A stretch of 64,000 nucleotides of DNA from Macrostomum lignano. Lineage: Eukaryota. The notes below the pieces were generated by a model. The model was given only the letters and a program-made list of their open reading frames with translations, was not told the DNA's origin and did no database searches. Both the position numbers and the translations under genes were made by a program. The stretch is from contig NIVC01002157.1 of NCBI GenBank assembly GCA_002269645.1, positions 124,001 through 188,000 on the forward strand, in the 5' to 3' direction. Numbering within the stretch: position 1 is the stretch's first letter; each line of letters begins with the position of its first letter. Positions 1 through 64,000 of the stretch are shown here, in pieces.

Positions 1-41
1 AGATCAGTTAAACAGCTGCTGGACACAAAGTTGCAGAATAT

Positions 42-617
42 TTATCCCTTATAAATGAGTAGCTCGAAAGTCTTCATATGATTGTTCAGTGTTAGCACGG
101 TTCCCGAGTCGTAAAGGTAGTAGAATATGCCATCATCTTTGCCGTCAGAGTACATCTTGTAGATTCCGTTCGGGTTGATGGCCGCGCAGTGTCCATACCA
201 CCAGCCAGCTGACTTCTCAGCAGCGCAGCTGCCATAAAAGTGCGCGTCATTGTCATATTCGGGCGTGCTGAACTGGTGATTATTTGGCAAAAAGAGTGCT
301 TCAGTTCGCTTTCCGACGCTTGACCTGCTCGCGTCCAGTGGTCCCATCAAGCACCTGTACTTATCGGTCACTGGCCCAACAGAGAACGGAGCATTCTCAG
401 CCCAGTACCAATTGCCGTTGAAGTCACTGAACTCCCAGCGGACTCTCCACACTCCAGTGGCGGTGAGCTGGTGGAGCTGCTCCAGTCCCATCCAGTAGTT
501 GAGTCTCTCGCCCTGACCAAATCCGTTCACGTAGTCCCCCCAGTTTCGGTCGAAGCTGACGGAGCCGTCGACTCTGTGCTGGAACGTCGTCCAGCAAGCG
601 CCCAACGGCTCCTGGAA
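42..617 (-). CDS. Fibrinogen C-terminal domain (FReD/FREP-like) protein, last exon
   Basis: WTTFQHRVDGSVSFDRNWGDYVNGFG, YWMGLEQLHQLT, FSTPEYDND, GWWYGHCAAINPNG are typical FBG-domain motifs. Acceptor tttcAG at 619-618 gives a phase-0 start (FQEPLGACW). Stop TAA at 44-42. Confidence 0.9.
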   Translation of the reverse strand, partial: FQEPLGACWTTFQHRVDGSVSFDRNWGDYVNGFGQGERLNYWMGLEQLHQLTATGVWRVRWEFSDFNGNWYWAENAPFSVGPVTDKYRCLMGPLDASRSSVGKRTEALFLPNNHQFSTPEYDNDAHFYGSCAAEKSAGWWYGHCAAINPNGIYKMYSDGKDDGIFYYLYDSGTVLTLNNHMKTFELLIYKG

Positions 618-701
618 CTGAAATTAACAGGAGATGAAGTTAGCACATGAGAACTCTGTTAAAGCTAGACAGTATCCTGATCACTGAGCTGTGCTACTCA
701 C

Positions 702-1010
702 CCACAGCTTCGCCAGGCCAGGATCTCCCACGTGCCGGCACTTTCGGCAGGCGTCCTTGCTGCTTCGGTGGCACATCAGCAGGGTGCAGTCACCCGACTC
801 GGCGCTGAATGAGACAGCGTGAGCAGCTTCGGCTCTGCTCAGACAGTGGATCTTGCTGGCACTCTTGAACACTCGCAGTACCCTGTACTCAGAGATGTCA
901 CTAGACTGCAGCTTCCAATTCGAGAGAGAATTGGAAGAGTCAGCTGGCTCAGCAATCACAGTTAAGGCGATTGCAAACACCCAACAGGCAAATCATATGT
1001 TGGGACTCAT
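702..1010 (-). CDS. Upstream exon of the FReD gene: signal-peptide-like segment and PAN/apple-like Cys module; in-frame TGA at codon 6
   Basis: Donor TGG|GTGAGT at 701 joins in phase 0 to the exon at 617 (84-nt intron). Hydrophobic FACWVFAIALTVIA is followed by SKIHCLSR...SFSAESGDCTLL. The ATG at 1010 is in frame but separated by TGA at 995-993. Confidence 0.55.
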
Positions 1011-1585
1011 TCTGGGATTTTATTATTCACTGTCAGAGCTCGATTGGGCGTCAATATCGAGAGAATACCGATATGGAGATCTTATGAGCCGTGTTCGCAC
1101 CTCGCAAGCGATTTTCCCCCGCTAAATTGACTTGTATTTATACACAGCAAATAAATCAATGCCAGCTTTGACTGAAAGCTTTTCATTGTGAATCTGAATG
1201 GCCCAATGTGTCGCATTGTAGCCCCCCCCCCCGACAAAGGCTTTTAAACTGGGACCGATTGCTTCATTTGTTTTTTTCTGCTCTGCCGCGCTTGTAAATT
1301 TCTGAAAAAGAAATGTTTGCGCCACTGACGAGGCCGTGGAGATGCTAGGCTATTATGAAAAATTGCTCATCCACGAGGCGTTTGAAGCTGCGATGCTTTG
1401 AATTCGATTTTCAGCTCCCCGACAGGCAGCAGTTCCAGCTCATTAGCTGTTTAGATTGAAGCTCCATTGTTGAGCTGAATTGTGCAGTTCTGCTATTGCC
1501 TTCTTGTAGGCTCTCACAATAATAGGATTCAGCTCTTTTTAAATAGGGCTCGACACCGTTAGCTGTTAGATAGGAGCAGTCCAAG

Positions 1586-2050
1586 GATCTGGGAGGGTGG
1601 CAGGTGGAGCAGCTAGAGGATCTGGGAGGGGTGGCGGGTGGAGCAGCCAGAGGAGCTGGGAGGGTGGCGGGTGGAGCAGCCAGAGGAGCTGGGAGGGTGG
1701 CGGGTGGAGCAGCCAGAGGAGCTGGGAGGGTGGCGGGTGGAGCAGCCAGAGGAGCTGGGAGGGTGGCGGGTGGTCAGCCAGAGGATCTGGGAGGGTGGTG
1801 GGTGGAGCAGCCAGAGGATCTGGGAGGGTGGCGGGGGATCAGCCAGAGGATCTGGGAGGGTGGCGGGTGGAGCAGCCAGAGGAGCTGGGAGTGTGGCGGG
1901 GGGATCAGCCAGAGGATCTGGGAGGGTGGTGGGTGGAGCAGCCAGAGGATTTGGGAGGGTGGCAGGTGGAGCAGCCAGAGGATCTGGGAGGGTGGCGGGT
2001 GGAGCAGCCAGAGGATCTGGGACGGTGGCGGGGGGACCAGCTAGAGGATC
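1586..2050. repeat. 33-bp G-rich minisatellite (GGAGCAGCCAGAGGAGCTGGGAGGGTGGCGGGT), about 14 copies
   Basis: Direct inspection; explains the overlapping repetitive ORFs at 1597-2129. Confidence 0.95.
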
Positions 2051-2786
2051 AGGGAGATCATTAATTATTGAGCAAGACCAATTGAGTAACCAATCGAGCA
2101 TTTTTACATTTTTCCCCTACCAAATGTAGCGAGCGACCGAGCGAGATCTCAGTTTCATTGTACAAGCTTTTACTGCAGTTAGTTGCTGACAACTATTGTT
2201 ATCCAGTGTAAGAAAATGTGCTTGAACAATAAATGATCCACGCTACGCACTACCAGGCCGAGTAATCCAATAAAAAAAATAAAAAATGGAGTTAATATTT
2301 TGTATTAAAAGCAACAGACTAGCTGTTGAAATAAAAAATTTATACCAACCGAATTTGAACGAAATGTGGGCTGGAGGCTTGGGCCTTTTCTCTCTTGCTC
2401 GCTATGAACACGCACTGGATTTGGGTTTTTCAAGTTTTCCTGCAATCTTTAATTTTCAATAATATCTTTTTGAGCACTTTTGAGTCTGAGGCAGTCTGCA
2501 GTCAGCAAAACAGAATGAAGATGCCAATTTAATAGATCTGCTTTTAGAAATTCAGAGACTTAATCATTATCGATTCATTATCTTGTAAATAAATGACTCT
2601 TTTTAACTTTCCCATTATATAGACGAAAACGCTAATTTTGCTACTGAAAAAGAGTAGATAAGCAAGTTTTTATAGTTTAAACATCGGCGAGTATCTGTGT
2701 CATAGGTGCCAGAGTGTGTGCCATGAATGCCAAATTGTCATGACTAACGAGTATTAGAGGTCAAAAAAGTGATGTACAGTATTTGT

Positions 2787-2917
2787 AGTTCACCCAGCTG
2801 TAAAATGGGTGCCAGTATTAGCTGTGATAATTGAGTGTGTGGCGACCCCCTCCCCCCCCCCGAATTCTTGGACTGAACAGCCGTACGCAGCTTTCAATCT
2901 ATTATTATTATTATTAT
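2787..2917 (+). mobile_element. 5'-truncated copy of the tRNA-CORE SINE with (ATT)n tail
   Basis: Matches the 3' half of the element at 35750-35987 (AGTTCACCCAG..TAAAATGGGTGCCAG...TTGGACTGAACAGCCGTACGCAGC) and ends in ATTATTATT. Confidence 0.7.
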
Positions 2918-3040
2918 TTTATTAGTCATAGGTTGAAGCTGGGAGCGATATCAAATCAAAAGTTAGAGGCTGATTCCTAGAAATGTGCATATTTATCAAG
3001 AATTACTAGCGTATGTACTTTAGAATTGCCTGCAGCTTAC

Positions 3041-3358
3041 CATTGCCAATGTCAATAAGTACATCGTTAGCTCGCTGCGTGATGTCGCACTGTGTTTCAA
3101 TTTTCTGTTCATCAGATAGTCCGTCAACTTTGTGTATGAACACTTCGAATTTAATCTTTGGATTAACCGAGTAGGCGCCGCTAACGAGAACTTTCAGCCG
3201 ATCAATAGCGTCAATGTATTCGTCTTGAGCGTCGATAACGAATACAATAGCGCCAGTGCTGGAGAATGTGTCGTTGGCATCGAACACGTCGTTCATGTAG
3301 TCAATGTGGCCCGGCACGTCCCATACGGAGAACTGGATAAATGAGCAGTCGGACACCT
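3041..3358 (-). CDS. RRAGC: Ras-related GTP-binding protein RagC/D, exon 3
   Basis: SFIQFSVWDVPGH (G3-like), GAIVFVIDAQDEY, KFEVFIHKVDGLS (G4). Acceptor cgcAG at 3360-3359, donor GTAAGC at 3040. Confidence 0.9.
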
Positions 3359-3466
3359 CTGCGGGAATTTAGACACAGTGGACTCATATGAGACCGCTTG
3401 CTCACCTGCTACACGCAAACTCTATCTGCGACTGTCTAAAGCTCGCTCATCTGAGATCCAATCCAT

Positions 3467-3790
3467 CTACCTCAAAGGCCAGATAGGGAATTCAGCCCTT
3501 GTCTGCGGGCCAGAGTGGAAAGAAAAGAGAATGGAAGACGAAAGATGAGAGAAGAGAGGAGAGGCAGGAAATGGTATGAGAGAAAAGATAAAAGAGGAGA
3601 GAAGAGGGGAGAGAGGGAAAAGAAAAAGAGAAGGGGGAGGGGAGAGGGGAGGGGAGAGGGGGAGAGAAGGGAGAGAGGATAAAAAGCTGAGCAGAGACAC
3701 AAACCTTGAGCGGGCCGGATTGCCATTGTGAAGTTTCAAAGGACCCGAGGGCCGGATAGAGGCTTCGAGGGTCGGGTATGGCCTGCGGAC
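3467..3790 (-). repeat. Dispersed bipartite repeat (conserved head, CT-rich spacer, conserved tail)
   Basis: Head GGTCCTTTGAAACTTCACAATGGCAATCCGGCCCGCTCAAGGTTT and tail GGCCCGCAG...TATCTGGCCTTTGAGGT recur, wholly or in part, at about 6260, 23590-24305, 29656-30369, 34180-34300 and 50860-51260. Confidence 0.7.
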
Positions 3791-3846
3791 CGGAGTTCGC
3801 CGACCCTTAATTTGATACTTAGAGTTAGTTCTTTCCATTCACTCAC

Positions 3847-4060
3847 CATCTTTCTGAATTTTGCAAGTGCTCTCGAGAAACAGCGTCTCATTGGGGCTCA
3901 TCTTGTGGAACACCACTTTTTGGATAGAAGATTTGCCGCTCCGCCTCATTCCCATAACTAGAATGCGCGGCTTCTCGTCCGCGGCTGCCGACGCGCCGGC
4001 GACACCGCTACTGGACGACATGGCGCCGACACCGACTCCGTTGACGGAGGCGACACCAGC
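3847..4060 (-). CDS. RRAGC: RagC/D, exon 2
   Basis: [36 protein letters not shown] (RagC/D P-loop). Acceptor at 4062-4061, donor GTGAGT at 3846; phase 1 matches exon 3. Confidence 0.92.
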
Positions 4061-4132
4061 CTGCGTTGCAGTTACGAAATTTAAGTGGGAATACAACATT
4101 AATCAAGGCAAAGATTCAATATCATAAAAATA

Positions 4133-4400
4133 GATGATCTATTTACACAACCGAATGTGGGATCTATCTACACAACCGAATGTGGGATCTATCTCTACAC
4201 AACCGAATGTGGGATCTATCTCTACACAACCGAATGTGGGATCTATCTACACAACCGAATGTGGGATCTATCTACACAACCGAATGTGGGATCTATCTCT
4301 GCACAACCGAATGTGGGATCTATCTCTACACAACCGAATGTGGGATCTATCTCTGCACAACCGAATGTGGGATCTATCTCTACACAACCGAATGTGGGAA
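4133..4400. repeat. 25/27-bp minisatellite (GATCTATCT[CT]ACACAACCGAATGTGG) in Rag intron 1
   Basis: Direct inspection. Confidence 0.95.
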
Positions 4401-4518
4401 ATGTGGAATCTATCTACACTATCAAATGCGGGATCTATCTGCAAGTTTTTCCTGCAAATTAGATGAGATTTTCCCAGAAACGATAGAACTGTGAAAATCA
4501 GCAGTCCCCCCAGCTCAC

Positions 4519-4638
4519 CTGATCGTACCCATACTGCACGGGGAAGCTACCAACAACGTAACTGCCAACTGTGGCTTCCTCTTCAACAGCGGCGGCTGCC
4601 CCTAGCTGCTGCTGCTGTGGCTGTTGCGCTGCTGACAT
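4519..4638 (-). CDS. RRAGC: RagC/D, exon 1 (absent from the ORF track)
   Basis: ATG at 4638, MSAAQQPQ...VGSYVVGSFPVQYGYDQ (40 codons), then a GTGAGC donor. The GSY..SFP..YGY pattern resembles the RagC/D N-terminus; phase 0 fits exon 2. Confidence 0.8.
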
Positions 4639-5267
4639 AGTTCGCAATAGCAATCCAAGCTTTTTTCACATAAATAATATTCGATCGATTCAAATGTATA
4701 TAATAGACCTGCCAATCTGAGTACTAACCGCAACCAACTTTGCTTAACTTAGCCTAATAAGGCCAGCAACCCAACACTGTTATTTATCATCAAAATACAC
4801 AATAGCTAAGATAATACTAATGCATCATATTAAAAATAGTAAAAGATAAAATAAATAAAAGTAAGCAGCTCAAATTCATAATGCGAGTAGGAATGCCAGA
4901 TGCCAAAGATATATTATATATTTACTCTGGTTACATTCTTACACAGTAATTCTAAACCTAACAAATTTAGTTACTCGCAAACTCTAAAGTTACCAGGCGT
5001 CTAACACGCAGTCTAAGTACGTACAAATAAGAACAAAATTATTCACGGCAAAATTGAAAAATTCAAAGCATGAGATTAACGGTTAGTGCGAATGGCTAAA
5101 TTCAACACTGAATTTGATGAATAAACAGCGCAAATGAAATTCCATAATTCCAAATTAACATGCTGACGCGATAGATTGAAAGCTGAAAAAAGGTTCCATT
5201 TTATAGCATTAATGTAGGAATGGATTAATGGAATTCTGGATGCCTCAACAGTCGCTACTGTTGGGGC

Positions 5268-5293
5268 ACTGTCTGTCTGTCTGTCTGTCTGCC

Positions 5294-5334
<41 letters not shown>

Positions 5335-5601
5335 GCCTGTCTGTCTGTCTGTCTGTCTGTCTGCCTGTCTGTCTGTCTGTCTGTCTGTCTTAGTGTCTGT
5401 CTGTCTGTCTGTCTGTCTGTCTGCCTGTCTGTCTGTCTGCCTGTCTGTCTGTCTGTCTGTCTTAGTGTCTGTCTGTCTGTCTGTCTTAGTGTCTGTCTGT
5501 CTGTCTTAGTGTCTGTCTGCCTGTCTGTCTGTCTTAGTGTCTGTCTGTCTTAGTGTCTGTCTGTCTGTCTTAGTGTCTGTCTGCCTGTCTGTCTGTCTTA
5601 G

Positions 5602-5658
<57 letters not shown>

Positions 5659-5785
5659 TAGTGTCTGTCTGTCTGTCTGTCTGTCTTAGTGTCTGTTTAT
5701 CTGTCTGTCTGTCTGTCTGTCTTAGTGTCTGTCTGTCTGTCTGTCTGTCTTAGTGTCTGTCTGTCTTTCTGTCTGTCTGTCTGTA
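5268..5785. repeat. (CTGT)n microsatellite with interspersed CTTAGTGT variants
   Basis: Direct inspection. Confidence 0.97.
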
Positions 5786-5985
5786 TTAAATAGCCAGCCG
5801 TTGGCTACTATCTTATTTTAATAGTTCCCCTTCCAGCTATATCTAAAAGACACAGACAAAAGTACACATGAAAATAATTAGCTGTACAAGTGAAAATAAA
5901 ACAGACAAAAACACTACTTGGAAACGCAGGCAAGGCGCAAATCTCAATCAAACGCAGAAAATAACACAGCATTTTAATCTACAAA

Positions 5986-6213
5986 TTAAGATTTATAAAT
6001 ATTGTTAATAGCCCGACCAATAACTAGGCGTCGAACCTCGGACGTGCCGGCGCCAATTTCGTACAGTTTAGCGTCGCGCAGCAGCCGGCCAGCCGGGTAT
6101 TCGTTAATATAGCCGTTGCCGCCCAGGATTTGAATGGCGTCCAGGGCCGACTGAGTGGCATCTTCGGCGCATTTCAGTATCACTCCGGCGCAGTCCATAG
6201 GCTGTCGCGAGCC
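5986..6213 (-). CDS. IVD: Isovaleryl-CoA dehydrogenase, exon 6 (last)
   Basis: [60 protein letters not shown]. Acceptor ctcAG at 6215-6214, stop TAA. Confidence 0.95.
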
Positions 6214-6589
6214 CTGAGATGGAGATAATAGGTTTCGAAGGAAGTATTAGAGGGGCCGGTCTATCCGGCCCTCCGGTCCTTTGAAACTTCGCAATAGCAA
6301 TCCGGCCCGCTCAAGGTTTCTGTCTCTTTTACAGATACTCGTACTAAAATAACTAAAAAAATAGTTATTCCACTAGTATCCAGGTCTCTTCTCAGGTCTC
6401 TCTTTCTCTCCTTTTCTCTTATCTCCCTTCTTCTTACCTCTCCTCTCTTTTCTCTCCCTCTCCTATCACCTCTCGTCTCTCATCCCCCTCTGTACACACT
6501 GTTGTACTCTCGTGCAGCAACCCTTACTTAACTTCCCAATTGTGCGACATCTTTTACACGCTATATATCTTTGGCCATCGTGGACACTG

Positions 6590-7155
6590 TGGTGAGCCAC
6601 CTACACCCTGCTCTGTAGACACTGCAGTGAGAAGCCTACCCCCCCTCTGTGGACACTGCGGTAAACCGCCTGCATCCCCTCTGTGGACACTGCGGTAAAC
6701 TGCCTACACCCCCTCTGTGGACACTGCGGTAAACCGCCTGCATCCCCTCTGTGGACACTGCGGTAAACCGCCTACACCCCCTCTGTGGACACTGCGGTAA
6801 ACCGCCTACACCCCCTCTGTGGACACTGCGGTAAACCGCCTACACCCCCCCTCTGTGGACACTGCGGTAAACCGCCTACACCCCCTCTGTGGACACTGCT
6901 GTAAACCGCCTACACCCCCCCTCTGTGGACACTGCGGTAAACCGCCTACACCCCCCTCTGTGGACACTACGGTAAACCGCCTACACCCCCTCTGTGGACA
7001 CTACGGTAAACCGCCTACACCCCCTCTGTGGACACTGCTGTAAACAGCCTACACCCCCCTCTGTGGACACTGCGGTAAACCGCCTACACCCCCCCTCTGT
7101 GGACACTACGTAAACCGCCTACACCCACTCTGTGGAAACTGCACTGAGCCGCCTA
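6590..7155. repeat. About 33-35-bp minisatellite (CCCCCTCTGTGGACACTGCGGTAAACCGCCTACAC) in IVD intron 5
   Basis: Direct inspection. Confidence 0.95.
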
Positions 7156-7313
7156 CACCTCATCTCATCCGTAACCCCCTGATCTCCATAGGTTTTACTT
7201 GCCTACCCAAAAGGTTCTACTGTTGACAATATGTTGAGTGAAGCCTAGCCCACCAATAACTAAACTGTAAATATATATACATATAACAGGTGTAAACACA
7301 CACAGCCACTCAC

Positions 7314-7808
7314 CTGAGCCAGAGCCCTAGTAACAGAATAAACGTAGCACCGACCACTAGTCAATCGGCAATACATATCGGCCATTTTGCCTTGCAACAA
7401 TTGAAACTGCCCAATAGACTGGCCAAACGCTTTGCGAATGTGGGCATATTGGAATGCGGTATCGCAGGCGGCCTGCATAATACCCAACGGCCCGGCAGAC
7501 AACAGCAGCCGTTCAATGTCCAGGCCAGACATCAGCACGTACACGCCACCGTCTAGGCGGCCCATGACCCGATCAGCCGGCACGCGAACTCCGTCGAATA
7601 CCAATTCGCCCGTGTTGCTACCCCGCATGCCAAGTTTGTCCAGCTTGCGAGAACAACTGAAACCGGGCGAGTCTCGCTCTACTAGAAATGTTGTAATACC
7701 GTGCGCCCCAGCCTCCGGTTTAGTCTTGGCGTACACCACTATTACATCCGCGTCTGGACCGTTGGTAATCCAAAATTTGCTGCCATTCAGCACGTAGGAG
7801 CCGTCAGA
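7314..7808 (-). CDS. IVD: Isovaleryl-CoA dehydrogenase, exon 5
   Basis: [63 protein letters not shown] at 7810-7809, GTGAGT at 7313. Confidence 0.95.
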
Positions 7809-7871
7809 CTGACAAAGAGATATTTTCGAAAAAAATCATCACTGAAGATACCTTTTAGTCTGAATATTTAG

Positions 7872-8655
7872 CTCTTGTTGCTGAGTAGCCACTGCCTAAT
7901 ACTGGCTTCAAGACTCTTGTTGCTGAGTAGCCACTGCCTAATACTGGCTTCAAGACTCTTTGCTGAGTAGCCACTGTCTAATACTGGCTTCAAGACTCTT
8001 TGCTGAGTAGCCACTGTCTAATACTGGCTTCAAGACTCTTGTTGCTGAGTAGCCACTGTCTAATACTGGCTTCAAGACTCTGCTGAGTAGCCACTGCCTA
8101 ATACTGGCTTCAAGACTCTTGTTGCTGAGTAGCCACTGTCTAATACTGGCTTCAAGACTCTTGTTGCTGAGTAGCCACTGTCTAATACTGGCTTCAAGAC
8201 TCTTGTTGCTGAGTAGCCACTGTCTAATACTGGCTTCAAGACTCTTGTTGCTGAGTAGCCACTGTCTAATACTGGCTTCAAGACTCTTGTTGCTGAGTAG
8301 CCACTGTCTAATACTGGCTTCAAGACTCTGCTGAGTAGCCACTGTCTAATACTGGCTTCAAGACTCTTGTTGCTGAGTAGCCACTGTCTAATACTGGCTT
8401 CAAGACTCTGCTGAGTAGCCACTGTCTAATACTGGCTTCAAGACTCTTGTTGCTGAGTAGCCACTGTCTAATACTGGCTTCAAGACTCTTGTTGCTGAGT
8501 AGCCACTGCCTAATACTGGCTTCAAGACTCTTTGCTGAGTAGCCACTGCCTAATACTGGCTTCAAGACTCTGCTGAGTAGCCACTGTCTAATACTGGCTT
8601 CAAGACTCTGCTGAGTAGCCACTGTCTAATACTGGCTTCAAGACTCTTTGCTGAG
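7872..8655. repeat. 38-42-bp minisatellite (GCTGAGTAGCCACTGTCTAATACTGGCTTCAAGACTCTTGTT) in IVD intron 4
   Basis: Direct inspection. Confidence 0.95.
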
Positions 8656-8754
8656 ATATCGTGTGGATTCATTACTTTATCTTTTTTTAAACTTTATAAA
8701 CCCCAATAAACGGAAATTCCCCAGAGTAAATAAAGTTAGTATCGCCATTATTAC

Positions 8755-9017
8755 CTGCTTGTCGGCGCGCATAGTCATCGACACAACGTCGGACCCGGCA
8801 TTTGGTTCCGACATTGCTAGCGCGCCAATCCATTCGCCGCTAATTAATTTCGGCAGGTAACGGCTCTTCTGCTCGTCGGTGCCGTGTCGGACAATCTGAT
8901 TGACGCACAGGTTCGAATGGGCTCCGTAGCTTAGGGCCACTGCGGCGCAGGCCCGGGACATCTCCTCCATTACGATGGCGTGATCCAGGTAGGAGGCGCC
9001 CAGGCCACCGTACTCCG
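8755..9017 (-). CDS. IVD: Isovaleryl-CoA dehydrogenase, exon 4
   Basis: [22 protein letters not shown]...[10 protein letters not shown]...[17 protein letters not shown]. Acceptor cccAG at 9019-9018, donor GTAATA at 8754. Confidence 0.95.
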
Positions 9018-9044
9018 CTGGGGAAATTCCATGGTAAAGGTGGT

Positions 9045-10209
9045 GATTCTTTATGAGAGGGTAGGGATTCTTGATGGGAGGGTAGGGATTCTTGATGGGA
9101 GGGTAGGGATTCTTGATTGGAAGGTAGGGATTCTTGATTGGAGGGTAGGGATTCTTGATGGGAGGGTGAGGATTCTTGATTGGAGGTAAGGATTCTTGAT
9201 GGGAGGGTAGGGATCTTTGATGGGAGGGTAGGGATCTTTGATGGGAGGGTAAGGATCTTTGATGGGAGGGTAGGGATCTTTGATGGGAGGGTAGGGATCT
9301 TTGATGGGAGGGTAAGGATCTTTGATGGGAGGTAAGGATCTTTGATGGGAGGTAAGGATCTTTGATGGGAGGTAAGGATCTTTGATGGGAGGGTAAGGAT
9401 CTTTGATGGGAGGGTAAGGATCTTTGATGGGAGGTAAGGATCTTTGATGGGAGGGTAAGGATCTTTGATGGGAGGTAAGGATCTTTGATGGGAGGGTAAG
9501 GATCTTTGATGGGAGGGTAGGGATCTTTGATGACAGGGTAGGGATCTTTGATGACAGGGTAGGGATCTTTGATGACAGGGTAGGGATCTTTGATGACAGG
9601 GTAGGGATCTTTGATGACAGGGTATGGATCTTTGATGACAGGGTATGGATCTTTGATGACAGGGTAGGGATCTTTGATGGGAGGGTAGGGATCTTTGATG
9701 ACAGGGTATGGATCTTTGATGACAGGGTATGGATCTTTGATGACAGGGTAGGGATCTTTGATGGGAGGGTATGGATCTTTGATGACAGGGTAGGGATCTT
9801 TGATGGGAGGGTAGGGATCTTTGATGGGAGGGTAGGGATCTTTGATGGGAGGGTAAGGATCTTTGATGGGAGGTAAGGATCTTTGATGGGAGGTAAGGAT
9901 CTTTGATGGGAGGTAAGGATCTTTGATGGGAGGGTAAGGATCTTTGATGGGAGGGTAAGGATCTTTGATGGGAGGTAAGGATCTTTGATGGGAGGGTAAG
10001 GATCTTTGATGGGAGGTAAGGATCTTTGATGGGAGGGTAAGGATCTTTGATGGGAGGGTAGGGATCTTTGATGACAGGGTAGGGATCTTTGATGACAGGG
10101 TAGGGATCTTTGATGACAGGGTAGGGATCTTTGATGACAGGGTAGGGATCTTTGATGACAGGGTATGGATCTTTGATGACAGGGTATGGATCTTTGATGG
10201 CAGGGTAGA
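9045..10209. repeat. 20/21-bp minisatellite (GGGAGGGTAAGGATCTTTGAT) in IVD intron 3; second patch at 10800-10915
   Basis: Direct inspection; generates the spurious 513-aa and 482-aa ORFs. Confidence 0.95.
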
Positions 10210-10457
10210 GAATTTCAATTGGAGGCTGGAGTGGGGGGAGGATAGACTGGAGGCAAAGATCGTTGGTTTTTTCAGAGAGATACTTCATCTTAACTAGTGG
10301 ATTAGAAGCCCCCTAATCGAAGTGGGAAATGGAGGCCTTTTGCAAAAATTATAACACTTACTGATTTAGTTTTGCCCAGTATCAAAATGTATACTCGTAC
10401 GAGCTAAATACATATGTATTTATTGAGCTCATATAAATAGATTATTATCATACTTAC

Positions 10458-10509
10458 TAGGCGCTGTAACACCAAGAAGTCCAAGTTCTCCACACTGCCT
10501 CCAGAACTT
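10458..10509 (-). CDS. IVD: Isovaleryl-CoA dehydrogenase, exon 3 (52 nt)
   Basis: KFWRQCGELGLLGVTAP. Acceptor ttgcAG, donor GTAAGT; phase 1 matches exon 4. Confidence 0.92.
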
Positions 10510-10591
10510 CTGCAATAAAAAAGTTTTTAATAAATTTGTTGGCTTTTTTCTAAATCAAATTTTAAATTTTGATTTGTCCTTACTACATTAC

Positions 10592-10681
10592 CTTAATGTC
10601 TTTGAAGTCATTTTCAGCATCAATTTGTTGTGCCTTTGGAGCCAACTCTTTTTGGCAGAATTGAAATATAGTTTGGCGCAA
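10592..10681 (-). CDS. IVD: Isovaleryl-CoA dehydrogenase, exon 2
   Basis: LRQTIFQFCQKELAPKAQQIDAENDFKDIK (30 codons). Acceptor ttttAG, donor GTAATG. Confidence 0.92.
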
Positions 10682-11750
10682 CTAAAAAGGAGAATATAAA
10701 ATTTGTTAAGCAACTAAAAAATTAAAGAAATAATTCTTAACGAATTAATCACAATTAAAACATTTGAATTTTTCCTATGTAACATTATTTTCTTTTCATG
10801 GGATCTTTGATGGAAGGGTAAGGATCTTTGATGGGAGGGTAGGGATCTTTGATAGGAGGGTAAGGATCTTTAATAGGAGGGTAGGGATCTTTGATGGGAG
10901 GGTAAGGATCTTTACCTTACCCTTTTACCCTTTACCCTTACCCTTTACCCTTTACCTTTACCTTTACCATATTGATGGCGTAAGGAAAAACTTAGCTATA
11001 TATAACTTCATCAGCTTTGTACAAATGGAGCAAAGAGAAATCCATTATGTAATATATGACCTGGATGGCCACATACTTTGTTGCCTCAACTGGTTATGGA
11101 AGCAAAGCAATAATGCCCATAGGCCTTAACAGTTTTATAAGCAAGCAAAAATTATTAGAGCTTAGCAGGTTTGCACTCCATAGTTCAGATCATGGCAGGC
11201 ATAGGCTAGAATGAAAATTCATGTTTTTTCAATTTTACACTAATGTAAAATAAATAAAATTTTTACACCAAGACTAAAATTGTTTATACGTCATTTTTTA
11301 AAGAATATATATTTTTAGGAATTCAAAACTTTTATTAAACTTTAAAATGGCTGTTTTTTGCTAAAAACTGATTTTCTTTGTTTTAATTTTGACTTTCTTG
11401 TGATTACATTATTATTTTCTAGTTTAGTTTCTGATTTTTTAAAGAGCTTTCAACGTTGGTTGATATTTAACTACATGTTTACATTAGCCTTGAACTTGGC
11501 TATTTTTTGTATACCAACTACGTACACTTCATGTTGAACTTGAAAATTATATACGCCAAGTGTATGCCAAGATTGTCAGCAAGACCAAAAATACACTGGA
11601 AAATTCTTGCATAAAGGAATAGAAAATTCTGGAACCACCTTCTGGACTATGGTTTATACTAAAGAATAAAATTATAATGAAAACTTAAATACATAGGCCT
11701 ATACAGTGTGCATTTAGAATTTAGATGCCAATTATAGTAACAAGTACAAT

Positions 11751-12716
11751 TGTTGTATCCCCCTTCCTCGCTGGCACGGCCGGGTTGGGCGACGGGTAGC
11801 GGTGTCGGGGTTCGGGTACTAGACTGCCCAGGGCTTACGAGCTCGATCGGCGACCCCGAGGCGTACGGACACTTCGGGGGGAGGTCAAGGTTGAGAAGTC
11901 GAGAGAGAGGGGAGGGGCGGCTGTGGGCGGGCGGCCACTCGACAGCCTGGTGAGTCAAGGAAGAGAGAGAGGGCTGCGGGCGGTCGGCCACTCGACAGCC
12001 TGGTGAGTCAAGGAAAAGAGAGAGGGCTGTGGGCGGGCGGCCACTCGACAGCCTGGTGAGTCAAGGAAGAGAGAGAGGGCTGCGGGCGGTCGGCCACTCG
12101 ACAGCCTGGTGAGTCAGACTGAGGAGAGAGTGAGAGAGAGAGAGATCAGGAGAGCGACCCCGAGGAACACAGGCAATTGTCTCGACAGCTTACCGGGCCG
12201 GGTCGATTTTAGCACTCATACACGGGAAGGCCGATCGATTGCAATAAATTGAGTCTTCGCAGTAAGAGACCGTCTCTACGGTTGATCGCTGGTCACGTTC
12301 GTTTTTTTATCGCGGTGGGCGCAAATGGGCGCAGGCACGGTGAGAAAAGGGGCGGGGTCTGAGCGTCGCCTTAAATAACGAGTAAAAAAGGGGCAGGGGC
12401 GCAAACAAGGGGGGGGAGAAAGGGCTTAAACAATGGAGCTGATTGACAGCTGATTGGCTGCGGCGAGGGGAGGGTGGAAGCGCGCACGGCCAGGGAGAGG
12501 GAGAGAGAGCAGAGGCCCAGCCAATCAGCACGGCTAGCCAAAGGGCTAAACAGCCAAGGCGAGAGAGAGAGAGAAAGAGAGCAGAGGCTCAGCCAAAGGG
12601 CTCATAGCTCCAGACTGGCTTGAGCCGGGGGGGGGGGGAACAATAATCAACTACCAAAGTCAACAACTATCAAAGTGCACTTGCACCAGGGGAGCACTGT
12701 GACACAGGTCACAACA
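11751..12716 (-). repeat. 3' LTR (966 bp)
   Basis: TG...CA termini; immediately preceded on the - strand by the PPT; near-identical to 19586-20556. Confidence 0.96.
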
Positions 12717-12727
12717 CCCTCCCCCTA
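12717..12727 (-). promoter_or_regulatory. Polypurine tract (AGGGGGAGGG) abutting the 3' LTR
   Basis: Plus strand reads CCCTCCCCCT directly after ACAACA. Confidence 0.88.
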
Positions 12728-12819
12728 AAAAAAAGAAAACGACGCGCTTTGACTGAATGAAAATTAAAAAAAAATGTAATGAAATGAAACTGAATGAAAG
12801 AGACCAAGAGTGTCAGGCA

Positions 12820-13225
12820 GCGGCCGAGAGCGCAGGACAGGGGCCGAGGATGTCGGACAGGCCGAGAACACCGGGCACGGCCGAGAATGCCGGACTGTGG
12901 CCGAAAACGCCGGGCATGGCCGAGAATTCCGGACAGCGACCGAGAATGCCGGGCAGCGGCCGAGAACGCCTGGCATGGCCGAGAATGCCGGACAGCGGCC
13001 GAGAATGCCGGGCAGCGGCCGAGAATGCCGGGCAGCGACCGAGAACGCCGGGCATGGCCGAGAGTGCCGGACAGCGGCCGAGAATGCCGGGCAGCGGCCG
13101 AGAATGCCGGGCAACGACCGAGAACGCCGGGCATGGCCGAGAGTGCCGGACAGCGGCCGAGAATGCCGGGCAGCGGCCGAGAATGCCGGGCAACGACCGA
13201 GAGCGCCGGGCATGGCCGAGAGTGT
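12820..13225. repeat. GC-rich about 20-bp tandem array (GGCCGAGAATGCCGGGCAGC) in the retrotransposon 3' UTR
   Basis: Direct inspection; causes six overlapping repetitive ORFs. Confidence 0.92.
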
Positions 13226-13354
13226 TCCCCGCCCTTCCTTCGGGGCCGCTCCCAGTGCCAAACAGAGGGATCACAACGACGATCAGAGGAGAGATGGGAT
13301 GAAATGAAGGAGTGAAGGTCTCTTGCCCGCCCTGGCATCCTGCCCCAGAACCCC

Positions 13355-14236
13355 CTAGACCGCCACCTCCGCCGCCCGGCGCAACAACCCCAACACGCGT
13401 CCTCCGTCGATTAGTTCAAACTGAGGGATCGCAACACTCATGACGAACCGAGTGCTTCGCTTGAAGGCAGGCCGCCGCCAGACACGCCGAGCATGACCCC
13501 GACACTTGGCGCTGATGTCACGGAGAATGAACTTGACAGTCTGAGCCAAAAGCTCGGCGATTTCGCGTCGATGATCCAGCCGCTCGCTGCCGCACAGTCC
13601 CACCATTTCAGTCAAAAGCCGGAACATCGCAGCTGGACTCCCCGACAACAAAGCGTGCCGAAGCTCCGACCGGATTCGAGCTCTTCGCTGCGTTGCCTCC
13701 CCGCTCCAGGTGTATTCCACCTCGGTACTCGGCTCGCTCCTCATCAGCCACGCTGGCGACTCCCGTTGGTCGATGACGAGCTCCGGTTCGTCTTCTGACA
13801 TCGAAGTTTCGCCGTCGGATTCATTCAAGAGCTCTTCTTCCTCTGACTGCGTGATTTCACAGCAGCTCTGAGCAGTCTCCTCGCCGCCGCAACCACCACG
13901 CTCGCTTCCTTCCGACTCCCTGTCCTCGTCTGACTCTTCTGTTTCGTCTTCAATCGTTACGACAAACTCCTCCGGGACGCACATCCCATCCGGCGGGACA
14001 AAATACCGGGCGCACTCGAGCGGGTTGCTAACGGCATCCTGCCCGAACCGGTCGTACAGCGCTCGTCGAAACGGACACAGCAGGACCGCACTCGCATGCT
14101 GCAGCCTCTGGAAATTCTCCGTTCCACCGGGTCCACACTTGTCGGGGTGCCGTCGCAGGCTCTCACGGCGGTACGCACGTCGCAGCTCCTCCTCCGTCGC
14201 GAAGGGGCTGACACCAAACTCGGCGTAGAGGTCCAT
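13355..14236 (-). CDS. Retrotransposon ORF3: class C J-domain (DnaJ/Hsp40-type) protein, 293 aa from the first ATG
   Basis: MDLYAEFGVSPFATEEELRRAYRRESLRRHPDKCGPGGTENFQRLQHASAVLLCPFRRALYDRFG follows the full J-domain consensus, with HPD at 14149-14141. An acidic linker and a predicted helical C-terminal region follow. No introns; same strand as gag-pol; inside the LTRs. Confidence 0.9.
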   Translation of the reverse strand: MDLYAEFGVSPFATEEELRRAYRRESLRRHPDKCGPGGTENFQRLQHASAVLLCPFRRALYDRFGQDAVSNPLECARYFVPPDGMCVPEEFVVTIEDETEESDEDRESEGSERGGCGGEETAQSCCEITQSEEEELLNESDGETSMSEDEPELVIDQRESPAWLMRSEPSTEVEYTWSGEATQRRARIRSELRHALLSGSPAAMFRLLTEMVGLCGSERLDHRREIAELLAQTVKFILRDISAKCRGHARRVWRRPAFKRSTRFVMSVAIPQFELIDGGRVLGLLRRAAEVAV

Positions 14237-14419
14237 GCCCGGAAAGCAGTGCCTGCAACAACCACGACTCACTTTTGAGAGCAGGGCAATGGTTCCTTCG
14301 AGCCTCTTTGGGGCGCCGATCCTTCATCCCTGATGGCAGGGTTGGGCAGGTGGGACCTCCACTGACGGGCCTTAAGAGGGGAAATATATATTTTTGTTTG
14401 TGAAGCCCAGTTTTCAATA

Positions 14420-14612
14420 ACGCGGGTGATGACGCAGACGATGCTTCGAACCAAATGTTGATGACGCAGGTGATGACGCGGATGATGCTTCGAACCAAAT
14501 ATTGATGACGCAGGTGATGACGCGGATGATGCTTCGAACCAAATGTTGATGACGCAGGTGATGACGCGGATGATGCTTCGAACCAATTATTTATGACGCA
14601 GGAGATGACGCG
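14420..14612. repeat. 44-bp tandem repeat (about 4 copies) between pol and ORF3, rich in TGACGC
   Basis: Unit GATGACGCAGGTGATGACGCGGATGATGCTTCGAACCAAATGTT; units start at 14460, 14504 and 14548. Confidence 0.9.
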
Positions 14613-14639
14613 ACATTGCGCACGCACTCACGTCCGCTC

Positions 14640-17428
14640 TTAATAATAAACGGGCGTTCCATAACGCTGCGGAACCCTTCGATCCCTCTGGGGTCGACCT
14701 TCGATGACTTCAACTGGCGCTTCCGGCTGCGGCTGCACTCCTGGCTGCTGCACATCCATTGGTTCTCCCTCCTCTCGAACCCGCCCGGAATGTCGCCACC
14801 ATCGCTCCTCATCCTCATCGTCCGATTCCTGCGAGTCCTCCCTGACGGATTCCGTCTCTTGAGCAGGACCTGGGTGGTACCTCCTTGGTGCAGGACGCCG
14901 AGGGCCACCGGTGCCGTCGACCGGGTACTTCCGGTACCGAGGCAGGAGGTTGTTAAAGTGCACCACCTTGATCGGCTTCCGTCGACCTTCCTGTCGAATC
15001 CTATAGCGCGTCTCCGACAGCTTCTCGAGAACTACGGCAGGTCCGGTCCAGGGTGAGTGGAGCTTCGCTTTGGCACCGGCCTTCAACACGGGGTTGTAGA
15101 CGAACACCTCGTCGCCAGCCACGAATTCTCGACCCTTCACCTTCCGGTCGTACCAGTCTTTCTGCACTCGTTGATATGACGTTATTCTCTCACGCACCAC
15201 CCGATGGGCTTCCACGAGCGTCTCCCGCAGGTTCTGGACTTCCTCGCAGTACGGTTCGATGTCCAGTGGGCGCGCCACTCCCAAGTCAACTGGCAGAGAC
15301 ATCTCGCGACCATGCAGAAGGAAGAAGGGTGAGTAGCCGGTGCCGCGGTGCACACTGGAGCGATACGCCATGAGCGCCGGGGCAACGAATTCGTCCCACC
15401 GCCTCTGATCCGGCTCCTTCACCAGGTGCGCCCGGATCACTGCAGTCAGCGTCTTATTGAAGCTTTCCACTTGGCCGTTTCCAGAGGGGTGATAGGCGGT
15501 CGTACGCGTCTTTCGGATATTCAGACTTTCGCACAGCTGGCCGATCAATTGCGACTCGAAATTGGCTCCCTGATCCGAGTGGATTGTTCCTGGGGCTCCG
15601 TAGTGACAGACCCACTCCTCGAGCATTGCCCTTGCACAGGTGCTGGCCGTCTGATCTGGCACCGGTACTGCCACTGGCCACTTACTGAACGCGTCCTGCA
15701 TCGTCAGTATGTATTTGTTGCCTCGGACGCTGGTTGGCAGTGGTCCAATCAAATCCACCATCACTCTTTCAAACACATGGCTGCTGGGAATCGGCTCCAA
15801 TGGGGCCTTCCGCCGCATCCCGGGCTTGCTCCGGTTACAGTCGTCACACCTTCGCACAAACTCCTCGACCTCTCGCTTCAAGCCGGGTCTCCAGAATCGG
15901 TTCCTGACTTTCTCCAGAGTCTTTGCTACGCCGAAGTGTCCACCTCCTGGTCCAGAGTGCAGCGTCTGCAGAGCGTCGGGGATCAATTTCTTCGGGAGAA
16001 CAGCCCGCGGTGGGTGACGTCCCAGATCCTTGATGACGAGGGTGTTGTCCACAATTTCCAGCCGAGGCTTTTGTGCCCAGATGGCTCGGGTCGTTGGTGA
16101 CGCACCCCGAGGTGGCTCTTCGTTTGCTCGGCCGGCGTGCATCGACTGGTAAACTGGAGCGATGTCGTTGTCCACAGCTTGTGCTGCTGCCAGCTCATCT
16201 CGGCTGAGCAACCCGAGCAGCGTCGTTACCCTGACCCCGGGGAGGTCATCAGTCCGGCACGACGGGCAGTTATCCATTTCGGGATGTCGTCGCGTCGGCT
16301 TGCGTGACAGCGCGTCCGCATTCTGATGACGCGCCCCTGGCCGATGCTCCACTGCGAAGTCGAATGGCGCCAACCTCTCCATCCACCGAGCCAACTGGCC
16401 TTCCGGCTGCCTCATACTTCGGAGCCACTGCAGACTTGCGTGGTCGGTGCGCACCCGGAACCTCCGGCCAAGTAGATAGTACCGGAACCTCTCTGCGAAT
16501 GTCACCAGCGCCAGGAGCTCGATTCGTGTCGTGCAATAGTTGAATTCGGCCCCTTGCAGACGCCGACTCCCGTACGCAATAACCCGCTCTGACCCGTCTT
16601 CTTGTACCTGCGACAAGACTGCTCCGAGACCCTGTCGGGTACTTCCATCGGTATCCAAGATGAACTCACCAGCCGTGGGGTCGAAGTTCGGGTAGGCCAT
16701 CACGCGGCAACCGGTCAATTCTTCTTTCAGCTTTTTGAAGGCCTCATCGTGTTCCTCTCTCCAACTGAACGGCTTGTCTTTCTTTGTCAGATCAAAAAGT
16801 GGTGCAGCGACTATCGAGAATTCTGGTATGAAGTTTCGGTAGTAACCAGCCAGACCCAGGAACGACTGAAGGTCTTTTGCATTTCTTGGAATGCTCCAGT
16901 CACGGACTTCCTTGATCTTCTCCGGGTCGACATCGATTCCGTCCTTTGACACGACGTGGCCAAGGAATTTGACCTCATCGGCCAGGAATCTGCACTTAGA
17001 TGGCTTTAGCCTCAAGTTGGCTGCGCGCAGGCGCTGGAATACCGCCTCGAGATTCGTTAGATGCTCGCTGACAGTTCGGGACCAAATGATGATATCGTCG
17101 ATGTAGACGAGCGCCATTTTCCACAGAAGGTCGTGTAGTACCATATTCATCAACCTTGTGAATGTCGCCGGCGCATTGGTCAATCCGAAGGGCAGCACCT
17201 TGAACGCGAATTGCCCCCGATGCGGAATGACAAAAGCAGTCTTTTCTTGATCCTCCCTTTTGACCTTAACTTGCCAATAGCCGGAGCAAAGGTCGAGCGT
17301 CGAAAATACAGCCGCACCTCCGAGCGCTTCAAGTGCGTCATCGACACGCGGGATTGCTATGGCGTCCTTGACAGTTCGTTGATTCAACTCTCTGTAGTCG
17401 ACACACAGTCGCAGTTCCCCATTCTTTT
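14640..17428 (-). CDS. pol: Pol: reverse transcriptase, RNase H, integrase
   Basis: RT (LDLCSGYWQV, PFGLTNAPATF, VYIDD), RNase H (LDTDGS, ELLAL, TDH, ADALSR), integrase HHCC (H...GGHFG...CDDC), D-D-E (VDLIG, SDQG, GQVESFN) and WTGPAVV (GPY/F-like). Joined to the protease ORF by a 1-nt shift at 17425-17428. Confidence 0.95.
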
Positions 17429-18616
17429 ACGGACACAGACCACTGGCGAACTCCACGGCGATTGGGTCGGTTCAATCATCTTCGTTGCCAAAAGCTCGTC
17501 GATTTGTCGGTCGACTTCGCCGCGCCAATGTGGCGGTAGCCGTCGCGGAGGCTGTTTTACGGCTGTTCCGGTGGTCTCAATTTCATGCTGCACGATGTCC
17601 GTCGTCCCGAGGCGCGCTGTACTCTCTGCGAAAACATCTGCGTATCGATTCACCAATCTTAGGAAACTCGCTTTGTCTGCCCCCGTGAGCTGCTTGGAGC
17701 CGTGCTGGTTCAGTGCCGCCTCTGGGTCCCATGGATCGCAGCTGGGTCGTAAAACCGACGCTTGCTCTTCGATGCTGGCTACCAGAACCTCTTGAGCCGG
17801 ATCTGATGGTCGAAACCAGCCGATGACAGCTCCCTTCCGCAGCCGCAGCTCGGAGTCCGTGACATTCGCGAAGTGAACTGGTAGGGTGTTGCCCTGCTGG
17901 ATGAGGCAGACGCTCCTGGCTAGCATTGGTCTCTCATCGCTCTTCAGTTTTTCGTCTGGCTCGGCGACGCCGAGCACTCCGGAATTCTGTGTCGCTGTTC
18001 TCCGAATCCTGGCTGAGACGGTCCGTTCGTGATTGGCCGGAATGATCAAGTTTTCGTTCAGGTACAACCGGCAGACGACTGGTTTGTGCTTGGTCTCTCG
18101 GATTGGCACACGTGAACCGTTCACGCGGAAAACTCCTCCGGCGAAATCGATTTGGCACCGGTGGCGGCGTAAGAAGTCGGTGCCTAGCAACAGTTCGTAG
18201 CCGACCCCTTGGACCACCGCAATTGGCGTCTGTAAAGTTTCTGATCCGAACTGTAGGGGAAGCGACGCGCATCCTAACACATTCATGGGAGTTCCGTTCG
18301 CTGAGATCAGGTGGGTTTCCGAAGGGCTGAGTTCAACTCGAACCGACTTGCTCAACTGCCGCCAGGTCCTCTCGTTCACCAGCGACATGACCGAGCCCGA
18401 ATCCAACAGACACGGCAACTCAATCTCGCCAATTTTTACCGACACGTAGATTGACACGGGATTAAAAGCTGTTGCAGGTTGATCTCTATCTCTTGAGCAG
18501 TCCGCCGGACATCCTGCTGCACGTCGCTCCGGGGCTGCATCTTCGTCTCGGGTTGGGGCCTCTACTGTCTCGGCGGAACTCCCTCGCCCCTGCGGAAGTT
18601 CCCCTTGCCGTTTCCC
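17384..18616 (-). CDS. pol: Gag-Pol transframe region, aspartic protease and RT N-terminus (-1 frame relative to gag)
   Basis: CLLDSGS and LLGTDFL protease motifs; VKQPPRRLP and IEPTQSPWSSPVV (RT start). Checked codon by codon: the frame is open from the GGGAAAC heptamer at 18616 to the ORF-track start at 18457. Confidence 0.9.
   Translation of the reverse strand, partial: GKRQGELPQGRGSSAETVEAPTRDEDAAPERRAAGCPADCSRDRDQPATAFNPVSIYVSVKIGEIELPCLLDSGSVMSLVNERTWRQLSKSVRVELSPSETHLISANGTPMNVLGCASLPLQFGSETLQTPIAVVQGVGYELLLGTDFLRRHRCQIDFAGGVFRVNGSRVPIRETKHKPVVCRLYLNENLIIPANHERTVSARIRRTATQNSGVLGVAEPDEKLKSDERPMLARSVCLIQQGNTLPVHFANVTDSELRLRKGAVIGWFRPSDPAQEVLVASIEEQASVLRPSCDPWDPEAALNQHGSKQLTGADKASFLRLVNRYADVFAESTARLGTTDIVQHEIETTGTAVKQPPRRLPPHWRGEVDRQIDELLATKMIEPTQSPWSSPVVCVRKRMGNCDCVSTTES
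18554..18616 (-). promoter_or_regulatory. Putative -1 programmed ribosomal frameshift signal: G GGA AAC heptamer, 7-nt spacer, H-type pseudoknot
   Basis: Minus strand reads GGGAAAC GGCAAGG GGAACTTCC GCAGGGGCGA GGGAGTTCC N15 GCCCC. Stem 1 is 9 bp (one G-U); loop GGGGC can pair with downstream GCCCC. Confidence 0.78.
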
Positions 18617-19542
18617 TGTTGCTGACGGGTTGGGCAGTTAGTCGCGATGTGCCCTGGCTTGTTGCAGAAGAAGCAGCGAATTCCTCCCGTTCGTCGAGGC
18701 TTCTGATGGTCGCCTTCGTCGGAGTCGGTCGGTCGAGCTGCGGCGCTGCTATGCGGTTCCGCTCTCAGCGACTCGAGCTGAACCACTTTGCCTTGAAGCT
18801 GCCTCACCAGTTTCTTCAACTCCTCGAGCTCTTTGTCCTTTTCTTGGGAGTAGGCTCCATCCTCCCGAGGCACAGATTCCGCCGCGCCGCTCACCACGAA
18901 GACTCCTCGGTGGCCGCTGCCAGTTGCTCCAGCCGATCTCGGTCCCTTCGCCGCCTTGGACGCCGCCTCGAGCTGCCTCACCGCGCGTTGTGCTGCCACC
19001 AGACCTTCGGGCTGCTGCAGGTAGAGCTTCTCTCGCTGGAGGTCGGAGAGTCTCACCCCTTGCATGAAGCGATCCTTCGCGAGGTCGTCCTGCAGCTCGG
19101 CAGTTGCCGCCGGGTAGGCACAGCGCACCAGTTCAAGGAGAGCATCTGCGTAGGCCTCCAACGACTCGCCATCCTTCTGATCTCGGGTTTTTAGCTCGAC
19201 CTTGCTGTCCTGCTCTGTCCGGTACCGGGAGAAGCGAGCCTCCAACCGGGCGGTGAATCCCTCGTAGTCCAGCGGATCCACAGGATCGTCGGGTCCCGGC
19301 AGGTTCAGATTATCGACCGCAGCGTACGCCGTAGCGAGATCCAGCATGCTCATCAAGTGCTCGCGACGATGCTCCTCGTCAATCTCGGCGGAGTCGCAAT
19401 AAGCGTTGAAAGAGCGCAGCCAGAGTCGAAAATTCATGCTTGACGTGTACTTCACGGGCTTCGGGAGTCTCGGTGGCTGGGCTGGTCCATCCGCTCGCAG
19501 ACGCTCGGCTAGCAGCCGAATCAGTTCGTCCACATTCGCCAT
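18562..19542 (-). CDS. gag: Gag with CCHC zinc knuckle
   Basis: 326 aa; CFFCNKPGHIATNC (CX2CX4HX4C); ATG lies 24 nt after the PBS; coiled-coil-like segment precedes the knuckle. Confidence 0.93.
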   Translation of the reverse strand: MANVDELIRLLAERLRADGPAQPPRLPKPVKYTSSMNFRLWLRSFNAYCDSAEIDEEHRREHLMSMLDLATAYAAVDNLNLPGPDDPVDPLDYEGFTARLEARFSRYRTEQDSKVELKTRDQKDGESLEAYADALLELVRCAYPAATAELQDDLAKDRFMQGVRLSDLQREKLYLQQPEGLVAAQRAVRQLEAASKAAKGPRSAGATGSGHRGVFVVSGAAESVPREDGAYSQEKDKELEELKKLVRQLQGKVVQLESLRAEPHSSAAARPTDSDEGDHQKPRRTGGIRCFFCNKPGHIATNCPTRQQQGNGKGNFRRGEGVPPRQ

Positions 19543-19566
19543 GACAGCTCACAAGCAAACTGAGCA

Positions 19567-19584
19567 GTCCCTGTTCGGGCGCCA
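19567..19584 (-). promoter_or_regulatory. Primer binding site TGGCGCCCGAACAGGGAC (tRNA-Lys(UUU) type)
   Basis: 18 nt located 1 nt inside the 5' LTR end; identical to the well-known tRNA-Lys3 PBS sequence. Confidence 0.92.
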
Positions 19585-19585
19585 A

Positions 19586-20556
19586 TGTTGTATCCCCCTT
19601 CCTCGCTGGCACGGCCGGGTTGGGCGACGGGTAGCGGTGTCGGGGTTCGGGTACTAGACTGCCCAGGGCTTACGAGCTCGATCGGCGACCCCGAGGCGTA
19701 CGGACACTTCGGGGGGAGGTCAAGGTTGAGAAGTCGAGAGAGAGGGGAGGGGCGGCTGTGGGCGGGCGGCCACTCGACAGCCTGGTGAGTCAAGGAAGAG
19801 AGAGAGGGCTGCGGGCGGTCGGCCACTCGACAGCCTGGTGAGTCAAGGAAAAGAGAGAGGGCTGTGGGCGGGCGGCCACTCGACAGCCTGGTGAGTCAAG
19901 GAAGAGAGAGAGGGCTGCGGGCGGTCGGCCACTCGACAGCCTGGTGAGTCAGACTGAGGAGAGAGTGAGAGAGAGAGAGATCAGGAGAGCGACCCCGAGG
20001 AACACAGGCAATTGTCTCGACAGCTTACCGGGCCGGGTCGATTTAGCACTCATACACGGGAAGGCCGATCGATTGCAATAAATTGAGTCTTCGCAGTAAG
20101 AGACCGTCTCTACGGTTGATCGCTGGTCACGTTCGTTTTTTATCGCGGTGGGCGCAAATGGGCGCAGGCACGGTGAGAAAAGGGGCGGGGTCTGAGCGTC
20201 GCCTTAAATAACGAGTAAAAAGGGGCAGGGGCACAAACAAGGGGGGGGAGAAAGGGCTTAAACAATGGAGCTGATTGACAGCTGATTGGCTGCGGCGAGG
20301 GGAGGGTGGAAGCGCGCACGGCCAGGGAGAGGGAGAGAGAGCAGAGGCCCAGCCAATCAGCACGGCTAGCCAAAGGGCTAAACAGCCAAGGCGAGAGAGA
20401 GAGAGAAAGAGAGCAGAGGCTCAGCCAAAGGGCTCATAGCTCCAGACTGGCTTGAGCCGGGGGGGGGGGGGGGGGGGTAACAATAATCAACTACCAAAGT
20501 CAACAACTATCAAAGTGCACTTGCACCAAGGGAGCACTGTGACACAGGTCACAACA
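19586..20556 (-). repeat. 5' LTR (971 bp)
   Basis: TG...CA termini; followed by the PBS on the - strand; contains 4x53-bp repeats, CCAAT boxes and a TATTTAA box. Confidence 0.96.
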
Positions 20557-21660
20557 CAATCTCTAAGCATGTATTTCAATCCTATATTTTACAGACTATT
20601 GATTGAGTAACAATCTTTACCTATAAAAATCAAAACTCTGTCTGTCTGTCTGTGGACAAATTACTTTGTTTATGTAGTAGCGGTACCTTATTTCTAGGAA
20701 TTATTGTTTTTGAACTAACGCGAAAATTAATATTCTTTTGTTATAATACGCAAAATATTCTCAAGTTATAAGAGTTTGTTTTAAATATACGCGATTGATT
20801 GGTATAAATAGGAGAGAGCCGAAGGGATGGAAGAATAACTCGTTCGTTAGCTATAAGCTCAAAATGTGTTCGATAAACATTCTCAGATCTTTGCTCATTT
20901 TAAAAAGGTATTGAAAGTCAGAATTGGGAATTCATGCAGAGAGAGTACTAAGAATAATCGCTGTGACCCTCTAATCTTGGTAACGCCCAGACTGGAGAGA
21001 GAAAGTACATATACCAGTAAGACCGCTCAGGCCATATACTAAGAACGCTACCAGACTAATACATAAGACGCTACCAGACTAATACATAAGAACGCTACCA
21101 GAAACGCTACTAAAAATGCTACCCAGAAAATACATGAGATTCTAAGAAACAGTTAGAAATACTAAAAGCAGAATTTAGTATCAGCAGTATAAATTCGATA
21201 GCAGGGAATTTGAAGGCCTGTCCCTGTCACAACTTGGTAACAGCGGTGAAATCATTTGTAGGGACAGAAGTTACCCCTGGAACATTTACATATATAACAA
21301 AAAAATCAAGTCACAATTTACAGCTTAGAAAAATCTTGGGATAACAAAGTGTCTTCAAAAAATGGTCACTTTGTCATCTAGATTTCTAACCATTTTTGGT
21401 ATGACAAAGTGTCCAAAAACCATGGTCACTTCATCATCTAGATGATGAACTGGTAGGATGACAGTGTCTAGGAACTATATAGGCCTACCCAAATAAAAAT
21501 TAAATAATTACAAATTCATGCCAAAAGTCTTTTATACATATTACAATATATTTAAACAAACATGCATAGGCATAGGCCTAGCCCAAACCTAATTATTAAA
21601 ATAGGCCTACAATATACACATACTACATAGTCACTTTGGTTTTGATGCATCAATTTTTAC

Positions 21661-21849
21661 CTGCTTTTGTTCATCTGTAAGTCCATAAAGCTCATCATTA
21701 ATTGGAAAGAACTCAGTAGAGTAAAGGCGGGTAGAGCTTGAATTTAAACTAAAACTGCAGGACTTGCCTAACTTCTGAAGAAATTGTCTTGCACTAGGCC
21801 TAGCAGAAGTGCATACTTGGGAATGAAGTACTGGCCTAATAAATTGCAT
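21661..21849 (-). CDS. IVD: Isovaleryl-CoA dehydrogenase, exon 1 (mitochondrial presequence), copy A
   Basis: Arg/Ser-rich leader ending FFPINDELYGLTDEQKQ|GTAAAA, phase 0 to exon 2. The six exons sum to 1317 nt = 438 aa + stop. Confidence 0.92.
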
Positions 21850-22142
21850 TACTATTATTTAAAGTATTAAATAATTTTACTCGTATTAGAATTAAATAAA
21901 GTGTTTCACGAACAAAATGCTGTGATCAAGTGCCGGCAAACTAATATTGTAAGTTTGTACTTGTAGTAATAATGTTAATATTTTTACACTTAGGTAGAAA
22001 TACTACGGCGTTCGAAGAATATTTAACATATTTTAAAATATGGAAACCCAGTGACTAATAACAAATACAAACTGTAAATTAGGGGAAAATCATACTATTC
22101 CTTTCTAAAACTAGACCACACAGTTTTTTAAAAAATTATTCT

Positions 22143-22157
22143 ATGGATGATATACAG
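22143..22157 (+). CDS. Candidate first coding micro-exon of the Ctr gene (MDDIQ), copy A; copy B at 28209-28223
   Basis: ATG GAT GAT ATA CAG|GTGAGA; phase 0 fits the exon at 32220 (LVEMYLYF). An upstream plus-strand donor GTAAGT lies at 21949. Confidence 0.4.
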
Positions 22158-24093
22158 GTGAGAAATGTCTAGAAAAAGAATTTTTCAAATAATTGGTGCC
22201 CAATATTCGAATTCTGTTATTCACATCTATATTTTGACCTTGTTTGATATTTGGACAAATCTATCAAACATAAAAATAGATTTGGACATAATTTAATCTA
22301 TAATAAGCTAACGCCTCCTAGCTACTATTGTTTATTGTTGCCCTCTACATGTAGTGCCAGCTTGCAGACTTAAGTTACGGGAAACTACGTCTCTTAAAAA
22401 ATGTTTACGAGGCTTATTTTCGCCGAAAAAAACACTACGTAGATAGGAAGCTATTATTTTTCAGCACAATAATGTTATTGCTTACGATAGGAGTCAGAAC
22501 CAATGTTAAGGTTGTCTAGCCATCACTAAAAATGTAGAAAAAAGAACCACAGAATTTGGCAATCTTTTCGAATCGTTCGTTTAGTTATTTCCGGAATTAT
22601 TTCGCCCTCTATTCAAGGGTGGTGGGGGTTTGTAGGAGATCTGAGATTACCTAATTATAAGGCTATTTTGCTCTAGTTAGGCCTATATCTTCCTATATGA
22701 TAAAAGAGAATATGAAAAATTGATTAGCAATTAGACCTCTTATCATTCTAGATTTTTTCTTTGATAAAATTTATTCCTAATGACAATTTTTCTTTTAAGG
22801 TAGCTCTGTGCCAAATAATTTTTATTGCTTTTTTTCAAAATTAAAAAATTATTCCTAATGTGATTCCTAATTTTTCATATTTTGTTTAATAGGTAAAATC
22901 AGGTAAAAATAATGTTAACATTTTATTTCTATGAAACAGATTCAAATACAAGTTTTACCAGTATTTTTGAATTTTGGTTGTTTTGTCCCCAGACATTTCA
23001 CCCCCAGACCATTTTGCCCAGGCATTTTGGCCAAAATGGTAATTAATTATGTGATTTATAAATATAGCCATACTATGCATCTCTTTAGCTCACCTAGTAG
23101 GCCATTACTAACCTAATACTAAACCTATTAGCAACCTAACCTAATGTATCTTACAGTGGCATAGCCAGAGTTAGTGGCTTACTTCTACATATTGCTGCAT
23201 ATATAATATTATAAAGGCACATTTGAGCCATTCATTTTATACTATTATCCACTTACTTATAAAATAGGCTAAATTATCTTAGATACTATTCTTCTATACA
23301 ACTTCACAATTACAACCAGATTCTTGATCAACTTATTTTCAATCTTGATTTTTTATTAAAATTTTTGGTCAATCTTGCTTAAAAAACAAAAATCTAATCT
23401 CAGTTGGACTCTATAAGATAATGCAGTATCTACATAGGAAAAACTTTTTTCTATTTGTATTTATCTAAGCTGTTAAAACCTAGTGGATTTTGAATACCAG
23501 GAATTCCAATCCCTAGAACTGCAAACATTGATATTGTTGGCTGGGATACTACGCAGAATCTCAGGCAGTCTCTCTGACTCTAAAACATGTATTGGCAAAC
23601 TCTGGTCTCTGCCTTTGACTCTCCTCTTTTTCCTCTTTCCTCTCTTCCCCTGTTTCTCCTATCTCTTGTCTGTTCACTCTCATCTTTGCTCTCTCATCCC
23701 CCTCTTTTTATCTGTCATCTTAACTTCTTTATTGTCTTATATTTTCTCTCACCTCTCTCTTCTGTACTCTTTTCTTTCCCCTCTTTTGACTCCTCACTTT
23801 CCTTTCTCCTTTCTTCTCTTCTATTCTATCTTCTATACTCTCTCCCTCTCTTGTCTCCTATCTTCTCTCTCCACTTTTTTCTTTTCTCCTTTATCTCTCA
23901 TCTCTCCTTAGGCTTACATCTCTCATCTCTACAACCCTATCTCTTCTCTCTTCCTTTTACTCTCTCATATCTCCTTCCACCTCTGCTCTCTTCTCCCCTG
24001 TCTCCTCTATCCTCTCATCTGCAGCTCTCTGCTCTCTTCTCTCTCCACTCTCCCCTCTTCTTTCTCCCCTCTTCTCCCCTTCTCTCTTTCCCT

Positions 24094-24155
<62 letters not shown>

Positions 24156-25190
24156 CCTCACCCCTTCATTTATCTTATTTTCTTCTATCTTTTCTCTTAT
24201 CTTCTCTATCACCTCTCTTTTTGAATCATCTATTCCTTCTTCATTCCATTCTCATCTGCCCCTCAGCCATGAGCTAGATTCTTTATTTGGCCTTTGAGGT
24301 AAAACTCTACCCATCCCTGCTTGGAAAACCAGTTTGTGGGATGTAGTACTCTCATGGTTGTTCTCATGCTTTGATCACGTTATCTTTCTTACCAATTTGC
24401 AGCCTTGAAAAGAAATTATGTATCTTCAGCTCCATTGCAATCTGCATCAGTCTAACAACCAAGGAAACACACATTTCTTAGAAGGCTATTTAAATTTTAA
24501 ATTACCTTTAAGAGAAACTTAGAATTTCTATAGTATGACTAATTTAGTAGGGTTGTATTGCATTGCGTTGCCTTTTTATAAATCTTTCGCTTTTACAAAC
24601 CATGCTGGATTGCCTTGATTTGCCAATTGCTATCCACTGTTAAACTGCTGCAGAGTTTGCCTATATAGAGGGCAGTGATTATAATTTCTCACTAAACTAT
24701 TATGGCTAAACCAAAATGTAGCCTCTCTATTGGGGTGCAAAGAAGGCTATAAATAAAGCTATTCCAAAACATTGTATATTTGCTATGTATATTCAGCCCT
24801 ATTGCCTGACCCTTTGTCTGGCTCAAGGTGCATAGTGCCATTTAGGATTAAATTTGAGACTCAAAATATTACAGGATTTTGTCAATATAGTTGACAATAA
24901 TTGTCTATGTCAAATTTGAAAAGAATCAGTAGAAGTAAAGTAGTGCTATGGAGGATTTAGTGAAAAAATGCATTTCTTTAACAGTTTTTTTTTGCTTTTT
25001 AGGTAGAAAGACTTGGATTAAGGAAATTTTAAGGTAGCCTAAGTTATTCGCCAAAGTGAGTTTAGGGTGGGTGCAAAATTTGGTATAGTTTGGTTGAGCA
25101 ATTTGGGAGTCCATAGCAATAAAAATTGTATATACATAGACACACAGACAGACAGAGTTTTCATTTTTATAGGTAGATATAGCTTATCCA

Positions 25191-25320
25191 TAGTGGCATA
25201 GCCAGGGTGGGGGCCATGCCCCCCCCCCTTTCTAAGCACCAAAAGTGGCAATGGCATATGGCATGGCCAGCCAAGCCAACCTGCCCCCCTCCCCAATTGA
25301 AATTCCTGGCTATGCCACTA
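25191..25320. mobile_element. 130-bp hAT-type MITE (duplicated copy at 31255-31383)
   Basis: Perfect 16-bp TIR TAGTGGCATAGCCAGG / CCTGGCTATGCCACTA; flanks CTTATCCA / CTTATCTA (7 of 8 match). Confidence 0.8.
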
Positions 25321-25367
25321 CTTATCTATATACTAAAAATTGAATCGACCGTTCTGTTGAATCGACT

Positions 25368-25607
25368 GTTCAGATTATCGACCGCAGCGTACGCCGTAGC
25401 GAGATCCAGCATGCTCATCAAGTGCTCGCGACGATGCTCCTCGTCAATCTCGGCGGAGTCGCAATAAGCGTTGAAAGAGCGCAGCCAGAGTCGAAAATTC
25501 ATGCTTGACGTGTACTTCACGGGCTTCGGGAGTCTCGGTGGCTGGGCTGGTCCATCCGCTCGCAGACGCTCGGCTAGCAGCCGAATCAGTTCGTCCACAT
25601 TCGCCAT
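25368..25607 (-). pseudogene. gag: Truncated gag 5' fragment (80 codons) carried by the duplication
   Basis: Identical to the gag N-terminus up to AVDNLN, then runs through the junction into host sequence and stops at 25326. Confidence 0.9.
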
Positions 25608-25650
25608 GACAGCTCACAAGCAAACTGAGCAGTCCCTGTTCGGGCGCCAA

Positions 25651-26622
25651 TGTTGTATCCCCCTTCCTCGCTGGCACGGCCGGGTTGGGCGACGGGTAGC
25701 GGTGTCGGGGTTCGGGTACTAGACTGCCCAGGGCTTACGAGCTCGATCGGCGACCCCGAGGCGTACGGACACTTCGGGGGGAGGTCAAGGTTGAGAAGTC
25801 GAGAGAGAGGGGAGGGGCGGCTGTGGGCGGGCGGCCACTCGACAGCCTGGTGAGTCAAGGAAGAGAGAGAGGGCTGCGGGCGGTCGGCCACTCGACAGCC
25901 TGGTGAGTCAAGGAAAAGAGAGAGGGCTGTGGGCGGGCGGCCACTCGACAGCCTGGTGAGTCAAGGAAGAGAGAGAGGGCTGCGGGCGGTCGGCCACTCG
26001 ACAGCCTGGTGAGTCAGACTGAGGAGAGAGTGAGAGAGAGAGAGATCAGGAGAGCGACCCCGAGGAACACAGGCAATTGTCTCGACAGCTTACCGGGCCG
26101 GGTCGATTTTAGCACTCATACACGGGAAGGCCGATCGATTGCAATAAATTGAGTCTTCGCAGTAAGAGACCGTCTCTACGGTTGATCGCTGGTCACGTTC
26201 GTTTTTTTATCGCGGTGGGCGCAAATGGGCGCAGGCACGGTGAGAAAAGGGGCGGGGTCTGAGCGTCGCCTTAAATAACGAGTAAAAAAGGGGCAGGGGC
26301 ACAAACAAGGGGGGGGGAGAAAGGGCTTAAACAATGGAGCTGATTGACAGCTGATTGGCTGCGGCGAGGGGAGGGTGGAAGCGCGCACGGCCAGGGAGAG
26401 GGAGAGAGAGCAGAGGCCCAGCCAATCAGCACGGCTAGCCAAAGGGCTAAACAGCCAAGGCGAGAGAGAGAGAGAAAGAGAGCAGAGGCTCAGCCAAAGG
26501 GCTCATAGCTCCAGACTGGCTTGAGCCGGGGGGGGGGGGGGGGTAACAATAATCAACTACCAAAGTCAACAACTATCAAAGTGCACTTGCACCAGGGGAG
26601 CACTGTGACACAGGTCACAACA
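25651..26622 (-). repeat. Third LTR copy (duplicated 5' LTR with its PBS)
   Basis: TG...CA termini, PBS at 25632-25649, CAAT flank. Arose by segmental duplication; not a solo LTR. Confidence 0.95.
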
Positions 26623-27726
26623 CAATCTCTAAGCATGTATTTCAATCCTATATTTTACAGACTATTGATTGAGTAACAATCTTTACCTATAAAAATCAAA
26701 ACTCTGTCTGTCTGTCTGTGGACAAATTACTTTGTTTATGTAGTAGCGGTACCTTATTTCTAGGAATTATTGTTTTTGAACTAACGCGAAAATTAATATT
26801 CTTTTGTTATAATACGCAAAATATTCTCAAGTTATAAGAGTTTGTTTTAAATATACGCGATTGATTGGTATAAATAGGAGAGAGCCGAAGGGATGGAAGA
26901 ATAACTCGTTCGTTAGCTATAAGCTCAAAACGTGTTCGATAAACATTCTCAGATCTTTGCTCATTTTAAAAAGGTATTGAAAGTCAGAATTGGGAATTCA
27001 TGCAGAGAGAGTACTAAGAATAATCGCTGTGACCCTCTAATCTTGGTAACGCCCAGACTGGAGAGAGAAAGTACATATACCAGTAAGACCGCTCAGGCCA
27101 TATACTAAGAACGCTACCAGACTAATACATAAGACGCTACCAGACTAATACATAAGAACGCTACCAGAAACGCTACTAAAAATGCTACCCAGAAAATACA
27201 TGAGATTCTAAGAAACAGTTAGAAATACTAAAAGCAGAATTTAGTATCAGCAGTATAAATTCGATAGCAGGGAATTTGAAGGCCTGTCCCTGTCACAACT
27301 TGGTAACAGCGGTGAAATCATTTGTAGGGACAGAAGTTACCCCTGGAACATTTACATATATAACAAAAAAATCAAGTCACAATTTACAGCTTAGAAAAAT
27401 CTTGGGATAACAAAGTGTCTTCAAAAAATGGTCACTTTGTCATCTAGATTTCTAACCATTTTTGGTATGACAAAGTGTCCAAAAACCATGGTCACTTCAT
27501 CATCTAGATGATGAACTGGTAGGATGACAGTGTCTAGGAACTATATAGGCCTACCCAAATAAAAATTAAATAATTACAAATTCATGCCAAAAGTCTTTTA
27601 TACATATTACAATATATTTAAACAAACATGCATAGGCATAGGCCTAGCCCAAACCTAATTATTAAAATAGGCCTACAATATACACATACTACATAGTCAC
27701 TTTGGTTTTGATGCATCAATTTTTAC

Positions 27727-27915
27727 CTGCTTTTGTTCATCTGTAAGTCCATAAAGCTCATCATTAATTGGAAAGAACTCAGTAGAGTAAAGGCGGGTAG
27801 AGCTTGAATTTAAACTAAAACTGCAGGACTTGCCTAACTTCTGAAGAAATTGTCTTGCACTAGGCCTAGCAGAAGTGCATACTTGGGAATGAAGTACTGG
27901 CCTAATAAATTGCAT
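27727..27915 (-). CDS. IVD: IVD exon 1, duplicated copy B
   Basis: Identical translation and donor site to 21661-21849. Confidence 0.85.
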
Positions 27916-30159
27916 TACTATTATTTAAAGTATTAAATAATTTTACTCGTATTAGAATTAAATAAAGTGTTTCACGAACAAAATGCTGTGATCAAGTGCC
28001 GGCAAACTAATATTGTAAGTTTGTACTTGTAGTAATAATGTTAATATTTTTACACTTAGGTAGAAATACTACGGCGTTCGAAGAATATTTAACATATTTT
28101 AAAATATGGAAACCCAGTGACTAATAACAAATACAAACTGTAAATTAGGGGAAAATCATACTATTCCTTTCTAAAACTAGACCACACAGTTTTTTAAAAA
28201 ATTATTCTATGGATGATATACAGGTGAGAAATGTCTAGAAAAAGAATTTTTCAAATAATTGGTGCCCAATATTCGAATTCTGTTATTCACATCTATATTT
28301 TGACCTTGTTTGATATTTGGACAAATCTATCAAACATAAAAATAGATTTGGACATAATTTAATCTATAATAAGCTAACGCCTCCTAGCTACTATTGTTTA
28401 TTGTTGCCCTCTACATGTAGTGCCAGCTTGCAGACTTAAGTTACGGGAAACTACGTCTCTTAAAAAATGTTTACGAGGCTTATTTTCGCCGAAAAAAACA
28501 CTACGTAGATAGGAAGCTATTATTTTTCAGCACAATAATGTTATTGCTTACGATAGGAGTCAGAACCAATGTTAAGGTTGTCTAGCCATCACTAAAAATG
28601 TAGAAAAAAGAACCACAGAATTTGGCAATCTTTTCGAATCGTTCGTTTAGTTATTTCCGGAATTATTTCGCCCTCTATTCAAGGGTGGTGGGGGTTTGTA
28701 GGAGATCTGAGATTACCTAATTATAAGGCTATTTTGCTCTAGTTAGGCCTATATCTTCCTATATGATAAAAGAGAATATGAAAAATTGATTAGCAATTAG
28801 ACCTCTTATCATTCTAGATTTTTTCTTTGATAAAATTTATTCCTAATGACAATTTTTCTTTTAAGGTAGCTCTGTGCCAAATAATTTTTATTGCTTTTTT
28901 TCAAAATTAAAAAATTATTCCTAATGTGATTCCTAATTTTTCATATTTTGTTTAATAGGTAAAATCAGGTAAAAATAATGTTAACATTTTATTTCTATGA
29001 AACAGATTCAAATACAAGTTTTACCAGTATTTTTGAATTTTGGTTGTTTTGTCCCCAGACATTTCACCCCCAGACCATTTTGCCCAGGCATTTTGGCCAA
29101 AATGGTAATTAATTATGTGATTTATAAATATAGCCATACTATGCATCTCTTTAGCTCACCTAGTAGGCCATTACTAACCTAATACTAAACCTATTAGCAA
29201 CCTAACCTAATGTATCTTACAGTGGCATAGCCAGAGTTAGTGGCTTACTTCTACATATTGCTGCATATATAATATTATAAAGGCACATTTGAGCCATTCA
29301 TTTTATACTATTATCCACTTACTTATAAAATAGGCTAAATTATCTTAGATACTATTCTTCTATACAACTTCACAATTACAACCAGATTCTTGATCAACTT
29401 ATTTTCAATCTTGATTTTTTATTAAAATTTTTGGTCAATCTTGCTTAAAAAACAAAAATCTAATCTCAGTTGGACTCTATAAGATAATGCAGTATCTACA
29501 TAGGAAAAACTTTTTTCTATTTGTATTTATCTAAGCTGTTAAAACCTAGTGGATTTTGAATACCAGGAATTCCAATCCCTAGAACTGCAAACATTGATAT
29601 TGTTGGCTGGGATACTACGCAGAATCTCAGGCAGTCTCTCTGACTCTAAAACATGTATTGGCAAACTCTGGTCTCTGCCTTTGACTCTCCTCTTTTTCCT
29701 CTTTCCTCTCTTCCCCTGTTTCTCCTATCTCTTGTCTGTTCACTCTCATCTTTGCTCTCTCATCCCCCTCTTTTTATCTGTCATCTTAACTTCTTTATTG
29801 TCTTATATTTTCTCTCACCTCTCTCTTCTGTACTCTTTTCTTTCCCCTCTTTTGACTCCTCACTTTCCTTTCTCCTTTCTTCTCTTCTCTTCTATCTTCT
29901 ATACTCTCTCCCTCTCTTGTCTCCTATCTTCTCTCTCCACTTTTTTCTTTTCTCCTTTATCTCTCATCTCTCCTTAGGCTTACATCTCTCATCTCTACAA
30001 CCCTATCTCTTCTCTCTTCCTTTTACTCTCTCATATCTCCTTCCACCTCTGCTCTCTTCTCCCCTGTCTCCTCTATCCTCTCATCTGCAGCTCTCTGCTC
30101 TCTTCTCTCTCCACTCTCCCCTCTTCTTTCTCCCCTCTTCTCCCCTTCTCTCTTTCCCT

Positions 30160-30219
<60 letters not shown>

Positions 30220-32219
30220 CCTCACCCCTTCATTTATCTTATTTTCTTCTATCTTTTCTCTTATCTTCTCTATCACCTCTCTTTTTGAATCATCTATTCC
30301 TTCTTCATTCCATTCTCATCTGCCCCTCAGCCATGAGCTAGATTCTTTATTTGGCCTTTGAGGTAAAACTCTACCCATCCCTGCTTGGAAAACCAGTTTG
30401 TGGGATGTAGTACTCTCATGGTTGTTCTCATGCTTTGATCACGTTATCTTTCTTACCAATTTGCAGCCTTGAAAAGAAATTATGTATCTTCAGCTCCATT
30501 GCAATCTGCATCAGTCTAACAACCAAGGAAACACACATTTCTTAGAAGGCTATTTAAATTTTAAATTACCTTTAAGAGAAACTTAGAATTTCTATAGTAT
30601 GACTAATTTAGTAGGGTTGTATTGCATTGCGTTGCCTTTTTATAAATCTTTCGCTTTTACAAACCATGCTGGATTGCCTTGATTTGCCAATTGCTATCCA
30701 CTGTTAAACTGCTGCAGAGTTTGCCTATATAGAGGGCAGTGATTATAATTTCTCACTAAACTATTATGGCTAAACCAAAATGTAGCCTCTCTATTGGGGT
30801 GCAAAGAAGGCTATAAATAAAGCTATTCCAAAACATTGTATATTTGCTATGTATATTCAGCCCTATTGCCTGACCCTTTGTCTGGCTCAAGGTGCATAGT
30901 GCCATTTAGGATTAAATTTGAGACTCAAAATATTACAGGATTTTGTCAATATAGTTGACAATAATTGTCTATGTCAAATTTGAAAAGAATCAGTAGAAGT
31001 AAAGTAGTGCTATGGAGGATTTAGTGAAAAAATGCATTTCTTTAACAGTTTTTTTTTGCTTTTTAGGTAGAAAGACTTGGATTAAGGAAATTTTAAGGTA
31101 GCCTAAGTTATTCGCCAAAGTGAGTTTAGGGTGGGTGCAAAATTTGGTATAGTTTGGTTGAGCAATTTGGGAGTCCATAGCAATAAAAATTGTATATACA
31201 TAGACACACAGACAGACAGAGTTTTCATTTTTATAGGTAGATATAGCTTATCCATAGTGGCATAGCCAGGGTGGGGGCCGTGCCCCCCCCCTTTCTAAGC
31301 ACCAAAAGTGGCAATGGCATATGGCATGGCCAGCCAAGCCAACCTGCCCCCCTCCCCAATTGAAATTCCTGGCTATGCCACTACTTATCTATATACTAAA
31401 AATTGAATCTACCAGTATATTCCATGCTTTCTGCATTGATCACCTAGTATCACATAGCATCACCTAGGCCTAATATAAATTATGCAATAGATATCTTTCT
31501 CTCCATGCTTTTAAGTTTCTATACCACATAGGAAAAAAACTTTCTATAAGTACATATTTTATAGTTTATGTTGTTTATTACTGCCTAAGCTGTCTCAATA
31601 ATTGCTATTATAGTTGTCTCTTTGTAAAGCCTAATTGATAGTCAAACAAAAATGGAGAAATTGTTTATCAAAAAGACAAATATATGATTATATAGATTTT
31701 ATATGTTGATTCTGGTCTATCAAAAGGTATATACATGAATTTTGTAATAAATATTTAGGTAGGTATTTAAAAACAAATGTTTGCATATTAGTTCTTGGTT
31801 TTTAAACCAATCAAAATATTCTGAATTAGAGTTAAATTGAATAGACAGAGAGTCAGTGGGGCATAGTGCCCAAACATAAAATATTTATAAGACAACTGGG
31901 GTTGCGTGCACATAATGGAGGGGTGAAATGTGACTTAAGAAAGAGGCAAGAATGGAGAGCAGAGCCAATCAAAGGGAGTGAGGAAGAGAAATGAGCTTAA
32001 ACAAACTTAAACTATACAGAGAGAGAAAACATAGATAAGTGAAGATGAACTGAAAAAATGACTAAGAAAGTTGCAACAAATCTTTACACAAAAGATTTTC
32101 CTAGACTATGTTTAATTATATTTGTTTGTGTATTTCTTGCAGTTATGTCTTATCTAAATTCATTAGTATCTTACTCAGCTAGAGCCTTGGTACTTAATTG
32201 GATTATAACTTCATTTCAG

Positions 32220-32304
32220 CTGGTTGAAATGTATTTGTACTTTGAATTCACTGACACTGTGAAAAACCTTCTGTTCAAGGGCTGGAATGCATCAACACCA
32301 TCAG
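32220..32304 (+). CDS. Ctr (SLC31) copper transporter exon
   Basis: LVEMYLYFEFTDTVKNLLFKGWNASTPS resembles the Ctr M-x-F-x-F...LLF-x-G-W motif. Acceptor tttcAG at 32219, donor GTGAGA at 32305. Confidence 0.8.
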
Positions 32305-32404
32305 GTGAGAATAACATTTTGTTGCTTGATTTTTCCTAGTTTGTCAGCTTCTGCAAGACAATGTTTGCATTTTTATAACATACCATTTATTTTCTTACTT
32401 TTAG

Positions 32405-32561
32405 GCTTGATTATAGTATGCCTGATTGCTGGCATTGTCACGCTGCTATATGAACTGTTGATGTCATATCATGAGATTCTAATGACCGCCGCTAACAATT
32501 TCAATGCTCGCTACCAGACTAGCGTGTCTACTAATAGGCACATTGGCGGCCCACGCGTGAA
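32405..32561 (+). CDS. Ctr copper transporter exon (TM1)
   Basis: GLIIVCLIAGIVTLLYELL (TM1 ending YE). Phase 1 in, phase 2 out at GTAAGC. Confidence 0.82.
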
Positions 32562-32962
32562 GTAAGCTGCTTCACTTGCAACTTGTAATGCCATGTAATA
32601 TATAGATAACATAAATATAATGATACATTGATTGAATTATAGGTACAACAATGCATACAATATTCATAATTGATTAAATTGATTGATTCAAAGAGTAATA
32701 GTGCGGTAGATTGTGAAGTTTTTTTATATTCCTATTTACTACTTAGAATGTCTAGCACTGAAGTACTACTAGCACTGGGGCTAATTATCGTCTCAATGAG
32801 TGAGTTCTCCAATAGTCAGTTAAAACAAAATTATACAAAATGTGCAAAATATTTAGATGCGCGATTTTCAAAGAAATACACCCTTTCACAATAGCTTACA
32901 GGTGACTGCGGACCAGAGGGGAGAGAGAGGAGGGAAGAGAAAAGAGAGAGTAGAAAGGAGAG

Positions 32963-34165
32963 CAGGGGTGTCGCCACCCGGCGAAGACAGGGGGCATGCC
33001 CCCCCAGTGAAAGCTATGGGGTGGACATGCCAATGCTTTCCCCCCCCCCTCCCACACACACAACCTTGTGACCCGTTATGAAAATCAATAACTTTGCTTC
33101 AGGGTGACAAAATATAGCGCCTGCGGCACCAAATTGAGTGCCCGAGGCGCTAAAATGAGTGTCTGCGGCGCTAAAATGAGTGCTTGCGGCGCTAAAATAA
33201 GTGCCTGCGGCGCTAAAATGAGTGCCTGCGGCGCCGAAATGAGTGCCCGAGGCGCTAAAATGAGTGTCTGCGGCGCCGAAATGAGTGCCCGAGGCGCTAA
33301 AATGAGTGTCTGCGGCGCTAAAATGAGTGCCCGAGGCGCTAAAATGAGTGTCTGCGGCGCTAAAATGAGTGCCTGCGGCGCTAAAATGAGTGTCTGCGGC
33401 GCTAAAATGAGTGCCTGCGGCGCTAAAATGAGTGCCTGCGGCGCTAAAATGAGTGCCTGCGGTGCTAAAATGAGTGCCTGCGGTGCTAAAATGAGTGCCT
33501 GCGGTGGTAAAATGAGTGCCTGTGGCGCTAAAATGAGTGCCTGCGGCGCTAAAATGAGTGCCTGCGGCGCTAAAATGAGTGCCTGCGGCGCTAAAATGAG
33601 TGCCTGCGGCACTAAAATGAGTGCCTGCGGCGCTAGAATGAGTGCCTGCGGCGCTAAAATGAGTGCCTGCGGCGCTAAAATGAGTGCCTGCGGCACTAAA
33701 ATGAGTGCCTGTGGCGCTAAAATGAGTGCCTGCGGCGCTAAAATGAGTGCCTGCGGTGCTGAAATGAGTGCCTGCGGAGCTAAAATGAGTGCCTGTGGAG
33801 CTAAAATGAGTGCCTGCGGTGCTAAAATGAGTGTCTGCGGCACTAAAATGAGTCCCGCGGCGCTAAAATGAGTGCCTGCGGTGCTAAAATGAGTGCCTGC
33901 GGCGCTAAAATGACTGCCTGTGGCGCTAAAATGAGTGCCTGCGGTGCTAAATGAGTGCCTGCGGCGCTAAAATGAGTGCCTGCGGCGCTAAAATGAGTGC
34001 CTGCGGCACTAAAATGAGTGCCTGTGGCACCTAAATGAGTGTCTGCGGCGCTAAAATGAGTACTGATGAATGAATATCAGTATGAATACCGATTCTGAAA
34101 ATAATGTACATGTACAATTTTTGACTTGGCCCCCCCCCACCATAAAATCCATGGCGACGCCCCTG
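32963..34165. mobile_element. 1.2-kb non-autonomous hAT-type element carrying a 21-bp minisatellite
   Basis: TIRs CAGGGGTGTCGCCA / TGGCGACGCCCCTG (13 of 14) and a perfect 8-bp TSD AAGGAGAG (32955-32962, 34166-34173). Confidence 0.88.
33118..34062. repeat. 21-bp minisatellite (GCGGCGCTAAAATGAGTGCCT), about 45 copies
   Basis: Direct inspection; lies entirely between the hAT TIRs. Confidence 0.96.
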
Positions 34166-34338
34166 AAGGAGAGGGGGGAAGTGAGAACAGACGAAATTGG
34201 AGAGGAGAGAAGAGAGGAGACAACAGAGAAGAGAGCTGAGCAGAGACAAACCTTGAGCGGCCCGGATTGCTATTGTGAAGTTTCAAAGGACCCGAGGGCT
34301 GGAACGGATCGAGAGGCTTCGCGGGCTTCTACTTATAG

Positions 34339-34666
34339 TAGCATGCAGCTAATCTATGCAGCACTACAGTGTGCTCTAATCCTACACGATGCACTCCGCA
34401 GACTGGCCTACGCGACAATGTCAAGCGCAGTGTACACAGTCCGGGTACTGATCTCCATGCTGCTAATGTTGGCTGTGATGACCTACAATGCGTGGATTTT
34501 CCTGTCAGTCGTGCTTGGCAGCGCTGTCGGCTACTTTTTGTCCCCGTTGGCGCGTCGGGCATTTCGCCCCTGCATTGCCGCCACCTTCTCCACTGCCGCT
34601 GCGGATGATGCAGCTGTTGACGTATTCACCACCTCTGCCAGCTCTGCGCATGAGCTCAATGACTGA
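34339..34666 (+). CDS. Ctr copper transporter, last exon (TM2-TM3)
   Basis: MLLMLAVMTYNAWIFLSVVLGSAVGYF contains MxxxM and GxxxG. Acceptor tatAG at 34338, phase 2 consistent; stop TGA at 34666. Confidence 0.9.
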
Positions 34667-34679
34667 CTAACCGGCTCAC

Positions 34680-35175
34680 TTGCTCACTCACGGACTTACT
34701 CACTGACTGACCTAGTGACTGACTGACTGACTGACTGACTGACCTAGTGACTGACTGACTGACTGACTGACTGACCTAGTGACTGACTGACCTAGTGACT
34801 GACTGACTGACCTAGTGACTGACTGACCTAGTGACTGACTGACCTAGTGACTGACTGACTGACTGACTCACTGACTCACTCACTGACTCACTGACTGACT
34901 CACTGGCTCACTCACTCACTCACTCACTGACTGACTCACTGACTGACTCACTTACTCACTGACTGACTCACTGACTCACTGACTCACTGACTGACTCACT
35001 GACTCACTCACTCACTCACTCACTGACTGACTCACTGACTGACTCACTGACTCACTGACTGACTCACTGACTCACTGACTCACTGACTGACTCACTGACT
35101 CACTCACTGACTCACTCACTGACTGACTGACTAGCTCACTCACTCACTCACTGACTGACTCACTGACTGACTGAG
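34680..35175. repeat. (GACT/CACT)n tetranucleotide microsatellite
   Basis: Direct inspection. Confidence 0.95.
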
Positions 35176-35749
35176 AATCTTGCAGTCAATCAGAAGAAAT
35201 AAGTTTTGATCGATAGAATTTACACTGTTATACGAATTCAAATTCTCCACACGAAATGCCGCAAGTGGCTCAGCAATTAAATTGCTTTGCTTGATTGATC
35301 GATTGGCAAAAATTCAATGCGATTGTTTTGCATATTTGTGATGTTAATTAGCTTGCCCTGCTGAATATTAATTGTCATTCTATTCTGTATGTAAAGACAA
35401 AATGCTTCGAGAGAAACAGTCACAATTCTTCCTTGCCTGATAATTCCAATCGCTTCTCTCTTGATGATGGATGATTTTGTAATACTAGTGCCTAACAAGC
35501 ATCAAGAATAGTTTTACTGTACTACTCATAAGTAGCAGCATTATGTGATTTTAACATTTGGATTTTTACACAAAATTCTCACTAGATTGTAAACATACAC
35601 TGTATTATGTTATTTAGATTAGATTTTTAAATATAATAGTGCGGTTATAATTAAAAATACATTCGCTGGTTCTGCCGGATATTTTTTCTACGCAATATAA
35701 CTTAAAATCTAAACATGGAATAACTTGTTCCCGACTCCTAATAGCTATT

Positions 35750-35987
35750 GCGCGGCGCACCTGAAGGCTGCGTACGGCTGTTCAGTCCAAGGACTGGGGG
35801 GGGGGGTCGCCACACACAGCCTCAATTACCCCAGCTAATGCTGGCACCCATTTTACGACTGGGTGAACTGAAGCAATGCAGAGTTAAGTGTCTTGCTCAA
35901 GGACACAAATTGTTTCGAGTGGGTTGGGAATCGAACCCCCGACCTTGAGTCATGAGTCCGACGCTCTAACCACTAGGCTACGACTCC
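35750..35987 (-). mobile_element. tRNA-derived CORE-type SINE
   Basis: A box TAGCCTAGTGG (35980-35970), B box GGTTCGATTCC (35937-35927), then TGTGTCCTTGAGCAAGACACTTAACTCT...CAGTT...GTAAAATGGG, resembling the CORE/MIR domain. Confidence 0.8.
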
Positions 35988-38900
35988 TGGCTAGAGGGGG
36001 AGAGAGATACGCTGCATAGATAGGCGTTGCTCAATGATCTGCTGTCGGCTGAAATCTAATGGAACCTACCCTTAGCTTGCTAATGTCAAATGAGAAATGG
36101 CCGGCGGCCTCTGTCTCATGCACAGCATGCGGCGGTAATGGTGTTTGACACTTGACAGCAAGTCAAGCGTGCAGGGAGGTAAGCTTAAACAATGTATTAA
36201 GCAAGGCAAGCAGTGGCGGTGTGGAGACGCCTGTGAAATATGATAGATGGAGCTGTTGTCAGGGAAGCTGGACTAGCCCAAGATTCACAGCATGCCTTGT
36301 TAAGGGGGGTTTTGAGTTGCTCAAATAAACACCGCCGCTCTACAAGCGCTCGTCTCTTTTTTAGGACCGATTTGACAGATCACTTGGGGTGGGGGCAGTC
36401 AGTGATCGATCGCCCCGTGCTGGTTGCGCGGGAAGAGGGGCACCCTCTCAATGATCAAAGCGCATCAGTTCTGCCGCACTGTTATGCAGTATGGCTGATT
36501 GCTAATGTATAGTTAAATAGAAGCTTCATTGTATATTGGGCCGATGATCAAAGGGGTTGTGCCGCTTCTTACGAGTAGTAGGGTAATTTTGAGCTACTCA
36601 TATTGAAATTGAAACCGAGCATTGCACTATACTCGGTAGCTACAGAGCAAATTCTGTTGACAGCTATCTAATCAATAGAAGGTTAATATGAAGCGATATT
36701 TTTAGCTAATGGCCAAGGTCACGACAGCTTCATATTAGCTGCATTGATTGAATCTTCTATGGTCCAAGATATAGTGAAGAGCACTGCTGCAACAGTCTTG
36801 TATTTGGGGGACTTGGGGAGAGACTTGGATGACGCAACCCCGCCAGCTCATTGTTTGGAGAGTGTACGGGCCCGGCTCTATATGAAGGCATAGGTACGAG
36901 TATTGTATTGTATAAGTGATTTCGAATAAATGATTCATCGCATTCGCAACCTGCACATACCTAATTTTGGGGGTATGTAGCGGATATGAGTAGAGGCTCA
37001 GATCAGTATAGGAAATTATTCAAATCCGCCTCTGAGTGCGCGCGTATCCACCTTTGCATATACTGTATACAACAATGTACATAATGTTAATGTACGTATA
37101 CAAGTAGACATAGAAGTAGACAATGTACATATAGAATTGGGAATTGATAGGGTTTATTGTAGTACATAGCAAGACTATAAACTAGATAAGTCACTCACAG
37201 TCGCCGCCGAAGCGCGAGAACCCTGGGGTTAAGACCATAGACTGTACGAGCTAGCTTCTAAGCTTCTGCTGCTCCCAAGCGTTTTGTTTGCAGCAGCAGC
37301 TAGTGCCTGTGGCTTAAACCCCGGGGTTTTCGAGGCCTTAGAGACGGCCGCTAAATAATATAGAATCTGTGGGTTAAGGCGTCACTTCATGTGACAAATT
37401 TTACAAATTTAACTTTTTTTGAGCTTCCGTGACACTAAGCTTTTTTGTAGGCAAGCATCGCTAAATACACGTAAAAAGCGAGCCTTCACAGACTCTGTAT
37501 TATTCTGTGCTCTATATACTCTATAACTCTATATAGTGGCCTTGTACCAGAGCCCAAGGCACTGCAAACCGCAGGAGTCGCTTAAAAACTCGGAGATTTT
37601 TTCCAAGAAACTTCAAGCAGGGGCCGCTGCGCCCCCCTTGACCTTCTCTGGATGAATCTTCTAATTGCTGTTAAGCAATAATCTCGATGTCAGTTGGGGC
37701 AGCTGCCTGTTCCGCGTTGGCCTGCATCTCCGTTGGCCTGACAATAGTCTTGCTGCTTACCATGACAAAACGTCACGTCAATCAGGTGGGGGATCTGCAT
37801 TCGTGCATTGCACAACAGAAGACTGCAGCTACAGCAGAAGCTCTTATGCAAAGACGAGAGGCAGCTCCACCCTAGCAGCTGCGTTCACTCACTCAGCAAC
37901 TTCTGCTGCCTGTCTTGATGCACCGTCTGTCAAAGGGCCGATGGCGCTGCCTACAACGCGCCCTCTCATTATTGACACCTCGAGTGCGGCTGGCCCTGAC
38001 AGGCAGGAGTGGCCTCTCTGTGTCTCCCACTCCACCTAATCCAGATCCTGTCCTGTCAGGGTATAAGCCACTTTTGAATAGAAGAGCTAGCTAGGACCGG
38101 GGCGCGCCTAAAAATGAAGAGGCCCTGTGTGACAGCAACCGATTGGGAGGAAACTTAAGGGATTATATCGCTTTTGCAGGTTGTGGCGTGCCGTTACACC
38201 GACCAGGCGCTAACTCCTCCCACTTCCCCTCTCTCATCTTCCTTCCTAGGCTACAGAAGGACTGGCAGATTGCTAGCGGTCCATCAGCCCAGCTGCATCT
38301 TCCTTCACAGCGTCTCCTCAACACCTCGACAATTCTCGCCGTTGCTTTTGACCACGCAGAGATGGGGGGAGGGTCAGGCTGCCTATTGATAGATTGCAGC
38401 GCCGCAACTATTGATGGAAGCACGAATGACGGCTTGATTGACACCCGGCTTTTGACAACGCTTTTTTATAAGATAGCTTTTTTATATGATGAGACGGCGC
38501 AGAGACTGCATGACAGTCAGGATCAGGGACTCCTCGTCTGCACGCGATGCCATGCGCCGCAAACAAACACCTCAATGAATGAGGGAACCAACAGCTAATT
38601 GTTGTTCCCCCCTGGCTTGCTAATGTCGCGGCAGCTGAGGCGTTTGAAATACGCTGATTTTATAGTTTTGGTTTTGGCGCCTATAGGCAGAGATTTCTTG
38701 CTTGTCTGGCAATGAGAGATACGAGTATATTAGATATATGCCAGTGCAAGCAGCAGTAGTCATTCAAAAAGGAAACCCTTTGATGCGGCACCACTTGTTA
38801 GTCAGCCTGCCTCATGAATTCTCATATAGCAAGCAACCAAATCAACCATGTTGATGCGTGGAGTGCTGAGATTCTATCAGCTAATTTTTTTGGATGAAGT

Positions 38901-39134
38901 CCTTTTGATGATGAAGCGATGAATTATCCACCGCGAGAACCTCGGAGAGGCTTGAGCCAAATTTTTAGTTGCTGAATTTTCTTTTTGCCCGAGCTTATGC
39001 AGAAATTTCGATGACGCGGTGACAAATCGATGCACTCGTGTATTCTGACAGCTCGCAACTCATCAATCAGTCAGTGCTTGTATTCGCGATTTTGGCTGAA
39101 AGATTACTCCTACTAATTCCCACGCTATGGAAGG

Positions 39135-40262
39135 GTGAGATTTCCTCCCCTCAGTCTCATTCAACCCAGGCTGTTTAGGGGTGAGATTTCCGTCTCTTAG
39201 GCGTGAGATTTCCGCCTCTCAGTTTCATTCTTCTCAGGCTATTAAAGGGTGAGATCTCCACTCTTCAGTCTCATTCTTCTCAGGCTGTTTAGGGGTGAGA
39301 TTTCCGTCTCTTAGGGGTGAGATTTCCGCCTCTCAGTTTCATTCTTCTCAGGCTGTTTAGGTGTGAGATTTCCGTCTCTCAGTCTCATTCTACCTAATCT
39401 GTTTAGGGGTGAGATTTCTGTCTCTCAGTCTCATTCTACCTAATCTGTTTAGGGGTGAGATTTCCGTCTCTCAGTCTCATTCTACCTAATCTGTTTAGGG
39501 GTGAGATTTCCGTCTCTCAGTCTCATTCTGAATAATCTGTTTAGGGTGAGATTTTTGTCTCTCAGTCTCATTCTACCTAAGCTATTCAGAGGTGAGATTT
39601 CCGTCTCTCAGTCTCATTCTGAATAATCTGTTTAGGGGTGAGATTTCCGACTCTCAGTCTCATTCTACCTAATCTGTTTAGGGGTGAGATTTTTGTCTCT
39701 CAGTCTCATTCTGAATAATCTGTTTAGGGGTGAGATTTTTGTCTCTCAGTCTCATTCTGACTAATCTGTTTAGGGGTGAGATTTTTGTCTCTCAGTCTCA
39801 TTCTACCTAATCTGTTTAGGGTGAGATTTTTGTCTCTCAGTCTCATTCTACCTAATCTGTTTAGGGTGAGATTTCCGTCTCTCAGTCTCATTCTACCTAA
39901 TCTGTTTAGGGGTGAGATTTTTGTCTCTCAGTCTCATTCTACCTAATCTGTTTAGGGTGAGATTTCCGTCTCTCAGTCTCATTCTACCTAATTTGTTTAG
40001 AGGTGAGATTTCTGTCTCTCAGTCTCATTCTACCTAATTTGTTTAGGGGTGAGATTTCTGTCTCTCAGTCTCATTCTACCTAATTTGTTTAGGGGTGAGA
40101 TTTCTGTCTCTCAGTCTCATTCTACCTAATTTGTTTAGGGGTGAGATTTCCGTCTCTCAGTCTCATTCTACCTAATCTGTTTAGGGGTGAGATTTCCGAC
40201 TCTCAGTCTCATTCTGACTAATCTGTTTAGGGGTGAGATTTCCGTCTCTCAGTCTCATTCTA
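39135..40262. repeat. About 45-46-bp minisatellite (TTAGGGGTGAGATTTCCGTCTCTCAGTCTCATTCTACCTAATCTGT)
   Basis: Direct inspection. Confidence 0.95.
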
Positions 40263-40844
40263 CCCAATGTGTTTTCCAGTTCTGTGATTAAGGCTTGTGC
40301 TGGATAGGTTGCAAGGCCCGAAAACCAGTCAGCTATCATCAGCAGTAAAATTTGGACACCTCGACAGGTCTGTGTAATAAACAAAAATCAATTCTAACAC
40401 TTGCATGGTGGTCTATTTGCTCCAGGATAAACAGACAGCAACAGGTTTTGCTAATCCTAGCTGTTGGCGGCGTTGGTAGAGAGGCTTTGCTTTTTGCTTA
40501 ATTCTGCCTTATCGCTGACTATAAGATGATAGAAAAACGCCACAGGGGCCGAGACCGAGATGTCTAAACTCGATTGTCGGACGAATAGCAGTCGGTAACA
40601 GAGCGTATCAGGCAGTGTTCAGGTGAGAGGCTTACAGGATCAAAAACGGACACCGCCAAATCTGCTGGTGTCTGCAGCAGTCGGATCGGCCTGTGGTGAT
40701 AAAAATTGACTGCAAAATTAAGTGAAAGTCAGGTTAATGCAGACGTTGCATGGGCCGAGTGTGAATTTCAGGAATGTGTTGCGTTCACTTCACCATCAGG
40801 TTTCAAGGTTTCAAGCAAAAATAGTGATCACTCTGTGAATCGTA

Positions 40845-41312
40845 TCTAGAATCACTCTGTGAATCACACAGAGAATCACTCTGTGAATCACACAGAGAAT
40901 CACTCTGAATCACACAAAGAATTACTCTGTGAATCGTATCGAGAATCACTCTGTGAATCGTATCGAGAATCACTCTGTGAATCGTATCGAGAATCACTCT
41001 GTGAATCGTATCGAGAATCACTCTGTGAATCGTATCGAGAATCACTCTGTGAATCGTATCGAGAATCACTCTGTGAATCGTATCGAGAATCACTCTGTGA
41101 ATCGTATCGAGAATCACTCTGTGAATCGTATCGAGAATCACTCTGTGAATCGTATCGAGAATCACTCTGTGAATCATATCGAGAATCACTCTGTGAATCA
41201 CACAGAGAATCACTCTGTGAATCACACAGAGAATCACTCTGTGAATCATATCGAGAATCACTCTGTGAATCACACAGAGAATCACTCTGTGAATCACACA
41301 GAGAATCACTCT
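40845..41312. repeat. 24-bp minisatellite (GAGAATCACTCTGTGAATCGTATC)
   Basis: Direct inspection. Confidence 0.95.
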
Positions 41313-42819
41313 AGCAGGCAGCTGAGGTGACATTTAAATCAACAGAACGGAAGCTCTCATCCTTGTAATAAAACAATCAAAGAGCACCCCCCCTAAGCCA
41401 CAGCAAAGCAAATCTATGGGAAGTCCTTTCGATACTGCAGCGCAGCATGTGGGAAAAATTTCGGATCGCATTCCCCCTAATAAATCAAGTTCTTAAGGGG
41501 TGGGGGTTTATGGGGACCATGGCAATGGCAATAATAATTTTTCCTAACTGATTTACAATTCATTCAAAGCAATCTATAAATAAAAAGCCTAGTGGCGGTG
41601 GTGGGCCCATGAGGGAGGGGGTGCGGCGGTCCGCGCTTGCGAGTCAAAGCTAACAGTTGTCATACATCATAAACCTCGCGGCTTGGGCATTGAAGCAGAA
41701 ATTAGCTCTGTTTATTATATACAATAAATATACATAGTTCTACAGTTGCGGTTTGTTCAACAGTACTAAGGCCGGGGGCTATTTGTCAAGACTACAGCAA
41801 TTAGCCACCCCTTCTGTCTGTTTGCTTGCGAAGGGTGTTCTGTTCAAGACTTGATAGTTGCAACTGTCAACTATTACAGAAATTGGATTAAAATAGATAA
41901 ACAGAGGCTCGCTTTCGTGGTTGCTGTCCTGTCTTCTCTTTCCCTCTATCTATTTGCAACTCTGTTTGATCATTGCCGCCGCAGTGTTCGCTGGTCTGTG
42001 GGCAAGAGTTGAAATTTAACCAAAAAAATTCTTCACAATAATAATGCTGCTTCTAATCAGCTTTAACGGTTGGGGCTTCGCGCTGTCTGTCTGTCAAAAA
42101 TGTGAATATCAATGTGTTTTATCTCCATGTGTGTTGTCTCTCGGCCTCTGTGAACTTGTGGCGGCTAAACCGCCGCGCCCTGTCACTGTCACCCCCCCCC
42201 CTGTGCTGGAGATGACAGGCTGACAGGGCAGAGATACCGAGAGCCGCTTTCAAAGCAGTTTTGACAGGCGGTTTATCAAAAGCCCGACACACCAAAGCCG
42301 CACATCAGCTGGAGGCCGCCTTGAAAACTATAGTAGTCAACTAAGCAGAATTCTCAGCCGTTCTGTCAGAGAGCTGGCAGATAGGATCAGCCCCCCCCCT
42401 AAAGAGATTTCTTCCAGGGTTTGATTTCAGTGCAACGCGTGACAGTTAGTTTAGCCGCGCATTTTGCATTTTGCTTGTTGTGACAGCCAGCAATATTAGC
42501 TACCTCTTATTCTCTTAAAGATACCATGTTTTTCCTGCTTTTCCTATGCATAAGTCATACTGAATAGCGCAATAAAAACCTACTTACGAGTAGGCAAATA
42601 AAAATGATATATGATCCTAATGCTTACTAACAACTTGTTTACTAAGAATTGGGGTAAATAAGATTTTTATGCCTCCAAATCTGTGGGTAGGAGAACTTGG
42701 GAAGCCGGGTGAGTCACTGAAGATTTTTATACAGTTTACACTCGTAAATCCCCTAAACTTGCTTTGAGGCTACCAGGCTCAGTCCCGTCTCTGCAGGTTA
42801 ACTGCTAAATTCGGTGGGC

Positions 42820-43030
42820 CTGAATTGCCCCCCCATTCCCCTGAATTGACCCCCATTCCCCTGAATTGACCCCCATTCCCTAAATTGACCCCCATTTCCC
42901 TAAATTGACCCCCCATTCCGCTAAATAGGCTCCCATTCCCCTAAACTGACCCCCATTCCCCTGAACTGACCCCCATTCCACTGAATTGACCCCCATTCCA
43001 CTGAATTGAGTCCCATTCCCCTGAGTTAAC
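42820..43030. repeat. About 20-bp minisatellite (GAATTGACCCCCATTCCCCT)
   Basis: Direct inspection. Confidence 0.9.
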
Positions 43031-43904
43031 CCTTCCCCGAATCCCATGAGTTGCCCCCCAGCATGACATGGGCCCGATCCCAGCATCACAACCCCAACCT
43101 CATACATATTTTACATCCTGATCCCAACATTTCTGAACTGCTTCAATCCCGGATGCAAACGAATCGAGCCCCTGTCCGCCTAAGCTTTGTCCTCCCCCCT
43201 CCCAGCTCCATCCATTAAATAATCGGACCATCTTTACAAGGCAGGCCGGATATCCCCCCATCTTGTCTTGTCAAGCGGGAGACAGCACTGGACTCTCCCA
43301 ATCCTCCGATGCAGTGCGGTCCCCTGAACCGCCCTGGGCGGGTCATAAGCCGACTTTATAGCCTCAGACTGGCAGAACTAGAATATTATTGCCTCCCCAC
43401 TAAGCCAAAGCGCCCCCTCCCAGCACCAACATAAGTTTGCGGCTCAAAATGTTTATACGATCCCCCGCTGACGGGACCGGCCATCGCGAAAACCCTCGAG
43501 TCCGATCGTTCTTCCCCTCCCCCCTCCCCCTTCCGCCCGTGTATTATTAGCTATGTATACACGTTGCTGTGCGATAATATAACTTGAGTTATATATTATT
43601 ATTATTGGCATGCAAATGCTCGCTTTGGTGGGCTCGTGTTTATTGCCCCCCCCTCCCAACCCCCGCGAATGCACCAGCGGGAGTCATAAATTGCATTTAT
43701 GCTCCAAGCTATAAGCCAGCCAGCAGCGCGGCTTCTTTGAAGCAGTCAATAATGCATGCGTATGCATACTTGGGAGATGAAGGCTTGCAGTGCAGCTGAA
43801 TGTAACACTGAGAGATTAGAATGGCAGTCGGTGATAATGTTGTTCTAAATTGCATGGCTTATTCGAGTGTAAACTTACGAACTAAAAACGAAAGGATCCA
43901 GAAG

Positions 43905-44165
43905 GTAACTATAGAGACTTGTCTATGGTTATTTATCTAGAGACTTGTCTATGGGTATTATAGACTTGTCTATGGATATTCTAGAGACTTGTCTCTGGTT
44001 ATCTAGAGACTTGTCTATGGTTATCTAGAGACTTGTCTATGGTTATCTAGAGACTTGTCTATGGGTATTATAGACTTGTCTATGGGTATTATAGACTTGT
44101 CTATGGATATTCTAGAGACTTGTCTATGGTTATCTAGAGACTTGTCTATGGTTATTTATCTAGAG
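43905..44165. repeat. About 22-bp minisatellite (TAGAGACTTGTCTATGGTTATC)
   Basis: Direct inspection. Confidence 0.9.
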
Positions 44166-45111
44166 AATTACCTAGAATACCTTGAATTCACAGTTTGAAT
44201 TTACACAATTTGATACACTACAGTATACAAGCAAGTAAAAGTACAATTCAATAAAATAATTTCAGGAATCGGCGGTGCAGCCCCGTCTCGCGTTCTCGTC
44301 GGCTCTTTGAGCCAATAATTCAAAGCGGCCCCGCCTGATGTGTCCGTCTGTCTGTGTGCGTGCGCGGTCCCAGGGCCCGCCTGTCCGCCTGTCTGTCAGC
44401 GGGTCAGCTGTCTGATTGATCGGCGTTGCGTCCTTCGGAGGCGCGGTGCCCTCGCAGATGCGGAATGATGAATTGAGCGTTACTGACTGGCTATCCCCAC
44501 CCACAACAACTGCACAGACGGCGCTGCGGCTCATCTAATGGTAGCCGCCAGCCCACCCGCCAATCCAGCTTTTCTTTGTATTTCTTGGCAGTTTTGCATT
44601 TTGCGGCATTTCAAAAAGCAAGCGAACCGCCAGCGCGAAGCAACAGTCCACAGTCAGTTCCTGTGTGCACTGCGCCTGTCTGCGTGTGCCGCGGTGCCCA
44701 AGCCATCCATCACTCACTTCACCCTCCTCTCTCTCTCTCTTTCTCTCTGATATGCCTGCCCGCTTCCGCCACCCTGTCTGTCCGTCTGGTGTTTGCAGCG
44801 TTGAAGCTCCCCCTTGGCTGCTCCTGCCTCCTATCCTATGATGCTATGCTTGGTTGCTGTCGACTCCTGATCACCGGCTTGATTGACCGATCGCTTGTCA
44901 TCGGTCGTCCTGCCCGGGCCTCTCTCTCTCTCCCTCTTTTCCCTCCTGCTCATTACATTTTTTGCTGAATAAATGCTTAATTGGAATGGCCTGCTATTGA
45001 TAGATGGATAGGCAGCTGGATTGGAGGCTGTGAGACCGTTTCGGAATCAGAATTCTGAGAAGGATCTCACAAAATCCCTGCTCAAAATGGAGTTTCACGA
45101 GGGCATTTCTG

Positions 45112-46448
45112 GGTGTCAGTTTGGTTGATGGTTTCTCAGATGCTGTGGTGTCAGTTTGGTTGATGGTTTCTCAGATTCTGTGGTGTCAGTTTGGTTGATG
45201 GTTTCTCAGATGCTGTGGTGTCAGTTTGGTTGATGGTTTCTCAGATGCTGTGGTGTCAGTTTGGTTGATGGTTTCTCAGATTCTGTGGTGTCAGTTTGGT
45301 TGATGGTTTCTCAGATTCTGTGGTGTCAGTTTGGTTGATGGTTTCTCAGATTCTGTGGTGTCAGTTTGGTTGATGGTTTCTCAGATGCTGTGGTGTCAGT
45401 TTGGTTGATGGTTTCTCAGATGCTGTGGTGTCAGTTTGGTTGATGGTTTCTCAGATTCTGTGGTGTCAGTTTGGTTGATGGTTTCTCAGATGCTGTGGTG
45501 TCAGTTTGGTTGATGGTTTCTCAGATGCTGTGGTGTCAGTTTGGTTGATTGTTTCTCAGATTCTGTGGTGTCAGTTTGGTTGATGGTTTCTCAGATTCTG
45601 TGGTGTCAGTTTGGTTGATGGTTTCTCAGATTCTGTGGTGTCAGTTTGGTTGATGGTTTCTCAGATTCTGTGGTGTCAGTTTGGTTGATGGTTTCTCAGA
45701 TGCTGTGGTGTCAGTTTGGTTGATGGTTTCTCAGATGCTGTGGTGTCAGTTTGGTTGATGGTTTCTCAGATGCTGTGGTGTCAGTTTGGTTGATGGTTTC
45801 TCAGATTCTGTGGTGTCAGTTTGGTTGATGGTTTCTCAGATGCTGTGGTGTCAGTTTGGTTGATGGTTTCTGAGATTCTGTGTTGTCAGTTTGGTTGATG
45901 GTTTCTCAGATGCTGTGGTGTCAGTTTGGTTGATGGTTTCTCAGATGCTGTGGTGTCAGTTTGGTTGATGGTTTTCTCAGATGCTGTGGTGTCAGTTTGG
46001 TTGATGGTTTCTCAGATGCTGTGGTGTCAGTTTGGTTGATGGTTTCTCAGATTCTGTGGTGTCAGTTTGGTTGATGGTTTCTCAGATGCTGTGGTGTCAG
46101 TTTGGTTGATGGTTTCTCAGATGCTGTGGTGTCAGTTTGGTTGATGGTTTCTCAGATTCTGTGGTGTCAGTTTGGTTGATGGTTTCTCAGATGCTGTGGT
46201 GTCAGTTTGGTTGATGGTTTCTCAGATGCTGTGGTGTCAGTTTGGTTGATGGTTTCTCAGATTCTGTGGTGTCAGTTTGGTTGATGGTTTCTCAGATTCT
46301 GTGGTGTCAGTTTGGTTGATGGTTTCTCAGATTCTGTGGTGTCAGTTTGGTTGATGGTTTCTCAGATGCTGTGGTGTCAGTTTGGTTGATGGCTTCTCAG
46401 ATGCTGTGGTGTCAGTTTGGTTGATGGTTTCTGAGATTCTGTGTTGTC
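45112..46448. repeat. 35-bp minisatellite (GGTGTCAGTTTGGTTGATGGTTTCTCAGAT[T/G]CTGT), about 38 copies
   Basis: Direct inspection; two alternating variants. Confidence 0.97.
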
Positions 46449-48629
46449 ATCTTGGCCGTTGGGTTCCAAAGCAACCCTGGCGTTATTCCATTCAGATTTA
46501 ATGCCGGATTACTCAGCATTCCATGAAAAAAACAGCTTCTGTCTGACAGCCAGCTACCTCTGCTCTCCGCTTGCGTGAGTGGCAGCGCAGCCGGAATCGC
46601 GGATGTCGCGGCGGCTTCGGGTCGCGCACCTTCTTTTCCTTTCACACCTTTCTCCTTCCCCACCCGGCTTCCTCAACCTGGCCAGCGCATCCGCCTTTTC
46701 TCCCATCCGGCCCCAGCACCACCAGCGTGGAAACAATGGGGGGCGGGGCGGCGGCTTGACACCCGCAAAGGCTGCCACGGCACAATGCGTCCAGATAGAT
46801 TATAGGCGACGGAAAAACTCCCATTTTCCTCTATACCGGCACAAGCTACTGCCAAAACCCGCCGACTGCAGCAACCAGCGGGACCTGCCAGGGAGAATGA
46901 ATGGTTGGGGGAGCGACAAAGAGAAAGGGTGAACTCTCTTTCTCTCTCTCTCTCTCTAGCCAGTCAGCCCAGATGCCTTTCGTCGCCTTTCGTCGCCTCT
47001 CCATCGGTCTCATTTTTGCCGCTGTTCTCTCTAACCAGCCAAGGCCTGATTGTCCTCCCTCTTTCCTCTTGTCTGTTGATTTTTAGCGAGCGTCCTTCCT
47101 CACTCGCATCTCAAACACAGCTGGAATGAGAGGATTAGATTAGCTAAGGTGCGGCAGGTAATTCTCCATGGCTCTCCCTGCCGGTCTCTGTATTGTTGAG
47201 ATGCACAGACACCACACACACAGAATTTTCTGCCTTGAATTTCCCTCAGTTCCCGCCTGCCTCTCACCTCCCGCCTTACCGCTCTTGCGCCGCCGCTGGC
47301 GCTGACTGACAAGGGTGGGGCATGGCTTGGAGCGCGGAGAGGCACTGGAGAGAAACGAGAGAAGCAACCCCCCACTCAGCTTTTGATCTTGCCGACAGCT
47401 GTCAATCAAGCGCAGCAGGCGGGGTTTTGTGTCACGCAGAGGGGGGGACAATGCAGGCAGGCGCTGTCACTCTCTCTCTACCCCCTTCTAAGCCCTCCTA
47501 AGCCCCAAGCGCTGGGGCAGGCAGGGCTTCCAGAAATGCGTTTATCGCCTCTCGAGAGCCAGGATGATTGGCAGGTCGTCCCCCTCTCTCCTTCACTCAA
47601 TCCACTCCAGCGGAGGAGCGGCAGAAGACTTAACAGTAGTTTGCTGTTCTGACGGTATTGACATATGGATGGATTTTGGGGGGGGGGTTGCGGCGGCGGC
47701 GGCGGTTGAATTCGTTTGATGAGGCCCCGATGATGCTGCTTGCCTGAAGAGAATTAAGACCCCCACCCGTCCAACCCAGCCCCGGGGAGGGTTGGCAGGG
47801 TGTTCGCCAAACTGGAGCAAATCTGCCTATTAATGCTCTTTAATACAGGTAAGGAGACAAGAAGATCTCTGCTTCTGGAACTGTCTGGGGCCTGCACGCA
47901 CACGCCTCGAACTGGGGAAGGGCCCATGGTCCAATGCCAGTTGCCCACTGTAATTGCTAAGCTTACTAAGCCAGGTCTTTTCCCATTGGTCGAGGTGGGC
48001 TTCAACTGACACCGCCTCCCCCCCCTAGCCCCTGTCACGGAGAATTATATTGAAAAGGCTAGGTGGAGAAGGAAGGAGGTTAAGACTAGGATTGACACGG
48101 AGATCCCTTTGCTTAAACTATATACTGGACTCTCGCGAATTCTGCAGTCAGACAGTGCCATCAGGCGAGATTTAATCAATTAATTCAATGTCAGCCGCCA
48201 CAGCGTCTAATGCGAACTCGAGTGCAGCGACGAAGAGCAAGTCGAGCTCGGCGGGAAAAGGCAGCAGCAGCGCAGTCAGTACCTTCATCCGGACTTCTTG
48301 GAGGCCCCCAGTTGCTTGGTGAGTCCAAATCCACCTAATTTGGTCTGCCCAAGAATAGCTCGTACAAGAGAAATTGAGACATGGCACTTAGAGGCCCTTA
48401 TTCCAAAATCAGCTTGGTGGACTTAAGGAATCGTGAGCTATAGCCCAAATAGAATGCAGTTTAAACCAAATTAGTTGCTGGTTTTCTGCACGTCTATAGC
48501 AATTAGCAAACCAAGTCTGGCAAAAAGGTATACTTGGCACAGAAATCAATAATAGCCTTTTAGCTATAGAGATATGGACATTATTAGCGGCCGGGCTGCA
48601 GTCGTCATGAAGAGCTTAGCACTTTTGTG

Positions 48630-49220
48630 CTATGGTCCAACTTGTAGCCAGAGTTAATGTTGAATCGATGTGTCTATGGTCCAAACTTGTAGCCAGAGTT
48701 AATCGTTGAATCGATGTGTCTATGGTCCAACTTGTAGCCAGAGTTAATCGTTGAATCGATGTGTCTATGGTCCAACTTGTAGCCAGAGTTAATCGTTGAA
48801 TCGATGTGTCTATGGTCCAACTTGTAGCCAGAGTTGATCGTTGAATCGATGTGTCTATGGTCAACTTGTAGCCAGAGTTGATCGTTGAATCGATGTGTCT
48901 ATGGTCCAACTTGTAGCCAGAGTTAATCATTGAATCGATGTGTCTATGGTCCAACTTGTAGCCAGAGTTAATCGTTGAATCGATGTGTCTATGGTCCAAC
49001 TTGTAGCCAGAGTTAATCGTTGAATCGATGTGTCTATGGTCCAACTTGTAGCCAGAGTTAATCGTTGAATCGATGTGTCTATGGTCCAACTTGTAGCCAG
49101 AGTTAATCGTTGAATCGATGTTTCTATAGTCCAACTTGTAGCCAGAGTTAATCGTTGAATCGATGTGTCTATGGTCCAACTTGTAGCCAGAGTTGATCGT
49201 TGAATCGATGTGTCTATGGT
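48630..49220. repeat. 45-bp minisatellite (GTCCAACTTGTAGCCAGAGTTAATCGTTGAATCGATGTGTCTATG)
   Basis: Direct inspection. Confidence 0.96.
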
Positions 49221-50859
49221 CCTCGGAGCCAGCCATAGACACAGCGGGGAGACCTAGAGTGGCTGAGGCTGACTAAAGCAGTTAAGACCGGGCCAGGGCT
49301 GACAAACGCAGGCGAGCAATGAGACTGACAGCTCGTGCTGGTTATTCTCGGCCCAAAAGGAGATGAGGGAGAGGAAGAGAGAAGGAGAAAAAAATCCTTT
49401 AAAAAATGTCACTCCTCGTGAGAATGACAGATCCGCCTGTGCCCGTCCGTCAGTCAGTCAGTTTGCCTGTCTGTCTGTCTGTCTGTCTGTTTGCAGGAGT
49501 TTGCGAAGACGAAGGTGCGACGCCCCTGCCTGTGGGTAAACACGCAGCGCTTGGGCAAATGTGGAAGGATGAAGGAGAGTCAGGAGGCTGATGTTGGGAA
49601 CCTTGGAGATGGAAGTGTGTGCAGGATGGTCTACCCCCACCCCAGACCCGCCAGAGCAATGATTGACACCTTTCCCGTCATACAGTCCCAAGTCCTGGTG
49701 ACGGAATTTCGCTAATAGCTGATTAAGCGGCCCAGCCAGGTGTCACAGGGGCTGCCTGCCTGTCCGCCCTGTCTGTCTGTCTGTCTTTCTTTTCCTTTTG
49801 CGCCTGTCCTTCAGCAGAACCGATCGACTCGACATCTCCATGCAGCTATAGCCATCACTCTTCTGCGGGTTTCTGCCGCTCCAATAACACAGCACAAGAG
49901 CGTTGCGTAACTAGACTTTCTAGTTATGGGAGTCTGGGGGCGGATGGACTGTGGATGAAGAATAACAAACCCATCACGGCCCTTCAGTCTTGACTGTGTT
50001 GTTCTAACAAATTATACAATTAAAACAGCAAAAAATTGATTTTCCTAATTCAAAATAATTCAATACGACTCGGTTGCCATGGGCTTTAGCGGACTAAGAC
50101 TGCACCACGGAGTCTGGGGGGGGGGCATTATTGATTGGCCGGCAATGTCAAAAGACAAGGCATTAATCATACAAGTATGAGAGAGAGAGAGGGGTTCTCC
50201 ATCTGAAAAGATAGATGATGGCCCGGCCAGCACCAGCATCAGTCAATGCGGTCATTTATATTGGCAATTCCTCATTAGCCCAGCCTACTACAGATCCTAA
50301 ATCCTTATAGTCAATGAATGAACTCAACTTACTCAACAGGTACAGTATAGGGAGGCCTATTCAGCCAGAATGAATATCTGAGCCTTGAGCTGACAGGCCT
50401 GCAGGCCCCGCCATCTCCCCCCTTCGGTCCCTATCAATCAATCGGTCCCCAGGTCCACAATAACCCCCCCCCCCCCAGTCACTCCCGAGCAGCGATATAA
50501 ATAATGGGAGCATGATTGAGAAAGCCGTGTCAGTGGGGGGAGGCAAGCCCAACTTTTGCGTCGTGCATGACGTGCATGAGGGGGAGGCAGGGAGGGGGCC
50601 CCGACCCCTCCGGCTTTGATTTATCGCTGCCCGCCTCCCCGACTCAAGCCGTCATGAGCTCTGATGAATGAGGTCTCCCAGCCTCCGCTTCTGGACTGGA
50701 CTTTGCGACCTCAGCCTTATTTTAGCGACTAGGGATTTGGGAAATGATCCGCGTTGAAAGCCTGAAGCGGTTTAGTCTGCCAAGTTAGAAATTGTTCACT
50801 TCCCTTGGTAGCTAGCAACATCTAGAACAGGGTTATCTTCTCTGCTCTAGTGAAACAGG

Positions 50860-51260
50860 GGTCCTTTGAAACTTCACAATAGCAATACCAAGTTTTTTGT
50901 CTCTTCTCAGCTCTCTTCTCTCCTCTCTCTTCTCTCCTCTCTCCTCTCTTCTCTCTTCTCTCTCCTATTTCCCGTCTCCTCTCTCCTCTCTCTTCTCTTC
51001 TCTCTATTCTCTCTTCTCTCCTCTCTATTCTCTCTTCTCTCCTCTCTATTCTCTCTTCTCTCCTCTCTATTCTCTCTTCTCTCCTCTCTCCTATCTCCGT
51101 CTCCTCTCTCCTCTCATCTCATCTCTCCTCTCCCTTTATCTCTCATCCCATCACTCATCTAGTCTTTCCTCTCATCTCTTCTCTATTCGCTCCTTTTCTC
51201 TCTGTCATCTGGCCCGCAGCCATGAGCTGTATTCTTTATCCGGCCCTTTGAGGTAAAAAA
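50860..51260 (+). repeat. Bipartite CT-rich dispersed repeat, copy with both head and tail
   Basis: Head GGTCCTTTGAAACTTCACAATAGCAAT, CT-rich body, tail GGCCCGCAGCCATGAGCTGTATTCTTTATCCGGCCCTTTGAGGT. Confidence 0.7.
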
Positions 51261-51618
51261 AAATTCCGACCCCTTGATCTCTACTTTCAATTTGATTTTT
51301 CTGCCTTTAACAAAAGCAGCAACTCTTCTGTCTCTTCACATTGTGGAAACGCGGCGCCGTCTGTTCCGCTGCAAATTGGGGGGGGGGGGGTTAAAGTGGC
51401 GAAAGAGGAAGATTGGTTTCTATTCCTGTGTCCGACTTCTGCAGTGCCTCCTCACCACTCTCAGTGTGCGCGGCCACTTGAGAGCAGCGGCCGGGTCCTC
51501 GAGAAAAGTGAAATAAATTTCTCTAGCCAAACTCCAGAACTGGGCAGAGCTGAGAACGGCGGGGAAAATGAAAGAAACAAATTGATTGATTATTGTTATT
51601 ATTACAATACTATTACAG

Positions 51619-52773
51619 ACCGACCCAAAGCAGAGTCCGCTCGCTCTGCTGGTGAAGACCTGCGACAGCATCGGCTCGGGCTCAGAGCATCACTCGGCTG
51701 CAACAACTGGCGCCAGCAGCGGCGCCTCCCGCTCCGCCAGCCGTCGCTCCGCTGGAAGCCGGCCGCCGTCGGCGACCAACGCAGTCGATGCCGGAGCCCC
51801 GCCACCGCTGAAGCGGCCCGCCAGTCCCGCCAGCCGCGGCGGCTTCGGGCAGCCTCGCCCGGCTAAGCAGCGCTCGCCGCAGTCGCCGCCACCGCCGCTG
51901 CCGCCGCCGCCGCCTCCGCCCCAATCGAATCCGTTGAAGTCAGCTGAGTCGCCGACTTCGGCTTCATCGGCTGCGGCGATCGCGGCGGCGATGGCGGCTG
52001 CCGCAGCTGCAGTTGCTGGAGGCGGCCCGCACCAGCAGCAGCAACAGCAGCATGCCTCTCCGCCGCTCTCCTATCCGCCGATGTTCCCGCCTTTCCACCA
52101 TCATCAGCCGCATCATCAGCAGCATCTGGCCACCTGGGGACTCGGCGCTGTGCCCGAAGGCCACTCGGCCGCCGTCTGCACCTGTCCGCACTGCGTCCAC
52201 GCCCGGGCCCTGGTGGACTATCTCTACGCCTCGGCGGCGGCGGCCGCGGCAGCCTCAGCTGCGGCCGAAACCAGCACCGCGTTAACGACGACCAGCACCA
52301 GCAGCAGCAGCAGCTCCGGTCAGCAGCAGCAGCGCCGCCAGCATTCGTCCCCGGCGCCGCAGACTCCCCAGGCCGAGTTCTGCATCTTCTGCGGCCGGCA
52401 CTGCCCGACCCCCGAGCAGCTGGTGCGGCACATGCGCTCGCACGAGTCGTCCTCGTTTGCGACGTCGGTTGCGTCGGCGCCGCCAGCAGCTCCGCAGCTC
52501 AGCCCGTTCAGCGGGCCGCCGTCTCCGCCACAGATGCCGACTTTGCCAACTTCGTCGTCGCATCATAACGCGACGCTGGCTTACGCGGCCGCTGCCGCCG
52601 CCGCCGCAGCAATGCAGCAGCCGCATCAGCAGCACCAGCAGCTGGAGTCGATGCGCAAGTGGGCGGCAGCGGCGGCGGCGGCAGCGGCGCCCCTGGATCA
52701 GCGCTACCAGCCCTACCGCAGCCTTCTCGGCCGCCTGCAGTTCCCTCATTTCGGGGCGGCGCCCCTGGTCTGA
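51619..52773 (+). CDS. NET-family (Noc/Elbow/Tlp-1, ZNF503/703-like) zinc-finger transcriptional regulator, main exon
   Basis: Sp motif QSPLALLVKTCDSIG right after acceptor attacAG (51618); Cys motif CTCPHC; single C2H2 finger CIFCGRHCPTPEQLVRHMRSH; C-terminal RYQPY; Ala/Pro/Gln runs. Upstream exon not identified. Confidence 0.82.
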   Translation, partial: TDPKQSPLALLVKTCDSIGSGSEHHSAATTGASSGASRSASRRSAGSRPPSATNAVDAGAPPPLKRPASPASRGGFGQPRPAKQRSPQSPPPPLPPPPPPPQSNPLKSAESPTSASSAAAIAAAMAAAAAAVAGGGPHQQQQQQHASPPLSYPPMFPPFHHHQPHHQQHLATWGLGAVPEGHSAAVCTCPHCVHARALVDYLYASAAAAAAASAAAETSTALTTTSTSSSSSSGQQQQRRQHSSPAPQTPQAEFCIFCGRHCPTPEQLVRHMRSHESSSFATSVASAPPAAPQLSPFSGPPSPPQMPTLPTSSSHHNATLAYAAAAAAAAAMQQPHQQHQQLESMRKWAAAAAAAAAPLDQRYQPYRSLLGRLQFPHFGAAPLV

Positions 52774-53514
52774 CTGGCTCAAGCAGACTGACAGATAAAC
52801 AATTGCACCTCTCAATTCTCGACTAAACTCTCTCGCTTCCCATTGGCCTCCGCTTCATGAACATCGTGTAATTACGCGTATTATTAGCGATATTCGGCCT
52901 GCATAGCAACGCTCTGCATACTTATAGTATCGATTCGTCCCTGTATTCCTCGCGCTTGGTTCTTGATGTACACACAGCAACAGTAGCAGCAGAACTATAG
53001 AATGCGCTGTACTTGCTATAAGCTGAGTAAATTATAATAATAGTAGCAGATTACTTATTTTGCATTAAGTCGGTCGATATTTTATATCTATGTATATGTA
53101 CAGTATGTATGTATATATAATCATATAATCCTCTTCTTCAACCTCAAGAATAATAGGTTAAATAAAGAGGCAAGTCAAGCAAAAAGTGCCAATCAACACT
53201 GCTAAATTGTTATATTTACAACCCTGCTGTCCTGACTAATGCAGCTTTGTCAGCTCTGTTTCAAATTAAATAATTAGGTGATCAAAATAATCCAACTTGT
53301 GCTAAAGAATACCACGTTGGCTTGTTCTGTAATAACATTATGCAATATATAAACCTTCATACATTATAAAAAGTAAATATAAATATTTCATACAGTATGC
53401 AACTATCTCAGCGCTGAGATAAAAACTGCTAATGTGATCCATTACGTACCTATTCATCGGTTGCCTTGTTATCCGATTGTTTTTTCTCTAAGAAACAGGT
53501 AGGGAAAATATGTC

Positions 53515-54245
53515 AAGAGAGTGACAGTTGCAGATAAGAGAGTGACAGTTGCAGATAAGAGAGTGACAGTTGCAGATAAGAGAGTGACAATAATAGATAA
53601 GAGAGTGACAGTTGTAGATAAGAGAGTGACAGTTGTAGATAAGAGAGTGAAAATAATAGATAAGAGAGTGACAGTTGCAGATAAGAGAGTGACAGTTGTA
53701 GATAAGAGAGTGACAGTTGCAGATAAGAGAGTGACAGTTGTAGATAAGAGAGTGACAGTTGCAGATAAGAGAGTGACAGTTGCAGATAAGAGAGTGACAG
53801 TTGCAGATAAGAGAGTGACAGTTGTAGATAAGAGAGTGACAGTTGCAGATAAGAGGGTGACAGTTGTAGATAAGAGAGTGACAGTTGCAGATAAGAGAGT
53901 GACAGTTGCAGACAGGAGAGTGACAGTTGTAGATAAGAGAGTGACAGTTGCAGATAAGAGAGTGACAGTTGTAGATAAGAGAGTGACAGTTGCAGATAAG
54001 AGAGTGACAGTTGTAGATAAGAGAGTGACAGTTGCAGACAAGAGAGTGACAGTTGTAGATAAGAGAGTGACAGTTGCAGATAAGCGAGTGACAGTTGTAG
54101 ATAAGAGAGTGACAGTTGCAGATAAGCGAGTGACAGTTGTAGATAAGAGAGTGACAGTTGCAGATAAGAGAGTGACAGTTGCAGACAAGAGAGTGACAGT
54201 TGCAGATAAGAGAGTGACAGTTGCAGACAAGAGAGTGACAGTTGA
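53515..54245. repeat. 21-bp minisatellite (GAGAGTGACAGTTG[C/T]AGATAA)
   Basis: Direct inspection. Confidence 0.96.
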
Positions 54246-54819
54246 GCATTATAGAAAAGACAAGCAAGATATTTAAACAATTATAAACACTTGCTCTCGA
54301 ATCGCTCAAATTCAATCAGATTAAGAGAATCAGATTCTCTTAGATTCTGATTCAGAATCAGAATCGGATTAACAGTATTTTGTTACCTGTAATTGCATGG
54401 TTGCTTAGAAAATATGCAACTTTATTTAGAAAAGAGAGAAAGCAAAAAGCAAAGCTAAAGTTTAGGCCAGCAGACTTTCCCACGGGTCTGTCGGTTTTGT
54501 CGGCAAAGATCAAAAGAAACGCTAAGCTCAGTACGAGTAGGAGTAAACTATATAATCCAACCCTTGTTTACCCGTTTCGCTAAGCATTTTATGGAGAATT
54601 TGAAAGAAAAATTTCGGGAAATGAGCGACTTAGCGGGCACTGCTAGGACTGGCTGACAGACAGACAGGCAACCTGCTAACCTGCGGTTAGAACTGTAAAC
54701 TGAATGCTGATTGACTGACACTGAGAGTCAGGCAGATAGAATATGCAAATTGGGAGTGTTATAAAAGTAGTGGCAAATAACTTAATGCGATAGGAAGATT
54801 AAGCTGAGAGTAAGGTGAT

Positions 54820-55510
54820 GCAGTTGAGAGAATCAGAGAAGGAAATAGGAAGAGTCAGGATTAAGCTGAGAGTCAGGGGATGAGATTAAGGTGAGAGTCA
54901 GAAGATGAGATTATGCTCAGAATCAGAGAATGAGACAAGCTGAGAGTCAGATGATGAGACAAGCTGAGAGTCAGAGGATGAGATTAGAAGAGTCAGGAGA
55001 ATTAGCTGGGAGTCAGAGGATGAGATTAGAAGAGTCAGGAGAATTAGCTGGGAGTCAGAGGATGAGATTAGAAAAGTCAGGAGAATTAGCTGGGAGTCAG
55101 AGGATGAGATTAGAAGAGTCAGGAGAATTAGCTGGGAGTCAGAGGATGAGATTAGAAGAGTCAGGAGAATTAGCTGGGAGTCAGAGGATGAGATTAGAAG
55201 AGTCAGGAGAATTAGCTGGGAGTCAGAGAATGAGATTAGAAGAGTCAGGAGAATTAGCTGGGAGTCAGAGAATGAGATTAGAAGAGTCAGGAGAATTAGC
55301 TGGGAGTCAGAGGATGCAGTTGAGAGAATCAAAGAAGGAAATAAAGAGTCAGAGGATGAGATTAAGCTGAGAGTTAGAGGATGAGATTAAGCTAAGAGTC
55401 AGATGATGAGATTAAGCTGAGAGTCAGACGATGAGATTAAGCTAAGAGTCAGAGGATGAGAATAAGCTGAGAGTCAGAGGATGAGACAAGCCGAGAGTCA
55501 GAGGAGAGAT
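54820..55510. repeat. 45-bp minisatellite flanked by related 21-22-bp units (GAGTCAGAGGATGAGATTA...)
   Basis: Direct inspection. Confidence 0.92.
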
Positions 55511-55957
55511 AGTGAAAGCCGGATATAGGAAGGGCGACTAGCTGATGCAGTCAGTCAGTTAATCCTTTATCATTTCCGGCGCCCACAGTCAGCAGTCGCA
55601 GTTTGTAGCGACAGTTCTGTCGGGTTTAGCTCGGTGGCCGGCATCTTCTGATCAAGAGGAGAAGCAGAGAGAGAAACTGATTGATTGATTGATTGATTGA
55701 TTGATGACCCGGTATGCGGCCGCGGCACCTTGTGGAAATCCAAATCGACGGACAGACGGAATTGACGAGGCAAGAAAAATGGGTATAGGAGAGGTGAAGA
55801 ATGAACGAGCTGCAATCCTTGCGCCCCGGTTTTTTCTTTTAGTCCTTCTTCTTCTGCTTCTTCTTCTTGGCCGTTGAGTTCAAGGAGTTCGAAGACATGG
55901 AAAATCTGGTAAAAGAAACTGCCTGGTGACTTTTTGATTCTGATATCCTGATAACGG

Positions 55958-56585
55958 CATGGCACTCCCCGGTATGGCACTCCCCGGCATGGCACTTCCC
56001 GGTATGGCACTCCTCGGTATGGCACTCCCCGGTATGGCACTCCTCGGTATGGCACTCCCCGGTATGGCACTCCCCGGTATGGCACTCCCCGGTATGGCAC
56101 TCCCCGGTATGGCACTCCCCGGTATGGCACTCCCCGGTATGGCACTCCCCGGTATGGCACTCCTCGGCATGGCACTTCCCGGCATGGCACTCCCCGGTAT
56201 GGCACTTCCCGGTATGGCACTCCCCGGTAGGCACTCCCCGGTATAGCACTCCCCGGTATGGCACTTCCCGGTATGGCACTCCCCGGTATAGCACTCCCCG
56301 GCATGGCACTCCCCGGCATGGCACTCCCCGGCATGGCACTCCCCGGTATGGCACTCCCCGGCATGGCACTTCCCGGTATGGCACTCCCCGGTATGGCACT
56401 CCCCGGTATGGCACTCCCCGGTATGGCACTCCCCGGTATGGCACTCCCCGGTATGGCACTCCCCGGTATGGCACTCCCCGGTATGGCACTCCCCGGTATG
56501 GCACTCCTCGGCATGGCACTTCCCGGCATGGCACTCCCCGGTATGGCACTCCCCGGTATGGCACTCCCCGGTATGGCACTCCTTG
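55958..56585. repeat. 15-bp minisatellite (GGCACTCCCCGGTAT)
   Basis: Direct inspection. Confidence 0.96.
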
Positions 56586-56869
56586 ACTCTCTTTAATCGC
56601 ACTCCAGACCCTGTATCCATAGAATTCCATGACAATGGCGCGATCTCCTTGACCAATTATCGTCAGCCGGGCAGTCGGTCGGGCTTTGATAAATCGAGCA
56701 ATGCCGATTGCTCGAGGCTGCGGCGATGATGAAGGAGACTGGATTAGGGCGTGGTATGTTCAGACCTGCATGGCTTTTAAGATGGATTCCCTTTCCTGCC
56801 TGAATAGACAGCCTGCTGCAGATGCGGATCTCAGATTTCGAAAATTCCCAATTTTCGACTCCGAAACCC

Positions 56870-57645
56870 CAGCTATTCGAATCCGAAAATCCCAACTACC
56901 AAATCCGAAATCCCAATAAATTTAATTCAAAATCCCCAATAAACCGAATCCAAAATCCCAACTATTCGAATCCGAAATCCCAACTATTCGAATCCGAAAT
57001 CCCAACTATTCGAATCCGAAATCCCAACTATTCGAATCCGAAATCCCAACTATTCGAATCCAAAATTCCAACTATTCGAATCTGAAATTCCAAATATTCG
57101 AATCTGAAATTCCAATTATTCGAATCCGAAATCCCAACTATTCGAATCTGAAATTCCAAATATTCGAATCCGAAATCCCAACTATTCGAATCCGAAATCC
57201 CAACTATTCGAATCTGAAATTCCAAATATTCGAATCCGAAATCCCAACTATTCGAATCCAAAATTCCAACTATTCGAATCTGAAATTCCAAATATTCGAA
57301 TCCGAAATCCCAACTATTCGAATCCAAAATTCCAACTATTCGAATCTGAAATTCCAAATATTCGAATCCGAAATCCCAACTATTCGAATCCGAAATCCCA
57401 ACTATTCGAATCCGAAATCCCAACTATTCGAATCTGAAATTCCAAATATTCGAATCTGAAATTCCAATTATTCGAATCCGAAATCCCAACTATTCGAATC
57501 CGAAATCCCAACTATTCGAATCTGAAATTCCAAATTCGAATTCCCTATTCGAATCCAAAATTCCAACTATTCGAATCCAAAATTCCAACTATTCGAATCT
57601 GAAATCCCAACTATTCGTATCCGAAATCCCAATTATTCGAATTAT
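56870..57645. repeat. 22-bp minisatellite (ACTATTCGAATCCGAAATCCCA)
   Basis: Direct inspection. Confidence 0.95.
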
Positions 57646-58474
57646 TCTAGGATAAAAGTAAAGTCACAGTGGGTAGGCTTACTAACTGCTCACAGGGTCA
57701 GTGAACCCGACTGTCGGGCACATTGTCAGGCAGTTTTACACAGCCATGTGACGCCACTAATCAGCAGCGACAATAAATCTATAAATTCGCTGGAATTAAA
57801 TTGAAATCCAAGATAAGTCAGTCTACCCCATACCGCCCTCGCACTCCAGTCGGTGGAGCAATACGCTCATAAATCATCCGAACTGGCAGTGCGACCCCCC
57901 CCGCAATAATTAATCTGCAGCTACCAAATATTTCTTCGCGCTGCTCTCGCGACTGGCGAGGCAATAAACTTTCTTTCCCGAAATTCTTTGGCCGCGTCAA
58001 AAAAACTGTATCGGCTTTCACTGACAAGCGGCGGCCTCGCGCGCGCCCAAAAAGAGGAAAAATTCCCCCTGTCAATGTTGTGTTTTGGATTGTTACATAT
58101 CTCTTCTTGGTCTCTGTGACTGCCTGCCTGTCTGCCTGTCTTTGCAGCAGGGCAGGGTGGGGTTCAGGAGAGGAAAGCGACAAGGACGCAGACAGGGAAA
58201 TGATTAACGGGACGGGTCTCCCCAGCTTCATTTTAGCTTCCAAATTGTGGCCACTCCATCAAACAGAGCCTGAGCCGTTTGACCGATTGAGGCTGGGATG
58301 TGGCTCGAGCTGCAGTTTTACCCAGCGACTCGGCCATTTGTGTAGATGCAGTCTCCCTGAGCTAGCGGCCGCTGTGTGCGTGACAGTCACTACTCTGTCG
58401 CTTGTACTTTCTATACATGTGGTGAGCCAGGCAGTCTTCCCTGACGCCCAGGTAGTCTTCCCTGATGCCCCGCT

Positions 58475-60020
58475 AGCCTCTCTTGGCGCCCCACAGCCTC
58501 TCTTGGCGCCCCACAGCCTCTCCTAGCGCCACGCAGCCTCTCTTGGCACCCCGCAGTCTCTCCTAGTGCCCCACAGCCTCTCCTAGCACCACACAGCCTC
58601 TCCTAGCGCCCCGCAGCCTCTCTTGGCGCCTCGCAGCCTCTCTTGGCGCCCCACAGCCTCTCTTGGCGCCACGCAGCCTCTCTTGGCGCCCCGCAGTCTC
58701 TCCTAGTGCCCCACAGCCTCTCTTGGCACCCCGCAGTCTCTCCTAGTGCCCCACAGCCTCTCCTAGCGCCACGCAGCCTCTCCTAGCGCCCCGCAGCCTC
58801 TCTTGGCGCCTCGCAGCCTCTCTTGGCGCCCCACAGTCTCTCTTGGCGCCCGCAGCCTCTCTTGGCGCCCCACAGCCTCTCTTGGCGCCCCGCAGTCTCT
58901 CTTGGCGCCCCACAGCCTCTCTTGGCGCCCCACAGCCTCTCTTGGCGCCCCACAGCCTCTCTTGGCGCCACGCAGCCTCTCTTGGCGCCCCGCAGTCTCT
59001 CCTAGTGCCCGACAGTCTCTCCTAGCGCCACGCAGCCTCTCCTAGCGCCGCACAGCCTATCCTAGCGCCCCACAGCCTCTCTTGGCGCCCCACAGCCTCT
59101 CTTGGCGCCCCGCAGCCTCTCTTGGCGCCTCGCAGCCTCTCTTGGCGCCCCACAGCCTCTCTTGGCGCCCCACAGCCTCTCTTGGCGCCCCACAGCCTCT
59201 CCTAGCGCCACGCAGTCTCTCTTGGCGCCCCACAGCCTCTCTTGGCGCCCCACAGCCTCTCTTGGCGCCCCACAGCCTCTCTTGGCGCCACGCAGCCTCT
59301 CTTGGCGCCCCGCAGTCTCTCCTAGTGCCCCACAGCCTCTCCTAGTGCCACGCAGCCTCTCCTAGTGCCCCACAGCCTCTCCTAGCGCCACGCAGCCTCT
59401 CTTGGCGCCCCGCAGTCTCTCCTAGTGCCCCACAGCCTCTCCTAGCGCCACGCAGCCTCTCCTAGTGCCCCACAGCCTCTCCTAGCGCCACGCAGCCTCT
59501 CCTAGCGCCCCGCAGCCTCTCGTGGCGCCCCACAGCCTCTCTTGGCGCCCCACAGCCTCTCTTGGCGCCCCACAGCCTCTCTTGGCGCCACGCAGCCTCT
59601 CTTGGCGCCCCGCAGCCTCTCTTGGCGCCCCACAGCCTCTCTTGGCGCCCCGCAGCCTCTCTTGGCGCCTCGCAGCCTCTCTTGGCGCCTCGCAGCCTCT
59701 CTTGGCGCCCCACAGCCTCTCTTGGCGCCCCACAGTCTCTCTTGGCGCCCCACAACCTCTCCTAGCGCCGCACAGCCTCTCCTAGCGCCCCGCAGCCTCT
59801 CCTAGCGCCACGCAGCCTCTCCTAGCGCCCCACAGCCTCTCCTAGCGCCACGCAGCCTCTCCTAGCGCCCCACAGCCTCTCCTAGCGCCGCACAGCCTCT
59901 CCTAGCGCCACGCAGCCTCTCCTAGCGCCCCACAGCCTCTCCTAGCGCCGCACAGCCTCTCCTAGCGCCACGCAGCCTCTCCTAGCACCCCACAGCCTCT
60001 CCCGGCGCCGCACAGCCTCC
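58475..60020. repeat. 20-bp minisatellite (CTCTTGGCGCCCCACAGCCT), about 75 copies
   Basis: Direct inspection. Confidence 0.97.
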
Positions 60021-60884
60021 ACAAAGTTATGATCTCATTATTTTGCATCCCCAGTTTCTCGCTACTGCCTCGACTGGCGCCAAAAATCTCCACCAGAGAA
60101 AAAAGCCATGACTAAAAGCCAACAAGCAGCCGCAGCAGCAAAGAATAATTATCACGATTTCCCGCACACACCCGAAGCTCTCCCAACAGGCGGATCTCAG
60201 GGTTGAGAGAGTTTTTTTTCCATTATTGAATAACGTCTGCGTGACCCAACAAGAGCGAGACCTGGGCTGGATTGATAATACGGCCTTCAGCTTTGAATTC
60301 ACGGTTGAATTTCGAGAGAAAGGACCGAGACTTAAGTGGCTCAAGGCCGGCCAGTCGAAGTATAGCTCAGAGTTCTTTCTGTTGCTGCAAAAGCAAAAAA
60401 TTGCCAAGGCGACTCCTCCCTCTACCCTGCTGTCAGCTGTCAATCAAATTATCAAAGACAGATGAATGAATGACTGCAATGACGACGGGCTGAGAGAGGG
60501 GAGGAAAATGGGAAATAATATGAGCCATGCCCCCCTTATCCCCCCGCGAACTCAGTTGTAATACTCGTATCCTATATATTAGTAATACGATTTGAGACTT
60601 GTACGAGATGCCAGATTTCTATATCAGTTTAAGCAGGCCTTTTTTGGATTTCTAGCAATCATCATCAATCTCCTGTTTGTCTGGCTCCCCTCCCGCTGCT
60701 GCGAGTTTGCTTTCGCAATGTTGACTCTCAAGCCGCATTCTCTGCTTCCGTCAAGACAGGGCAGGACTGTATAGGCTCTGGTGAGCTCCTGCATGTTTGC
60801 TTTTCAAAGATGGGCTCAGTGTGAATAGGAGAAGGAATGGTAATTGGCATTGCCTATCGCAGCCCATCATTGTGCAGGATGTCT

Positions 60885-61635
60885 CAGGGTGTCAGGGTTC
60901 CAGGAGTCTCTGACGAGGGGTGTCAGGGTTCCAGGAGTATCTGACAAGGGGTTTCAGGGTTCCAGGAGTATCTGACGAGGAGTGCCAGGGTTCCAGGAGT
61001 CTCTGACGAGGAGTGCCAGGGTACGAGGAGTCTCTGACGAGGGGTGTCAGGGTTCCAGGAGTCTCTGAAGAGGGGTGTCAGGGTTCCAGGAGTATCTGAC
61101 GAGGGGTGTCAGGGTTCCAGGAGTCTCTGACGAGGAGTGTCAGGCTCTCAATGCTGAACTAGATCTCATTCTAGTGAGGGTGTCAGGCTCTCACTCTAGT
61201 GAGGGACGTCAGGCTCTCACTCTAGTGGGGGATGTCAGGCTCTCACTCTAGTGGGGGATGTCAGGCTCTCACTCTAGCGAGGGATGTCAGGCTCTCACTC
61301 TAGTGGGGATGTCAGGCTCTCATTCTAGTGAGGGTGTCAGGCTCTCACTCTAGCGAGGGATGTCAGGCTCTCACTCTAGTGGGGGATGTCAGGCTCTCAC
61401 TCTAGTGAGGGATGTCAGGCTCTCACTCTAGTGGGGGATGTCAGGCTCTCACTCTAGTGGGGGATGTCAGGCTCTCACTCTAGTGAGGGATGTCAGGCTC
61501 TCACTCTAGTGGGGGATGTCAGGCTCTCACTCTAGTGAGGGATGTCAGGCTCTCACTCTAGTGGGGGATGTCAGGCTCTCACTCTAGTGGGGGATGTCAG
61601 GCTCTCACTCTAGTGGGGGATGTCAGGCTCTCTAA
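60885..61635. repeat. Two adjacent minisatellites (about 32 bp GGGTGTCAGGGTTCCAGGAGTCTCTGACGAG; about 27 bp GATGTCAGGCTCTCACTCTAGTGGGGG)
   Basis: Direct inspection; both units share a TGTCAGG core. Confidence 0.92.
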
Positions 61636-62479
61636 AGAGATTTCTAAAGGTCAAATATGACGTTTGTATATTAAATTGCACTGAGCACAAAGTAAATAAA
61701 ATTAGCTACTAACAGTATGTACATATGGCTTGTGAAACCTGGACTCATTTTTCAATCACAGACGTGCAAAAAAGGCCAAGTCGTAAAATTTAACTGAATG
61801 CAACAATAGTATATATCAATTTCTTTTTTCCAGAAAATGCTTCTGGTCAGGGATGAAACAATAGAATGATGGGAGACTAAACCAATCGGGATACAAGGGG
61901 TTCAAATCAGAGCAGAGATGTATAGTCAAGATTCATCTTGTCAGGCAAATTAAAATATTTCGGGCAAATTTATATAATTTAACAGTTTTAAGCGAATAGA
62001 ATGCTACTAGACCGTCAGTAGGATGGAGCGGATATTATATGGAAAAAAATAAATTATCAAGAGTATAAACGGAAGGAGAAATGAGTCGAAAAATAGTAGT
62101 TTAATATTAAATAAATAGACCACGGTATGTGCAGGTAATAAAATTTGAGAGACAGTCTTGCAGAACAGCAACAGCCAGCATGGGTAAATAAAAACAAATT
62201 AATTATTTATTCTGAACAACGGTGAAAGCATTGAAAATTCGAATCTCAGAATCATAGGTCTGACTGCAGTCTAATCTGACAGCTAATGTCAGTACATACA
62301 CGTACTTGCACATCACACACAGATGAGCAGGTGTATGTCAGTACAGCAACTTCTACAAATAGCACCAGTGGATTGTAGGCTATTATATGTAGCATTATTG
62401 TCCATCAAAGCAGGCCCGATGATAAATAACCTGCTAATCCTTTTTCCTTTAAACTGCGATAAACCTCGAGAACAATTTT

Positions 62480-63150
62480 TCTGCACCTCATAACAGTGTA
62501 CATTCATTATATTATCGATCTAATTTTCTCTACCTTTCGTAACAGTGTGCATTCATTATATTATCGATCTAATTTTCTCTATCCCTCATAACAGTGTACG
62601 TTCATTATATTATCGATCTAATTTTCTCTATCCCTCATAACAGTGTACGTTCATTATATTATCGATCTAATTTTCTCTACCTCTCGTAACAGTGTACATT
62701 CATTATATTATCGATCTAATTTTCTCTACCTCTCGTAACAGTGTACATTCATTATATTACCGATCTAATTTTCTCTACCCCTAATAATGTACATTCATTA
62801 TATTATCGATCTAATTTTCTCTACCTCTCGTAACAGTGTGCATTCATTATATTATCGATCTAATTTTCTCTATCCCTCATAACAGTGTACGTTCATTATA
62901 TTATCGATCTAATTTTCTCTATCCCTCATAACAGTGTACGTTCATTATATTATCGATCTAATTTTCTCTACCTCTCGTAGCAGTGTACATTCATTATATT
63001 ATCGATCGAGTTTTCTCTACCCCTAATAATGTACATTCATTATATTATCGATCTAATTTTCTCTACCTCTCGTAACAGTGTGCATTCATTATATTATCGA
63101 TCTAGTTTTCTCTACCCTTAATAATGTACATTCATTATATTATCGATCGA
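62480..63150. repeat. 49-bp AT-rich minisatellite (TAACAGTGTACATTCATTATATTATCGATCTAATTTTCTCTACCTCTCG)
   Basis: Direct inspection. Confidence 0.95.
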
Positions 63151-63699
63151 ATTCTCTCGGATTTTCTGCCCTTTTTGCTTGTTTTCTCCTATTCATTTCA
63201 ACTATTGCTACGCTCGTACATCACTTGTTAAGATCCATTCGATTTGATACGTCGATTTGTCAAAGTTATTAAATGGTTTGCGAAGGTGCTCCACTCTAGA
63301 CGCCTATCTCCTTAGCGACGGCTTCCAGTCCACTGTTGCTATGTATAGAAGTCCCTGGTCAGTCTTACTCATAGTCAGCTGTTCAGTTCGCCTGTCACTC
63401 AGTCAGTCCGGTCAGCCCTGGGAGTCCAGCCGCGGGTCCATGCTGGGCCGCAGCAACAGGCTGCCCTCAACCCAGTCATTTGGTTTCTCCAGCATCCGGG
63501 TCCACATCAGCGACTCGTGGCCACGAGCGTCCATGCAGGGGTAGCTGCGGTCTGTATGGCATGGGGGTTGTTTTTGGAAACAGAGCCACAGAAGTAACCC
63601 ACAACAAAGCAAAAATTCAGAGATCTTTCAAACTTTTCTTTACCAAAAAAGCAGCACGGACGGAAAATACTCCAAAGCTACTCAAAAGAAGTAACTATG

Positions 63700-64000
63700 G
63701 GAAGCTACCCGGAAGCTACCCAGAAGCTACACAGAAGCTACCAGGAAGCTATCCAGAAGCTACCTAGAAGCTACCCAGAAGCTACCCAGAAGCTACCAGG
63801 AAGCTACCCAGAAGCTACCCAGAAGCTACCTAGAAGCTACCCAGAAGCTACCAGGAAGCTACCCAGAAGCTACCTAGAAGCTACCTAGAAGCTACCCAGA
63901 AGCTACCCAGAAGCTACCTAGAAGCTACCTAGAAGCTACCCAGAAGCTACCCAGAAGCTACTAGGAAGCTACTAGGAAGCTACTCAGAAGCTACCAGGAA
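63700..64000. repeat. 11-bp minisatellite (AGAAGCTACCC) running off the window end
   Basis: Direct inspection. Confidence 0.95.

What the first reader, a model, noticed from the sequence alone, without database searches (positions are those of the whole stretch)
13355..14236. Ty3/Gypsy retrotransposon encodes its own Hsp70 co-chaperone (J-domain ORF3) in the env position
Seen: between the pol stop (14640) and the PPT/3' LTR, on the gag-pol strand, lies an intact, intronless, GC-rich 293-aa ORF. Its N-terminal about 65 aa form a complete J-domain with HPD, followed by an Asp/Glu-rich linker and an about 110-aa basic/helical C-terminal region I do not recognise. It lacks the G/F region and CXXCXGXG repeats (so class C) and shows no signal peptide or TM anchor (so not env). 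Established: J-domains stimulate Hsp70 ATPase through HPD; polyomavirus T antigens and some pestiviruses use or capture J proteins; Hsp70/Hsp90 machinery assists capsid assembly and Argonaute/Piwi loading. Inference: this may be a retrotransposon lineage that recruits or diverts host Hsp70, either to fold/assemble Gag-Pol particles or as an anti-silencing factor. I know of no described LTR-retrotransposon family with this cargo, but I could not search.
Basis: partly seen in the sequence, partly recalled or inferred. Interest (0 to 1): 0.92.

Follow-up and report, generated by a model that had tools for sequence, protein, structure and literature searches.

The report
Flatworm retrotransposon encoding J-domain co-chaperone
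A group of jumping genes in the flatworm Macrostomum lignano carries, after the usual gag and pol genes, its own conserved gene for a J-domain protein, the kind of adaptor that switches on the cell's Hsp70 chaperone; I found no earlier description of this for a retrotransposon.

Summary
Window 13355-14236 (minus strand) is an intact 293-aa ORF. It lies inside a young 8.8-kb Ty3/Mdg4 (Gypsy) LTR retrotransposon (11751-20556) of Macrostomum lignano, between pol and the polypurine tract. It has a full J-domain with HPD (Pfam DnaJ, E 1e-12), a disordered acidic linker and a basic five-helix C-terminal domain (CTD) that matches nothing known.

It is not a one-off capture. Homologous ORF3s follow pol in a second copy, in three other M. 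lignano families (pol about 50% identical), in two public read-set assemblies and in a Mediterranean microbial-mat metagenome. On a pol tree the ORF3 carriers form one clade (100% bootstrap). The nearest ORF3-less elements form another. A clade member chosen from the tree alone proved to carry ORF3. Non-synonymous change is below synonymous change in all 15 pairs. No host DNAJ resembles it closely.

One lineage added an HP1-like chromodomain. Another lost HPD. A YAG sits right before the ATG, which suggests a spliced or trans-spliced mRNA.

Best reading: an element-encoded class-C J-protein that recruits host Hsp70 to a client bound by the CTD. The client and expression are untested. This is a new variant of the known non-env ORF3 kind.

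The parts
11751..20556 (-). Whole LTR retrotransposon (8806 bp), Ty3/Mdg4 (Gypsy) superfamily, host Macrostomum lignano. It is flanked by a 4-bp target-site duplication ATTG at 20557-20560 and 11747-11750.
   Evidence: LTR pair and ends; duplication read directly; best pol hit is 100% identical to an M. lignano protein.
19586..20556 (-). 5' LTR (971 bp, TG...CA). It contains a 53-nt x3.7 internal repeat and no canonical heat-shock element.
   Evidence: The two LTRs differ by 2 substitutions and 4 indels, one of them in a poly-C run.
19567..19584 (-). Primer-binding site: 18 nt starting TGG, one base after the 5' LTR.
   Evidence: Read. L013 has the same ending of the site. Which tRNA it matches was not tested, because the window holds no tRNA gene.
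19548..19552 (-). GTGAG, a splice-donor-like motif in the leader just before the gag ATG.
   Evidence: L013 has GTGAGT right after its primer-binding site. This is an inference only.
18562..19542 (-). gag, open, 326 aa, with one CCHC zinc knuckle.
14640..18637 (-). pol (protease, reverse transcriptase, RNase H, integrase with zinc-binding, core and p58-C domains), in the -1 frame relative to gag with a 76-nt overlap. In this copy it is broken by one frameshift and has no internal stop.
   Evidence: Pfam. The -1 overlap is shared with relatives. Relatives and the second copy read through in one frame.
14420..14612 (-). 44-nt x4.4 tandem repeat in the pol-ORF3 spacer, followed by a TATATAT stretch. 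It is a possible lineage-specific internal promoter.
   Evidence: Other families have spacers of only 83-100 nt.
14253..14267 (-). Splice-acceptor-like motif (pyrimidine-containing tract ending CAG), 16 nt before the ORF3 ATG.
   Evidence: A YAG ends 0-1 nt before the ATG in 5 of 7 independent ORF3 loci (P about 3e-5), and 7 or 16 nt before it in the other two.
13355..14236 (-). ORF3, open, 293 aa plus stop: a class-C J-domain protein.
14030..14233 (-). J-domain (residues 2-69); HPD at 14141-14149.
   Evidence: Pfam DnaJ E 1.3e-12. PDB sequence match to DNAJB1 and Sis1. AF2 pLDDT about 88, and Foldseek rmsd 1.0-1.5 A to solved J-domains.
13715..13960 (-). Acidic linker predicted to be disordered (residues 93-174).
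   Evidence: pLDDT below 50; pI 4.1; only 14-30% identical between most families.
13361..13702 (-). C-terminal domain (CTD, residues 179-292): a basic five-helix bundle, specific to this family and of unknown fold class.
   Evidence: pLDDT 80-92. Conserved in all homologues. No Pfam, PDB-sequence or Foldseek match.
12816..13221 (-). 20-nt GC-rich tandem array (about 21 copies) in the 3' untranslated spacer.
   Evidence: L002 has a similar array after its ORF3; L003 has none.
12717..12726 (-). Polypurine tract AGGGGGAGGG, directly before the 3' LTR.
11751..12716 (-). 3' LTR (966 bp).

Best explanation
ORF3 is a true gene of the element. It was acquired once at the base of a clade of Macrostomum-associated Ty3/Mdg4 retrotransposons and has been kept by selection since.

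The protein is a class-C J-domain adaptor:
- The N-terminal J-domain, with its HPD loop and basic helix II, docks on the host's Hsp70 and triggers its ATPase.
- The disordered acidic linker gives reach.
- The basic five-helix CTD chooses the client.

I think the client is most likely a nucleoprotein complex of the element's own cycle in the nucleus or on chromatin, for example the incoming capsid or pre-integration complex, or its chromatin target. Hsp70 would remodel or take that complex apart.

The mRNA is most likely made by splicing or spliced-leader trans-splicing at a YAG just before the ATG.

Shown: the gene, its domains, its conservation, its link to one pol clade and purifying selection. 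Inferred: Hsp70 recruitment (about 0.7), the nuclear or chromatin client (about 0.35) and the mode of expression (about 0.5).
For: Domains. The J-domain is complete and has HPD. It is predicted with pLDDT about 88 and superposes on solved J-domains at 1.0-1.5 A.

Distribution. ORF3 homologues follow pol in L001, L002, L003, L004, L007 and L013, and occur on contigs L006 and L008. The carriers form one pol clade with 100% bootstrap. The nearest relatives are compact 5.6-5.8-kb elements whose 3' LTR follows pol directly, and they form a separate clade, also at 100%. From the tree I predicted that P0008 would carry ORF3, and it does.

Selection. HPD is kept in 7 of 8 families. The J-domain is 36-73% identical between HPD-bearing families, the CTD 23-41% and the linker only 12-54%. 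pN is below pS in all 15 pairs; in the closest pair the J-domain dN/dS is about 0.11. No close host DNAJ exists in the collection.

Nuclear or chromatin hints. One lineage (L003) inserted an HP1-class chromodomain in the linker (Pfam E 9e-9; best PDB matches CBX5, Swi6, Rhino). Another (L004) added a weak TatD-nuclease-like extension. The CTD has pI 11.6.

Expression. A YAG ends 0-1 nt before the ATG in 5 of 7 loci, P about 3e-5, against 2-65 nt at gag start codons. A GTGAG donor-like motif lies in the leader. In this host 38.8% of genes are trans-spliced and about 7% of transcription units are polycistronic (PMC5730564).
Against: No transcript, peptide, Hsp70 interaction or localisation data were available.

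The CTD matches nothing, so the client is a guess. The chromodomain and the TatD-like piece are each in one lineage only. Pfam finds no chromodomain in the window's ORF3.

The L004 lineage lost HPD but kept the CTD, so the CTD may work without Hsp70.

The pyrimidine tracts before the YAG are weak (0.47-0.67).

The organisms behind four of the nine loci are unknown. Synonymous sites are saturated, so dN/dS values are rough.

This copy has a broken pol, so it need not be active itself.
Confidence: 0.6

Rival explanations
1. Particle chaperone. The CTD binds the element's own Gag or Gag-Pol in the cytoplasm. The J-domain brings Hsp70 to fold or assemble virus-like particles, or to uncoat them, much as auxilin brings Hsc70 to clathrin coats.
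For: It rests on the same conserved J-domain and CTD. That Hsp70 and J-proteins help assemble or disassemble capsids of many viruses is established knowledge. Large DNA viruses and phages encode their own J-proteins. ORF3 diverges about as fast as gag: 28-32% against 33-43% identity between families. That pace fits co-evolving partners.
Against: A profile comparison found no similarity between the CTD and the element's gag. The two lineage-specific additions, a chromodomain and a TatD-like piece, point to chromatin or DNA rather than to particles. Nothing here tests binding.
Confidence: 0.22
2. Anti-silencing factor. The protein diverts or recruits Hsp70 to disturb host transposon control, for example by evicting heterochromatin proteins at H3K9-methylated copies or by interfering with chaperone-dependent loading of Piwi/Argonaute.
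For: L003's ORF3 carries an HP1-class chromodomain, the reader module for H3K9 methylation. Other Ty3/Gypsy elements have acquired host-derived regulatory domains, for example an m6A demethylase domain in orchids (PMC9289625, abstract seen).
Against: The chromodomain is in one lineage only, and one of its three aromatic-cage positions is not aromatic (sequence). No small-RNA or chromatin data were available. The CTD has no recognisable relation to silencing proteins.
Confidence: 0.1
3. The CTD is the working part and the J-domain is dispensable or vestigial. ORF3 would then be an Hsp70-independent accessory protein, for instance an RNA-export or RNA-binding factor like CERV of Cer1 or Rev of lentiviruses.
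For: The L004 lineage lost HPD and scores below the Pfam cut-off for DnaJ, yet kept the CTD. The CTD is strongly basic. Cer1 shows that a non-env ORF in this position can be an RNA-export factor made from a spliced mRNA (PMC10309623).
Against: Seven of eight families keep HPD. The J-domain is the best-conserved part, with the lowest dN/dS (0.11-0.29 in the less saturated pairs). That is not what a vestige looks like.
Confidence: 0.06
4. Passive cargo or artefact: a host DNAJ fragment recently transduced by one copy, or an ORF open by chance in GC-rich DNA.
For: Long chance ORFs are common in this 60% GC element. GC and GC3 of ORF3 do not distinguish it from host exons.
Against: Homologues about 30% identical sit at the same position in at least seven other families or contigs. 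pN is below pS everywhere. No near-identical host protein exists in the collection.
Confidence: 0.02

Closest known systems
Non-env ORF3s captured by LTR retrotransposons (bdelloid rotifer Vesta, Juno and TelKA families: GDSL esterase, DEDDy exonuclease; PMC5408684)
   Same: [quoted passage not shown] It is family-specific, of cellular type, absent from the basal or nearest relatives, and usually expressed from a spliced message.
   Different: The cargo is a J-domain co-chaperone plus an unknown helical domain, which that paper does not list. The host is a flatworm. Expression was not examined here.
CERV of the C. elegans Ty3/Gypsy element Cer1 (PMC10309623)
   Same: It is a non-env accessory protein encoded in the 'env position' and made from a spliced mRNA. 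It has lineage-restricted sequence and helical domains joined by flexible linkers.
   Different: CERV has no J-domain and is required for nuclear export of genomic RNA. There is no sequence relation. ORF3 here starts with its own ATG and does not borrow gag exons.
Virus-encoded J-domain proteins: polyomavirus T antigens (established knowledge), DnaJ-like proteins of giant viruses and phages, baculovirus Bjdp
   Same: A mobile genetic parasite carries its own J-domain with HPD to engage host Hsp70, joined to a parasite-specific client-binding part.
   Different: Those are DNA viruses. Here the carrier is a reverse-transcribing LTR element. The non-J parts are unrelated.
Cellular class-C J-domain proteins with a client-specific C-terminal domain, for example auxilin or the histone-binding DNAJC9 (recalled from memory, not tested)
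   Same: The architecture is a J-domain plus linker plus one dedicated client-binding domain, with no G/F or zinc-finger region.
   Different: The CTD profile matches no Pfam family or solved chain. The J-domain is closest to DNAJB1/Sis1-type J-domains at only 40-45% identity.
Chromoviruses (Ty3/Gypsy elements with a chromodomain at the integrase C-terminus; established knowledge)
   Same: The sister family L003 carries an HP1-like chromodomain.
   Different: That chromodomain is inside ORF3, next to a J-domain, and not on integrase. The window's pol and ORF3 have no detectable chromodomain.
Heat-inducible M. lignano LTR retrotransposons with heat-shock elements in their LTRs (Ustyantsev et al. 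2025, PMC12801592)
   Same: Same host and same superfamily, and a thematic link to the heat-shock system.
   Different: This family's LTR has no canonical heat-shock element. That paper mentions no J-domain, ORF3 or chromodomain.

Membership tests
J-domain protein (Hsp40/DnaJ family) | J-domain fold: a four-helix domain matching PF00226 above its gathering score | tested here: met
   48.1 bits against a cut-off of 27.8, covering the whole model. AF2 model superposes on solved J-domains at rmsd 1.0-1.5 A.
J-domain protein (Hsp40/DnaJ family) | His-Pro-Asp tripeptide in the loop between helices II and III | tested here: met
   H30-P31-D32 at 14141-14149. It is kept in 7 of 8 families and lost in L004.
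J-domain protein (Hsp40/DnaJ family) | Stimulates the ATPase of an Hsp70 partner | not testable with these tools
   No biochemical data. It is inferred from HPD, the basic helix II and purifying selection.
Class C (type III) J-protein | No Gly/Phe-rich region, no CXXCXGXG zinc finger, no DnaJ C-terminal substrate-binding domain | tested here: met
   DnaJ is the only Pfam family matched at E 0.01 or better; PF00684 and PF01556 are absent.
Ty3/Mdg4 (Gypsy) LTR retrotransposon | Two LTRs ending TG...CA, target-site duplication, primer-binding site and polypurine tract | tested here: met
Ty3/Mdg4 (Gypsy) LTR retrotransposon | gag with a CCHC knuckle; pol in the order protease, RT, RNase H, integrase | tested here: met
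   Pfam hits in that order. gag and pol overlap in the -1 frame.
Ty3/Mdg4 (Gypsy) LTR retrotransposon | Assignment to a named clade (Mag, CsRN1, Gmr1/Osvaldo and others) | not tested
   No reference clade sequences were at hand. According to PMC12801592, 78 of 137 M. lignano families are Mag.
Env-bearing retrovirus-like element (errantivirus type) | ORF3 with a signal peptide and transmembrane anchor or fusion-protein features | tested here: not met
   Maximum 19-residue hydropathy is 1.09. The protein begins directly with the J-domain.
Chromovirus | Chromodomain at the C-terminus of integrase | tested here: not met
   pol has no Chromo hit. The only chromodomain is inside ORF3 of the sister family L003.
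LTR retrotransposons with a captured non-env ORF3 | [quoted passage not shown] | tested here: met
LTR retrotransposons with a captured non-env ORF3 | ORF3 expressed from a spliced subgenomic mRNA | tested here: inconclusive
   Only motifs support it: a YAG at or next to the ATG (P about 3e-5) and a GTGAG in the leader. No RNA data.
Heat-shock-element LTR retrotransposons of M. lignano | Canonical nGAAnnTTCnnGAAn element in the LTR | tested here: not met
   The only match in the window is at 11622-11634, outside the LTR and at chance level.

The most novel reading that the evidence does not exclude
A retrotransposon lineage has built its own chromatin-directed Hsp70 recruiter. The J-domain protein, which in one sub-lineage has an HP1-type reader of H3K9 methylation, brings the host's disaggregase to heterochromatin or to the silencing machinery. 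This lets the element integrate into repressive chromatin or escape from it. It would be a chaperone-based counter-defence not known for any transposon.
Probability: 0.12. Interest if true: 0.88.

Novelty: new variant of a known kind. Interest (0 to 1): 0.64.

Why it matters
LTR retrotransposons are usually thought to borrow host chaperones. This clade instead encodes the adaptor that commands Hsp70, as polyomaviruses and giant viruses do.

If that is right, it adds a new class of accessory gene to retroelements. It also gives a natural handle on which step of the retroelement cycle needs Hsp70. The domain additions in sister lineages (an HP1-like chromodomain and a nuclease-like tail) hint at a link between chaperones and chromatin targeting.

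The host is a laboratory model with a genome, transcriptomes and transgenesis, and 21% of its genome is LTR elements. Some of those elements have separately wired themselves to the heat-shock response.

There is a practical point too. TE-encoded J-domains can be mis-annotated as host 'J domain-containing proteins'; UniProt already holds one such model. That can inflate host DNAJ counts.

Tried and rejected
1. Direct protein search with ORF3. It found only a bacterial DnaJ. The word-indexed search misses relatives this distant, and ORF3 is not annotated in the M. lignano genome.

2. Profile search with the seven-sequence ORF3 alignment. It was swamped by ordinary DnaJ. It did reveal the UniProt model A0A1I8HEH7.

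3. Metagenome scan. A CTD profile had no stretch conserved enough to search with. The J-motif scan returned one locus, L009, which is a bacterial grpE-dnaJ locus and a false lead.

4. Identity of the CTD. Pfam, PDB sequence profile, Foldseek against PDB and BFVD with two models, and hhalign against the element's own gag gave nothing meaningful.

5. Heat-shock elements in the LTR: none. A link to the published heat-inducible families is therefore rejected for this family.

6. A chromodomain remnant in the window's own linker. One alignment suggested it, but Pfam does not support it. It stays open.

7. Weak tblastn hit to ORF3 in L005. It lies in that element's 3' LTR and is chance.

8. Within-family dN/dS between the window and L001. 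There is only one substitution in ORF3, so it has no power.

9. Base composition as a sign of foreign origin. It is uninformative, because host exons are equally GC-rich.

10. Rfam and tRNA scans of the window found nothing.

A four-sequence alignment was used instead.
Full report
**1. What is in the window**

The region 11751-20556, read on the minus strand, is a complete LTR retrotransposon of 8806 bp.
- Two LTRs of 966 and 971 bp end in TG...CA. They differ by two substitutions and four indels.
- A 4-bp target duplication, ATTG, flanks them.
- An 18-nt primer-binding site starting TGG follows the 5' LTR by one base.
- A polypurine tract, AGGGGGAGGG, abuts the 3' LTR.
- gag (18562-19542) is open and has a CCHC knuckle.
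- pol has protease, RT, RNase H and integrase domains in that order. It overlaps gag by 76 nt in the -1 frame, the same layout as its relatives, so this is a normal programmed-frameshift arrangement.
- Within pol, this copy has one additional frameshift and no internal stops. Relatives and a second copy read through in one frame.

The best pol hit is 100% identical to a Macrostomum lignano protein, and the next hits are about 50-54% identical. The host is therefore this free-living flatworm. The surrounding DNA is 45.5% GC, rich in minisatellites, and holds exons of an acyl-CoA dehydrogenase and a Ctr copper transporter.

**2. The observation**

ORF3 (13355-14236, minus strand) is open for 293 aa from an ATG that aligns with the start of all homologues.
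- Pfam DnaJ covers the entire model: 48 bits, cut-off 27.8, E 1.3e-12.
- The closest solved J-domains are DNAJB1 and Sis1, E about 1e-12 and about 40-45% identity. The alignment shows HPD, the basic helix II and the helix III/IV signature in place.
- No G/F, zinc-finger or DnaJ_C domain is present, so it is class C.
- No segment is hydrophobic enough for a membrane anchor.
- With a four-sequence alignment AlphaFold2 gives three parts. The J-domain has pLDDT about 88. Residues 93-174 are a disordered stretch with pI 4.1. Residues 179-292 form a five-helix domain with pLDDT 80-92 and pI 11.6.
- Foldseek superposes the J-domain on solved ones at 1.0-1.5 A.

**3. Is it a gene of the element?**

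ORF3 itself found nothing in the word-indexed protein search. I therefore followed pol.
- The identical pol hit lies at a different locus (L001). That locus is a second full copy, 98.6% identical over 7.1 kb, and it includes ORF3. Its pol has at least three frameshifts. Its ORF3 differs by four indels and is not open end to end. Most indels look like long-read assembly errors.
- Three other M. lignano families with pol about 50-54% identical each carry a homologous ORF right after pol and inside the LTR pair. They are L002, L003 and L004.
- A full HMMER search with the CTD alone found three proteins in 1.8 billion. Two are complete J-linker-CTD proteins from Logan assemblies of SRR31628435 and SRR31628392. 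In the second, the end of pol (48% identical) lies upstream.
- The third is from IMG metagenome 3300040801, a co-assembly of brackish microbial mats at the Etang de Berre on the French Mediterranean coast. That contig, L008, has the whole ORF3 with one frameshift.

**4. Link to one pol clade**

I built a neighbour-joining tree of 25 pol proteins (856 columns, 200 bootstraps).
- The window, L002, L003, L004 and two metagenome proteins fall in one clade with 100% support.
- The nearest other elements form a separate clade, also at 100%. They come from a sea anemone (Actinostola) and from ENA metagenome assemblies. Three of them (L005, L010, L011) are compact, 5.6-5.8 kb, with LTRs of 140-170 bp that begin right after pol and no ORF3. 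A fourth (L012) has no ORF3 hit and no LTR pair was detected in it.
- From the tree I predicted that the metagenome member P0008 should carry ORF3. Its contig, L013, has gag, pol and then a 264-aa ORF with DnaJ (E 4.7e-19) and the CTD.

ORF3 is thus a shared derived character of this clade. Branching inside the clade is poorly supported (36-64%), so co-phylogeny of ORF3 and pol could not be tested.

**5. Selection and origin**

- Between families the J-domain is 27-73% identical (36-73% among those that keep HPD), the CTD 20-41% and the linker 6-54%.
- By Nei-Gojobori counts, synonymous sites are saturated (pS 0.65-0.81). pN is lower in all 15 pairs and in both domains. In the closest pair the J-domain has pN 0.15 against pS 0.64.
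- All HPD-bearing members share a Cys-Pro motif in helix IV where ordinary DnaJ has Asp-Pro.
- HPD is kept in seven of eight families.
- No protein in a collection that includes the annotated M. lignano proteome is close to ORF3.

A recent passive capture of a host mRNA is excluded. The donor gene is unknown.

**6. Variations that hint at function**

- In L003 the linker holds a chromodomain: Pfam E 9e-9, 35.5 bits against a cut-off of 25.1. Its best solved relatives are HP1-alpha (CBX5), Swi6, CBX1 and Rhino. Two of its three aromatic-cage positions are aromatic (sequence).
- In L004 the J-like domain has lost HPD and scores below the cut-off. The CTD is kept, and a 220-aa extension gives weak matches. 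All of the PDB matches are to TatD nucleases (Pfam 14.7 bits; five PDB hits at E 0.2-0.8).
- The CTD itself matches no Pfam family, no solved chain by profile, no fold in PDB or BFVD, and not the element's own gag.

**7. How it could be expressed**

- A YAG ends 0-1 nt before the ORF3 ATG in five of seven independent loci, and 7 or 16 nt before it in the other two. Given local YAG frequency this has P about 3e-5. At gag start codons the distance is 2-65 nt.
- The leader has a GTGAG (window, L001) or GTGAGT (L013) just after the primer-binding site.
- In M. lignano 38.8% of genes are trans-spliced, and about 7% of transcription units are polycistronic precursors (PMC5730564).
- ORF3s of LTR elements are typically expressed from spliced messages (PMC5408684).

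Splicing or trans-splicing is therefore the likeliest route. In the window's family the 44-nt repeats and a TATATAT stretch upstream of ORF3 could also form an internal promoter. Spacers of only 83-100 nt in L013 and L003 make that unlikely as the general mechanism. None of this was tested with RNA data.

**8. Mechanism and rivals**

A conserved J-domain with HPD under purifying selection is, by established knowledge of the family, a device for engaging Hsp70. A class-C architecture means that the other domain selects the client. I therefore read ORF3 as an element-encoded Hsp70 adaptor (about 0.7).

For the client I lean towards a nuclear or chromatin-associated nucleoprotein step. Both independent domain additions are chromatin- or DNA-related, and the CTD is very basic. 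The rivals are a cytoplasmic role in particle assembly, an anti-silencing role, and an Hsp70-independent role of the CTD. All remain open.

**9. Comparison with what is known**

- Non-env ORF3s in LTR elements are known: bdelloid GDSL and DEDDy ORFs, Cer1 CERV and plant additional ORFs.
- Viral J-proteins are known in polyomaviruses (established knowledge), giant viruses, phages and baculoviruses.
- I found no report of a J-domain gene in an LTR retrotransposon in six targeted literature searches of about 8.3 million papers. The M. lignano LTR-element paper and the DARTS paper do not mention one either.
- UniProt holds an automatically named 'J domain-containing protein' that is a mis-modelled L004-type ORF.
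- This family's LTR has no heat-shock element.
- Repbase, Dfam and GyDB could not be consulted.

**10. Verdict**

The finding is real and is more than one copy. Its structural interpretation is supported. It is a new variant of a known kind (accessory ORF3 in LTR retrotransposons), with cargo not reported before: a J-domain, a novel helical domain and, in one lineage, a chromodomain. Function and expression are inferred. Interest 0.64.

Noticed in passing
window 25368-26622 (minus strand): A truncated second copy of the same family: the 5' LTR, the leader and the first 80 gag codons, 99.4% identical to the full element, about 4.8 kb from it.
   Followed up: partly
L003 10953-11933 (chromodomain at ORF3 residues 151-199): The ORF3 of a sister family carries an HP1-class chromodomain between the J-domain and the CTD. 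A chromodomain in an accessory protein rather than on integrase is unusual.
   Followed up: yes
L004 11943-13505: A 520-aa ORF3 variant has lost HPD, keeps the CTD, and has a C-terminal extension with weak TatD-nuclease-like matches.
   Followed up: partly
window 14420-14612: A 44-nt x4.4 tandem repeat between pol and ORF3. Each unit holds two TGACGC-type motifs, and a TATATAT stretch follows about 150 nt before the ORF3 ATG. It may be an internal promoter or enhancer.
   Followed up: no
window 12816-13221; L002 7215-7508: GC-rich 20-nt tandem arrays follow ORF3 in two families but not in L003. In L002 the ORF reads on into the array.
   Followed up: partly
protein P0185 (UniProt A0A1I8HEH7_9PLAT): An automatically annotated M. 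lignano 'J domain-containing protein' is a gene model stitched from LTR-like sequence and the start of the L004-type ORF. TE-encoded J-domains may inflate host DNAJ counts.
   Followed up: partly
window 8755-9030 (minus) and 34070-34663 (plus): Host exons: the N-terminal domain of an acyl-CoA dehydrogenase (E 1e-24), embedded in 21-nt minisatellites that keep long ORFs open, and a Ctr copper transporter (E 1e-13).
   Followed up: partly
window 23587-24297 and 29653-30288: Two nearly identical low-complexity ORF-like stretches 6066 bp apart indicate a local segmental duplication. Many other minisatellite arrays occur, for example at 33085-33871, 40803-41333, 53469-54315 and 55570-56656.
   Followed up: no
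L013 309-845: A 178-aa called gene upstream of gag in the metagenome element has no Pfam match. It may be LTR or leader sequence or a further small ORF.
   Followed up: no
L008 and L013 (IMG 3300040801): Animal retrotransposon contigs of this clade sit in a co-assembly of Mediterranean brackish microbial mats. They presumably come from meiofaunal flatworm DNA in the sample.
   Followed up: partly
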